A stretch of DNA of 64,000 bases from Lingula anatina (lineage: Eukaryota; Animalia; Brachiopoda). Below are positions 1 through 64,000 of the stretch, one piece after another. The stretch is from NCBI GenBank assembly GCA_051362555.1, contig CM120643.1, positions 3,782,001 through 3,846,000 of the forward strand. The letters run 5' to 3'. Position 1 is the stretch's first letter. Each line of letters starts with the position of its first letter. The position numbers and the translations under genes were made by a program. Under the pieces are notes generated by a model that did not search any database, was not told the DNA's origin, and worked only from the letters and a program-made list of their open reading frames with translations.

Positions 1-1864
1 AATGTGACCTTAAAATTGACCTTTGACCTACTTTTCACCATGAACTGAAGTTTGCAAATTTTGCTTCCCTTTTATCTCCAAAACTGGCAGAGATAGGTCC
101 ATAGTTACTATTGAAGTTGAATAGGAAGTCATATACTGGCAATCTAAATGTGACCTTGAAATTGACCTTTGACCTACTTTTCACCATGAACTGAACTTTG
201 CAAATTTTGCTTGACTTTTATCTCCAAAGTTACGCTGTATCAAGAAGTACATATTGGTGGTGAAAGCAAAATGTGCAGTACGGTAATGGATAATAAATTT
301 TGAACTCCAGAAAAATAAAACATTAGGCTTGGCAAAGCAGACAAGTTGTGGTCAAAAATGACATTATTTCATCAAATTTGAACATCTGGAACTTCGGAGC
401 ACCTCCCATTTCAAGAATTTTGACCAAAATGACCTTTTCTTTATTTTAATTAATTTCTTCTGTAGGAAATTTATGGCACATTATGGTAACTCCAAAATTA
501 TAACATTAAGTCCCTTATATTTCCAAAACTGGCAGAGATAGGTCCATAGTTGCTATTGAACATGAATAGGAAGTCATATACTGGCAATCTAAATGTGACC
601 TTGAAATTGACCTTTGACCTACTTTTCACCATGAACTGAACTTTGCAAATTTTGCTTCCCTTTTATCTCCAAAACTGGCAGAGATAGGTCCATAGTTACT
701 ATTGAAGTTGAATAGGAAGTCATATACTGGCAATCTTACTGTGACCTTGAAATTGACCTTTGACCTACTTTTCACCATGAACTGAACTTTGCAAATTTTG
801 GTTCCCTTTTATCTCCAAAGTTACGCTGTATCAAAAAGTACATATTGGTGGTGAAAGCAATATGTGCAGTACGGTAATGGATAATAAATTTTGAACTCCG
901 GAAAAATAAAACATAAGGCTTGGCAAAGCAGACAAGTTGTGGTCAAAAATGACATTATTTCATCAAATTTGAACATCTGGAACTTCGGAGCACCTCCCAT
1001 TTCAAGAATTTTGACCAAAATGACCTTTTCTTTATTTTAATTAATTTCTTCTGTAGGAAATTTATGGCACATTATGGTAACTCCAAAATTATAACATTTA
1101 GTCCCTTATTTCTCCAAAACTGGCAGAGATAGGTCCATAGTTACTATTGAAGTTAAATAGGAAGTCATATACTGGCAATCTTACTGTGACCTTGAAATTG
1201 ACCTTTGGCCTACTTTTCACCATGAACTGAACTTTGCAAATTTTGCTTCCCTTTTATCTCCAAAACTGGCAGAGATAGGTCCATAGTTACTATTGAAGTT
1301 GAATAGGAAGTCATATATTGGCAATCTCAATGTGACCTTGAAATTGACCTTTGACCTACTTTTCACCATGAACTGAACTTTGCAAATTTTGCTTCCCTTT
1401 TATCTCCAAAACTGGCAGAGATAGGTCCATAGTTTCTATTGAACTTGAATATGAAGTCATATACTGGCAATCTAAATGTGACCTTGAAATTGACCTTTGA
1501 CCTACTTTTCACCATGAACTGAACTTTGCAAATTTTGCTTCCCTTTTATCTCCAAAACTGGCAGAGATAGGTCCATAGTTACTATTGAAGTTGAATAGGA
1601 AGTCATATACTGGCAATTTACTGTGACCTTGAAATTGACTTTTGACCTACCTTACGATGAACTTAACTTTGATTGTACCATTTTTAGGCATATATATTTT
1701 TTGCATATTTTGAAAATTTTTGTTGATTGCATTTTTACAGCTTGTCAAGCAGAAGACTGGTGGCTGTGACCCTTATTTTGTGTATGTGGGGGTCTATACG
1801 AATGTGCTTGCTCCAGCTGGTGGTACAATATTCGGAGGCGGTATCGCCTCTCTGATCCTCTAGT
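1..1864 (+). mobile_element. Helentron/HINE-like non-autonomous element, 3' part, with 146-bp tandem repeats and a 591-bp higher-order unit
   Basis: The unit AATGTGACCTTGAAATTGACCTTTGACC recurs at 1 and 147 (146 bp apart). An interrupting block recurs at about 231 and 822 (591 bp apart). The element ends in a hairpin GAGGCG-gtat-CGCCTC (1835-1850) followed by CTAG-TT (1860-1865). Confidence 0.7.
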
Positions 1865-2486
1865 TATATACAGACACTCTGTCTGTCTATATTCTGATCA
1901 CTGTGTCTGTCCAGTGTCATTGCCATAGTCAGCACTTTGTGACACATCTGTTGTCTACATATAACTGATAAACTGTATTTTTGTTTTAAATTTCTCTAGA
2001 AAATCAGCATGCTTGGATTATTTTATGATATTGTTTTGTTATCTTTAGTAGTTTGGATATGATGCTACAGTATGTCCTGAGTATATCAAATTAAAGCAGC
2101 AATGTAGATGTGTATTTTTGTCTATGTTTCTGATTCTGATATTTATTTTAATTACTAAATATTGTCATTTTGCAAATTTATGAAATTATTATAAGTTCAT
2201 TTTTAAATGATTTGTCAAGTGCATGGCAGCAGTCAGAAGGTTCATTGGTCTGGTAGTTTGATGATGCCAAGATCCAATGATTCAAAAGGTTCAATAGTCA
2301 GAATGTTCATTGGTCTGATAGTTTGATAATGCAAATGTCCAGTTGTTCCGAAGGTTTGCTAGTCAGAAGGTTCACTTGCCTGAGATTTCATGGTTCAAAG
2401 GTTGTAAAGGTATATAGTATGAAAGGTATATAGTGTAACATAGCAATGATAGGATTTGTTAGAGGAAGAAAACATGAACTATTTAA

Positions 2487-2720
2487 AGTCATAATAACTC
2501 TTCATTTTGGCCAAAAATTGGATTTTCCTGGAGTAAACGGCAATTTTCCCGTACTTACCAATGGTCAGCGATCCCATTCCTGCATTCAAAGTTAGTCCAG
2601 GTTTTTTTTTCCTAAACGTTTGGTTTTTTGTTAAAATCTCTTAAGAGATTTTAACTGACAGAGCCCACTCTGACATTGCATAATCACGTGATATCGAGCG
2701 ATAGTTTCTGGTGACCTATT
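2487..2720 (-). mobile_element. Partial inverted copy of the TTAA-flanked MITE at 7774-8110
   Basis: TTAA at 2483-2486, then sequence that is the reverse complement of about 7950-8110. Confidence 0.65.
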
Positions 2721-2770
2721 TAAAACCGCAGGAAAAGCAGACAACAACAACACTACATAACAATAGTATA

Positions 2771-3056
2771 ACCCGCACGAAAACGCAGTAGATGCTCCAG
2801 CGCAGTAGACTACTGCAATCATACTGCAAATGTGCCTCAAATCTGCTTCGCATTGGGAGCTAATTAGCATATTTGAAACATGCTGCTATCATGCTGCTAA
2901 TCTACTGCATTAATGCTCCTCCTCTGTACAACCCTATATAATTTTTGAAGTAGAATTGCAGTAGGGTATACTGCATTTCTACTGCAAATATGCTCCACAC
3001 CACTACTGCGTTAATGCTTCTTTGCTACTTCGATACTACTGCATTTTCGTGCGGGT
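2771..3056. mobile_element. MITE with about 20-bp TIRs flanked by TA
   Basis: ta|ACCCGCACGAAAACGCAGTAG ... CTACTGCATTTTCGTGCGGGT|ta, with internal CTACTGCA sub-repeats. Confidence 0.65.
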
Positions 3057-3547
3057 TAAGTTTCATAAGATATATTCGTCTTATTGCTCAAAATGCATTT
3101 ATATCTACAATGTGTGATATTCTGGGCTTTTTGTTATCCAATGCACTGTACAAAGACTCGCAACTTACGTCTGCGTATTGCATCAGGTTTTTCGCGCCAG
3201 AAGTTATTTTGGTCTCGAATGAACGCGAGAAACCGCGTGACATCCCAACGTCATTGGCAACGGATGCCTTAACGACCGGGAAGAAGGGCATTGAAATCCA
3301 TATTGACAAGCACAGATTTAAGTTTTACTACAATAACGGCTGTTTTAGTGGTAAAATGCAATAGAATATATTTCCATGCGTTGTTTACAATGTATTTCTT
3401 GCAGAATTTTGAATCTCACAGGAAGAGTTAGTTTTGCTTTAACACAATTATAAATATCTACAGTTGTTTTTTATTCGGATTTCGTCTATTGTTGATGTCT
3501 GGCTGCATTGAAAATGAGCATGTTTAAATAAATTGTTAACTGCTAAT

Positions 3548-4450
3548 ATTATTATTATTATTATTATTATCATTATTATTATTTATGCCGGTTCAAGTAC
3601 ATTTTTTACAATGACTATGACCTAACAGTATACATTATATAACCATATAACTAAAATTACAATAATAAATTACAATATTGTTTTTATTAACTGCGATCAG
3701 ATTTTACAATTGCAGTATACACTCAGTGTCTTTGGTTGACTAGGTGGTGGTTGGTTGAGAATATTTTTTCTTTCTTTATTACACGTTGTGATATAGTGGG
3801 CCACATTCTTTATAACATCTAAATCGTTTGACTGCATTATACATTTGAACTGGCCCTCTGGGGTTTGTGTAGGATCTGGTTTTAGGATCTCCCTGTGTTT
3901 GGTGTGTAAGGGGCATTTTAAAAGAAAGTGTATTTTGTTTTCGACTTCATCTGAGCATAACTTGCAGATTCTTTCTTCAGGGGGTATTGGTTTTGGTTTT
4001 CGGTATCTGCCTCTTTGGATTTCTAAGTCGTGTGCCCCTGTTCTAAATTTTGCCAAATTTTGCATTTCATGTTTTGGTATAGGTGCTGTTGTGTACACTT
4101 CCCTTTCATAATTTGTTTTAAATAATCGATATGTACGTAGTATGCTGTTTTCTCGCTCTATTTCTTTGAGAAACAAAAAGGAATAGTGACTTTCCAGTGC
4201 ATTTTTTTACTTCTGCTTTCGAGGGGGTATTAGTCAGTGTTTTGATTAGGTTTTGAGTAATGTATTTAATTTCGCTTGACCAATTTTTTACCTGTGTGTC
4301 ATGTTTTGTTTCATATTCATACATTGTTTTTGCCATGCGCTGCTTTGGCATTTCAGAAAATCTTTGCCAATAGGATGTAGCATGACCAATTATGTCATGT
4401 GTAATTGGGAATATGCCTAGTTCTGCCTTAGCTGCTATATTTGATACAAC
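3548..4450 (-). mobile_element. 5'-truncated LINE: ORF2 C-terminus with zinc-ribbon motif and (TAA)n tail
   Basis: ORF 3697-4176 reads LRTYRLFK...LAKFRTGAHDLEIQRGRY...ERICKLC...HFLLKC. A (TAA)n microsatellite lies at 3548-3581 on the element strand. Confidence 0.85.
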
Positions 4451-4859
4451 AAAATTTTAGACCTCTTACCTGTCAAAATTCACATATTAAGGAAATTGGA
4501 TTGCTATTCGGGTAAAGTGTACAAAATATAAGATATCAATATAGTAGCTAAAATATAGTTGCTACAAATTCCATTTTTTATGTTGTGAAAAAGAGAGACA
4601 GCAGATGGGTAAAAACTCTTTAAAAACCTTTTGAATCCTTTAAAACATGAAAGTCTACAGTAGCTTTATTAAGAAATTAAAAAGACCGTGTGCAGGATGG
4701 GTGTAGTCAGACATAATTGTTCATGTTTTTGCTGCTTATCTTTCTGGATAAATGGCACTTATAGAGGGGAGATCGAAACCAATGATTTTGCTACATGTAC
4801 ATGTCACTTTCTATTGGACTATAAATTTAAACTGAATGCACTGCTCTATACACATCAAG

Positions 4860-5300
4860 GGAGTGTCATGGCGTACATTGTACCCATTCTTTTGATGGAC
4901 CTGTGCTCTGGAAATGTTCTCTTGGGCTTCAATCAACTTGGAAAACATATCTGATGGCTTTCAAGGGCTTCTTGCTCTGTTACCTCTGAGGTGGGGTTTC
5001 CAATTGGAAATTTGTCTTCATTTAGAAGAGATGCCTCTTTGCCAAATGCCAAAATGAAAGGCGTCTGTAGTTCTGTATGCAAGGAGACATGGGTCAATGA
5101 ACTCATCCCAGTTGTCTTGATGGGCATTTGCATACTTTGTGAGATAGTTGCAGACAGTCCTGTTGTAGCGTTCACATTGTCCATTCGCCTGAGGGTGGCA
5201 GGCTGTTCTACCATGATAATTGATGCCAAGTTGCTGATATAATCTCTCATTTACTTGGTTACGGAATTTGAGTCCTTGGCCAGGAATTAGCACCTTGACA
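4860..5300 (-). mobile_element. Gypsy/Ginger-type DDE integrase fragment (frameshifted)
   Basis: QG..F.NQV...HPQANGQCERYNRT...NWDEFIDPCLLAYRT, then TPF.L.FG and AQENISRAQVHQKNGYNVRH. Confidence 0.85.
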
Positions 5301-5514
5301 CTAGCACCTTTATCAAATTAGTTGTGGACCCTGAGGTACATCGGTCGCTACATGTTCTCATATTCAATTTTTTAAAAATACTTTTTGTTTGAAGAGACAA
5401 CCATTAATATTTGTTTGAGGAGACATACTCAATCACCTTTTCAACTTCTGTTTTGTTGTATTTTTAGTCAGTGACTAAAGGTCATTGTAAGGCATATTAT
5501 CATATACAACAATA

Positions 5515-5720
5515 TTAACAGATTGCAACTGGGGGTCTCTGCCAGCAAACCCTTTCTGCTGCAGTTGGCACAGGCCTGCAATTGGTACAGATACACCAGT
5601 CTGGTGTAACATCTGGCCTAGGTACAGGGAATGGCTGTCTGTTATGTATGTTGTCTGTGGTTCTGGACTGACGCTTCTCAAAATAACACGTGTACACCAT
5701 TCGATGCATTTGATGGAACT
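5515..5720 (-). mobile_element. P2X7-C-terminal-like (KolX-type) Cys-rich fragment
   Basis: PDWCICTNCRPVPTAAERVC matches the WCxCxxCxxMPTxxExxCC signature. Confidence 0.6.
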
Positions 5721-5971
5721 GACTTTATTGGTTTTATCACAAGTACATATCAATGTGCAGGGGCGCAGTGTTACGCGCCACACAATCTAGTCCCTAAGAT
5801 ACATAATACTGTCCACAGTGCCCAGGGATATTGTTGTTTAGAATTTTCTTTATGTCCAATGCCAAAGATGGGTTTCTGTTGGCATTTTAACAACAGTGTC
5901 AGTTAGGACATCTTTTTCAACATTTATATCACACTTGGCTTAAAATAAATGCCAAAATATTAGATAAGGTC

Positions 5972-6455
5972 CTAAGATAAGTTGTTTAGAGGTCTACCTG
6001 TATTTTTAATTAACCCTGTAATGATTGTAAAACTACAATTGTCTAGTGATGTAGTTATATATGTCACCTTTACTGATTGGGTCTTAACCTCACATGGAAA
6101 CATTACCAGTTTCCCCCTACAAAAACTCTCATACAAGTGTCTTCTCATCTGCTCTTGACTGGAAACAATGTCATACAGGTCAACCTTGTTCTCTAAACAC
6201 ACAGCTGTTGCAATGGCAAATAGGTCACAATCCTGACCACCAGCTTGTCTCTGTGGAGAATGCATTTCAAGACTCATTTAACATGACCTTGTTACAAAAA
6301 TTAGAATACAAACTCAACAATTGAGCCCTTAAATTAGGTGTCAGTCTTGGTGTTCATCTTTTTATTGACACATGCGGATACTACCCAATGTAAACCAACG
6401 TGATGAATTTGAATTCCATCTGTAACCATAGGTTGTATCCCCAAACCAGAGGCCA
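5972..6455 (-). mobile_element. Ulp1/SENP-like cysteine protease fragment (TE-associated), decayed
   Basis: GIQIHHVGLHWVVSA (catalytic His region) and QRQAGGQDCDLFAIATAVCL (catalytic Cys region). Confidence 0.7.
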
Positions 6456-6467
6456 AGAGGAGAGAAG

Positions 6468-6700
6468 CTAAAAGTCCCTGAAGGGATCATCATCTTCAAT
6501 ATTTTTGGAATGAAAACCAAGGAATTCCTCCTCATCCCTGTCACTGAATAACAGAGCATTAGCATTGGGTTTCTCTGCATTGAGTGAATCCAAGATCCCA
6601 GTTATCTCAAAGGATTTCTTCACCATCTCGCCAGAAATGCAGGCCCACTCACTTGAAACCCATTCCATGATTTCTTTTTTAGTTGCTGTCTTGACTTGGT
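6468..6700 (-). mobile_element. pogo/Tigger-type transposase C-terminal fragment
   Basis: IMEWVSSEWACISGEMVKKSFEITGI followed by an acidic tail with EEFLGF. Confidence 0.75.
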
Positions 6701-7773
6701 CTATATTTTCCTCACAACTGCATTCACCGCACTGTGCGTGCAATTTTTTGGGGCCAAGCATTAAATTTTTATCTGTAAGTTTAGTGCATTTTGTATTATA
6801 ATCGAAAATCCCCTACGATGTAAGTTTATGTCACCTGTATGTACAAATCCTCTGTAAAAATTGTTATGCATCATTGTTCTGACACCCTTGCGCAAGACAG
6901 CGGTCTAGCGTAGGAGCATGCGATGGCGCATATAGATCATTGATGTAGCTGTCGGCGATAAAGTTGAATATAGTGCTCAGCAAGTTACAAAAATATAATA
7001 AACAGTAAGTAATTTATGTGTAATGGTGCTTTCATAATTTCTAAATAAAAATGGTGGTTTTAAAAGTGGCCTGCAGCTGCCGGTGGGCAGGTTGAGTCCT
7101 TCAGTTGTCCCATTCAAAAACAGCACAAATAAGTGATAACAAACTCTCCTGTCAAGTGGCAGTTCCTTTGTTCGGAACGGTGGTCTGAAAACTCTGAAAA
7201 ACTTTGATGAATCATGGGGCAAGTTTCAATTGGGCACACTTCCTTGCATTCAGAAAATTTGAATTGTGCCCAAGGTGAGTCCAGCAATCGTTCATACAGA
7301 AAAAGAAAATTTGGATTCAGAGATAAAACGTTTTGTTCATAATTATTACAGCATTCGTATAGATCGGAGAATTACCGTAATTGAGCTAATTTTGTTTATT
7401 ACAGTTTTATCTTTTGATTTTTTAGCCACCCTTAGCAAAATTTAAGGCTTCTTGCAAACAGTTGCTGCAAATTTGCCGCAAACTCCCCACAAACTTAATT
7501 TTATTTTAGAAACTTGCACATTTAAATCAAATCAAATCAACATTTGGTAAAGGTTGTTCAGATATGTCTCCGATATAATGATATGAAGTGGATCTGCTAA
7601 TGCATTTTATTCATTGGAAAGAACAGTTACCAAGCTGTCAAGGATGCTTTAATTTTTAAAAGGATTCAACAACTTTATTTACATCTCCAAGTTTAAGTTT
7701 AAAGCAGTCTGAGTTTAATCATCGGGTCTCTAACAATATGAATTAATTCTGTTAATTGGCTTCAATATCTTAA

Positions 7774-8110
7774 AGGGATAATAACTCTTCGTATGAGGTC
7801 TATATATCACAATAAAAACATTGTGAATAACTCATAGAAATATTATGTATTCTGTTTTACAACAAAAACAGCAGTTATAGCTATTATTCTGATATCTAAG
7901 CTTGTCTTCAGACCACGTGACCTCCATTGATGGCTATGCTCTGTTATAATCTCTTAAGAGATTTTAACGAAAAACCAAACTTTTTAGAAAAAATACAGGG
8001 ACTTACTTTGAATGTAAAAATGGATTCATTAACCATTGGTAAGTATGGGAAAATTGTTGTTTACTCCAGGAAAATTCATTTTTTGGCCAAAACGAAGAGT
8101 TATTATCCCT
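7774..8110. mobile_element. Non-autonomous DNA transposon with TTAA TSD and AG..CT termini (Kolobok-like MITE)
   Basis: TTAA|AGGGATAATAACTCTTCGT ... ACGAAGAGTTATTATCCCT|TTAA: perfect 19-bp TIRs. Three further copies occur in the window. Confidence 0.85.
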
Positions 8111-9436
8111 TTAAACTTGTTCATTATTCACTGTAATGTATTTTGGGTGTATGAATATATAAGGAGTAGAACTTAGTATAAGAGATCAGAGCTCAGAGTG
8201 AGTTTGGTCAGTTGAATCCGAAAGCTGGTTTGTCCCCGCTGTCCTAGGAGACTCCAAATCTGTCAGCCAGAGAAATAAACATAGAGATCAGGCAGGTTGA
8301 AGTTGATCTCTGGAAAACAAATCACCACTGTTGTGTCACCTGCTAGAGAAGTCAGACTAAATGTCCACTGTGATACAAGCACCACATCTCATCTGAAAGA
8401 GAAGAAAAATAAAACAACACGTTTCTTGTAAAATCTGTTGTGTTCACAGGTAGTTTGTCAAGTAAGCTTCTAGTAGATTTCCTTAATCCTTAATAAGTAC
8501 ACACACACATATAAACTCTGAAAATTCTGTTAGAGTTTCTTAAATATCATCAAAAAAGTTACAGGTAAAATCATTCTTCTCACCATTCCTTTCTCACAGT
8601 ACCAGTCAAAGTTACTGTGATTTTCTTCTTTAACTCCTAAAATTCATTATAAGTAAAACATAGAAAACTAATTACATTATAGGCAAAAGGGTCTGTAAAC
8701 TCAAAATTGAATTTGACAGGCTCAAAAGATGCTATATTGAGAACAGATTTTTTTTTTTTCAAATTCCTTTGCCATTGATAATAATCTGGTTTGGACTTCA
8801 AGTAAAACAGTAAGCAAAGTATTATTTTGTCAATTTTGTCATTACTCCCAGAATAACCATTTTTTCCCCATTTGCAGGTTGTTTTTCTTTACTTAAAATC
8901 TTGTTGACATTTGAAAGCTGCTGAATCCTTTTCATTGTTCTTTTGGAATGTTTTCTTGTGGTTCATCATTTTAACAAAATTTTAGATGGATCACAGTTGG
9001 AGTTTATTATCAAAGTGCCCAAATATGCAAGTGCAACACAAAGTTTTGTTTCAGTACCTTCTTCCAATTAAGCCAAATAACATAGCTCATGCTGAGTAAC
9101 ATAAGTCCCAAAAAAGCACAGATGAATGCAAATGCAAGTTTGTGGTACAGCACGAACTTTGGTGGAGGCATTTTCAAGGCAAAAGCTAACAAAGAAAAGA
9201 AAGGATAGAGCTTAAAAAATGGAAAGCAAGGAAGCAACCAACATGCAATATGTAAAATTGTCAGCATCAGTTCTTGACCTTTTCTTTTTCAGTCTTGCAA
9301 GGTGTTCCGTGTTGGTGTAATCTTGGTAACAAGCTCTGTGATATGCTTCAACTGGCCCATCTTGCCAGTGACTCTTGATTGCATTGTAGCATGCATCTTT
9401 GCAAACATCAGCTGCTTTTTTAAATGTATCCCAGCT

Positions 9437-9710
9437 TCATAATATAAAGTTTTGATACACAGTTGCAGGCACAATTTCAAACTGATATGGACCTGTGTAC
9501 AGAAGGAACTGCCAAAACTCAGTTGCTTTCCAGTATGCAATTTCAAAGAGTGATCTAGGTTTTCTTGCAAACTCTGATGGTATACTGTCTTTTAAGGCCA
9601 CTAAACGTCTTGATATTTCCTGCAATACCCTACTACCAAGTCTACAAGATAACAGACCCTTCATCCACAGATTTAACAGCCTTTTCACTACCCCTTTTCT
9701 CCACCACATT
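9437..9710 (-). mobile_element. CACTA/EnSpm-like (animal) transposase fragment
   Basis: IPSEFARKPRSLFEIAYWKATEFWQFLLYTGP...VYQNF motif. Confidence 0.8.
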
Positions 9711-10089
9711 TACTTATAATGTCATATTGGGTAGTTGTTTTCTTTAATATACGTGGGACCTTAGGCAAATGAAGATGGTAAAAATCTGTTAAATGACCCA
9801 TGCTTATTTATGAAATTCAGTGGTGTATATGATAACTTACATGTAGATTCAACAGTGGCCATGCAGGTATTTGTGGGAGGTAGAGGAAATGAAGACTTGT
9901 AGTCTTTTCTTGATTTAAAAAAATTATCCCATCATCTAAAAATCTGTGTGTTATTCTGGGTCAGTTCCATTTTACACTTTTCTAGGTCCTTCTTAAATTT
10001 TTTTGTGTCCATGAGGGTTCCATCTGGTTCAAAGACCTGTAATTGTGGTATTTCTTTATGTTCATATCCCTGTGTCATTCTTGGAGTTA

Positions 10090-10240
10090 GAGAGCCATTC
10101 ACAAGTTCTTTGTTGCTAAAACTTGCAGACACAACCCAGCGTGATCCAGCATGATGAATGTGAATTCCAGCTGTAACTAAAGGTTGCAGGCCTATCCAGA
10201 TAAAGCATACGGCTTGGTGAGGTGCAGTTACAACATTCAA
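10090..10240 (-). mobile_element. Second Ulp1-like protease fragment
   Basis: GLQPLVTAGIHIHHAGSRWVVSAS aligns with GIQPMVTDGIQIHHVGLHWVVSAC at about 6370-6450. Confidence 0.55.
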
Positions 10241-10410
10241 AACGTTTTCAATAAAATGAATTTTTGTGCAACAAGACGTAGAAGATGAGGTTCATATACA
10301 CACGACAGATATGAGTGCAATCTGATGAACTCCACAGTTTAGAGATATTACTGTAAGTATTGTAGCAATGTCCAGCACAAGGCCAAAATAATAGTTCAAG
10401 TTCCTAATTG

Positions 10411-11308
10411 TTACTTTCTTCCACCTCCATCTTTTCTTTCTGGTGCCCATTTTAGATAGTTAACGATGCTGTCGGTGACTTCCTTCTCTGTAGAGCTATA
10501 TCTTGACATCATGACATCTGGGAAAAAAAGTGAAGTAGAAATGTAAGCATATATGTATCGAACGTACGCTGGCAGGTGTGCCTATCATAGCTCATTGAGG
10601 GATTCTAAGAATGAGGTTAAGATTGGGTGTTAAATTCCAGCTAGGGTGCAAAATGTAAGAACTATTTTTTTAGGCTTAGCTGCCCAAACTGGAGCTGATA
10701 GATAGCTGATAATTTTATTACAAAAATCAAATCAGGCACAAATTACAGCAGTAAATGTAAAATACAATGCAACATTAATTTAATTACCTTTGATCACCTT
10801 AAAGAAGTTGCTGTGCCCAAACGGAAATTTATTTTTCTTCCCTGAAAAATTCATCCCAGCCATAACTCTGTTGGTCATACACCTACAAATAATATTTATA
10901 AAATAAAGGATATATTGAATAAAATCAGAAATGTCTTGGTTTGATCAAGAAAAGTCCAAAAAATTGGAATAATAACCTGCACTTATTTTTAAAATTCTGA
11001 TAAAAAGGTTTATACTGCCAAACAAACCAGTATAATGTAGCTATACACATGTGTAGGTTCGACTTTGTAATGTAATTAATTTACTAACATGGACAGAAAT
11101 GTGTCAAGTGTAAAAGTATTAGTTATCATTCCATAAAGGTTTGATCATAACTTATACCTGAGTTCTAGGTTTCAGATATGTATTTTACACATTAAACACA
11201 GGAAAAAATTAAGTAAATGCATATATATTAGTATTTGTCCTACCTTTGCATGGCCTTTTTAGTGTGATCACACATGTTGATACCTCCTATCTCAGCAACT
11301 GTGGCTTT
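10411..11308 (-). CDS. Three spliced 3' exons of a DUF4806-like TE accessory gene (11308-11244, 10882-10788, 10517-10411)
   Basis: Canonical AG/GT sites with matching phases. The joined reading is KATVAEIGGINMCDHTKKAMQRCMTNRVMAGMNFSGKKNKFPFGHSNFFKVIKDVMMSRYSSTEKEVTDSIVNYLKWAPERKDGGGRK*. Confidence 0.65.
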
Positions 11309-11717
11309 CTATCAAATGGAAAAAATAAATGTCATTATTATAAAAATAATAACTAGTTTTTGTAATTATATTATTGAAACTGTGTGGCAAAACTTGCAAA
11401 TATACAGGCATCAAACAGCAAAACATGCTTTCTTTTTGGTAATTTTAGGTACTGATGTTATATATGAAATGCCCACAGTCACAAGATGGACAGAGACATA
11501 CATATGTCACGCTGATCCATATTGCATGAACTAATAAAAAGGGAAAAAATCTTCATATTTGAGTGTTGAAAGTGTAACTGTAACTGTAAGGAACTGGAAA
11601 AAATGAAAAATATCTATTCTTACCAAGAGACTAGACTGTTCTTGTACCTGTTCTTGTACATGAGACATTTCACATGTTTCTTTTGGCTTTCCCACATTTC
11701 CGTAATTTTTTCTGTGT

Positions 11718-12720
11718 TTAACCAAGTGTGTCCCGTCCTGCAGGATCACTGAAGGCTGCCAGCAGCTGGTTAATTAGATTTAATGTTTCTTTCTCACCCC
11801 TGGTGGTACGTCTGCAATGCAAAGCAAGCTCTTTCCAAGTCAGTCGTTTCATATTTTCATCTCTGTCAGTCGATGGGTGCAGTTCATTTGCCTTGGCATC
11901 AAGTAAGAGCTGGAGGTTGTCTCTGTCCCAAGTGAAGATGTACTTGCTGAGGGTGGACGTGAAGACACTGTATAGGGGGTGGGAATCAGTGGTGCAGCCA
12001 GTAGACAGGCGCCTCATAAAATGCCAATGTCCAGCCTGATGACTGTATCTTCCCAACTGTAAAAAATCTTCTTCAAGTTTGTTTTACTAAAACAGTCCCT
12101 ATCCACATATACCAAAGTTGGAGGGGGTTCTGCTGCATCCCTTCACCTAATAACCAGCCCCTGTGCCATTTTGGTCAAGCCATGGCCCTCACCTGCAGTC
12201 ATTACAGAGTTCAGGACTTGACCGTGCTCATTTCCAACATTCGTGCACCAAATAGCGGTCTTGGTTGCCAGGTTGCCATACCAGCTAATTTCTTGACGAC
12301 CTTTTTAGTTTAATCAAGCTTTAATATATTTCCAAACTGACTTGTCAGCACTGCTTTCAGTTGGGGAAGCCTGTCCATGACATAATGGCATATGCATGCA
12401 TCAGCCATCTTGGTTGGGGAACATGCTCTCTGGGCGGAGGCTGAACAAACACTGGAGGGGCAATGAGACCTGTCTGGGAAGCTTTGTGGAAGGGATCGCA
12501 GTCTGACCCATACTGAACAACCTTCCTGAGCCAGGGGTCTGTGTGTTGTACACGAAACTTCTTTTGTATTTGTAAGCTTCTGATTCTTAGGCCCCTCTCT
12601 TGTAAAAGACTGATCACTTTAACATTGCAGGCCAACTTTGCTGTTAGAACAGCTGGGAAGTAAAGTCCGTGGCCAACATCCAGCTGTTGGATTATGTCCA
12701 TACTCCAACTCACCAGTTTC
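11718..12720 (-). mobile_element. DUF6729-like DDE transposase fragment (possibly Dada-related), decayed
   Basis: FPAVLTAKLAC..V..LL; ILKLD*TKK; WCTNVGNEHGQVLNSV; YVDRDC; WHFMRRLSTGCTTDSHPLY...IFTWD, spread across frameshifts. Confidence 0.6.
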
Positions 12721-12744
12721 CAAACCAATCTAAAAGCCCCCCCC

Positions 12745-12990
12745 CCCCCCCCAAATTCCAATTTGATTAGTCTTTGCGCCGCTAAAATATGTCTGTCATT
12801 CAGCCATCCATTTCCTAACAGTGTATTTATGTCCCCTTTGGTTAGCCTGACACCTCTAACAGTGAGATTTTCATCTTCATTTTGTGTCCTATCATTGTCT
12901 ATAGCTGATATGGGATGGTTGCAATACCCTGAAAGGGATTTCAGCTGGTACTCAACCACACCCTCACTCTCACAGTTGGTACATATATTT
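12745..12990 (-). mobile_element. Third Ulp1-like fragment (N-terminal part of the protease domain)
   Basis: LTKGDINTLLGNGWLNDRHILAAQRLIK (WLND motif). Confidence 0.6.
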
Positions 12991-14059
12991 TCTGTTATCT
13001 GAGATTGCAATATAAAATCAAATGATAAGTAGGTGTAGGATGTTAGCCTTTTACAATATGGGTTATATATGTATATATTTATATATAACATCAGCAGGCA
13101 AGATTATGTCCCTTCTCTAAAAGGATTTTAGAGAAAATTTTTACTCTAAAATCTGTCTTTAGTCAGGTTAGAAAAAGTAATCATTATAAATATATTTTTT
13201 TTATTCAAAAAGGGTATTTCAGCCATACTATGGCAACATTAGATAAACATTTGGAGATGATAGATATGTAGTTCACATTTTAAATTGCAAAGTACAGATT
13301 CATTGCTCAAGACAATTCTTCAATTATAAGATGAAAATTTCAGTCTAACCTATATCCAGAAAAATGCACAATCTGGTGACGACACATATTAAAATGAATG
13401 CTTCTTAATGTATATTTGCCAATTCAGGATACATGTATCTAATTAAATCTACATTTGTCCTTTTATACAAATAATATTAATACAAATTATTTAAACATTA
13501 CCGTTATAAGTTGCTATACCTGATAAACATCTTTTATGTGTCTTTGGCTCACCCTTGGTAACTGTAGGTGGCAAAGGAAGAACAGGAGAAGGGCAACAAG
13601 ATATACTGGTAGAACGGTAATCCTCTCTTGGGCTAGTAATGTCTGTTGGTAGCTCTAAATCAGGAAATCTATTTTCAGTTTTATTACCCAATATTAAACT
13701 ATTCAGTTCTGTTTCATGTGCTAGTAATGTGCATACTTTGGTGTTGTTGTTGTTATTATTATTATAATTATTAAAAGCAGCACAGATTATGCAAAAATAC
13801 TACGGAGCAACTAAAATCTAGAGTACTAAAACCATCATCATCTATGTTCTCTTTGTTTTGGGAAGGTCTACATGGCTTGATCCTAATTAATTGTCCTGAT
13901 TATATGTCTTTTCTAGTCATATATTTTCTCTACTGACATCTGTAATGTTTGTTCTACAAACCCATCACCATCTCCACATTCCATCAGTTGAAGGATTGTA
14001 TTTTGTAGGAGTAAACTGTGGATACTGTGTTGTGAAGGTGAAAATATTCTGCACAGAAA

Positions 14060-14420
14060 ACTGAGGAGCCCTGTGATACAGTGGTCAGGGCATGTGTCTT
14101 CTCTCTTCAGGCTCACTTTTTATTCTGTGTCTTCAGATAATGCAGACTTGTTGATAAATCATTCTTCAACCTTTGACATTGATTAGCAGAAATGAACCCT
14201 TTGATCTGCCAAAAATCACACTGTTCTCTGAAAGCCCTTAAGCCTTTTGCGCCATCTGCTGCAATGTTAGCACAGCTCTATGCCTTTCTGGCATATTTCT
14301 GTGGATCCAGGGTTCTCCTATCATCTGCAAACCATTTTCCACAGGCAGAATCTGGCACAAACTAGTCCAATTTTATTTTACTTAATTGTCATGTGATTTG
14401 TTAAAGAAGGTGGTGTAAGT
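14060..14420 (-). mobile_element. Unclassified decayed transposase-like coding fragment
   Basis: NIAADGAKGLRAF...LHYLKTEYK...TCPDHC across stops and frameshifts. It resembles repetitive uncharacterised proteins of marine invertebrates. Confidence 0.35.
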
Positions 14421-15099
14421 GAGGCTCTCCAATCCGTTTTTACACGTTTCATTAGAGAAAAGCCCCTTTCTGCATTGGCACTGCTGACTGGAAGGACCAT
14501 CACAATGGCCAAGAGAGCACAAATATTGGTTATTTGTCTTTATGTACTGTCAGCATACTACTTAAAAAGGCAACAAGCTTACTATGTCCTGCCCCTTTTC
14601 ATGAAACTCCAGCACAGATTTTTTCAACATAATTTCTTAGCAATTAGAAGTGGGTATTGACATATTTTCACGTTTTAGTTTGACGTAAAATTTATGAATG
14701 GATGCATATATGGTGATATTGAAATGTTGTAATAGAAATAACTTGTTCAAGATTATAGAGATATGATAAGGTTTATTTGGGTGCAAAGCTGAGGGACTGT
14801 GGAAGTATTGTATTCACACGTACTTGAATGAAGTCAAAAGTAAAAGATGTGCTGGCATGCATTAGGTGTGTGAAAGTTATCTTCCAGAGTTTCTCAAAGG
14901 AAAGTAAAAGAGATAAACGTGACTGTTGAGGATATTTTGAAGATTAAAAAACAACAAGAGTGGAAATCAATAAATAATTTTAATATGACGAAAAAAACTG
15001 TACAGAAAATGTTGAATAAAATAGACAAAAAACTCCGAAAAATTGATATCGTTAAGTCACTGAAGTAGACGAGGTACTGCTAAGCCGTGAAATGGTAGA

Positions 15100-15770
15100 C
15101 CGTGCTGCTACTGAAACGAATAGCTGTAGAGCCGTTGGTCGATAGATCGTGCTGTGGGCCGCTGAGACGAGTAGCTGCAGAGCCGTGGGTCGGTAGATCG
15201 TGCCATGGGCCGCTAAGACTAGTAGCTGCAGAGCCGTGGGTCGGTAGATCGTGCCATGGGCCGCTGAGACGAGTAGCTGCAGAGCCATGGGTCGGTAGAT
15301 CGTGCAGTGGGCCACTGAGACGAGTAGCTGCAGAGCCGTGGGTCGGTAGATGTCGTCCCGTGCCGTGGGTCGGTAGATGTCGTGCCGTGCCGTGGGCCGC
15401 TAAGACTAGTAGCTGCAGAGCCGTGGGTCGGTAGATTGTGCCATGGGCCGCTGAGACGAGTAGCTGCAGAGCTGTGGGTCGGTAGATCGTGCCGTGGGCC
15501 GCTGAGAGGAGCAGCTGCAGAGCCGTAGCTCGGTAGATCGTGCCATGGGCAGCTGAGACGAGTAGCTGCAGAGCCGTGGGTAGGTAGATCATGCCGTGGG
15601 CTGCTGAGACGAGTAGCTACAGAGCCGTGAATCGGTAGATCGTCCCGCTGAGACGAGTAGCTGCAGAGCTGTGGGTCGGTAGATCGTGCCGTGGGTCGCT
15701 GAGACGAGTAGCTACAGAGCCGTGAATCGGTAGATCATGCCGTGTGCCGCTGAGACGAGGTGGGCCGCTG
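15100..15770. repeat. GC-rich 51-bp minisatellite, about 12-13 imperfect copies
   Basis: Unit GCTGAGACGAGTAGCTGCAGAGCCGTGGGTCGGTAGATCGTGCCATGGGCC at 15161 and 15212. Confidence 0.9.
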
Positions 15771-16065
15771 CTGTAGAAGAATAGACTGAGCAGTAAAACT
15801 GCCCAGCTTATATACATGCTGCAGGTAAAAATCGTTCTGCTTCGAAAGAGTTAAAAAACGGGAGGGGGGTAGGGTAAACCGTCGCTGACACGTGACAAAA
15901 TGTTATTTTGGCTAGTAATCTATAATAAATATCTGATTCAAATTGAATAAAGTAACTTTTCTGATTTTGGAACCGAGACGGCAGTTCTGTTGTTTCTGAC
16001 ACCGACATCGCCCACTGATAGAGACTGTTTATTATGAATTAACACAAAAATTAACAGTCAGTTAC

Positions 16066-16284
16066 CTCCACATCTCTGCTGCCATTGATGTGACAGACCA
16101 GTCTTTCTTCAAATGAATTAAAACTGATGCGGTATTTAAATTCTACACAGTTGCCAACTTTTACAGGTGAACTGGAGTCATCACGCCAGAGACTGACAGG
16201 TATGGTGTCTGTGGTATCTGGAACCAAAATACTTCTCAGTTTTGCTGGCTTTCCTTTCACCATTAAATCCTTGGTACTTTCTTC
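16066..16284 (-). CDS. Isolated phase 0-0 exon encoding an OB-fold-like (RPA-type) segment
   Basis: Polypyrimidine-CAG acceptor and GTAAC donor enclose 219 open nt: KDLMVKGKPAKLRSILVPDTTDTIPVSLWRD...VKVGNCVEF. Confidence 0.5.
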
Positions 16285-16599
16285 CTGTGAAAAGTTGAGA
16301 AAAGAGTTCAACAAAAGAAGCTAACAATAAATAAAATATTAGCCTGCAATACTATGCAATGGTTTTGGAATGTTATTGCAAAATAGTTATTTGTGGTACC
16401 TCTTGAAGATCCAGTGATAATCCTATACAGACTTATGCTAAGCACAAATATCCCAATGTGACATGATGCTGATGAAATACCTTCAGTGACAAACTTAGTT
16501 AAGATCAAAACTTAAGTTTAACAATGCATTAAAAGTACAATATCTCTCACCATACAGGGCTCTGTAATAACTTTTTCAGCCATGTGCCCAGCTTCTAGA

Positions 16600-17460
16600 A
16601 GAGTCACCCGTCACAATCATCGTTGACATGATGGCGTCTCTGGCCTCCATGCAGCCACCTGTCATACAGCTTATCTGCATCAAATGCCTCATATGATTCA
16701 CCCTCAGTGGAAATGAGAAGAAGGTTATCTAACAGGCTGGGCCTAGTTTCATAAAGGACATTGTGTTTCCTAGATCGCATTCACAACGAGTTGAGCCAGG
16801 CTTTACAAATCCTGGGGACTAAATATGGCAGACGTACATGAAAGAAAAACCGCCTAATCTTTTAATAGTCTCTCCGCCTCTCACACACCTCCCCTGCAGG
16901 GGGACAGTCATTAAATATCGGCTCTATTGGAACGACACATGGGGAGGCGTGTGGTTTTTCTTTCATGTACGTCTGCCATATTTAGTCCCCAGGATTTGTA
17001 AAGCCTGGCTCAACTAGTTGTGAATGCGATCCTAAACTGTTTAAACAGCCGATAAGTTAACTGGCCAGTGTATAGCTGCATAAAATATTTAAAGGTCAGT
17101 TAACTAACCAGCTGTTTAAACACTGTTTATGTTTAAAATTGTGTTTCATAGGAGAATTTATCCACTGGTTAGGCTTATACACTGGTTAGTGCTAAACGTC
17201 CTTTATGAAACTGTTTTCATTCTCTTCACTTCACTGAATCCACATTCACAGACTGCTGAAGACATGGCAGTCACTAAAAAAATTTCTAATACCATACTGA
17301 TGTTACTGAATCTTCTCTGTAATTCTTTATCTGTAAACAACATGGCCCATGTATCCTGGATGTGTGCAGCATTACGTCTACCCTCACATTTACTCTGTTC
17401 ATTACCAAAGCTTTAAGTGCTGGCCTCTTGGGTTCTGGTCATACCCAAGTCTCTGCAGCA
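16600..17460 (-). mobile_element. hAT (ZNF862-like) transposase dimerisation-domain fragment interrupted by nested MITEs
   Basis: FSNISMVLEIFLVTAMSSAVCECGFSEVKRMK (about 17330-17213) continues beyond the insertion as LDNLLLISTEG...FDADKLYDRW (about 16730-16640). Confidence 0.75.
16740..17213. mobile_element. Harbinger-like MITE carrying a nested long-TIR MITE (16773-17031)
   Basis: Outer TIRs AGTTTCATAAAGGAC / GTCCTTTATGAAACT. Inner near-perfect inverted arms of about 78 bp, GATCGCATTCACAAC... / ...GTTGTGAATGCGATC. Confidence 0.75.
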
Positions 17461-17839
17461 ACTCATTAAAATAAGCCATTATAATTTGGAGATCAGCATT
17501 CCTGTGTACAGCCAATTGACCTATTTATGGAGATTTCACGATTTTATGAAATTAAATATCCATTCTTTTACTTTATTTTGACACTTGCCCGACATCAATG
17601 TCTACTTGCTCCAGGCAATCAGGAAATCCTTATTGTTGAGCCCTGGACAGTTACATAGATAAGCATTCTTGGGCAGGGTAATGTAGTACAGGTTGCTGGT
17701 TAATATGAAAACACTAACATGCTGTGATGTTTCCAGTACTACAGCTAAATGAAGTTAATTATGTGCTCGGTGAGGCATGGCAAGAAACACATGCTGATGG
17801 TCACATTTAATACCACGGTCCGTTAACATGTGATAGCTG

Positions 17840-18660
17840 ATACAAGAAGGCGCACATCTTGGTGGTGAGAGCTTTATCAAAGTGTTTTACTCTATTCTAA
17901 CACAGGTGATGTTTTACAGTAGGTTTATTCACAAAAGCGTTGTAGTCGAAGGCCATTAATAGCTTCACCTTCCTCGCCACCATATAAAGACACTAGTGCC
18001 TTTTCACAACCTCAATAATCCTTTCTTGACATGAATTGTCACTGGCAAATGTGATTGCCTGCTGTTTGAAAAAAGGACTTCTTATGCCCATTAGAGATAC
18101 CCGTTTTCCTATCCCAAAGGGAAATGATGTTGTGTCACATCCTAAGATGGAATGGATGAAGAGAATACTGTTGCATACATCACTTCCTAACTTGGCCCTT
18201 CTTGTTCTAATGTTCCAGCATTTTGATGGTCCTTTGGCATTGCTCTTTTGTTGGGGTTTTAAAAAAATTGGTAAACTTTGTCCTTGGCATGATACAGTAG
18301 GACTAGGAGCACCAGAAGATCAGTGTCATCACCCGCAAGGATAGTATTATATCATGTTTGTCTGAAGAGGCAACTGCAGCTTTGGCAATATGGAGGTCTG
18401 CATTGCCTGAAGCTTGGTTTACTTGAACTCCAACACTTTCCAACTTGTCACCAAGGAAATTAATGAACCTCTGTTTGTTTTCTTTGTTGGCAAGAAATTC
18501 TTCCTTTCTACTTTGCAGCTTCATCTCACCAGTGAACATGACAGCTGTGCTCATACTGTTGGACCTTCTTAGTTGTGTAGAATCCTTAGTAGAGGGGCCA
18601 TGAAGATAACCATCAAACACCACTACATCTTTATTACTAGGACATATGTGACATACTGGT
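17840..18660 (-). mobile_element. Academ-like transposon XPG/PIN-type domain fragment, decayed
   Basis: VVFDGYLHGPSTKDSTQLRR...FLANKENKQRFI...ADLHI...DDTDLLVLL...HSILGCDTTSFPFGIGK. Confidence 0.7.
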
Positions 18661-19770
18661 GTACAAATAACCATCAAACACCACTACATCTTTATTACTA
18701 GGACATATGTGACATACTGGTGTGCAAATAACCATCAAACACCACTACATCTTTATTACTAGGACATATGTGACATACTGGTGTACAAATAACCATCAAA
18801 CACCACTACATCTTTATTACTAGGACATATGTGACATACTGGTGTGCAAATAACCATCAAACACCACTAGTTTTATTACTAGGACATATGTGACATACTG
18901 GTGTACAAATAACCATCAAACACCACTACATCTTTATTACTAGGACATATGGGACATACTGGTGTACAAATAACCATCAAACACCACTACATCTTTATTA
19001 CTAGGACATATGTGACATACTGGTGTACTAATAACCATCAAACACCACTACATCTTTATTACTAGGACATATGTGACATACTGGTGTACTAATAACCATC
19101 AAACACCACTACATCTTTATTACTAGGACATATGTGACATACTGGTGTACAAATAACCATCAAACACCACTACAGTTTTATTACTAGGACATATGTGACA
19201 TACTGGTGTACAAATAACCATCAAACACCACTACAGTTTTATTACTAGGACATATGTGACATACTGGTGTACTAATAACCATCAAACACCACTACAGCTT
19301 TATTACTAGGACATATGTGACATACTGGTGTACTAATAACCATCAAACACCACTACAGTTTTATTACTAGGACATATGTGACATACTGGTGTACAAATAA
19401 CCATCAAACACCACTACAGTTTTATTACTAGGACATATGTGACATACTGGTGTACTAATAACCATCAAACACCACTACATCTTTATTACTAGGACATATG
19501 TGACATACTGGTGTACAAATAACCATCAAACACCACTACATCTTTATTACTAGGACATATGTGACATACTGGTGTACAAATAACCATCAAACACCACTAC
19601 AGTTTTATTACTAGGACATATGTGACATACTGGTGTACAAATAACCATCAAACACCACTACAGCTTTATTACTAGGACATATGTGACATACTGGTGTACA
19701 AATAACCATCAAACACCACTACAGCTTTATTACTAGGACATATGTGACATACTGGTGTACAAATAACCAT
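18607..19770. repeat. 61-bp minisatellite, about 19 copies, derived from the Academ-like coding sequence
   Basis: Unit TAACCATCAAACACCACTACATCTTTATTACTAGGACATATGTGACATACTGGTGTACAAA at 18607, 18668 and onward. The first unit encodes VVVFDGY on the minus strand. Confidence 0.95.
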
Positions 19771-21252
19771 ATTTCAGCTGATTGAAAGTCAACTGCAGCT
19801 GGTTTGTCTTTGTGGCTTTGATAAACAATGGCTACCAGATAATTACGAGGCCTGTATGCTGGGGACTTATGAGAATTCCTTTTAGAACAGTGCATTAAGA
19901 TATGAGATGAGAGTTGATATATTGTTTCTTATGTGTCTGAAAGAAAAAATAAGTTTTGAAGTCATCCATTTCCCCCCCCCCCTCCTTTTTTTATTATTTT
20001 TTCCTCCCTGACATCAGGAGATAGGGTCCATGTTCCTGTAGCTATCTACAGACATCCACTGGTATTCATTCTGAACATGGTGCGTGCCCAAAAAATTTTA
20101 AAAAAACACATAATTTATTTATTTATTTTATTTATTTTTTTGCATGTATTTTGGTGACTGTCTTACCATAAATACCAAACCATGTTTTTGTTTTAAATCA
20201 AATTTGCACAGAAGCTTTGTTTAGTAAAAAAAGGCTGCTTGAATGAAAAATTAGCAGGATTTGATTATTTTTACCAATACTTAATATGTACAGTTTTATA
20301 AGTATTGAAAGAAGCTATTATATAACTTATGGTTAAGCTGGTGAAGTTGATAAAACCCATAGGCCTTGGCCCATATTTGTATATATTTGGTGCAGAAAAA
20401 ATCTATTAAACTCTTTTGTTGCAACATGTTTTGTGTCTGTATATTTTGCCAGCTTTGCTGTCTAGTCTTATGTTAGTGCTCATCTTATGGTTTGCCCAAA
20501 GATAATTAAGTATAAAAGATGTCTGCAGCACTTTTATATTAGTAATATGCAGAGAATTGTTTTAAAATAAAGATTTTAGCAACTTTTTTGCAATAAGTAT
20601 ATAGAAGCTTTTATACTAATATGTACAGTACACTACTGTTGTGATCTCATTGTAGTCTTAATGTAAAAGATGATTTATAATTATTGTTTTTGTTGCTTAC
20701 TTTGTAATATTGTAACTTTTGTTAATTTTTTACATGAAATCGAATCAAAAGACAAGGCATTTTCTTATCTTAGATATCCAAAGTTATTTATTGGGTTAGC
20801 TTGCCTAAAGTAGTGCTAATGAACTAATAGTGGATAAAGCAAGTCAGAATGATGACTGAATCATCACATTGTTAATGCCTGTAATAAGTACTGGTACCTA
20901 GTAAATTCCCACCTGGTAATTCTGGAGCTGTTTGTAATCAAAGAATGTTTATTTATTTAATAAACCTCATTAGTGCAGAATTTTATTTAAGAGAAACTGG
21001 GTTGAACTTGTAGAGAGGCATAGATAAAGAGAAGGGAGAAAGAGAAATTAAGTAGTAAGAAAATTTCAGACTCCTATAACTGTTGTTATATTTTCTCTCT
21101 CATGCCTCATTGGCTACATTCAGAACAGTGGACTAATGGATCCCCAGATTAAATATGGCCACCTTCTAAAGAGCTTATCACTTAAAATTAAAATTCCTGA
21201 TAAGACACAAAATAGATTATGATGTGACTATTTTATTCATCAGTGCATAAGA

Positions 21253-21474
21253 GATCATAGTTGTATATGTGTCTGTAGTCTCATATGGAAATCACTGAAC
21301 ACACTGTGGACATGATATACAGTGATGATCATAGTTATATATGTGTCTGTAGTCTCATATGGAAATCACTGAACACAATGTGGACATGATATACAGTGAT
21401 GATCATAGTTATATATGTGTCTGTAGTCTCATATGGAAATCACTGAACACACTGTGGACATGATATACAGTGAT
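21253..21474. repeat. 74-bp tandem triplication
   Basis: GATCATAGTT...ATACAGTGAT at 21253, 21327 and 21401. Confidence 0.9.
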
Positions 21475-21546
21475 AAGAGAATGGACATGTTAAAAGCAGC
21501 AAACTACAGTCTCTTTGCAGTAAATTTCAGGCTTTTGTTTCCTTAA

Positions 21547-21728
21547 AGGGATAATAACTCTTCGTATGAGATCTATATTTCACAATAAAAACATTGTGAA
21601 TAACTCATAGAAATATAATATATTCTGTTTAATGACAAAAACAGCAGTTATAGCTATTATTCGGATAGAAGCTTGTCTTCATATCACGTGACCTCCATTG
21701 ATGGCTATACTCTGTTATAATCTCTTAA
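21547..21728 (+). mobile_element. 5' half copy of the Kolobok-like MITE
   Basis: TTAA|AGGGATAATAACTCTTCGTATGAG matches 7774 onward and stops at the internal CTCTTAAG. Confidence 0.8.
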
Positions 21729-22432
21729 GTCATTATTTATCATACTTATATTATTTTAGGTAATTATATGATTTCATCAACTTTATTCATAACTTTCAAT
21801 TTAAATGCACTTCTTGAAAATGTATTTGACCTTTGTTTTTCTGAGAATTATCATTTCAACATTATAAATGTACCAACCAACTTTTAATTACAAATAAATA
21901 TTGAAAATTATTATTTATTGTTGTTGTTTTATTTACATGACTGTGTAAGAATATTGAGGTCTAAGAACTCAGTCCCAATAAAAATAAGAGTGCATTCAGT
22001 GCTTTATCTGTCTAGGTAGATCAATTCAGGGGGACTATTGCTGAATACAATCAGATTAAGAGATTAGCATACCACCCCCTAGCTTTGAGTAGAAAATGGA
22101 AAACAAGCATGTTATAAACAAAAGGAGGCAAGCCAATCCAATTGCATTCAGCAAGAGTCCCTGTGGAGTTGGATCGATTTACATAGACCAATAGTGTCAT
22201 TGTGAATGAGTCCTAAATTGAGGCACTAGTAGATATGTCAGTGGCAATACTAAGATGAATAAATATAAAATGATAAGAAGAAAGTGTAGTGATAGTTTCT
22301 AATATGATTCTTTTACTTCCAAAAGTGTTTTATGCGGTTCAAAGTGATAACATTGGTAAAATTAAAGAATCGGGGACCACTGAAAGACAAAGTATATTGC
22401 AAACTTTTTGAGAGGTAAAAAACTAGGCCATG

Positions 22433-22591
22433 CAGGCCCGTAGCCAGGGGGGGTTCGAAAGAACCGCCCCTTTTGCTGGGAAAAGGTCCACTCTGGGTAA
22501 GATTTGATCTAGGTAAATGAAGTTTTTATGGGAAAAGGTCCACTTTTTCAGAAAAAGAACCCCCCTTTTGAAATTGCTGGCTACGGGCCTG
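22433..22591. mobile_element. CAGG-terminal MITE with an imperfect 5-bp TSD (hAT5-like)
   Basis: ccatg|CAGGCCCGTAGCCAG...CTGGCTACGGGCCTG|ccatt. Confidence 0.75.
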
Positions 22592-22638
22592 CCATTGTCT
22601 CCCATTTCTCCCTGCAGAATCTTACAGATATCAAGTCA

Positions 22639-22967
22639 GCGACGTTGTATATGTGCGCACGCATGTTATTACGTCGCTCATTCTTCTTTGTTACGTTAAA
22701 ATGATACATACGTTACCATAAAGCGTGTAAATATTTTTTATTCTATTTTCATTGGTTGTCACTCCTTTTGTGCGCCAACACTATTTTAATGAAACACAAA
22801 TAAAAGACATAAGTGTTGGCCCACAAAGCGAAAGAAAACCAATGAAAATAGAATAAATATTTACACGCTTCATGGTAACGTATGTATCGGTAACGTATGT
22901 ATCATTTTAGCGTAACAAAGAAGAATAAGCGACGTAAAAACAAGCTTGCGCACATATACAACGTCGC
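22639..22967. repeat. Long imperfect palindrome (foldback), arms about 145-155 bp
   Basis: GCGACGTTGTATATGTGCGC...CCAACACT and AGTGTTGG...GCGCACATATACAACGTCGC, separated by a spacer of about 28 nt. Confidence 0.85.
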
Positions 22968-25945
22968 ACGCAACCACAGAGTCGCGACAACAGAGAACAA
23001 ACAATGAAATCAAAAAACAATACCTTCACGAATGATGCGTAACTCAGTAAACTGATTCTTATGTGATTTGTTTTTTCTAAGAAGCATATTTGAGTTCATA
23101 TGTACTGCTGCATAAAAATAAAAATGTTAGATATACATGTACAAACCTAAGTCGCCACAACTCTAGTGTTAAATATTTACAGTGCTAGAGCAATAGGCGA
23201 CATCATGTTTTAATTGGGATGCTTTAATAATAATAACCTCATTTATTTGGGATGAAGGTCTATAGATGGACAAAACAAAATGGTCTGTTTGTACAATAAT
23301 CTGATGGTAACGTTTTAGATTGTGTTAAGCCACATCGTGTCTTCTCTAACACAATCCGGCGACAGTGCTATTATTATGTAAACCAGGTGAGCATTTTGGT
23401 GAGAGGTATTCAGATAGGACCAAGGTCAGTAGGAAGAAGAAGAAGCCTCATATGCCACATTGCCACACTTTCCACACGTAGACTGAAATTTTGGCACTGA
23501 GAACTGATGTAGTTTGTTGTAAGTACTGTATAGATGATATAAGGCAACACTGATCATTTTATGATGACGATATTTTATCAAAAAGTATGCGTTTCCCACT
23601 TCAGGCGTAAGTACTCTTGGGTATATTTTACTGACTTGAATGCCGGAATGAGCTTGAAAATTTTATTACCTTCTTGCGTTGCTTCTTCCAGAAGGAAAGT
23701 ATTTGCTCATAAAGAAGTGAGAAGATTATTCCAGCCGTCCAAAGGTCTGAACGCGTTATTCCGTCTTAAACAAAACAAGACGACAAAGCAGGTAACTACC
23801 GGTAAATTCTCATCTCCCAATGAGTGCACTTTTTATCTTACGACAGCGGCTTGTACACATATATCCTGTTAATTAAAGTTAACTGTTAACAAACAAGTGG
23901 TTTTCTAGAGAACTAGTATATTTGCTAGGCACTGTCGACCTCCCTTACCTTCAATTTTTTTCCTGATTTCAATTTCAATTACACACCGTCCTTGATATTA
24001 TAATTTGAAATAAGATGTTTGCATAAAGCATTTGATTTAAAAAAAAAAGTTGAGCTAAAGTGCCAGCATTCGGACTACGAATATTTTTAAAGTATGGATG
24101 CATTGGTATAAAGTAATTGGTAAAATCATTCTGAAGAAGTTATAATAAGCACATGTAGCAATGAAATCCTGAATTTGTATAACTCTACCCACAAAATACG
24201 CAAAATAATGTATAACTAAGAAAGTAAAAAAAAAAAAACAGTCAAGATTATTATTAATATTATGTATTTCACTTTGTCAATTTCTTAGATATTATTATGG
24301 ATTTAGTTTAACTTATTTCATTTTTCATTTAATTTCAGTGCCTCGTAACAACCGTCTACGATGAAATTGGACGCACTCCCAGAAAAGACATCAGATTCGT
24401 GTTCGCCAGCGCCCGCACCCATGTCAACGTTGTCTTGCGTGTCGAAGTTTGTCGTATAGTCAACTTGCAAGGTTGACATTTGATTTGGTTTGAAATGTAA
24501 TATTTGCTTTGGTTTGTAATATTCTGCATCAAAACGTGTATCAAATGAAGTGCAGTGTGTAACGAGTGTTTTATTCATAAAACTTCTAATAAAATGTACC
24601 AAATCCAAGCGTCAACTCTGCACGTCGCTGGTTTATTATTATACATATGTAAACAAGTTGTACACTGTAACACATTACTCTATCTGCACACGATGTTTTT
24701 ATCATCGTTTAGAATTTTTTGTTCATAACCACCAGTTCTCGAACCTGAAACGACACTTTTGAAATTATCCTAAAACAAAAAGTGCCTTGCTTAAGTGATG
24801 TATGAAAATAAAATTAATTGTTGTAAACTTATCATTAAGTGATGTGCAGGTAGAGCGCTGTAGTGGTATGACCGGTTTAATGTTTGATTGTAAAATTTTG
24901 TGTGGGCAAGTATGTAGTAAGACGCTTTGTCATGCACTTAAAAATGCATGTTTTTTCCTTTTAAATTGGATACAAACATGGATCTTTATGAAGTTAACTT
25001 TAGAAAAGAAAAATACGTAAAATGCATATAGGAATCTTTTATTGTGTGCTCATTTGAGGAAATGAACAAGATGTAAATCTACAATAAAATGTAGACGCTT
25101 TAATCCAAATTATGACACTTAAGAATTAACGGCAGAATGAAATTGTAATATGTGTAATATTATTACAGAATTGCCCACACGCATTGAAATTGTAAAAATG
25201 CGGTTATGACGAATGGTAAGAATAAGCTTCCTGTGGTTCCCGGTGTTTTGATATACTAGTAGTATGTCTGATCAGTGATAGACCCATAGTTTTATTGCTG
25301 GGAGAGGATAGAAATGTTTTTGTTTTCAGAAAATCAAACCTGGGGTTGGGTCAGATTTTTTTAATTGATAAGTTTTTGTTATTAAGGAAGTAAAATTAAC
25401 TTTTTACCTTCATTACAAAGCGGATATACTCACAAAGAGAAACGGTGAATAGTAGAAAGTGTTTCCTTTTGGTCAATTAAAATGTATATGTAGGACTGGC
25501 ATTAATCGCATCTTTTACAACTTGAAATTTTGAAAAATCCGTATCAAATCTGTATCGAAAACTACAGTCGTCGAAAAGTTCTGTTGTGGAGGTAATGGGG
25601 GTAATGGGTATTTCCTAGTAATTTTGTAGACTGTTGTCAATCCTCTAAAAACACGACACTGGTCTGTTTATTGGTGATTTAATGACCTAACGTCTAAAAT
25701 TCCTTTTTCTTTTGTGATTTTTTTTGTGTAATCAAATATTAAAAATCAAAATTCTATCGGAAAAATGACACTTTGATTGGTTAGAGTAAGTTTTACACAA
25801 AATTGGAAGGTCAGTGTTTTACTTAATGTTGATCTTGTACTTGGTACTTTCTTAATTCTATATTTCGGTCGGGATCAAGGGGTGATTGAGAACAAAAGGC
25901 CTGATTAGGTGCCAGTCCTGCACATGCTGTTGGGTTATTTTTGCC

Positions 25946-25990
<45 letters not shown>

Positions 25991-26799
25991 CACTGAACCC
26001 GAGACCGTTGAGTTAATTAGCATTTTCTGATTAGTTATTTTAAGTAAACTTGTTTTCGCATAACCTTTTCAATTTTGTTTACATATTGTTCTTAAAAATG
26101 GCTATGACTGGGATACGGTTGTAAACTGACCACGTCTTCATGCTGTTCTTGATTCACACGACGCATAAATTTAAGTGTTCGCTCAAAATTGTGCCACCAA
26201 AGTATTATTTTAAGATTTAAAGAGAAGAAAAACTGACGCACAATATCAGGTACATATTTATTTATCTATGAAAAAAGCAAATTTACCGAACTGAATAATG
26301 TTTGACTGCTGTTTGGTGTTGTGTGTGATCATCAGCATGGAAACATGGAGTTAGTTGTAGGGTCATGAATGCGTTCCCGCGTGCGAGGAGAACGCTTACA
26401 CGAGATCATATGCACTTTGAATTTCAATACTGTTACATTTTGGCTCACTCATAAGACAAATACTTCAATGTCAACTTTGAACGATGGCTGTAAAGTACAT
26501 CGCGACAAATCTTCAACTTTCTCTTTTAACTCTGGGCAAAAAACCCCGAAATTTCATGTTCTTTTTTACAATCAAAACGATTGATCTTGAGCGACACTTT
26601 TCAAAGTGCATAAAATCTTCCACACATTTAGTTGTAGATAGTTGTATTTAAGATTGATTTACATCTCGAAATGCTAAGTCGTTATGAAAATTACTGTATG
26701 GCGCAATTGCTTGTATTTCTTTTAATAAACGTACATGAAAGTTGTAATAGATGTAGTTTCAAAATGTGCAAAAATGCCGCTTGCTCATTCTTTTCAGCT

Positions 26800-27170
26800 C
26801 AACTCGAACCTTTGGTTATCAACTTAGTGGTCGTCTTCTCTTTCTTGATCTGTCGCGTTACCCACTGAGCTACTGTCTCAGCTTAATTTTCCTCATTCGT
26901 ATGATTCTCTTGTAGTAGTTCAAATAGTTTCTTTGGGTTTATTTTTGCAAAAGGTAATTTGCTGGGACCTAGAAGCGCCAGGAATCGAACTGGGGACCTT
27001 CTGTCTCAGAGACAAGCGCGTTACCTACTTCTCTAAGTGTTCCCACCCACCCTCCCCGGGTAGACTTTCTTCTTATAGTAACCAAAGAAAATTTCTAATA
27101 GTACCTCATTGTGATTCCAAAGTGCCCGAGCCAGGAATCGAACCCCAACCTCACGCTACCACTGAGCAAT
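26800..27170 (-). pseudogene. Three degenerate tRNA-like / SINE-head remnants
   Basis: Minus-strand A-box-like GTAGCTCAGTGG and B-box GGTTCGAGT / GTTCGATTCC at about 26801-26872, 26975-27035 and 27125-27170. Confidence 0.45.
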
Positions 27171-27539
27171 ATAGCCATCAGTAAAAACACTAAGACATTT
27201 TGTATATTCAATAAGTTTTTTTATTAAGAGCAATAAGCAATACAAATTGCTTTTATGTATTCAATTATTTATAAAACATTTATCTGTAAAATATCATCGT
27301 CTTCAGTCTTTTTATTACTACAAGTTAAAAAGCGTTTAGTATCTTAAAGAATATTATGATATTATAGTATAATATTGATGTCTGCATTTAAATTCACTTA
27401 CAGGTGTAAAAATATAACATTCATATATATTCGACTTGACAAATAAACTATCTACCACATTAATGGTCTTATGTTTGTTCTTAATGACAAAAACAATATA
27501 TTTCAACTTCTTCATTGAAATTAAAAAAAAACAAAAAAA

Positions 27540-27675
27540 CAATGGTGGATCTAGTCTCCGCCCTCCCCGAGGAGAGAGACCCATTCTGGACTCACATGAT
27601 CAAGTTCTCAAAATACTCCATCTCGCTCCAAATGTCAACATCTGACCCCTTTAAAATGTCCTGGATCCGCCATTG
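27540..27675. mobile_element. Short MITE
   Basis: CAATGGTGGATCTAG ... CTGGATCCGCCATTG inverted termini. Confidence 0.6.
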
Positions 27676-27799
27676 TTTTTTTTCTATATAATAATGGCAA
27701 TTATGAGATTTTTATTAAATGCTATGTTTAAAACTGAACGCTTTTTAAGTCGGACACGTATCGTTAGGAAGACAAAACGAACACACTTTCGTTGTTAAA

Positions 27800-28020
27800 A
27801 CCCCCTTTACACTGGACGGCGTCTTTTCTGCGTCCTTTGTGCGACCATGAAACTGGCATCGCTGTGGTCGTAGAAAGGACGGACAAGCATCACTTTGGTT
27901 GCAGAATGAATGCTCAATGACAACTCGGCCAGTTGTCGGCACGTAAAGTATTTCTTTTTCACTCTCAAACGGGGCCGTACTACGGGACGCAGAAAGGACG
28001 CCGTCCAGTGTAGAGGGGGC
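27800..28020. mobile_element. PIF/Harbinger-like MITE
   Basis: CCCCCTTTACACTGGACGGCGTCTTTTCTGCGTCC ... GGACGCAGAAAGGACGCCGTCCAGTGTAGAGGGGG, flanked by TTAA-like sites. Confidence 0.75.
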
Positions 28021-31000
28021 TTAAACAAAACAAAGTGTCAAAATACGTAAAAAAAAAACAAATACAGCGTTTACCCAGCTTTTGACAAAATTGAAAGAAT
28101 AATGAACATTAGATAATAAAAGAAATATGAAATTGAAAAAATAATCCTTACAAAAACTATTTAGAAAACAAACTACATGTTCACTTACGAAATCTGGGTT
28201 AAAATCCAAGGGACAGATCACGATATTTCTCATATTTTCTACATCCATTTTCAATTTCAAAAATATTGTAAGAAATGTTTTGCAACCTTCTGAACATAAA
28301 ATGTTCTAAATACGAGAAAATATCCCTAATTTCTGTATCATCTGGTCAATAGAAGGAAAGATGCTGGTTAAAGAGAATTGCCGAAAACAGTTACAGTTGG
28401 AAAATAAAACAATTTTCAATCACATAAATGGTCCCGTCATCTTTACCCAGAACCTGTATTTGTTCAACAGATTTTTGGCAAAAAAGAAAGACACACGATG
28501 AGTGTAATTCGTTTCGTTTTCGATTTCAGTACATTTAGAGAATGAGACTGAAAAATATACAGAAATTAAGGATTAAACACTGGGCTTGTAGAATTTATCA
28601 GCGGTTTTCATGTGTTCCTTGTGATTAAGGTGAAATTGCTGAATGTTACAGAAAAACATTTGGCTTTAAACAGACATAAAATTTGTGTATTTTTGCGTAG
28701 TTAATTAGCATTCGATCTAAACTATAAAGTCACCCCCTGCTGTCTTGCTGAAGAATACCACATATAGTACCATTTCACATGTCACGTGTGACAAACTTGA
28801 AAGTACGATAGTACAAAATATATTTCAGTACAATAAAGCAAGTTGACCATGCTTTCTGATATATCATTACGTTTTAAATATGTTACATTTAATTCGTAAA
28901 AGACCTCAAATTCGTGATGTTATATTGAAAAAAAAAAAAAACACGTAAAAGACACCTTTGGGCAGAGCCTTTTCAAATCCGTTCCAAACAGCATTTCGGG
29001 CTATCAGTTCGCCCCTTATGTATTGAAAGGTTGATCTTGTAATATGTCACGCAGAAATTATTACAACTTCAATTTAACTTTCACATTTTAATGAAATGAA
29101 ATATTAAATATTAATTTATGAAATGTTGCCAATATTCGAAATGGAAGTGTATTACTATACCTCCTTAATACTTGAATAATGTTATTTACTTCGGAAATGG
29201 ACGTTTGTTACTTTACCTATGTCATATTCTATAATTCCCCTACCAGCCGCTCACTACATGTAAATATCATATCAATAGCCAGACCCTCACAAGTCATTTC
29301 ACAGCATTTTCCCCTCCTTGGCCATTTCTAACGGTAAACTTCCACTGCCATTATTATTTCTACCAACGAAGTTCAAAATACTGAACATGAAGTGCAACTG
29401 CATCTTCCTTTGTTTTATGAGACGTGATGAGATGAAGTGAAGGAGGAAATAAATGGTATGTGGGGAAAATGTTGGGAAATGATCAAAACTACTTTTAAGC
29501 AACTGGTGTCAAAATACTTTTCAAAAATAAATCACAATTAACTTATCACCAAATACCTAACATTGGTTTCTTTAAACGTTATATTGTTAAGGCTGAAATT
29601 ACGTTATTCGTATACTTAATATCTAAGCCGCCTTCGCTCCACTTCCTGATCACTCAGCACTGAGGCAGTGACGTCTCCTTCCAGGCTGTCCATCCCATTA
29701 CATTCATGGTAGGGGGAGGTGGCAGGTTGAAGTGACCGCCTTTCCTTTTCAACTTTCACCAATATTTTACGGATGAAACTTCATTTGTACTTTACAACAT
29801 TAAAAATACATTGGACGAGTTTGTGATCAGTATATTTCAAAAAATGCCAGACGAAAACTAACTTCAGATCCTTATCAACCCCAAATTGAAACGACATTAT
29901 ATAGGTCACTGGCTATCTTGATATGACTCAATAAGGTTCACTGATTTGAATATCTGAGCAGTTTTTGCTATGTTTGACCAAGTAGACCTTACGATAGAGA
30001 CTGCGGTGTTTTGATTCTGATGTTGTCTCAACCATGATTGTGATGGACTCCACAAAATATCACCTCATTGTGTTTGTGAAGACATAACGCGAGGCGGAGA
30101 GGAGGGATAAAAAGTTCATAAAGAAATTACCTAATAAGCTATTGAAAATGACAATATGATATTTTAGTTTAAATTAGATGTCAACGAACCATTCAATAGA
30201 GAAAGTTGGATTAAAAGGAAATATCTTGAAAAAAAAACGGCACAAAAATGATGGGGGGAGGGTCTGGATGATGGTATAAAAGGTTTGGGAGAGTCGGGGG
30301 AAATTCAGTTTTGATGTTTTAACTTTAACACACCAGGTTATACAAACTTTTACAACTTTTGTCTCTAAAAAAACCTGTTCAAATTTATATTTTTCTACTA
30401 AGATGGACTTCGAATTCAAAGATGACGTCTATTGAGAAAGAGCGACATTACTAAAAACGCAGCACTAGAAAATTAGCTGGCAAAGCGTAAAATTAAAATA
30501 AGTTCCAGCAAATGTTATGCTGACGTTATGCTAGAAAATCACCGTGACGTTATAATTTAGCGCTGATTTACTCTATCAAATTCTTCCTCTGAAATGTTGC
30601 CACAATGACTAAAAATGAAGCTTACATACTCGTCATCTCTTGAAAGTGAAATTTCAAAAAATTAAAAGAGAAAGAAATTATCGACATTTTTCATTTAAAT
30701 TAGCGTTTTTACACACAACGAACGCGACGCAACGTAATGGCGCGTGAAAAAACGACTTAAAATCCCTACGCCGTGACAGTATGTGTCCTACTGTCAGTTA
30801 CAGATGGAACATTAAGTGCCGACAGAATTTGCATGAAGTCAAAGTTTGCTGTTTTTGAACTACACAAACTGTCGGCGATTATCACATCAAGTATGTTTGC
30901 CGACTTGCACGAAATATTGTACATTTTTTTTTATGCACTAGGACTTATTTGCGCGATTATCCAGTACATCAGAAAACATCAAACAGAAGTGCTAGTGAAT

Positions 31001-34000
31001 GAGATTTAGTGCTTTTGACAAACTGTCCCCATAGGCAATGGGCTAAACAAGAGTAGTACAGATTGCGGTTTGAAGGACAGAATGATAATTTTTTTAAATT
31101 AAAAAATGATTTTTTTTTTTCGAAATGAGATATTTGGGACTTCACAAAGAAACCTTAACAATATTTCAAAAATGTCCCAGTAACATAGAAAGTTGGGGTA
31201 AGGACGCGAGTGTCACCTCTACCTGAGGTGTGCAAAAAGCTGAATGAAAGCCACATAACGGAGAACGGAGATTGAAATATCGGAGCGCAAATATTAACTT
31301 GTTTTAATTATTGATAAAAACAGGCTGTTAGTATGACCAAGTTGTAAAACAGCCAATAAAATTCTTGAAACATTGAAAGACTTGAATTGGGATATAATAA
31401 AGTTCTTGATTTGCCGGTTTAATTTTTCTATATCATTAAATGTATAGTCAAACTATTTTCTTAGCAAACTGCTAACAACACATTTCTAAACGAGGCGTTA
31501 CTTTCCAAAGTATAAAAAAATTTGTTTGTGTGTGTGTGTGTGTGTGTGTATGTGTGTGTGTCGGGGTGGGAGACGTACATGTAGGTCGTGCGCGGGAATC
31601 TTTCTCTCTGGCAATTGTCAATGTTGACAAGTATGTAATGGTCCGGGAGAATAGAGGAAGTTGACTTACAACAGTTTTAATGCTACAGTATTTGACCTCT
31701 ATCTCAACATGATTGTGACGGTGTCCATGAATTTCATCATATTGTGCTAGTGAAGACAGCGATAAATGACAGGACGCTGCTATGATCATTTATCTTATAA
31801 TTTCTCCGGTGTGTCATTATAAAATGTTTTTAATGCTCGAAACATTTTGTCCTGAATGCACCTATTTCAAAAGTGTCCAAACGTCATGAATTTCCAAACG
31901 TCATAAATTTCATTTATATGAAAAAAGAGTATCATGTAACAGTGGTAATCGTACCTGAGGCCCCTGCAGGCGATGTATGTTTTTTTCTCTGGGAATTCAC
32001 GTGGAGACGTTGTCCAGGATCGAGTAGCTATCTCTTTCTAAGAAACTAATTCCTTGTAAAATTTTACCAATATATAATAACACGCTTCATATTAATGATC
32101 ATGGACCTATTTGATCAATACTTTCATCAAGGTTTATTATTTTCTTATTATTTTCTTTAAAAATTCCAGTCCTGGGGGAATCTGTCCAGTGCGGACGGCT
32201 CCTACAATTTCTTTGTAGAATAAAAGAACTCTAACATCTCGTGATTGATAAATTCCGCACACCGCTGTGGTGAGACTGTGTGGAGTTGGTTGAGTTTGTG
32301 GCGTACACGATCACCAAGAACCTCCCCCCTGAAATTCTCGTGGAATTCAACATGTGAAGTGATCAACCCGAGAACGAGGTTAAATATGGCACAATGGGTC
32401 GCTGCACTTGTACACAGCAACTCTATGGCATGGAAGTGTGTTGACCCGGATTGAAAGAAAAAGGAAATAAAGCACAGGATAATTACCCACAAGAGGAAAA
32501 TAGATAAATAATAAATAAATACACGATAATGAATTAAGTTTGCAGTAATACATATGTTAAATCCCAGGTCAAAATAGATAATAATTAGAAGTATTAAAAA
32601 CCACTTTAAAGATAATGTTTTGGTCGTTTTTATACGCACTTTGCTTTTCTGTGACAAAATTCAATGGTTTCGTTTGGTGTGTCATTTCAGCTTTGACTTG
32701 CTCTGTCATTTCCTTATCTGCATTGGCTGAAAACTTGAGTGGAGAAATAAACCCAGTGTAGTTGCTTCCAGTAAAAAGACATACTCAGTTTGTACTCTAT
32801 ATTCGCATATTAGTACAACACAAATTTATGTTCGCGATAAATATCTTCATGTCTACCTTCTTTTAATCATCAGCCTGTGATGCAAATAACGAAATCCAGA
32901 GAAAGCAGACGCGTTTATTATGAGTATCTCCATTCTTATGATTTCGGTTTAGAGATATTCTGTAAGTTATCATTCTTGCATAAGAAATCACTCTTTTAGT
33001 CTGACCTTAAAAGTTTCCTAAACTAATAAATAAATAAATAAAATAAAAGTCATGTCCATTTACATCACACATACCTAACACTGTATTTCTTTATTTCTAT
33101 ATGATAAGGACAGTAGGCTGAGAAAAATATTTGCAGGGGGGGGGGATAGGAGCCTATTCCCCTCCCCCACCCCGCCCTAGCCACGTCAGTTCTTAGCGGA
33201 GAAGAGGATGATGGGCCCTGTTCATTTCTTTACCACTTTACATATCTATAAACAAGTTCTTGATATATTGCATCGAGGACCGAGACCCCAGTCAGTCGAT
33301 GGCCAACTTCAAGTGAGTAATTTTTTCCTTGCCCCCAACCCCTTCTCCTACTCGGCGATTCAATGTTTGCACTGATGTCATATTTGCCTGCAGCTTGACA
33401 GACGAGACACTTACTTGGCATGGAACACCCCCTGACGTATTTTACTGATAAGGTTGGACCTAGAGAAGTGGTCAGGAACCCATTACAGAGAACGACTTCT
33501 CACTGTCCTTGTTCATCCCCTAGCTTCAGGTTAAACATACCATATCTCATAACATTGGTTTATAGTCATGTTATTCAATTGATGTTTTTATTCTTACAAA
33601 ATCATTTGAATGTGGACAGAAATTTTGCTATTTTACAGAAAGAGCTTATATTGTTATCATGGTGACGATGTGGTAAGTGTGCTTGTAAATGAAATTAGCT
33701 AGAGGATTACGTGGGCTTCATTGCGGCAGTTGTCCCTCTCCCAAAATCTGGGCTTCATGAATATTTGAAGACAATGCACAAAATGATGATTTAGACTAAA
33801 ACGAATGACGGGGAAAAGACAACAATAAGCAGAAATTTCGGTATCTTTTATTATTACTTTTAGTGTTGGTGTTTTATTGTAGAAAGTGCCCTCACCAATC
33901 TTTCATTGCTTTATTCGTTTTTTATCAACGTATTATGATGGGCCCGGGAATGTTCAAGTTGGAGCATTGATACAAGATCTGTAAAAGAAAAAAAAACTAA

Positions 34001-34769
34001 AGAAAATGGCATGAAGAAGGTCTAGAAAAAAAGGTGTCTGGCAACCCCAGTACACGCTTTATGTTTTTCTGTGGGAACAACTCAATATTTTTCACAAGGA
34101 GGGCCCTGTCATCCATCAAGAGAAGACCGGTGAGGATGATACAGCATTATTGAACCTGTTCATCTGTTCAGTTTAACCCCTTGTCTGTTACGTAAAACGC
34201 TTTATTTAAAGCTCAAGTAAGGAATTAATTTCTTTATCCACGTCAATATAACTGCTTATATTAACGTCTTCTCCAGTATTGATTTTGTCAGCAATGGAAT
34301 CCGGTAGAATAAAACCGAGAGCTCAGTCTCATGTTAAAGTCATAATAAATAAAAATATCCCCATTTTATTCTGGTAAATAATCTATTTTCGAAATAGTCT
34401 GATACATGCATCGATGTTTTATATTTATTCCGTCTCTGCGGAGCAGAAGTCTTTAAAGAAGTCCTTAAAGGAATATTGTGTACCCATGGGCTGAGTAAAC
34501 CTGTTGCAACTACCTACAGGACAGTCTACTTGTTGTGTACCAGTAGTATTGCGGGGATTTGGTCATTAATGAGCAGATATAAAGTACAATAGTTGGACCA
34601 GCTCGAGATTCAATTCCTTAGTATCTGTGTAAAAAGTACCACTGTTTCGCAATAAAATTAATATTTTGGCGATTGATTTTAACATTAACATTAACCTCCC
34701 TGTAATGTAAACGTATTCGCCGTAGCCGGTACGACGTTAAAGAAAAAACGCACGTATATAATTTCATCG

Positions 34770-34848
34770 CACGACACACTTTTCTAATGTAATCTAGGCA
34801 TAAGAGATTAACTCTTATGCCTAGATTACATTAGAAAAGTGTGTCGTG
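34770..34848. repeat. Perfect 37-bp inverted repeat with a 5-nt loop
   Basis: CACGACACACTTTTCTAATGTAATCTAGGCATAAGAG-attaa-CTCTTATGCCTAGATTACATTAGAAAAGTGTGTCGTG. Confidence 0.95.
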
Positions 34849-35758
34849 TGTGAAAAGTGTGAAATCTGATAACGGAAATAAAATAAAAATTCACTACTCC
34901 GGTAGATTTGAGATATCACTTTTTGGTGTTTTTGATATGATAATTCTGCTGAATCTTGAGTATTTTAATCCAAAAACAGTTACGGATGCCTTCAGTCTTG
35001 GACATAATAACGTTATTCGTTATAAAGTCCAAGCTTCAGTGTAGTATAGATAGACCACCTCGTAATAAATCGTAAATCCTGTCGAAAGAAACCACTAAAA
35101 GCAGCACCGTCATCTTTGTTTCTTGTTATGTTAAAGTATTCTACTAGTTTTTTTATCGAAAATTCATAATAAAGCCACGCCAACATTCTTACAGGGTTAT
35201 CACAAAATACACGTAGAACAAAAAAAACTTATAAAATAAAAGATATCAGGAAGAGTTTCGTCAAGTCTTATGTATAGCCAAAATATCGAAAAGGCCTGTA
35301 GATTACTTGTATTTAGATAAGTACACATACTCTTTTCATCAGCGAGTTTCCAAGACAAAGAAATTTAGGTTACAAATGTACGACAACTACAGAAATGTTC
35401 ATAAAGTATGTCCATGTATGCAATATCATATTTTTAATTAAATCTTAGATGATGTAACAACTTGACTTTGTTTCAAAAAAATAAAAGAACTAAAAAAAAA
35501 CAAATATTGTGAGAATTCTTACTCAAAACTGTTTAAGTTGATCTACCAGTATCTTTTGACAGTATGTCTACCTGTATGTATGGAGATGATATGATATTTG
35601 GTAATTTGAGGTAAAATCTTACATAATTTGATGGCTTGAATTTGTTAAGTTTAAAGAAAGGGGAAAATGTTGTGAGAAGTCCGATTCGAGACGGTTTATG
35701 TTGATCTTTGTTGATTGTTCTTATCACCTAAGAAATTTAACCTGCTCTCTCTCTCTCC

Positions 35759-35795
<37 letters not shown>

Positions 35796-36394
35796 GGTGG
35801 GGGTGGGGGTGGGTGGGTTTGTGTGCGCGCGCTTCTCAAAATCAATTTGCTAAGACATGATAAAAGGAATCTTAATCAATCTTATTGGGGAATTTATGAT
35901 AACGAAATGTGCAAAAGAACTCAATGTTATTATCTGTTTTGTATTAAGTATTTGTTGGACTGGGCACTACAAGTACCGCTGGACATGGAGAGAGTGCCAA
36001 CAAGAGAAATGAGGAGCGATTACATTTTGCGGTAATTTTTTCTTTATATCATTTTGATATTCAAAGAAGTATTGATCATTGTAATTGGGAAAGAATGCAA
36101 AGCTGGCCATATGAGTAACAGCTAGTAAGCCGTTGATAACTGATCTCAGGGGCATAGCACCACTGCACGAGTCCCATGTTATATTCAGCAATGTTGAAAA
36201 AAAGTACAGCCTGTTAAAAGATATACAAACCACTTACAGGTACATTTTTATGTGGTTTGAAAACTGAAATAAATACACCGACCGTAGCTGGGGGGGGGGG
36301 GGGGGGGGGGTGTAATATCCTTATCTTTATTAGTTACTATCCTGGTCTGTCCTTTAATCAGCGTAGATGTGCACCACAGGACTACAGTATAATC

Positions 36395-36662
36395 CAGGGA
36401 CAGATTTAGGGTGGGTGTCAGGGGGGTCCTGACCCTCTCTTCAGTTTCTGAAAAAAATCAATGGTCCCCTCTTGAAATTAGAATTTCGACTAGCTGAATC
36501 ATAGTTCTAAACCGTACCAAATGGCACCGTTCGCCCTCTTAAATACCAAACTTTTTCTGGGCCCTTCACCGGGCCTCCCACCCCACGCCAAGAGGAGGGG
36601 GGGGGGTCGGCTTCGCATCCGCGAAACCCCCCTCCTTTATAATAATCATGAATCCGCCCCTG
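36395..36662. mobile_element. CAGG-terminal MITE with an imperfect 5-bp TSD
   Basis: taatc|CAGGGACAGATT...AATCCGCCCCTG|taacc. Confidence 0.6.
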
Positions 36663-37052
36663 TAACCTGTTTGCAATTTTCATTAAAAATAAAAGATATC
36701 TTTGGTCCCGACCTTTTTTTTAATAGCGTACACAAGTAAGAGCACCAAAGCAAATCACCTGTAGTTTTTCCTCTTTTTTTATTACTTATTTCAACTAGTG
36801 CGGCGATAGTGGGTACTCGGGGGAGGGGAATCTGGCGCACAATCTTAATAGAGTTCTGATAATTTGACCACATTATTGTTAATCATGAACATTATTAAGA
36901 AGCGCGTTATCAATTTTTATAATTACAAGTTATCTTAAAAATTTCCCCGTGAACCACCACGACGAGGAATCGTAGTAACCAAGAAGATTTTAAATTTTGA
37001 AATCTTTTTATTTCTGGATATTTTGACTGTTAGGGCCTTTGCCCAATTTTCG

Positions 37053-37098
<46 letters not shown>

Positions 37099-37198
37099 AG
37101 GAAGACAATATCCCTATAAAATTCACCCTTGTCGAACACAAATAAATAGAAATGCAGTCACAAATTTAATGGAAAATTTAGACATGCATTTTTACCTA

Positions 37199-38859
37199 CA
37201 GACTTGACATTTAATATGGAATATTTCAGTTTTAAAGGTATACCTAGGTCAAAATGCGTTCTTTTTTTTTTTTAAATCAGATTTCATATAAGACATCTGT
37301 CTGGAGAAGTGTGAAGTCAGGTGTGTCGCTGCCAATTAACTGACTACCAAGTCTGTTGCACTGCTGCCTTGTGTAATATGCAGTGATTTAATTGGGCAGT
37401 GCTCCTTTGGGCTAGTCAAAGCTTGGCTTTGGCGAAGGATGGTTCTGTCAATAAAGTATCCATATGTCGGCAAATACTGCATAGAAGAATTTGAAATTTT
37501 GCATACAAGCGGTCGGTTTTGCAGTGCGTAAAATGAGTTAAGCAGCGTTTTACAAAACTGGTAAGCTGTGCCAGAATGGCGCGAAAAACACAGACATTGC
37601 CAGACAGATTATTGTGTCAAACGGAACGGTCTACACAGTTTTATAGAGTTATGCTCAGTTTGAGGCACTACACAGAGACCAAGCCCAATGCATCGACGTC
37701 TTACCACCAGGGTATAGGACTCACTGTCCTTCAGGATATGCTGCTGCAATTAAACCAATACCACCCAGTCCGTTTTAAATGAGGGACAAATTGTCACCAA
37801 AACTTGTTTTTCAAGGCTCTTAGCGAACACCAAACTGATTTCAGCAGGTTAGGATTCCAGGCGACCTCTGAGGAAGCCACTGTAAACAGCAAAGCAGCTT
37901 AGTCTGTTTCTCTAATGAATTGGGGACCATGACAGTTTCTGGGTAAAACACTGAAACCGCGTGGCTTCTTTATTGAGGCCATATTTAACCTGTACCGCTA
38001 AACTGGTCAAAACAGAGTTTACAGACATTCTGAAAAGGCCTTCGACGAAATGTGTGCCACTTATTAAGAGGCTAGGGTCATTGACAGTGTCAGTATTTGG
38101 AGTGGATACCACATTGGTGCCAAAACACCAATGGTAGTCATCGATGAAAACCTTAACCAGATCAAATAAAGAAATAATCTGGGAACCACTTGACTATTAT
38201 TTGATAGGGGGCACCTTAGGAACAATTTTAGGTTGCAGGGCGAGGTTGCCGGTTCACACAGAGCACATTTAATAGCAGATAACTTACAGAACCAAGGGAA
38301 TGAGTAGCTACCTTGGTCATCAAAATCGCCATATTTGAACCACATAGACAATATGTGGGTAGGTCATTACTCGCCGAATCAACGGCCTGCATGTCCTACA
38401 TCAAAACTGAGCCAAATTGGACAAGTTTTAACCGTATTCTGGAATTTTATTCCAGATTAAACTCTAAAAAGCCTATCATAAGAAATGCCTTGCGGCTTGA
38501 AAGCTCTGGTAGCAGCAAGATGAGGTCAAGCGTAACAGCGACTGTTGCTGTGACTAGACACTGACATGGGGGGCCTTTGTGGGGCGTGTAACTCTTTTAA
38601 AGACAATAATTAGGAAAATATGGAGATCCAAAATATCGCTTTCAATGGTTGTCGTATGACTTAAAATAGGCAATGTATTTTTGTTTGCTTCACTGACGAA
38701 TTCAATTAATAAACTGATGTCACAGTGACATCGAAGAGATTATCTAAAGTTATTAAAACAAGATTTTAATCCTTATTTTCATTTATCAGTCAGCAAAATA
38801 GGAAAAAAACTGATGAATTATGTTTTGGAAAAAATATTCCATATTAAATGTCAAGTCTG
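37199..38859 (+). mobile_element. Full-length but decayed Tc1/mariner transposon
   Basis: TA|CAGACTTGACATTTAATATGGAATATTT ... AAATATTCCATATTAAATGTCAAGTCTG|TA (28-bp perfect TIRs). Internal LPWSSKSPYLNHIDNMW (about 38308-38360) matches Tc1 WPxxSPDLNPIENLW. Confidence 0.9.
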
Positions 38860-40001
38860 TATATATCATAATTTTAACCTAATATCTGCGGTGCATCTCT
38901 GAAACGCGTTTACTATCCATTCTTTACTGGTGGTATGATTGCGTTAGTGCAGAAACTTTCTTTCTCACCAGATAACAACTGAAAACTTTGATAAGATTTT
39001 TTTGAATCACCATTAAAATCACCAAGGCCATCAAGATCATCATCATTACAAATCTCTGATATGAACATCACTTCCGGCCAGTCTTATATTACTTCAGGAG
39101 ACCTAATTTGCATATAAGAGAAAAAATGAATTTTTTCTAATTTTGGCTTGTCTCTAATTTTTTCATTATTTTCAAAAAGTAATGTTTCCTTTTGCTCACG
39201 AATTGGGATACTTTTGATCTGCACACACTGTTTGTAAATTATGTAATTAGAAATAATTTTTATATCACAGACGTGTATCACGTTTTCACTCCATAGCCAT
39301 AAAACTCGACAATAGCTGCATGCTTATAAAAGTAGGTCAATTGCCTGTATAAAATTACCATACGATTATTGATTTTTTTGTGTGGACCGTTTTAAGGGGG
39401 AGACACAAGTGGAAGATATATCAATATACCAGCAAAATATTTTGGTTGCATGGGACTACTGAAAGGCAGAGTAAATTGCAAAGTTTAAAAGAAAAAAAAA
39501 AGTAAAACTAGGCTACATCTCCAGCTTTACCATGTAGAACTATATATATATATGCCACGTTTCCTCTCTATTTCATCTGACTCTCCCTAAAATTTTTCAG
39601 ACCGCGTTAACTGTTCAGCTCCCGGGAAGCGCGGAGCATCCAGCGTGGTGGCAGACGCTGAGCTCTGCAGACGACACATTGCATTCACAAGAGGGGGTAA
39701 AGGTTTTCTAGGAATTTGTTGTATGTAATTTCATCTGACGAATTACGTAATAAAGAAAAGAAAATTGGCTTAATTGACTTTATTTTTACTAAGTGCAGTG
39801 AAAGATACTGATATTTCTTCTCAAAATTGGCAGAATAAAAAAACGCAAAAAGACACCACCTATCTCCCCTAATCACCTGTACATGGCATATCCTATCCGT
39901 GAACTTTTGACCTCACGCTGAGTTTTGGAAGGTGGCTTGTTTGTATGGTATCAGTAGAAAGGGGGCAGGATGAGAGGGGAGGGGGGGATTCTAATGTGAT
40001 C

Positions 40002-40050
40002 CTAAGATCTAATACTCAGTATACCGTTATATCCGTTTATTAGATCTTAG
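40002..40050. mobile_element. 49-bp mini-element with 13-bp TIRs and a 7-bp TSD
   Basis: tgtgatc|CTAAGATCTAATA...TATTAGATCTTAG|tgtgatc. The paralogous site at about 44090 is empty. Confidence 0.75.
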
Positions 40051-41217
40051 TGTGATCCATCTTGTTCAAGAAGTCTTGATATTTCTATTTTGATTATACT
40101 AGAGCTTTATTTTTGTGTTCACGCACAGTATTAAAAAAGCTAGGTTATTCCAACGAAGTCTGTGGCTTTATACATGTTATATTTTTTACAAAAAAACACT
40201 CGATTACAAATGATAGACCTGAATATTGAGAGTGTTGGCAACGGGGAAGAGCAGTCTGTAAAATGTTTTAAATCCTTTGGTCATTTTGAAAAATGACAAC
40301 AAAGAAATTGTGTTAGAAAAAGAACTTGTTGCCGCTATTTACAATATTTTATGATAATACATGGCTATAGCAATAGTACAAGTATGGTAAGATAAAGTAA
40401 GAATTTATTCAGCCAATAAAAATATTAAAACATAAATATCGGCATTTGATATCCTTTGAGAGATAAAACTAAAATAAAACACTGGACAATAAAAAATTAT
40501 GAACTAGGCCTAAAAGTTTAATTAAAATACTGTACATAGAGAGGCCTACTTAAAACCATTTACTGCCCTTAAAAGTCAGCAGTCTGCTATTGCTGGGTGA
40601 GAATTTAAAAAGAGAACTTCCTGTATGGGTGGGACCCCCATAAATCGTTTTGTTGTTTTCTCCATTCTGCCTTTCAAGATATCATCCAGTTGGAGGAGAT
40701 CTCTCCCAATTATTTTACTGGCGGTGTTAATAACATCGAGAAGTTTTTTCCCCATTCCTCCACTGTAGCCACCAGATGCTCAAACGTTAAAATACTCTCA
40801 ATATTATAATTATGTATAAAAATAAACTAAAACAGGATCCTTATTTGCAAGTGATCTAACAAAAAAAAAAAAGTTTTTTTCCTAAAGTAAGTTTACTTTT
40901 CATGTGAATTCCTAGGAGTTTGAACTATATATATATTTTTTTTGTATTTAAACATGGACATACTGGAATATAAAATCAAAAGAGAAGTTATCAGTAATTG
41001 AGTTGTATGGTAGGGTACGTGTGTGTGAGTATGTGTGTTTATGTATGTATTTGAATAAAGTTAAAAGTTCGTACAATATTTTGATTATTTCTTAAGTTTA
41101 ATAAATGAAATGAAAAAGAATTTGATAAAAAATTTGAGATAAACTTCAAAGTTTAAAACTTAAATCAGAAATCAAATGTTGTTTTATTGGAATAAGGTAA
41201 TTACTATAGTGCTTCAT

Positions 41218-41384
41218 CAGGGGCGTATGCAAAGATATTTTCTGACAATCTTCCAAATTATCTTTGTTCATCCATCCTCCATTTTTGACCGTCTTCCGAC
41301 AGAAAACATTAGATGCCTGACAATGTAAACTTGAAAATCTGACCGTCTTCCGGAAGACCCAGAAGACAGCCTAAATCCGCCCCT
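41218..41384. mobile_element. CAGG-terminal MITE with a 5-bp TSD
   Basis: ttcat|CAGGGGCG...CGCCCCTG|ttcac. The empty site gtgcttcatttattg lies at about 45266 in the duplicate. Family copies occur at 45871-46029 (tttgt TSD), 43744-43815 (partial) and about 62150-62250 (partial). Confidence 0.8.
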
Positions 41385-41829
41385 GTTCACTTATTGTAAA
41401 AAAAAGTCAGGTGCTGGTTTCTTGCATCACATCCCAAATGGCTTTATACAAAAATTGGTTTATTTTGCTTTTTCAAACTTTTTAAATTAAAAGAGTCCCA
41501 CTGGGTATTTTGTTAACTGTGAAAGCCACTTTTTATTTCCCTGAGATGCATGAAATGTCAATATTCCACGAAGCACCTCATTCCTGTGACTCGCAAATGC
41601 AGCTTTTTATTCTTTGCCCTTATTGAAACTAAGCCTGGTAATTTGTAATTTTCACGATTTTCAACTAGCATTGTTGGTGAGATATGCATAAAGTTTTGTT
41701 TACTGTGATTTGTAAATTAATGGTTTTATTTCCCGTGAACTGTGAACACCCCTCCCCAATGGTACCCTCAATTAAGAAAAGAAAGAGAAACAAAACTCAT
41801 TTGATTACAAAAATTTAATATTTTATCAT

Positions 41830-43462
41830 AAAATTAAGAGAATGACATTTTGCAGTTTTCAGACTGGCTTCTACAGAGGTAATGATAGTTCTGCACTGAC
41901 GACCCTGAAAAATAAAAGATAAAAATATTAAAATATAATTCACTGTGTATTCAATGTGTATTCAGTTAGGTGTAAATAGATGTTGTCAGCAACTCTTCAA
42001 CCACCAGCTCCTAGTGACTATCATATAATTACTGCTTTAATGTACAGTTTTACCAGCTGTTTGATATAGTTTTCCTCTAAAAAAACTGAAAGCTTACTTA
42101 GTTATGATACCATCAAAACAAAGAGACAAACAAAAAGAACTTCTCTGTAAATGTATAATAAATCCATTCTAAACTAAAAATACTGTTGACTTTTCTTCAT
42201 TTCTTAATGTCTGAAGTGTTTAGAATTATTTAATTAATAATAACAATAATAATAATAATGATAATTATAATAATAATAATAACCATTTATGTTCGTGCCC
42301 TCCGTCTGAAGCAAGACGTGAACAGATTCAATACCCTCCTCCACCTAGATGGGCCGCTATTCTTTGGAGCTAAAATGTATAATACAATATTACTTACTAA
42401 GAGGCAAAAGTATAAAATGTTCAATAAGTCAGTGCAACATCATATTTCATGTATGAAGCTTCAATGAAACACTTTTACCAGTATTTGGAATAAACAAAAT
42501 TGCCAAGTATCATTTTAATCTGGCCAAAAGCAAAAAATGTGTTGGCACAACATAAGGAGTGTGTGTGTGTGTGTGTGTGTGTGTACATGCACAATCACAT
42601 TCCATCAGTGTAATAAATATTGACCCTACTATTCTATTGACCCTACTGTCTTACCTCTCTCCTTCACATCCTCTGCCACAGTTGTTGTGTCATTGATACT
42701 GACTGAAGAAAAACAGGAAAACAAATTAAACATTTCATACCTGTGCACAACAGGAATTCAATACATTATTTAACATAGTCGAAGACCCATTCAAAGATAT
42801 AGATCACTGAACAGTGAATTTGATCTCAGTGTTTGTGCATCAGAGTCTCCCCCCTAAAGTCCATCTGTGTGTTTACATTTTTAAGTGTGTTAAATGAATT
42901 CCTGTTAAGTTGTCCTAAGCTTACTGTCTTACCTTTTTCTTTGATGCACTCAGCATCTGACACACTCTTTGTGTCTCTGATATTGGCTAAAGAAAAAATG
43001 ATATCTAATAAAAACTTAACATTCCATATCTGTGCATGTCCAAATAGGATTCAGTATTACAATTTATGGAAGACACATTCAAATATTTAAATGACTTAAG
43101 AAATAATAATCTTCTTAAGTTTGCTAAAGACTTTGCTTGAGCAGCATGCTTGTGGTATGTATGTGCGTACGTATGTGTGTTTGTTAGTGTATGTGTGTGT
43201 GCATGCATTTTTCATAAGTATATTAAAAGTCATAACTATTTTACTGAGATTCCTGTCTTACCTATCTCCTCAGTACTTGGGGTCTTTAAAAGTGATACAT
43301 TGTTCTTGTCTTTTAGTTTGGTATCAACTGAAAGGACAGAATTGAATTTAATTTTCAAGACAACATTATGTGTGTTCAAGCGTTACACAGCAAAAGCATT
43401 ATTTTTTCAGAAGATAAAGTATCTCTTTAAGTCTGTCAACATGCATGCAAGTACAGTACCTT

Positions 43463-43501
<39 letters not shown>

Positions 43502-46500
43502 ATGCACAATCACATGTCATCAATGTAATAAATAGATCCCTATTCTATTGACCCTGCTGTCTTACCTCTCTCCTTCACGTCCTCTGTCACAGTAATTGTT
43601 GTGTCTTTGACATCAACTGAAGAAAAAAAAGGAACACAAGTTCAGCATTCCATGCCCATGCACAACAAGGATTCAATACCATAGTCAAAGATGTATTCAA
43701 AGATTTAGATCACCGAACAGGGAATAAAAACACAATGTTTGTAAGGGGCGGATCTAGAAAGATTTTCTGACAGTCTTGCAAATTATGTTTGTTGATCCAT
43801 CCTCCATTGTGGGCTTTCTAGGAATTTGTTGTATTTAATTACATCTGACGAATTACGTGATAAAGGAAAGAAAATGGGCATAATTGAATTTATTTTTACT
43901 AAGTGCAGTGAAAGATATTGATATTTCTTCTCAAAGTTGGCAGAATAAAAAAACGCAAAAAGACACCACCTATCTCCCCTAAGCACCTGTACATGGCCGA
44001 GAACTTTTGACCTCACGCTGAGTTTTGAAAGGTGGCTTGTTTGTATGGTATCAGTAGAAAGGGGGCAGGATGGGGAGGGGGAGAATTCTAATGTGATCCA
44101 TCTTGTTCAGAAGTCTTGATATTTCAATTTTGATTATACTAGAGCTTTATTTTTGTGTTCACGCACAGTATTAAAAAAGCTAGATTATTCCAACGAAGTC
44201 TGTGGCTTTATACATGTTATATTTTTTACAAAAAAACACTTGATTTCAAATGATAGACCTGAATATTGAGAGTGTTGGCAACGGGGAAGAGCAGTCTGTA
44301 AAATGTTTTAAATCCTTTAGTCATTTTGAAAAATGACAACAAAGAAATTGTGTTAGAAAAAGAACTTGTTGCCGCTATATACAATATTTTTTATGATAAT
44401 ACATGTAACATGGCTATAGCAATAGTACAAGTATGGTAAGATAAAGTAAGAATTTATTCAGCCAATAAAAATATTAAAACATAAATATCGGCATTTGATA
44501 TCCTTTGAGAGATAAAACTAAAATAAAACACTGGACAATAAAAAATTATGAACTAGGCCTAAAAGTTTAATTAAAATACTGTACATAGAGAGGCCTACTT
44601 AAAACCATTTACTGCCCTTAAAAGTCAGCAGTCTGCTATTGCTGGGTGAGAATTTAAAAAGAGAACTTCCTGCATGGGTGGGACCCCCATAAATCGTTTT
44701 GTTGTTTTCTCCATTCTGCCTTTCAAGATATCATCCAGTTGGAGGAGATCTCTCCCAATTATTTTACTGGCGGTGTTAATAACATCGAGCAGTTTTTTCC
44801 CCATTCCTCCACTGTAACAACTGTAGCCACCAGATGCTCAAACGTTAAAATACTCTCAATATTATAAATATGTATAAAAATAAACTAAAACAGGATCCTT
44901 ATTTGCAAGTGATCTAACAAAAAAAATTTTTTTTTTCCTAAAGTAAGTTTACTTTTCATGTGAATTCCTAAGAGTTTGAACTATATATATATTTTTTTTG
45001 TATTTAAACATGGACATACTGGAATATAAAATCAAAAGAGAAGTTATCAGTAATTGAGCCGTATGGTAGGGTACGTGTGTGTGAGTATGAGTGTTTATGT
45101 ATGTATTTGAATAAAGTTAAAAGTTCGTACAATATTTCGATTATTTCTTAAGTTTAATAAATGAAATAAAAAAAGAATTTGATAAAAAATTTGAGATAAA
45201 CTTCAAAGTTTAAAACTTAAATCAGAAATCAAATGTTGTTTTATTGGAATAAGGTAATTACTATAGTGCTTCATTTATTGTAAAAAAAGTCAAGTGCTGG
45301 TTTCTTGCATCACACCCAAATGGGTTTATACAAAAATTGGTTTATTTTGCTTTTTCAAACTTTTTTAATTAAAAGAGTCCCACTGGGTATTTTGTTAAGT
45401 GTGAAAGCCACTTTTTATTTCCCTGAGATGCGTGTGACGGACCTCATTCCTGTGACTCGCAAATGCAGCTTCGTGAAACTAAGCCTTATACCTGGTAATT
45501 CGTAATTTTCACAATTTTCAACTAGCATTGTTGGTGAGGTATGCATAAAGTTTTGTTTACTGTGATTTGTAAATTAATGGTTTTATTTCCTGTGAACTAT
45601 GATCATCCCTGCCCAAAGGTACCCTCAATTAAGAAAATAAAAACAAAACTGATCTGATTACAAAAATTTAATATTTTATCATAAAATTAAGAGAATGACA
45701 TTTTGCAGTTTTTAACTGGCTTCTACAGAGGCAAAGATAGTTCTGCACTGACGACCCTGAAAAATAAAAGATGAAAATATTACAACAATCAACAAGGATT
45801 CAATACCATAGTCAAAGATGTATTCAAAGATTTAGATCACTGAACAGGGAATAAAAACACAATGTTTGTAAGGGGCGGATCTAGAAAGATTTTCTGACAG
45901 TCTTGCAAATTATGTTTGTTGATCCATCCTCCATTGTGGGCTGTCTTCTGACAAAAAATTAAATCCCCATCAATGTAAAATTCTGACCATCTTCCGGAAG
46001 AACCAGAAGATGGCCTCAATTTGCCCCTGTTTGTGTCTGAGAGCCTGTTTGTGCGTGTGTAAATTTTTTGAAGTGTGTTAAATAAACACCTGTTAAATTG
46101 ATCTTACTGTCTTACCTCTCTCCTCGCTGCCCTCAGCATCTGACACACTCTTTGTGTCTTTGATATCCACTAAAGAAAAAATGATATTTTAATATTTAAA
46201 AATACAAACTTAACATTCCATATCTGTGCATGTTCAAAAAGGATTCAGTAGGCCCATTACACTTTGATGAAAAAACATTCAAAGATTTAACTGACTTAAA
46301 AATAAATAAATTATCTTCATAAGTATGCTAAAAAATAGACTTTGCATAAGCAACACGCTTGCGGTGTGTATGTGCGTATGTGTGTTTGTTAGTGTATGCG
46401 TGTGTGCAAGTATATAAAAATTCATTATTATTGTACTAAGATTCCAGCCTTACCTAGTTCCTCAATGCTTAGGGTCTTTTATTAAAATAATTGCTACATT

Positions 46501-47605
46501 ATTCTCTTTCTTGGTATCACCTGAAAGAACAGAATTGAATTTTAAGGAATACCATTTATGTGAGTATGTTGGAGTATGTTGGAGACAAAGAGAAGCCTGT
46601 TAGTCTGTTAACCTGATTGTATTCAGTGAGAGTTTTCATGGAGTTAGCGCACATTAGCTAGGTCTCCAAATTCATTGTCAACAGCCCCTGAAGGTCAAGA
46701 CTTGCACCCCGAGAGTCAGGATGTTGTTGTAATTTTATTTCATGAATCCTTCCTCTAAGATAAAAAATGCATCAAGTTGATTGAATAAAGCAATGGTGTG
46801 GACTTACCACTTGTGTGGACTTCAGGCTTGTACATGTAGTCCCACTCTGGAATAAGATGGCACATTTATTTATTATTTATAAAGTCTCAAATGTATTTGA
46901 CAATATTAAAGGAGCATTTTCATCATTTTTCTACAGTTTTTTATAGGATAGTGAGATTTCCAAATGTTGTACATGACAGATTTAAAAGGTAACGAGAATT
47001 ATGAATTTAAGCACCTTTTATTTCCATGTCCAGTTCTCCCCAAGTACAGGTCATTTCCATGCTGTCCTTAGTGGTCACCTGGAGGCACCTGTTCCTAAAG
47101 GGTTCAGGCTCCCATGTCCAGCCAGACCCAGGGTGGTAAGGCTGAATAAATTTAAAGAATGAATGAATGAATGAAAAAACAAACAAATAAATAACTTAAA
47201 GAAATGTTAATGTCTAAAATGAAAAATAAAATTTTTACTAATATATACAATCACTGATAAATCAAATACACTAGAAGAAATGAATGAAGGTTTTAATAAA
47301 TACTTAAACGTATCCGACTTTAAATTTTCTTTTTCAATTTCAAAGAAAATCATTTTTACCTGAGATCATTTTTTTTTTGTTAAAAAAAAAGTTTCATACT
47401 TACATTTTGTGGCTTAATGAATTTCCATTCTATGTTTGACCCTTGGGCAGGAGAAACTCTGCCCTGAGGGACAGGACCCCCATATCAGTGAATCTTGACA
47501 GGTTCACACCTTTCTGGGGGTCCCATCCCCTGAGGGCAGTTCCCCTGCCCACCACTTTGGCCTTTAAATAGTTGTTGGTTAAGAAAACTCTTACAGTGGC
47601 CTTGG
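41830..47605 (-). pseudogene. Multi-exon gene: CBM20 (starch/glycogen-binding) domain plus repeated charged Thr/Ser-rich micro-exons; two frameshifts
   Basis: AG/GT-bounded exons: 47605-47404 (KATVRVFLT...VVGRGTALRGWDPQKGVNL...LP[fs]GSNIEWKF), 47141-47015 (GWTWEPEPFRNRCL...CTWG), 46846-46808, 46520-46454 (67 nt), 46169-46116, 43616-43566, 43327-43262, 42986-42933, 42702-42655, and a possible terminal exon near 41905. Confidence 0.7.
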
Positions 47606-49284
47606 CTGTTCAGAGTAAAAAGTAAAATAGAAAGAAATACTATCAATATATCGTTTTTGATATTTACATTACAGACATTCAAACTGACCACTTAATTAAT
47701 GTAAATAAAGAATATGATATCTTACTTTCTTATTATGAACAAATTAATTTTTTTTATTTATATAACAACAAAAAATTGCAAGAGTAGTTTTAGGCGCGTT
47801 GTATTATAAAACACATACAGTCTGATTATACAAACACACACATAACTTACGAGCACACTGTTCTTTTTTATTTATTTCATTTTCCATATCAGCTATCATC
47901 TGCAATATGTACAATAAATTAAAGAAATCATGTTAACGGGATACATAGAATTCTGTATCTTAATTTGGTAGTTTGTGGTGTAAACTACATTTGTACTATT
48001 ACCAGAATGATCAGCAAATCGTCATGTGACAAGAAATTTTTAAGAATATTAATTAATCACATAAAAAATCATGAACGACGGATAAAAAGGCGCTGTGTGG
48101 GCTTACATTGAACTTGCTGCAGAATTTCAGTATTGAATAAAAAATAAAACTCACCAGCGACTGTGTAGACATTGTCTCTTTGCTTTGTTTACTAAAACAA
48201 TAAACAGGAATAATTATTGTATAAAAGAATTTCATTGGACGGTTCCTGTATTGTTTCCTTAACTTTAAACCAATCAGATTGACGCTTCGTTGAAGCTCTC
48301 GACCTTGGGTCTTTCTACTAAATATCGCAATATATATCACAGTGCCTGGTCCCTGGTCATATCTATTACGGTCCCAGAACTCTCTCCCTCCTCGCACGAG
48401 TTTCTTAGAAAGCAGGCGGTGAACCTGTTGCTGATACTGGCCGCAGTCCTTTACAAATCCTAAGTCTCACCTCTTGCATAGCGCCATCTATACTAAACAA
48501 TTTTTATATGGCGTAGACTAGGCAAAGGGTGACGCTAAAAAGTCGGAATTTTCATCAAACGTTCTGCACACTGAGTTTCACCATACATCTGGACACTTTT
48601 CTCAGATGGTTTTGTTATAGATTCTATTGACAAACTTAATCGGTGAATTCAGGATGAGACATCTAAAGTGACGGATACATATGGTATCGACTGTGTCAGT
48701 TGTTCACTGTTCACATCACGATGCAATGTGCTGGTGAAGATTTTACAAAATGCTTCAGAATGTTGACGCTGCAGATTAAAAGTGTTTTTGCAGAACTGAC
48801 ACGATTGCAAGCCGTCATCTACTTCAACTTTTCCATTTTCTTTTCTTCTGAAATTACCCAATGGCTTATGAAGGTGAGATAATTAATTGGAGAGCTGACG
48901 TTATGCCTTCTAATATAATTTTTATTTTAAGTGGGCATTTTTCTTGTTTCTTTTGAGTCATCTGTCGAAATAGTAATATATGAACTTAACTATGAACAAC
49001 TAAAACTTCCCATGGAGTGTCCACTTACGTGAACTAGCACTACCATCCCGAGTTTCAGAAAGCACCATAAACCCACCTCTTTATTATCATTACTGGTACA
49101 GTGTATGCTTCAGCTTTGACTTACAACAATACTTTTTTTGGTAAATTTCTTTTATAAGATATTTCTTTGCAGTTTATTGATGTAATAAACCTACTAAAAT
49201 TTCATTATGTATTCTAATATTTTTGATCTTGAGGAAAAGCCTGATTATTGATTTTTTTTGTCTTTTCCAGTCCATCATCTGATT

Positions 49285-49905
49285 CCACACTACTACACTG
49301 TACAAGGAGGCACAGGACTATGCTGCCACAATGGAACACAATGACTCCAGAATACTACACTGTACTAGGAGGCACAGGACTATACTGCCACAATGGAACA
49401 CAATGACCCCAGACTTCTACACTGTACTAGGAGACAGGACTATACTGCCACAATGGAACACAATGACTCCAGACTACTACACTGTACTAGGAGGCACAGG
49501 ACTATACTGCCACAATGGAACACAATGACTCCAGACTACTACACTGTACAAGGAGACACAGGACTATACTGCCACAATGGAACACAATGACTCCAGACTA
49601 CTACACTGTACTAGGAGGCACAGGACTATACTGCCACAATGGAACACAATGACCCCAGACTTCTACACTGTACTAGGAGACACAGGACCTACGACTATAC
49701 TGCCACAATGGAACACAATGACTCCAGACTACTACACTGTACTAGGAGGCACAGGACTATACTGCCACAATGGAACACAATGACTCCAGACTACTACACT
49801 GTACTAGGAGGCACAGGACTATACATCCACAGTGGAACACAAGGACTCCAGACTACTACACTGTACTAGGAGACACAGGACTATACTGCCACAGTGGAAC
49901 ACAGT
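49285..49905. repeat. 62-bp minisatellite, about 10 copies, starting just after a splice-acceptor-like site
   Basis: Unit ACTCCAGACTACTACACTGTACTAGGAGGCACAGGACTATACTGCCACAATGGAACACAATG, preceded by tttttgtcttttccag at 49270. Confidence 0.9.
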
Positions 49906-50619
49906 GTTTTTTGAATCTGTAATGCTGCTTAATCACAGCCTTTCAGCAAGTTCAGTGTAATGCCAGATATTTAGGTGAATTTGTGCTGTTAATGATGTAA
50001 GAATTTTAATGTAAATTACCCAGGTATTTTAATGCTTTGTCAAAGAAAGTGTAGGAACAGTTTTAAGACGCTTGAAAATAAAGTAGATTGTTTTAAAGAT
50101 GTATTTTTTATTGTCTTCCTGTGGATCACACATGTCCTCCATATATGTTTGTATGTGGTAATATTGTTGCTGTGTCAACTTAACTTGGAAATATTACCAC
50201 AGCAATGACTGTAGCAATGACAGTAATGAGGAAGGGTGTAGTAAGTATTGCTTAGAATAAAGATGGATATCAAAGAAATGGGTTGTCAGGTAGTGGGTTT
50301 CGACCTTACTGAAGCTATAAAGATTGCTTGTCAATTTAGTACGGTAAACTCAGGAATTTAGAGATGAGTAATGGGTGCATTTGACCAGAAAATACCAACT
50401 TCTTTGTTTGAAAACATGATATAAAATTATGTTCCAGCTTTAAGGTACAGATATTGGTCCATTTCTAAAACTGTTTCAAAGCTGATTCATATACTGCTAT
50501 TGAAAAAGCTGTATGTAGTCACCTGTTATCAATTCCAGCATTCCCAACTTGTCCACATAGGGTGCCATTCACTCTCAGCAGGTTGGCTGTCATGGATCAC
50601 ATTTGCCATTGATAGCAAG

Positions 50620-53250
50620 AAGAAGTCTTGTATGGGTATATATTGTTTTCCAGATGACAGTTATAGGTAATTTGCAACCTCCTACACAAACAAACTCATA
50701 AAACAAACTCAACTCATTACATTTGCTGTTTTCTTTGATAGTGAATAATACATTGTAATATTGATTCGGAAATATTTCTTTTCAAATTGGTTAATTCTCT
50801 CTCTTCTGATTATCAATTTCCAATAAACTTGACACTTATAAAAAGACATAGACTACTGATCATCTTATCACAGATTTTCATTGTTGTTAAGCATCATTTC
50901 TACAGATTTCAGAAACACTGGACAAAATTTGTCAAAATTTTTAACGTTTAACTGTTTTGAGTCATGGAATTTGCCAGTGTTTTCTGTGTAATTTCCAGTT
51001 TTCTCAAATATATCATCAGAAGAAAATAGTTTTCCTTAGATACAGTCAACTGATCATCTTATCACAGATTTTTATTGTTGTTAAGCATCACTTGTAAAAA
51101 ATTAAGAAATATTGGACAAGATTTGACAAAATTATTATCGTTTAACTATTTTATGTCATGGAATTTGCCCGTGTTTTTGAGTAATTTTCAGATTTCTCAA
51201 ATATATCGTCCAAAGAAAATGCTTTTCATTAGACATGGTCAACTGATCAGCTTATCACAGATTTTAATTGTTGATAAGCATCATTTGTACAAATTTCAGA
51301 AATATTGGATTAGATTTGACAAAATTATTATCGATTAACTATTTTAAGTCATTGCATTTGCCAGTCTCAATGTTATTTTCAGCTTTTTCAGTTATATTGT
51401 TTTTTTTTCCAGAGTACCCTTACCATAAAAAGGCAGGCAGTGAAAGACAGCACCAAGAGCAGCACTATGTCTTATCCATGTGTACAATACATGATATGAT
51501 TTAGGATATTGTCAAATATTGTGCTTACAGCAACCCATTCCAGAAACCCATTGTAAGGAGTAATCTGCATCTGGCATTGATAGTAAGGAGAAGTGTTGCA
51601 TGGGTATATATTGTTTTCCAGATAACAGTTATAGGTAATTTGCAACCTTTTACACAAACAACCTCAAGTCATCACATTTGCTATTTTATTTTATATTCAC
51701 ATTGCAAAATTATTAACATTTAACTATTATAAGCCATGGAATTTGCCATTGTTTTCAGTGTAATTTTCAGTTTTTTCAAAGATATTGTCGCAAGAAGATA
51801 CTTTTTATTAGACACAGTCATTTGATCAGCTTATCACAGATTTTTATTGTTGTAAAGCATCATTTGTATAATTTCCAGAAACGCTGTACAAGATTTGACA
51901 AAATTATTAACGTTTAACCATTTTAAGTCATGGAATTTGCCAGTCTTGTCAATGTAAATTTCAGTTTCCCCAAATACGTTGTCCCAAAAAACACTTTTCA
52001 CTAGATACAGTCAACAGATCATCTAACTAGATTTTTATTGTTGTTAAGCATCATTTGTACAAATTTCAGAAACACTGTACAAGATTTGACAAAATTATTA
52101 ACGTTTAACTATTTTAAGTCGTGGGATTTGTCAGTCTTTTCAATGTAAATTTCAGTTTCCCCAAATATATTGTCTCTAAAAGATACTTTTCATTAGACAC
52201 AGTCATTTGATCAGCTTATCACCGATTTTTATTGTTGTTAAGCATCATTTGTACAATTTTCAGAAACACTGGACGAGATTTGACAAAATTATTAACGTTT
52301 AACTATTTTAAGTCCTGGGATTTGCCAGTCTTTTCAATGTAAATTTCAGTTTGCCCAAATACGTTGTCCCAAAAAACACTTTTCATTAGATACAGTCAAC
52401 AGGTCATCTAATCACAGATTTTCATTGTTGGTAAGCATCATTTGTACAAATTTCAGAAATATTGGATTAGATTTAACAAAATTATTATCGTTTAACCATT
52501 TTTAGTCTTTGCATTTACCAGTCTTTTCAATGTAATTTTCAGTTTTTTCAGTTATATTGTTCTTTTTCCAGAGTACCCTTACCATGAAAAGGCAGGCAGT
52601 GAAAGACAGCATCAAGAGCAGCACTATGTCTTATGCATGTGTACAATACATGATATATGGCAAGATTTAGGACATTGTCAAATACTGTGATAGCAACAAC
52701 CCATTCCAGAAACCCATTGTAAGGAGTAATCTGCATCTGACATTGATAGTAAGGAGAAGTCTTGTAAGGGTATATATTGTTTTCTAGACGACAGTTATAG
52801 TTATTTTTCAGCCTGCTACACAAACAAACTCAAATCATCACTTTAGCTGTTTTCTTTAAAAGTAGATAATACATTGCAATACTGAAATATTTCTTTCGGT
52901 TAATTCTCACTCTTCTGATTATCAATTTCCAATATACTTGACACTTACAAGAGACACAGATGCTTGATCAGCTTAACACAGATTTTCATTGTTGTTAAGC
53001 ATCATTTGCACAAATTTCAGAAACACTGGACAAGATTTGACAAATATTAACGTTTAACTATTTTAAGTCCTGGGATTTGCCTGTCTTTTCAATGTAAATT
53101 TCAGTTTTCCCAAATATGTTGTCCCAAAAAACACTTTTCATTAGACACAGTCAACTGATCAGCATATCACAGATTTTTATTGTTGTTAAGCATCATTTGC
53201 ACAAATTTCAGAAATAGTTGACAAGATGTTTTATAAGTCTGAATGGAGGA
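50620..53250. repeat. Degenerate tandem array of about 185-190-bp units with larger internal duplications (HINE/satellite-like)
   Basis: Recurrent GATCAGCTTATCACAGATTTTTATTGTTGTTAAGCATCATTTGTACAAATTTCAGAAA. The block at about 51390-51700 is repeated at about 52545-52860. Confidence 0.8.
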
Positions 53251-53459
53251 GTGTTTTTATACACTGTAAAATGTGACTATAATAAGTGAATGAAAATGTT
53301 TTGGGTCTTAACTTTTTGACTGCCACTAAAAACTGTTTTTAGATTGAGACACTGTATTTGTTTTGCTAATTTTTTTGATTCTGTATTTTAGGAGTAGATG
53401 AAGATGCTGAAGTAGTGTCTAACTAATGTGAACGCGACTATGTGAACACTGTCGCCAGT

Positions 53460-53948
53460 TTTTACTGTACATGTCACACAGGGTACACACTTAAAACTGA
53501 CAGTGTTTACTGTACATGTCACACAGGGTACACACTTAGAACTGACAGTGTTTACTGTACATGTCACACAGGGTACACACTTAGAACTGACAGTGTTTAC
53601 TGTACATGTCACACAGGGTACACACTTAGAACTGACAGTGTTTACTGTACATGTCACACAGGGTACACACTTAGAACTGACAGTGTTTACTGTACATGTC
53701 ACACAGGGTACACACTTAGAACTGACAGTGTTTACTGTACATGTCACACAGGGTACACACTTAGAACTGACAGTGTTTACTGTACATGTCACACAGGGTA
53801 CACACTTAGAACTGACAGTGTTTACTGTACATGTCACACAGGGTACACACTTAGAACTGACAGTGTTTACTGTACATGTCACACAGGGTACACACTTAGA
53901 ACTGACAGTGTTTACTGTACATGTCACACAGGGTACACACTTAGAACT
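53460..53948 (+). repeat. 45-bp in-frame minisatellite (about 11 near-identical copies) inside an EGF exon
   Basis: Unit AGTGTTTACTGTACATGTCACACAGGGTACACACTTAGAACTGAC encodes SVYCTCHTGYTLRTD. Confidence 0.95.
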
Positions 53949-54455
53949 TCAGAAAGACTTTCAGGGGTACTTAGAACTACAGTGAGGATTTCCATTTGAT
54001 ATTATAATTGTGTATTTGGTTGTGACCACATTTATGGGCATACATGAGTGAGTGAGTTCAGAAAACACTATTAGGTAATTCTGATTAACTTAAATTTTTC
54101 TCATTTGAACATTTTGAAAAGTTGACAGTTTAAGAGATACTGTTCAGAAGAAAATTTTCTTCACATTGTAAAGTCATACATATGTGCAAAAATTTATTGT
54201 ATGTCTCATAAAATCAAGTGCAAATTACATTTGATGCTGTTCTCAAATGCCATCCAGTAAGATATTGTTATTTCTGTTGCAGATATCAGTGAATGTGAAG
54301 AAACTCCCTGGGTGTGCAGCCAGTTGTATGAGAAGACTATGGGCTCTTTTCACTGGAAGTGTGTCCATGGCTACTTAGATACAGCTGATGGGTGGACCTG
54401 TAAAAGAAGAGACAGTAAGTAGCAGGGTTCTTTTTGTCTTGATGGTAGTTTTTGT

Positions 54456-54457
<2 letters not shown>

Positions 54458-54494
<37 letters not shown>

Positions 54495-57262
54495 CTTTAT
54501 TGAGCACTAAAATGCATACATATTACATTTTACAGGCTCTCTACACTAGTCATAACAACTTAGCAACAATTATACAAATCTATACAGATACCTATTGAAT
54601 GATTACTGGGAAGCAGCACAGAATAAAATGACTATTGCTATTGGTGGATGTGTCGTTTTTTCAAACTTTCAGTTATATATAGATATAATGTTCTCAAACA
54701 CGATTCACTTTTTGGACTGAGCAGCCACTGAATTTTTTCATGATCTGTTTTCTGCTCAGGAGGTATCATTAATCTAATTCTTCTGTCCCTATGTTCTTCA
54801 CATTTCAGTAAAAAGTGGATCTCCGTTTCAATTTCATTACAGTGGGGGCACTTGCGATTTTCAGTAGGGGTTTTAAGGGACGTATAGCGGCCACGTTCAA
54901 TTTCTAATTCGTGGTCACTAATCCGCATTTTTGCAATAGTCTTCATTTCTGATGGGGTGACTTTCATTGACAGATACAGGTATTTTTCAGGGGTGTAAGT
55001 TTTTTTAAGTAATCTGTATGTCCTGAGTTTACTGTAGTTATCACTTTCCAGGTCTTTCCAAAATACGGTAGTTCCTCAATTTTATTGTTGATAGCATCTC
55101 TTAGGTTTTCAAAGTTATCTAGTGTTTGTGTATCAGTTTTATGGACCAGACCCCAACACTGTATAAATGTTCTTATTGATTCAGACCAACAGGGTCCTTT
55201 TTCTTTTTGCTCCTGTTCATAAATGTTTTGACCAATCTGTTGGAAGGTAGCTCTTTTAGTCTGGCGCTGTATCTCTGTGTCTGTTTTGCAATATCAGAAT
55301 AGAGTGGAAATCTTCCAAATTCAGCTCTACAGGCATTGTTCATAGCATTTTTTCATACACCTAGTGCCCATTTGCACATTTTTAGATGTAGTTGTTCAAA
55401 AGGAAATTTATTTAGTTTTGTAAGTGACATTTGTTTTTCCTTGAATATTTCTTCAGACCAAACTTCACACCCATATAGTAAGATGGGCTTGATAGTTTTG
55501 TCAAAATGTTTTAAGTTGAGTGTGTGGGATGTTATCTTGTTTGAGGACAGGGCTGCTTTAAGAGCAAAAATTGCTTTTAGAGCCTTTTTCTTTAAATTTT
55601 CAATTGCTTTTTTCATTGAACCTGTATTTGTATTAAGGTTAAACCCAGATAATTGTACTCTTTTACTGATTCAGTGGCTATATTATTTATTGTAAATGTT
55701 GTTGCAGAGTCTAATTTTCCTTTTTTTATTGAATGTCATGATCTTGGACTTTTTTTCATTTATGTTTAGTTTCCACTTTTTACAGTAATCTTGCAGTGCC
55801 GTTAGTTTATTTTGTAGACCATCTTTAGATGCTGATATTAGGACAAGGTCGTCAGCATACAAGATGTGATTCAGTCCGTTAATTGCACTGGGCTGGTTAC
55901 AAGAAAGGAAAGCCTCCTTGATGTCATCCATGTATAAATTAAAGAGAGTGGGACTATGATTATCCCCTTGGCGGATTCCTAATCTTGATAGAAATGGGGT
56001 AGTGTAACCTAAACCTACCGAGATGCCTAATCTGGTGTTACTATACATGCTTTTTATGACACAGTAGAATTTCCCCCTAATCCCAAGTTTAAGCAATTTC
56101 AGTAATAGTCCCTTGTGCCATACTGAATCAAAGCCTTTCCTCAGGTCAATGAAACAGGCATATAGCTTTTTGTTTTGATTGAGATACCTGTTGACTATTG
56201 ATTTCAAAGTAAAGATATGATCTGTTGTTCTATAACCTGGCCTGAAGCCTGCTTGTTCTTCACTTAATTTGTTTTCATTGTTAATATGTTGGATGAGCCT
56301 GTGTGCTAAAACTGAATTAAATAATTTCCCTAAGCAACTAGTTATGCATAGGCCTCTATAGTTTTCAGGGTTCATATGTTCTCCTGATTTAAAAAGCGGG
56401 ATTATAATTCCTAGGTTCCAAGATTCAGGGATTTCAGATGTATTTGGCACCATGTTAAATAGTTTTGTGAGCACAACTGCAAAATACTGTACTCCTGCTT
56501 TCAACATTTCATTTCTCACCTTGTCTTCCCCAGGTGATTTCCCATTTTTTAGATATTTAATGACATTTTTAACCTCTTTCACTGTAATAGGTTTGTCAAG
56601 TACTGCTTCACCTGGTAGGCTTTCATAAGATTTAATTTCATTATCTAAGGCATGGTCACCTTCAGAAGGGATCCCACACAAATGGTAGAAGTGGCTAAAG
56701 CATGTATCTGGTCTAATTAAGTTTTGCTGCTCTTTATCATGGTTTAGTTTTTTAAGGGTTTGCCAAAATGCCCTGGGTTTTTTTTCTTCAAGGTTTAACA
56801 GGTCATTTAAGAGTGCATTTTTGTGGTTATGTTTCTTTTCTTTAACTACTTGTTTATACTTTTTTGCAACTTCATGGTATGTGCATGAAATGATGTTATT
56901 TTTTGGGTTATTTTGAAGAAGTTTGCCTAGGTACTTCACATTTCGTTGTATTTCAGCACAAGTGCTGTCAAACCACAGCTGTTTTCTCATTCTATTAGGT
57001 CTTTTTTTAGGCTAATTTTCAGTTCGCTTCTTAATACGCAAGGATGATTTAGCAGCCTTTTCCAAGATGTCTGTAAGTGAGTTGCATGCATTGTGCACAC
57101 CTTCTTTTGTAGCAGGGAAATTGGTAAGTTGCAGTGAGCAAATGTCATTCATCATTGTCTCATTTTCTAGGGCCTCTATGAACTTTTCACGTGAGTTTGA
57201 CTCCCAAATGTAGCGGTCACTGAATCCCTTTACTTGCTGTGTTTGTGCAGACTGTTTGAAAT
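54458..57262 (-). mobile_element. 5'-truncated LINE retrotransposon (RT and C-terminal zinc ribbon), frameshifted, with AATAAA and an (ATT)n tail
   Basis: ORF 55683-56990 has KSPGED, NYRG, QAGFR, FIDLRKGFDSV, GIRQGD..SP.LF and YADD. ORF 54638-54967 has RKCPHC...HFLLKC. Host sequence resumes at 57263, as shown by the paralog at about 60270. Confidence 0.92.
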
Positions 57263-57779
57263 CTTATTGTAATTTTACAGTTTGTTTTTCCAGTACTGTA
57301 GGTTACAACTCTAATGTCACCCTTTTGGATCAAGGGGTTATATTGACGACTAGTTAAGTCTCTCTCTATATATATATATCAGGCAGATCAGTTGGTCTTG
57401 GATCTTTCAAAAAGATGCAATTGTGAGCCTTATAGTTTTGAATCTGTTTCAAATATCCATTTCTGTCTTTATTCTGCTGTGATAAATGTATTTTGAAATA
57501 CTCTATTTACTTGTTTTAAGTTAAGATATAATATATTCAGTTATTCTGCTTCGCATCTTTTAATAAATCTTAAATTAGAAAAATATTTGCTGAAATATAT
57601 AATGATTATAGTAAGTAGTTATTAATATTAGTAATTTCAGTTCAGTTCTTTGTTCATAAAGTTTAATTATGTAACAGATATAGTTAATGGTTATGAACCA
57701 CCTAATGTTTTTCCAGTTCAGTTATATGTATACAGTTTTACTTCAGCTTTTGCTGTATATCATCATTTATATCAAATTT

Positions 57780-59439
57780 ATTTGTTTCCTTTCGAGTCCT
57801 GTGTGAACACTTTTCCATTGAAATACCAGGCTGATTCAACCTTTTCGTGTTTTTTACTTACTTAATAAGCTCAGCGTTTAGTGGTGTGAGGTGGTCGTAC
57901 ATGTAGAATGCATCTTTCAGTGTCCTTTTATTTCTGATTATTTCCACCTTTGACTCTTGGTTGACCATTCTGGCTATGACTGGGCATGCAGCACCATTTC
58001 GTCTGGGAATCGGATGTATGACCAGGATGTTAGCTGGGTTCACATTCACGTTTGCTCGCTCCTTGATGATCTTGCATAATTCAGATCTCAAGTCTTCTTT
58101 GGGGGATTCTGGCCAATCAAGGAACTTAATGATATTTTTCTGACTATACTGCTGATTAAAATTAGCCATTGATAAGGCTAGCTGGGCTTGTCTACAATAA
58201 CTCTTCATCTTGTCATTCATTTTTCTCACTTCTGCTTCTTGTCTTACTAGTTTTTCAATCTTTTCTTTCAAAGGCACTCAACTTGGTCAGGTAGTCTTCA
58301 AGCTTTTTGCTGATCTCACCTTTCTCTGCCTTCCATTTGTTGTTCTTCTCTCTAGCTGTTTGTTCTTCGTCTGTGCGAAGGTGGTGTAGTTGTTGCTGTG
58401 TAGATTCATCTTTCTTGGAGCTTTTTAGAATTTTCGAGGGCTGTTCGTGTTTGTGTCAATTCTTTGTTCATCTTTTCAATCTTGGAGGCAAGCTTGTCTC
58501 TTTCCCTGGTGGTGATTTCAAGGTCTTTTTGGAGCAGTCTTATATAGTTTGAGATCAAAGTTTTTTTTCATAGTGCTGTGGAATTTGGTAAAAACATTGT
58601 TTTCAAAGTCACGTAGAGCTGACTTGCAAATATCTTTGGTTGAGTTAGGCCCTTCATCTTTGTGTTGAGGTGATATCGTCAGGGACCCTGAGGTGGTCAT
58701 TTCAGACACAGTCTGGGAGTGCTGGTGGGTGGAATGTACAGTTACAGTCTGTGTTGCAATGTGCACAAAATTAGGCTTACTGCTTTCTTTTGTTGGCTGT
58801 GGGTGTTGACTGCCATGGTGTTGAATGAAGCCAGTGTTTGTGTGGCCATGTTGATATTGTTACATCTTTCTTGTTTATTTACATTTGACCTTCCATTGAG
58901 GGCTTTCTCAGTGTCAACTTTTACACAACAGATGCAAGTGAATTTCCTTGTTGATTGTGTAAGAATAGATAATTGGTATGCTGGCAGTTCAGTGTATTGG
59001 TAGTGTAACCACAATTTACAGACATTGCATTGTATCATGTGTTCATCTTCTTCCCTATTACAAAGAGAGCAAAGGTTAGATATTTCATCCATAGCGTTAC
59101 TAGTAGGGTCTGCTACCCCATCATCTAAAGTTGAAGTGAACCTAATCCGGTCAGGTTTATGTGACCAGGTCATCGTAGGTCTGATCTAGGGAATCACATG
59201 ACAGAGTACATAAATTAGGACTGTATTCGTGGAGGCTAACGTTGGTATCTTCATCCACAAACACTCGACCGTTGGTAATCTCGTAAGAGTCCAGATATAG
59301 TGCTGCATCCTGTAGTGAGTTAAAGCTTTTATGGCAGGCCCCAGCGAATTTGTTTGTACTTTGTTGCGCCATTGACCATTGCAGGAATATTCCTATATGT
59401 CTCTGCTACTGCATAGAATTTTTTATTATCCGACGGCAT
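57780..59439 (-). mobile_element. Decayed LINE ORF1-like sequence: viroplasmin/RNase H1 hybrid-binding domain, PHD finger, coiled coil and RRM/CTD-like region
   Basis: MPSDNKKFYAVA[fs]GIFLQWSMAQQSTNKFAGACHKSFNSLQDAALYL; CSLC...MIQCNVCKLWLH...FTCICC; QQYSQKNIIKF...PVIARM...DHLTPLN. Confidence 0.7.
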
Positions 59440-59869
59440 TGTGAACAACAAAGGTCGGCTAGGGTTCGAACAAAGACCAAGATGGCATAGTAATGGCCGT
59501 AAGCACGACGGGTAGCAAACACGTCAAATTTTACCTTCACACGTGGTGTAAACACAAAAGTTTTTGTACTCACATAGTCCAGAGGGTCTAATATATATAC
59601 CATGCATATTATTGCTTCGTTTCCCCATCTACTCTCCTTAAACAGGAATTTAGAAGTACATTTCTAGAGATTTCCCTCCTTAGTGCTCGCGCATGCACAT
59701 AATTTGTGTTAGGTATTCTGTGATTGGCTATTGCTCGTCTCTGTTAAATCACGTGGCCTTAACACACTTAGGGTTTTTTTGTTATCAGCTCTCTATTGAT
59801 AAGGACCAATGATATTGCTTGAAATTGTCACACCCCCAACTGTTTCCATTCACTCCGATATAATTCCCT

Positions 59870-60780
59870 GGAGTGAGTTTGTTCAGAATATACTATTAGG
59901 TAATTCTGATTAACTCAATTTTCTTTGCATTTGAACATTTTGAAAAATTAAAAGAGATACTGTTCAGAGGCAAGTTTTCTTCACATCTAAAGTCATACAT
60001 ATGTGTGCCAGAATTCATTGGCCATCACATAAATCAAGTGCAAAATACATTTGATGCTTCATCAAATAGCATTCAGTAAGATATTTTTTATTTCTGTTGC
60101 AGATATCAATGAATGTGAAGAGACTCCCTGGGTGTGCAGCCAGTTGTGTGAGAATACTGTGGGCTCTTTCCACTATAAGTGTGTCCATGGCTACCTAGAG
60201 ACAGCTGATGGGTGGACCTGCAAAAGAAGAGACAGTAAGTAGCAGGGTTTTTTTCTTGATGGTAGTTTTTGTTATTGTAATTTTACAGTTTGTTTTTTCA
60301 GTACTGAAGGTTACAACTCTAATCTTGCCCTTTTGAATCAAGGGGTTATATTGATGACTAGTTAAAGGTATAACAACTCTTTGTATGAGATCTATATTTC
60401 ACAATGAATAGATTGTATAAACAACTCTTTTTAGAAAAAAAAACAATGACTAACTTTGTAGATATGTATTCATTCAGCATTGTTAAGTGTGGGAAAAATG
60501 TCATTTACCCCAAGAAAATTTATTGTTTTGGCCAAAGTGAACAGTTGTTATCCTTTTAACTTTCTATTTATATCAGGCAATAAATCAATTGGTCTTGGAT
60601 CTTTTAAAAAGATGCAGTTGTAAGCCTTATAGTTTTGAATCAATTTCAAATATCCATTTTTGTATTAATTCTGTTGTGATAAATTTATTTTGAAATACTC
60701 TATTTACTTGTCTTTTAAGTGAAGTTATTCAGTTCTGCTTTCGTACGTCTTTTAATAAACCTTAAATTAGAAAAAATATT
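59870..60780 (+). repeat. Direct duplicate of 54047-54457 plus 57263-57600 (EGF exon and flanking intron)
   Basis: The EGF exon copies are offset by 5820 bp and the intron sequence is collinear on both sides. Confidence 0.9.
60366..60555 (+). mobile_element. Internally deleted Kolobok-like MITE inserted at TTAA
   Basis: gTTAA|AGGTATAACAACTCTT...CAGTTGTTATCCTT|TTAA. The paralogous site at about 57353 has a single GTTAAG. Confidence 0.75.
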
Positions 60781-62484
60781 ATTTTCAGATATTGAGCCTT
60801 TGATTTATATTACTAATTTAAAATATGTATGACATGTTAGGCATTTAATTCCAGATATATTTACTGGACAGACTGGGGTCATATCTTTTACATTGCTGGT
60901 GTGGGAGTGGACATCACCAACTGGTCATCTGTGATCACGGAGAAACTGGACTGGCCTAATTCCTTGACCACTGACTATGTCACCAGGAGGATGTGGTGGG
61001 CTGATGTACATCTGGATTACATTGAGTTAGTCTCATATTTTAGTTATAGATTTATTTTCTAGGATAATATCATGGAATACTCATTTTTTATGATTGGGAA
61101 AATGTGGCTAAATTAATATTTGTTTATATATGCTTAATATGCCTTCCCCCTTTTTTTTTCGATAAAATTGTATTATATTGTTTATAACATCTTCAATTGG
61201 GGAATGTAACCAAAATAATTTGGTATATGGTACTGTCACAGGTTATTACCTGCACCACAGCCAAGCAGGTCTGGAGGTTGTTAAGTTGATTTTCTTCTAA
61301 TGGAGACAGTTCACTGCGGGTTTGGAGCTTTTCTTCTTCCATTTAATATATATTAAATAACATGAAATCTAAAATACATATGTTCATTAGATTTCAGGTA
61401 TGCCAACCTTGATGGCAGCCACAGACAGCTAATTGGTCATATCAGAAGTCAGAATAGTCCACATATTTGCCATTGCTGTGTTTGAAGACTGGATATATTG
61501 GACTGACTGGAACCATCTGAGTATTGAAAAAGCTCACAAGTACACAGGCACTAACTAGACATCACTGGTCAACACAATCCACAGGCCCATGGACCTCAAG
61601 GTCATGCATCCTCTGCAACAGATACAAAGCACTGAAAAAAATATTTAGTTTACATTATTTTTTGCTAAGAAAAGACTATTTAGTCATGTATAAAAGTGAA
61701 AATATCTAATTTTGGGATGAAATATATTCATTATGTGAATTTTGATTTTATCATTTTATTTTTCAAGGATTTAACTGAAATAAGTGAAATTAAAAGAAAT
61801 TAAAGTATTTTGTCCTGCCTCTCAGAATATAAGACATTGAGTGATTGCAATAGAATATTTCAATTTAGGTATGTCAGGACATCTGTGGATACCAAATTAC
61901 ACGGAAGCTATGAGAAACATGCCTCTTGATATATAATATGACCAAGAACTTTGTTGTTGTTATTATTTACATGTTTACCTATCCCACATTGTATTTTAGG
62001 TCCAAACCTCTGTGGAGACAACAACAGTGGCTGCTCTCACTTGTGCCTCATCACACCAGGGGGCGCTGGATTCAGGTGTGACTGTGTCCCGTAGTAAGTT
62101 TCTTTTAATGTTTTGTATCAAAGTAAATTAATCTTATGTCAGTCTTGGTTGTCAGTCTTTGACCGTCTTCTGACAGAAATAAATTAGATACCAGTCAATG
62201 TAAACTTGAAAATCTGACCGTCTTCCAGAAGACAGCCTAAATCTGCCCCAGATCATTAATGTTGTCTGCCTATTTCTGCAAAGAAGAAGGTAAGATTTCT
62301 CTCTCTCTCTTGCAAAGAATTTTAGGAAATACCATTAATATTATGTAAAGTAAAGTGTTACTTTCTATTTTTTTAACTAGTCTTACAAGAATGATTCTTA
62401 GGATTGACATACAGCTCATATTAGAAAACCAGCTCTATTGGATTATCATTTTCATTAAATTTATGCATTTTTTTGTGAAATTTT

Positions 62485-63540
62485 CATTTTTATGTATAGA
62501 CACAGATGTGTCTGTACATATAGCCGTCATCTGCGTCTGTCGTCGTCGCCGTCGCCGTGCACTTTTACCGATAACACGATAAGTGGAAAACTGTTTTTTC
62601 TTTTGGCTTGAAACTTACAGAACTAATGAATATTCATAATACGCAGGTCAAGTTCGAAAATCAGCATGATCGGGTCACTAATAGGGAATTTATGCTGTTT
62701 TTTCACTTTTTTCAGCATAACTGAAGCACCGATAACACGATAAGTGGAAAACTGTTTTACTTTTTGGCTTGAAACTTACAGAACTGATGAATATTCATAA
62801 TACGCAGGTCAAGTTCGAAAATCAGCGTGATTGGGTCATTTTTAGTGAATTTAGGCTATTTTTTCTCTTTTTTCAGCATAAATGCAGCACCGATAACATG
62901 ATAAGTGGAAAACCATTTTGCTTTTTGGCTTGAAACTTACAGAACTGATAAATATTCATAATACGCAGGTCAAGTTCGAAAATCGGCATGATTGGGTCAT
63001 TTTTTAGTGAATTTAGGCTATTTTTTCTCTTTTTTCAGCATATATACAGCACCAATAACACGATAACTGGAAAACTGTTTTGGCTTTTGGCTTGAAACTT
63101 ACAGAACTGATAAATATTTATAATACGCAGGTCAAGTTCGAAAATCAGCATGATTGGGTGACTTGTAGGGAAGTTATGCTTTTTTTTAAAAACTTTTTTC
63201 AGCATATATGCAGCACCGATAACACGCTAAGTGGAAAACCGCTTTACTTTTTGGCTTCAAACTTACAAAACTGATGAAGATTCATAATCCACAGATCATG
63301 TTCGAAAATCATCATGATCAAGCCATTTTTAGGGGAGTTAAGCTATTTTTTCACTTTTTTCAACATATATGCAACACTGATAACACTATATAAGAAAAAC
63401 AGATAGGCCAATTGTCATTATACTTACAGGAGTGGTCAATCTTACTAAAATGCAGGTTGAGTTGGAAAATCAGCATAATCTGGCCATTATTTTAGAAGTT
63501 ATGCTGTTTTTTCACATTTCCTCAGATTCAATTCTTAAGC
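62485..63540 (+). mobile_element. HINE/Helentron-like element, 5' part, with a (GTC)n microsatellite and about 161-bp tandem repeats (about 6 copies)
   Basis: A TTTTTATG start, a GTCGTCGTCGCCGTCGCCGT tract, and CCGATAACACGATAAGTGGAAAAC-type units at 62568, 62729, about 62890, 63051 and 63215. Confidence 0.7.
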
Positions 63541-64000
63541 ATGTTAACAGTCTCATTATTTAACTAATAAGATACGTAAAAGTGTTTGTTTGATATTTCC
63601 TGCATCTTTACAACATTGTTAGTTGATTATGTAAAAATGATGGTAAACTTGATATCGTGTATTGTGTAATAAAGTGTCAAAAATGGAAATAAACTCATAT
63701 CATATCATATTGCAGTTTGTTAGATTCAATCATCAACTATGTTCAGAATCTCAGAATGGAGGAAATTGGACATTTAACACTGTTCTATTGATATTTTTCC
63801 CATCTCATCAATTTTCTTAGTTGGTCATATAAAAATGGAAGTATACTGTTTATTTTGTTTTGTTTAAAAAGTGTTAAAATGGAAATAAACCCATTTCAGA
63901 ACAGTGCTGTCTTTTTTACAGTTTGGCATTTTTAAGATGTGACTTTGAAGTTCCATGAGCCTGCAGATCTTTGCTAGTCACATTTTCTGAATATCCATGA

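What the first reader, a model, noticed from the sequence alone, without database searches (positions are those of the whole stretch)
3548..19770. Strand-uniform mosaic of about 14 unrelated transposon fragments: candidate antisense piRNA cluster / transposon memory locus
Seen: in about 16 kb, short (0.15-1 kb) pieces of a LINE RT, a Gypsy/Ginger integrase, a KolX-like Cys domain, three Ulp1-like pieces, pogo, CACTA-like, DUF4806, DUF6729-DDE, an unclassified transposase-like piece, an OB-fold exon, hAT and Academ-like XPG. All are on the minus strand. Some abut directly (the pogo tail runs into Ulp1 at about 6460; Ulp1 runs into DUF6729 at about 12740), and I found no TIRs belonging to these fragments. 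If orientations were independent and random, 14 of 14 on one strand has p = 2 x 0.5^14, about 1e-4; this is overstated if some pieces share a parent element. Known: uni-strand piRNA clusters such as Drosophila flamenco accumulate TE fragments antisense to their transcript. Inference: a plus-strand precursor here would yield antisense guides against many DNA-transposon superfamilies, and the terminus-free butted pieces suggest fragment acquisition rather than normal transposition. Alternative: cargo captured by one large Helitron-like or Pack-type element.
Basis: partly seen in the sequence, partly recalled or inferred. Interest (0 to 1): 0.85.

Follow-up and report, generated by a model that had tools for sequence, protein, structure and literature searches.

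The report
Antisense-transcribed transposon patchwork in a brachiopod
In what is likely a brachiopod (Lingula) genome, 16 kb is packed with broken pieces of at least seven unrelated kinds of jumping gene that all face one way and are copied at low level into RNA from the opposite strand, so it is likely a source of transposon-silencing small RNAs (piRNAs), although the small RNAs themselves could not be tested.

Summary
The mosaic is real. Eight pieces from seven families have tool support at E≤1e-3: LINE, Ty3/foamy-like integrase, KolX-like, CACTA-like, DUF6729, two hAT and Academ-like. All eight lie on the minus strand. Three Ulp1-like pieces, OB-fold and DUF4806 are weakly supported; pogo rests on recall. 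Two best protein hits are Lingula anatina at 85%. New evidence: stranded RNA-seq from one study shows plus-strand RNA across the repeat-free bins (about 45 against 8 read pairs, estimated from depth; FPKM about 0.2). The strand was calibrated on a GT-AG splice at 23791/24339. The RNA is therefore antisense to the pieces. A second study shows few reads and no bias. The pieces look like insertions cut down in place (a 585-bp internal deletion in the CACTA piece, kept introns, a LINE with its own tail), not terminus-free acquisitions. No flanking TIRs were found, and DNA depth is uneven and partly single-copy-like, which argues against one composite element. Best reading (0.6): a uni-strand piRNA-precursor locus like those of slugs. 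Main rival (0.25): an ordinary intron or long UTR purged of sense insertions. piRNAs are untested.

The parts
3547..4456 (-). 5'-truncated LINE: C-terminal end of ORF2 plus (AAT)n tail at 3547-3583
   Evidence: 37% over 140 aa to the window's RVT_1-bearing LINE, E 1.5e-20; tail
4880..5465 (-). Gypsy/Ginger-type integrase remnant, broken; tool-supported core 5063-5299, outer limits by eye
   Evidence: PDB Ty3 Gag-Pol E 6e-4, foamy integrase E 8e-4; frames; 'Ginger' is a recalled label
5518..5724 (-). KolX-like Cys-rich piece (Kolobok accessory protein)
   Evidence: Pfam P2RX7_C E 2e-4; KolX is homologous to the P2X7 C-terminus (PMC9587614, passages)
6040..6462 (-). Ulp1-like piece a (His and Cys motifs, frameshifted)
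   Evidence: PDB top hit Ulp1-like SUMO protease E 0.61; 79% nt over 66 bases to piece b; weak
6471..6812 (-). pogo-like transposase C-terminal tail (label recalled, unconfirmed)
   Evidence: 114-aa stop-free frame; no database support
7770..8114 (.). High-copy MITE with TTAA-flanked TIRs, a later insertion
   Evidence: 23-nt inverted pair; very high read and contig depth
9215..9436 (-). Unassigned coding-like piece in frame behind the CACTA piece (resembles Academ N-termini by recall only)
   Evidence: 74-aa stop-free frame; not hit by the Academ profile or Pfam
9440..9780 (-). CACTA-like transposase remnant: aa 129-156 joined to aa 352-437 of a Lingula protein, about 585 bp deleted between
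   Evidence: 89% and 93% identical segments to LOC106163773; parent has DUF4218 at E 3.5e-4
9935..10291 (-). Ulp1-like piece b (His motif)
   Evidence: 59% aa over 27 residues to piece a; no PDB hit
10414..10893 (-). DUF4806-like piece in two exons with a GT-AG intron (about 10520-10788)
   Evidence: splice ends; E 0.5 to a DUF4806 protein; no Pfam hit; weak
11650..12728 (-). DUF6729 transposase-like remnant, about 360 aa colinear with relatives, 4 frame changes and 2 stops
   Evidence: Pfam E 2e-26; 686 relatives; HSP map; Mutator-like only as a lead, score 0.78
12753..12929 (-). Ulp1-like piece c (start of catalytic domain), joined to DUF6729 across a G run
   Evidence: PDB top hits SENP2 E 0.085; no DUF6729 relative aligns here
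13916..14119 (-).
   Evidence: stop-free frame only; no Pfam hit
14230..14560 (-). hAT transposase C-terminus 1
   Evidence: Pfam Dimer_Tnp_hAT E 5e-6 at 14381-14539; outer limits by eye
14923..15896 (.). Segment with a 51-bp tandem array; skipped in one contig of another DNA run
   Evidence: joint 14922-15897
16066..16286 (-). OB-fold-like internal exon with AG and GT ends
   Evidence: RPA top hits E 0.8; splice ends; weak
16620..17340 (-). hAT transposase C-terminus 2, interrupted by a MITE at 16745-17212 that is absent from a contig of another DNA run
   Evidence: 49% aa to hAT 1, E 5e-6; MITE TIR; empty site; continuation beyond the MITE is weak, p 0.03
17901..19770 (-). Academ-like transposase remnant (aa 118-359 of a Lingula protein); its 5' part is amplified as a 61-bp tandem array at 18606-19770
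   Evidence: 73-88% per segment to LOC106162148; array
4669..24800 (+). Low-level plus-strand RNA across the mosaic and on to the spliced exons; continuity as one molecule is inferred
23692..24800 (+). Spliced plus-strand exons joined over a GT-AG intron at 23792-24338; strand control for the libraries; end of the last exon approximate
   Evidence: 5 spliced reads in X14, all first mate on minus; splice sites

Best explanation
This is a patchwork of eroded transposon coding pieces that all lie antisense to a low-level plus-strand RNA, and it is likely a uni-strand piRNA-precursor locus. Shown: the pieces, their common orientation, and plus-strand RNA over them in one study. Inferred: a long Pol II transcript, spliced near its 3' end, runs through the region. 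Elements landed there one at a time. Antisense insertions were kept because the transcript then yields PIWI guides against the parent family, and sense insertions were lost. Deletions then removed termini and spacers, butting 0.1-1 kb cores together, while new MITEs and local tandem amplification kept remodelling the locus. Untested: that 24-32 nt piRNAs are made here and that they silence the parent families.
For: 8 of 8 tool-supported pieces are minus. Study P5 runs X12, X13 and X14 put 83%, 88% and 84% of depth in repeat-free cluster bins on the first-mate-minus side, about 45 against 8 pairs estimated from depth. A GT-AG junction shows that this side is plus-strand RNA. Pooled X13 and X14 have such reads in 15 of 19 bins. 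RNA reads at 5211-5218 carry the letters of a DNA contig at depth 184, which suggests alleles of this locus. Close parents exist in Lingula (73-93% per segment), so guides would still have targets. Ordinary intronic orientation bias is weakest or absent for DNA transposons (PMC1391917, PMC4353498, passages). Slug clusters are uni-strand over densely packed antisense fragments (PMC11615739 section 9). Snail clusters are enriched in young Kolobok and hAT (PMC6128900 section 8). Each lophotrochozoan phylum has PIWI1 and PIWI2, and no siAGO was found in brachiopods (PMC11114477, passages).
Against: No small-RNA data. RNA depth in the cluster is about 0.35, 5-10 times below the last exon bin (1.75 and 3.7), which also fits intronic pre-mRNA. 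Study P6 (X15-X17) gives about 10 against 7 pairs, p 0.6. Over the LINE piece X12 leans the other way (1.16/0.32 and 1/0.43). High-copy MITE bins also lean to first-mate-minus in P5, so cross-mapped reads carry their own bias. Two of 19 pooled bins are empty and two hold only opposite-strand reads. Plus-strand AATAAA is not below shuffled expectation (15 against 10). No genome-wide background for strand-uniform runs was available.
Confidence: 0.6

Rival explanations
1. An ordinary intron or long UTR of a weakly expressed plus-strand gene or lncRNA. Transposons inserted and decayed; those in sense orientation were purged because their splice and polyadenylation signals cut the host transcript. 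No piRNA role.
For: Spliced plus-strand exons lie 4 kb downstream, and the cluster has 5-10 times less depth than the last exon bin. Coding pieces with their own splice sites would be harmful in sense. Antisense bias within transcribed regions is general (PMC1391917, passages).
Against: That bias is weakest for DNA transposons in human and not significant in cichlids, while six of the eight firm pieces are from DNA transposons. It does not explain the density: about 8.7 of 16.2 kb annotated with weak labels and the array included, against no Pfam transposon hit at 20-53 kb. The proven intron bin 23677-24343 has depth 0.12 in X13, below the bin upstream (0.58), a small-number hint that upstream RNA is not simply spliced out.
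Confidence: 0.25
2. Cargo of one large Helitron-like or Pack-type element that captured DNA pieces in a fixed orientation.
For: Pieces keep introns, as DNA-level capture would. A 6-bp-arm hairpin followed by a CTRR motif lies on the plus strand at about 20059, near the right border (1 of 3 such sites in 26 kb on both strands, no control). Several bins have contig depth 2-7 times the lowest ones.
Against: No TIR or long direct repeat joins the two borders. Depth in X3 is uneven, 92 to 1286 across MITE-free cluster bins, with several bins at 160-260, like the empty-site contigs (184, 156); the tool warns this is no copy number. No host-gene piece was recognised among the cargo. One contig of the CACTA piece leaves the window at the deletion junction, which points to the parent family and not to a copy of the mosaic (record 2).
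Confidence: 0.08
3. Chance plus ascertainment: a transposon graveyard whose borders were drawn around a run of same-strand pieces, with unrelated background transcription.
For: Borders are post hoc. Only 8 pieces are firm (p 0.008). The >=80-aa stop-free test is not significant. Pfam misses degenerate pieces.
Against: The strand of the RNA was predicted beforehand and matched (p about 2e-7 on estimated pairs). Composition favours minus in 36 of 45 bins against 52 of 110 in the flank.
Confidence: 0.07

Closest known systems
Uni-strand piRNA clusters of the slug Arion vulgaris (PMC11615739, section 9 read)
   Same: Lophotrochozoan; densely packed transposon fragments on one strand, transcript on the other.
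   Different: piRNAs are shown there and untested here. The section read gives no family make-up or fragment sizes.
piRNA clusters of Lymnaea stagnalis and Crassostrea gigas (PMC6128900, section 8 and passages)
   Same: Enriched in young DNA transposons such as Kolobok and hAT, with Gypsy; Academ is named for an oyster cluster class.
   Different: The word 'strand' does not occur in the main text, so orientation is not reported there; supplements not seen. Defined from small RNA.
Drosophila flamenco and flam-like clusters (PMC10643416, passages)
   Same: One strand transcribed from a discrete unit, spliced, fragments antisense, selection for antisense insertions proposed.
   Different: flam-syntenic candidates there span 227-1085 kb and their bias is driven by Gypsy alone. 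This is 16 kb, mostly DNA transposons, with one integrase piece.
Read-through piRNA clusters downstream of genes (mammalian piC-DoGs, PMC11615739 passages; mosquito core clusters, bioRxiv 10.1101/2022.08.22.504762, search listing only)
   Same: Antisense fragments inside a Pol II transcript.
   Different: Here the spliced exons seen lie downstream of the mosaic. No upstream gene is in the window, so read-through could not be tested.

Membership tests
Uni-strand piRNA cluster | Dense transposon fragments | tested here: met
   8 firm and 5 weak pieces in 16 kb; about 8.7 of 16.2 kb with weak labels and the array included; no Pfam transposon hit at 20-53 kb
Uni-strand piRNA cluster | Fragments antisense to the transcribed strand | tested here: met
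   Pieces minus; RNA plus in study P5, strand calibrated on a GT-AG joint. Not seen in P6, which has few reads.
Uni-strand piRNA cluster | One long single-stranded precursor | tested here: inconclusive
   Plus-strand reads in 15 of 19 pooled bins at depth about 0.35; short reads cannot show continuity or a start site
Uni-strand piRNA cluster | 24-32 nt, 1U, PIWI-bound small RNAs, more than 10:1 from one strand | not testable with these tools
   The 9 RNA runs listed are all long RNA-seq
flam-like cluster (PMC10643416) | Gypsy-dominated antisense content over hundreds of kb | tested here: not met
   One integrase piece among 8 firm pieces; 16 kb
Read-through cluster (piC-DoG) | Lies behind the polyA site of an upstream gene on the same strand | not testable with these tools
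   No gene recognised at 1-3500; no genome held
Pack-type composite DNA transposon | TIRs and a target-site duplication around the cargo | tested here: not met
   Only 12-17 nt matches between the border zones, chance-level or from MITEs
Helitron with captured cargo | 5' TC and 3' hairpin plus CTRR | tested here: inconclusive
   One short plus-strand candidate at about 20059, none on minus, no control
Composite mobile element | Whole mosaic recurs at other loci with shared ends | tested here: inconclusive
   Uneven contig depth with several single-copy-like bins in one DNA run; no genome to search

The most novel reading that the evidence does not exclude
A self-compacting antisense archive. 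Selection on guide content trims each trapped element to a 0.1-1 kb coding core, or pastes such cores in at DNA breaks, so that one 16-kb transcript stores memory of seven or more transposon superfamilies. It would be the first piRNA source locus described in a brachiopod and a place where cluster compaction can be watched across alleles.
Probability: 0.2. Interest if true: 0.75.

Novelty: new member of a known kind. Interest (0 to 1): 0.5.

Why it matters
I found no description of a brachiopod piRNA cluster in three searches (titles and abstract starts only). If confirmed, this locus extends flamenco-like logic to a cluster made mostly of DNA transposons. Close parent proteins are on record for Lingula, and the locus is polymorphic for recent insertions. 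That makes an open question testable: whether clusters gain content by trapping whole elements and then eroding them, or by taking up fragments. If it is only an intron, it shows that coding DNA-transposon remnants can reach full antisense bias with no silencing role, a caution for annotating clusters from layout alone.

Tried and rejected
No whole genome was held, so junction copy number and a background rate could not be computed. A word-index search with the Ulp1-DUF6729 frame found none of 904 candidates; the full HMMER search then found 686 relatives. The Atlas could not read the OB piece. Metagenome scans: none for the Ulp1 piece; one 36% match for the pogo piece, in a frame beside a terminase-like ORF, rejected as spurious. 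Pfam gave nothing for the integrase, Ulp1, pogo, DUF4806, OB, Academ pieces or the two downstream exons. PDB gave nothing useful for pogo or Ulp1 piece b. Rfam: 0 matches in 64 kb. No RNA holder was listed in the index; the RNA runs used were additions by species label. X18 is balanced on both sides and was treated as unstranded. Rejected: one natural Ulp1-DUF6729 fusion, since no relative aligns across the G run. Rejected: capture from spliced mRNA, since intron ends are kept. Rejected: an assembly artefact, since nine runs from three studies hold 37-49% of sampled words and X3 covers 30 of 30 bins, with contigs at 14021-14271 and 17737-18095 running across piece borders. Depletion of polyA signals on the plus strand was not found. 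Paper searches for DUF6729 and for Zisupton plus Ulp1 returned 0.


Full report
Source. The window is animal DNA of about 35% GC. No genome is held. Two pieces have their best protein hit in Lingula anatina at 85% identity (LOC106163773; LOC106162148); the next hits are 65% and 53%. The organism is therefore likely Lingula, a brachiopod.

The observation. Eight pieces have tool support at E<=1e-3, and all are on the minus strand: a LINE 3' end, a Ty3/foamy-like integrase core, a KolX-like Cys domain, a CACTA-like transposase, a DUF6729 protein, two hAT C-termini and an Academ-like transposase. Three Ulp1-like pieces, the OB exon and DUF4806 have only weak support (E 0.085 to 0.8; none). The pogo and unclassified pieces have none. 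The labels CACTA, Academ, Ginger and pogo are recalled. KolX rests on Pfam P2RX7_C plus PMC9587614 (passages). tblastn with 274 fetched proteins at E<=0.01 hit only the minus strand, but those queries came from minus-strand pieces. Strand-neutral tests: Pfam on 66 plus and 77 minus segments gave three credible hits, all minus. Stop-free stretches run 14 to 4 at >=100 aa and 22 to 14 at >=80 aa. Composition favours minus in 36 of 45 bins against 52 of 110 in the flank; this test is partly driven by the T excess of the plus strand (4480 T, 4005 A). Pfam missed a Tc1-like remnant at 37.2-38.9 kb that is plain by recalled motifs, so faint plus-strand pieces may have been missed. Eight of eight gives p 0.008 with post hoc borders.

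Anatomy. The CACTA piece is residues 129-156 joined to 352-437 of its parent (89% and 93%), so about 585 bp were deleted inside one element. The Academ piece is colinear with residues 118-359 of its parent at 73-88% per segment, and 61 bp of its coding DNA is amplified 19 times. The DUF6729 piece is colinear over about 360 residues with four frame changes and two stops, and begins just after a G run that separates it from a Ulp1-like piece. No DUF6729 relative aligns across that run. The LINE keeps its (AAT)n tail. The DUF4806-like and OB pieces keep GT-AG ends. Coding pieces have no TIRs; the only inverted pairs over 14 nt are MITEs at 7770-8114 and 16745-17212. Contigs of DNA run X3 skip 2487-3447, 14923-15896 and 16741-17210, so these segments are likely polymorphic. 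Inference: elements inserted as DNA and were then cut down by deletion.

Transcription. Seven of nine listed RNA runs were laid at 95% likeness. In X14, five reads splice 23791 to 24339 over a GT-AG intron, all with the first mate on minus; in study P5 that side is therefore plus-strand RNA. I kept 19 of 30 bins per lay and dropped those with high-copy MITEs, the LINE, or outside the cluster. In P5, 83%, 88% and 84% of depth is plus-strand RNA, about 45 against 8 pairs estimated from depth (p 2e-7), FPKM about 0.2. Pooled X13 and X14 show it in 15 of 19 bins; two are empty and two hold only the other strand. The signal continues through 19.7-21 kb and 23-25 kb, where the last bin reaches 1.75 and 3.7. 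Reads at 5211-5218 carry the same letters as an X3 contig of depth 184, which suggests alleles of this locus, though near-identical copies elsewhere cannot be excluded. Against: study P6 gives about 10 against 7 pairs; X18 is unstranded; the LINE bins lean to sense RNA in X12; MITE bins lean to the same side as the cluster in P5. Tissues are unknown.

Copy number. Nine DNA runs from three studies hold 37-49% of sampled words. X3 covers 30 of 30 bins. Depth over MITE-free cluster bins runs from 92 to 1286; several sit at 160-260, like the empty-site contigs (184, 156), and single contigs sit near 70-120. The tool warns that this is no copy number. It fits a single diploid locus with a few low-copy relatives within 5%, and fits a uniformly repeated composite element poorly. 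No TIR or long repeat brackets the mosaic; one weak Helitron-like end lies at about 20059.

Mechanism. Best reading (0.6): a uni-strand piRNA precursor that traps elements, keeps antisense ones, and is compacted by deletion. Orientation and antisense RNA are shown; one long precursor, selection and piRNA output are inferred. Rival (0.25): an intron or UTR purged of sense insertions. [quoted passage not shown] Composite element 0.08, chance 0.07.

Comparison. It works like the uni-strand clusters of the slug Arion (PMC11615739, section 9 and passages) and has the family make-up of snail clusters (PMC6128900, section 8 and passages). It is not flam-like in the strict sense, being small and not Gypsy-dominated (PMC10643416, passages). 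Each lophotrochozoan phylum has PIWI1 and PIWI2 and no siAGO was found in brachiopods (PMC11114477, passages). Capitella loci reach only 10 kb (PMC8915122, passages), so the size is not small for the clade. Membership as a piRNA cluster stays open because small RNAs were not testable. Searches for Lingula or brachiopod with piRNA (4 of 4 and 15 of 23 papers listed) showed no cluster study by title or abstract start. Three AI notes from other genomes describe similar mosaics; they are unchecked leads and suggest the pattern recurs. No supplements were read.

Verdict. Real, non-random and antisense-transcribed. A candidate new member of a known kind. Interest 0.5.

Noticed in passing
window 22617-24800 (+): A spliced plus-strand transcript of unknown kind. 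Only the 23791/24339 junction was seen in reads. A putative upstream exon ending at about 23037 is in frame with the next two, which would give about 90 codons; no Pfam hit for the two exons. An inverted-repeat element sits at 22639-22967.
   Followed up: partly
window 53390-62100 (+): Broken LRP/megalin-like gene pieces: EGF_CA and LDL-receptor class B exons with stops, one exon duplicated (54265-54461 and 60085-60281), and a 45-bp tandem array grown from an EGF exon.
   Followed up: no
window 54460-59500 (-): Near-full-length broken LINE with RVT_1 (E 1e-39) and upstream PHD and RNase H1 N-terminal (Cauli_VI) matches, inserted among the LRP-like exons and antisense to them.
   Followed up: partly
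window 37199-38860 (+): Tc1-like remnant with TIRs and decayed transposase motifs (recalled; no Pfam hit). It faces the opposite way to the mosaic and lies outside it.
   Followed up: partly
window 2482-3448, 7770-8114, 21543-21730, 60361-60560: Family of TTAA-flanked MITEs with AG/CT ends, which fits the Kolobok rule quoted in PMC9587614. The copy at 2487-3447 appears to hold a nested element and is absent from an X3 contig and one X12 read.
   Followed up: partly
window 39700-46400: Local duplication of about 4 kb (spacing 4040-4110, 92-100% identity) with smaller 2.1-kb repeats.
   Followed up: no
window 7060-7320 (-): A further protein-like reading between the pogo-like piece and the MITE; no Pfam hit. 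It may be one more minus-strand fragment.
   Followed up: partly
window 1-1671, 49183-49968, 50739-53235, 62544-63491: Tandem arrays with units of 146, 62, about 193 and about 162 bp.
   Followed up: no
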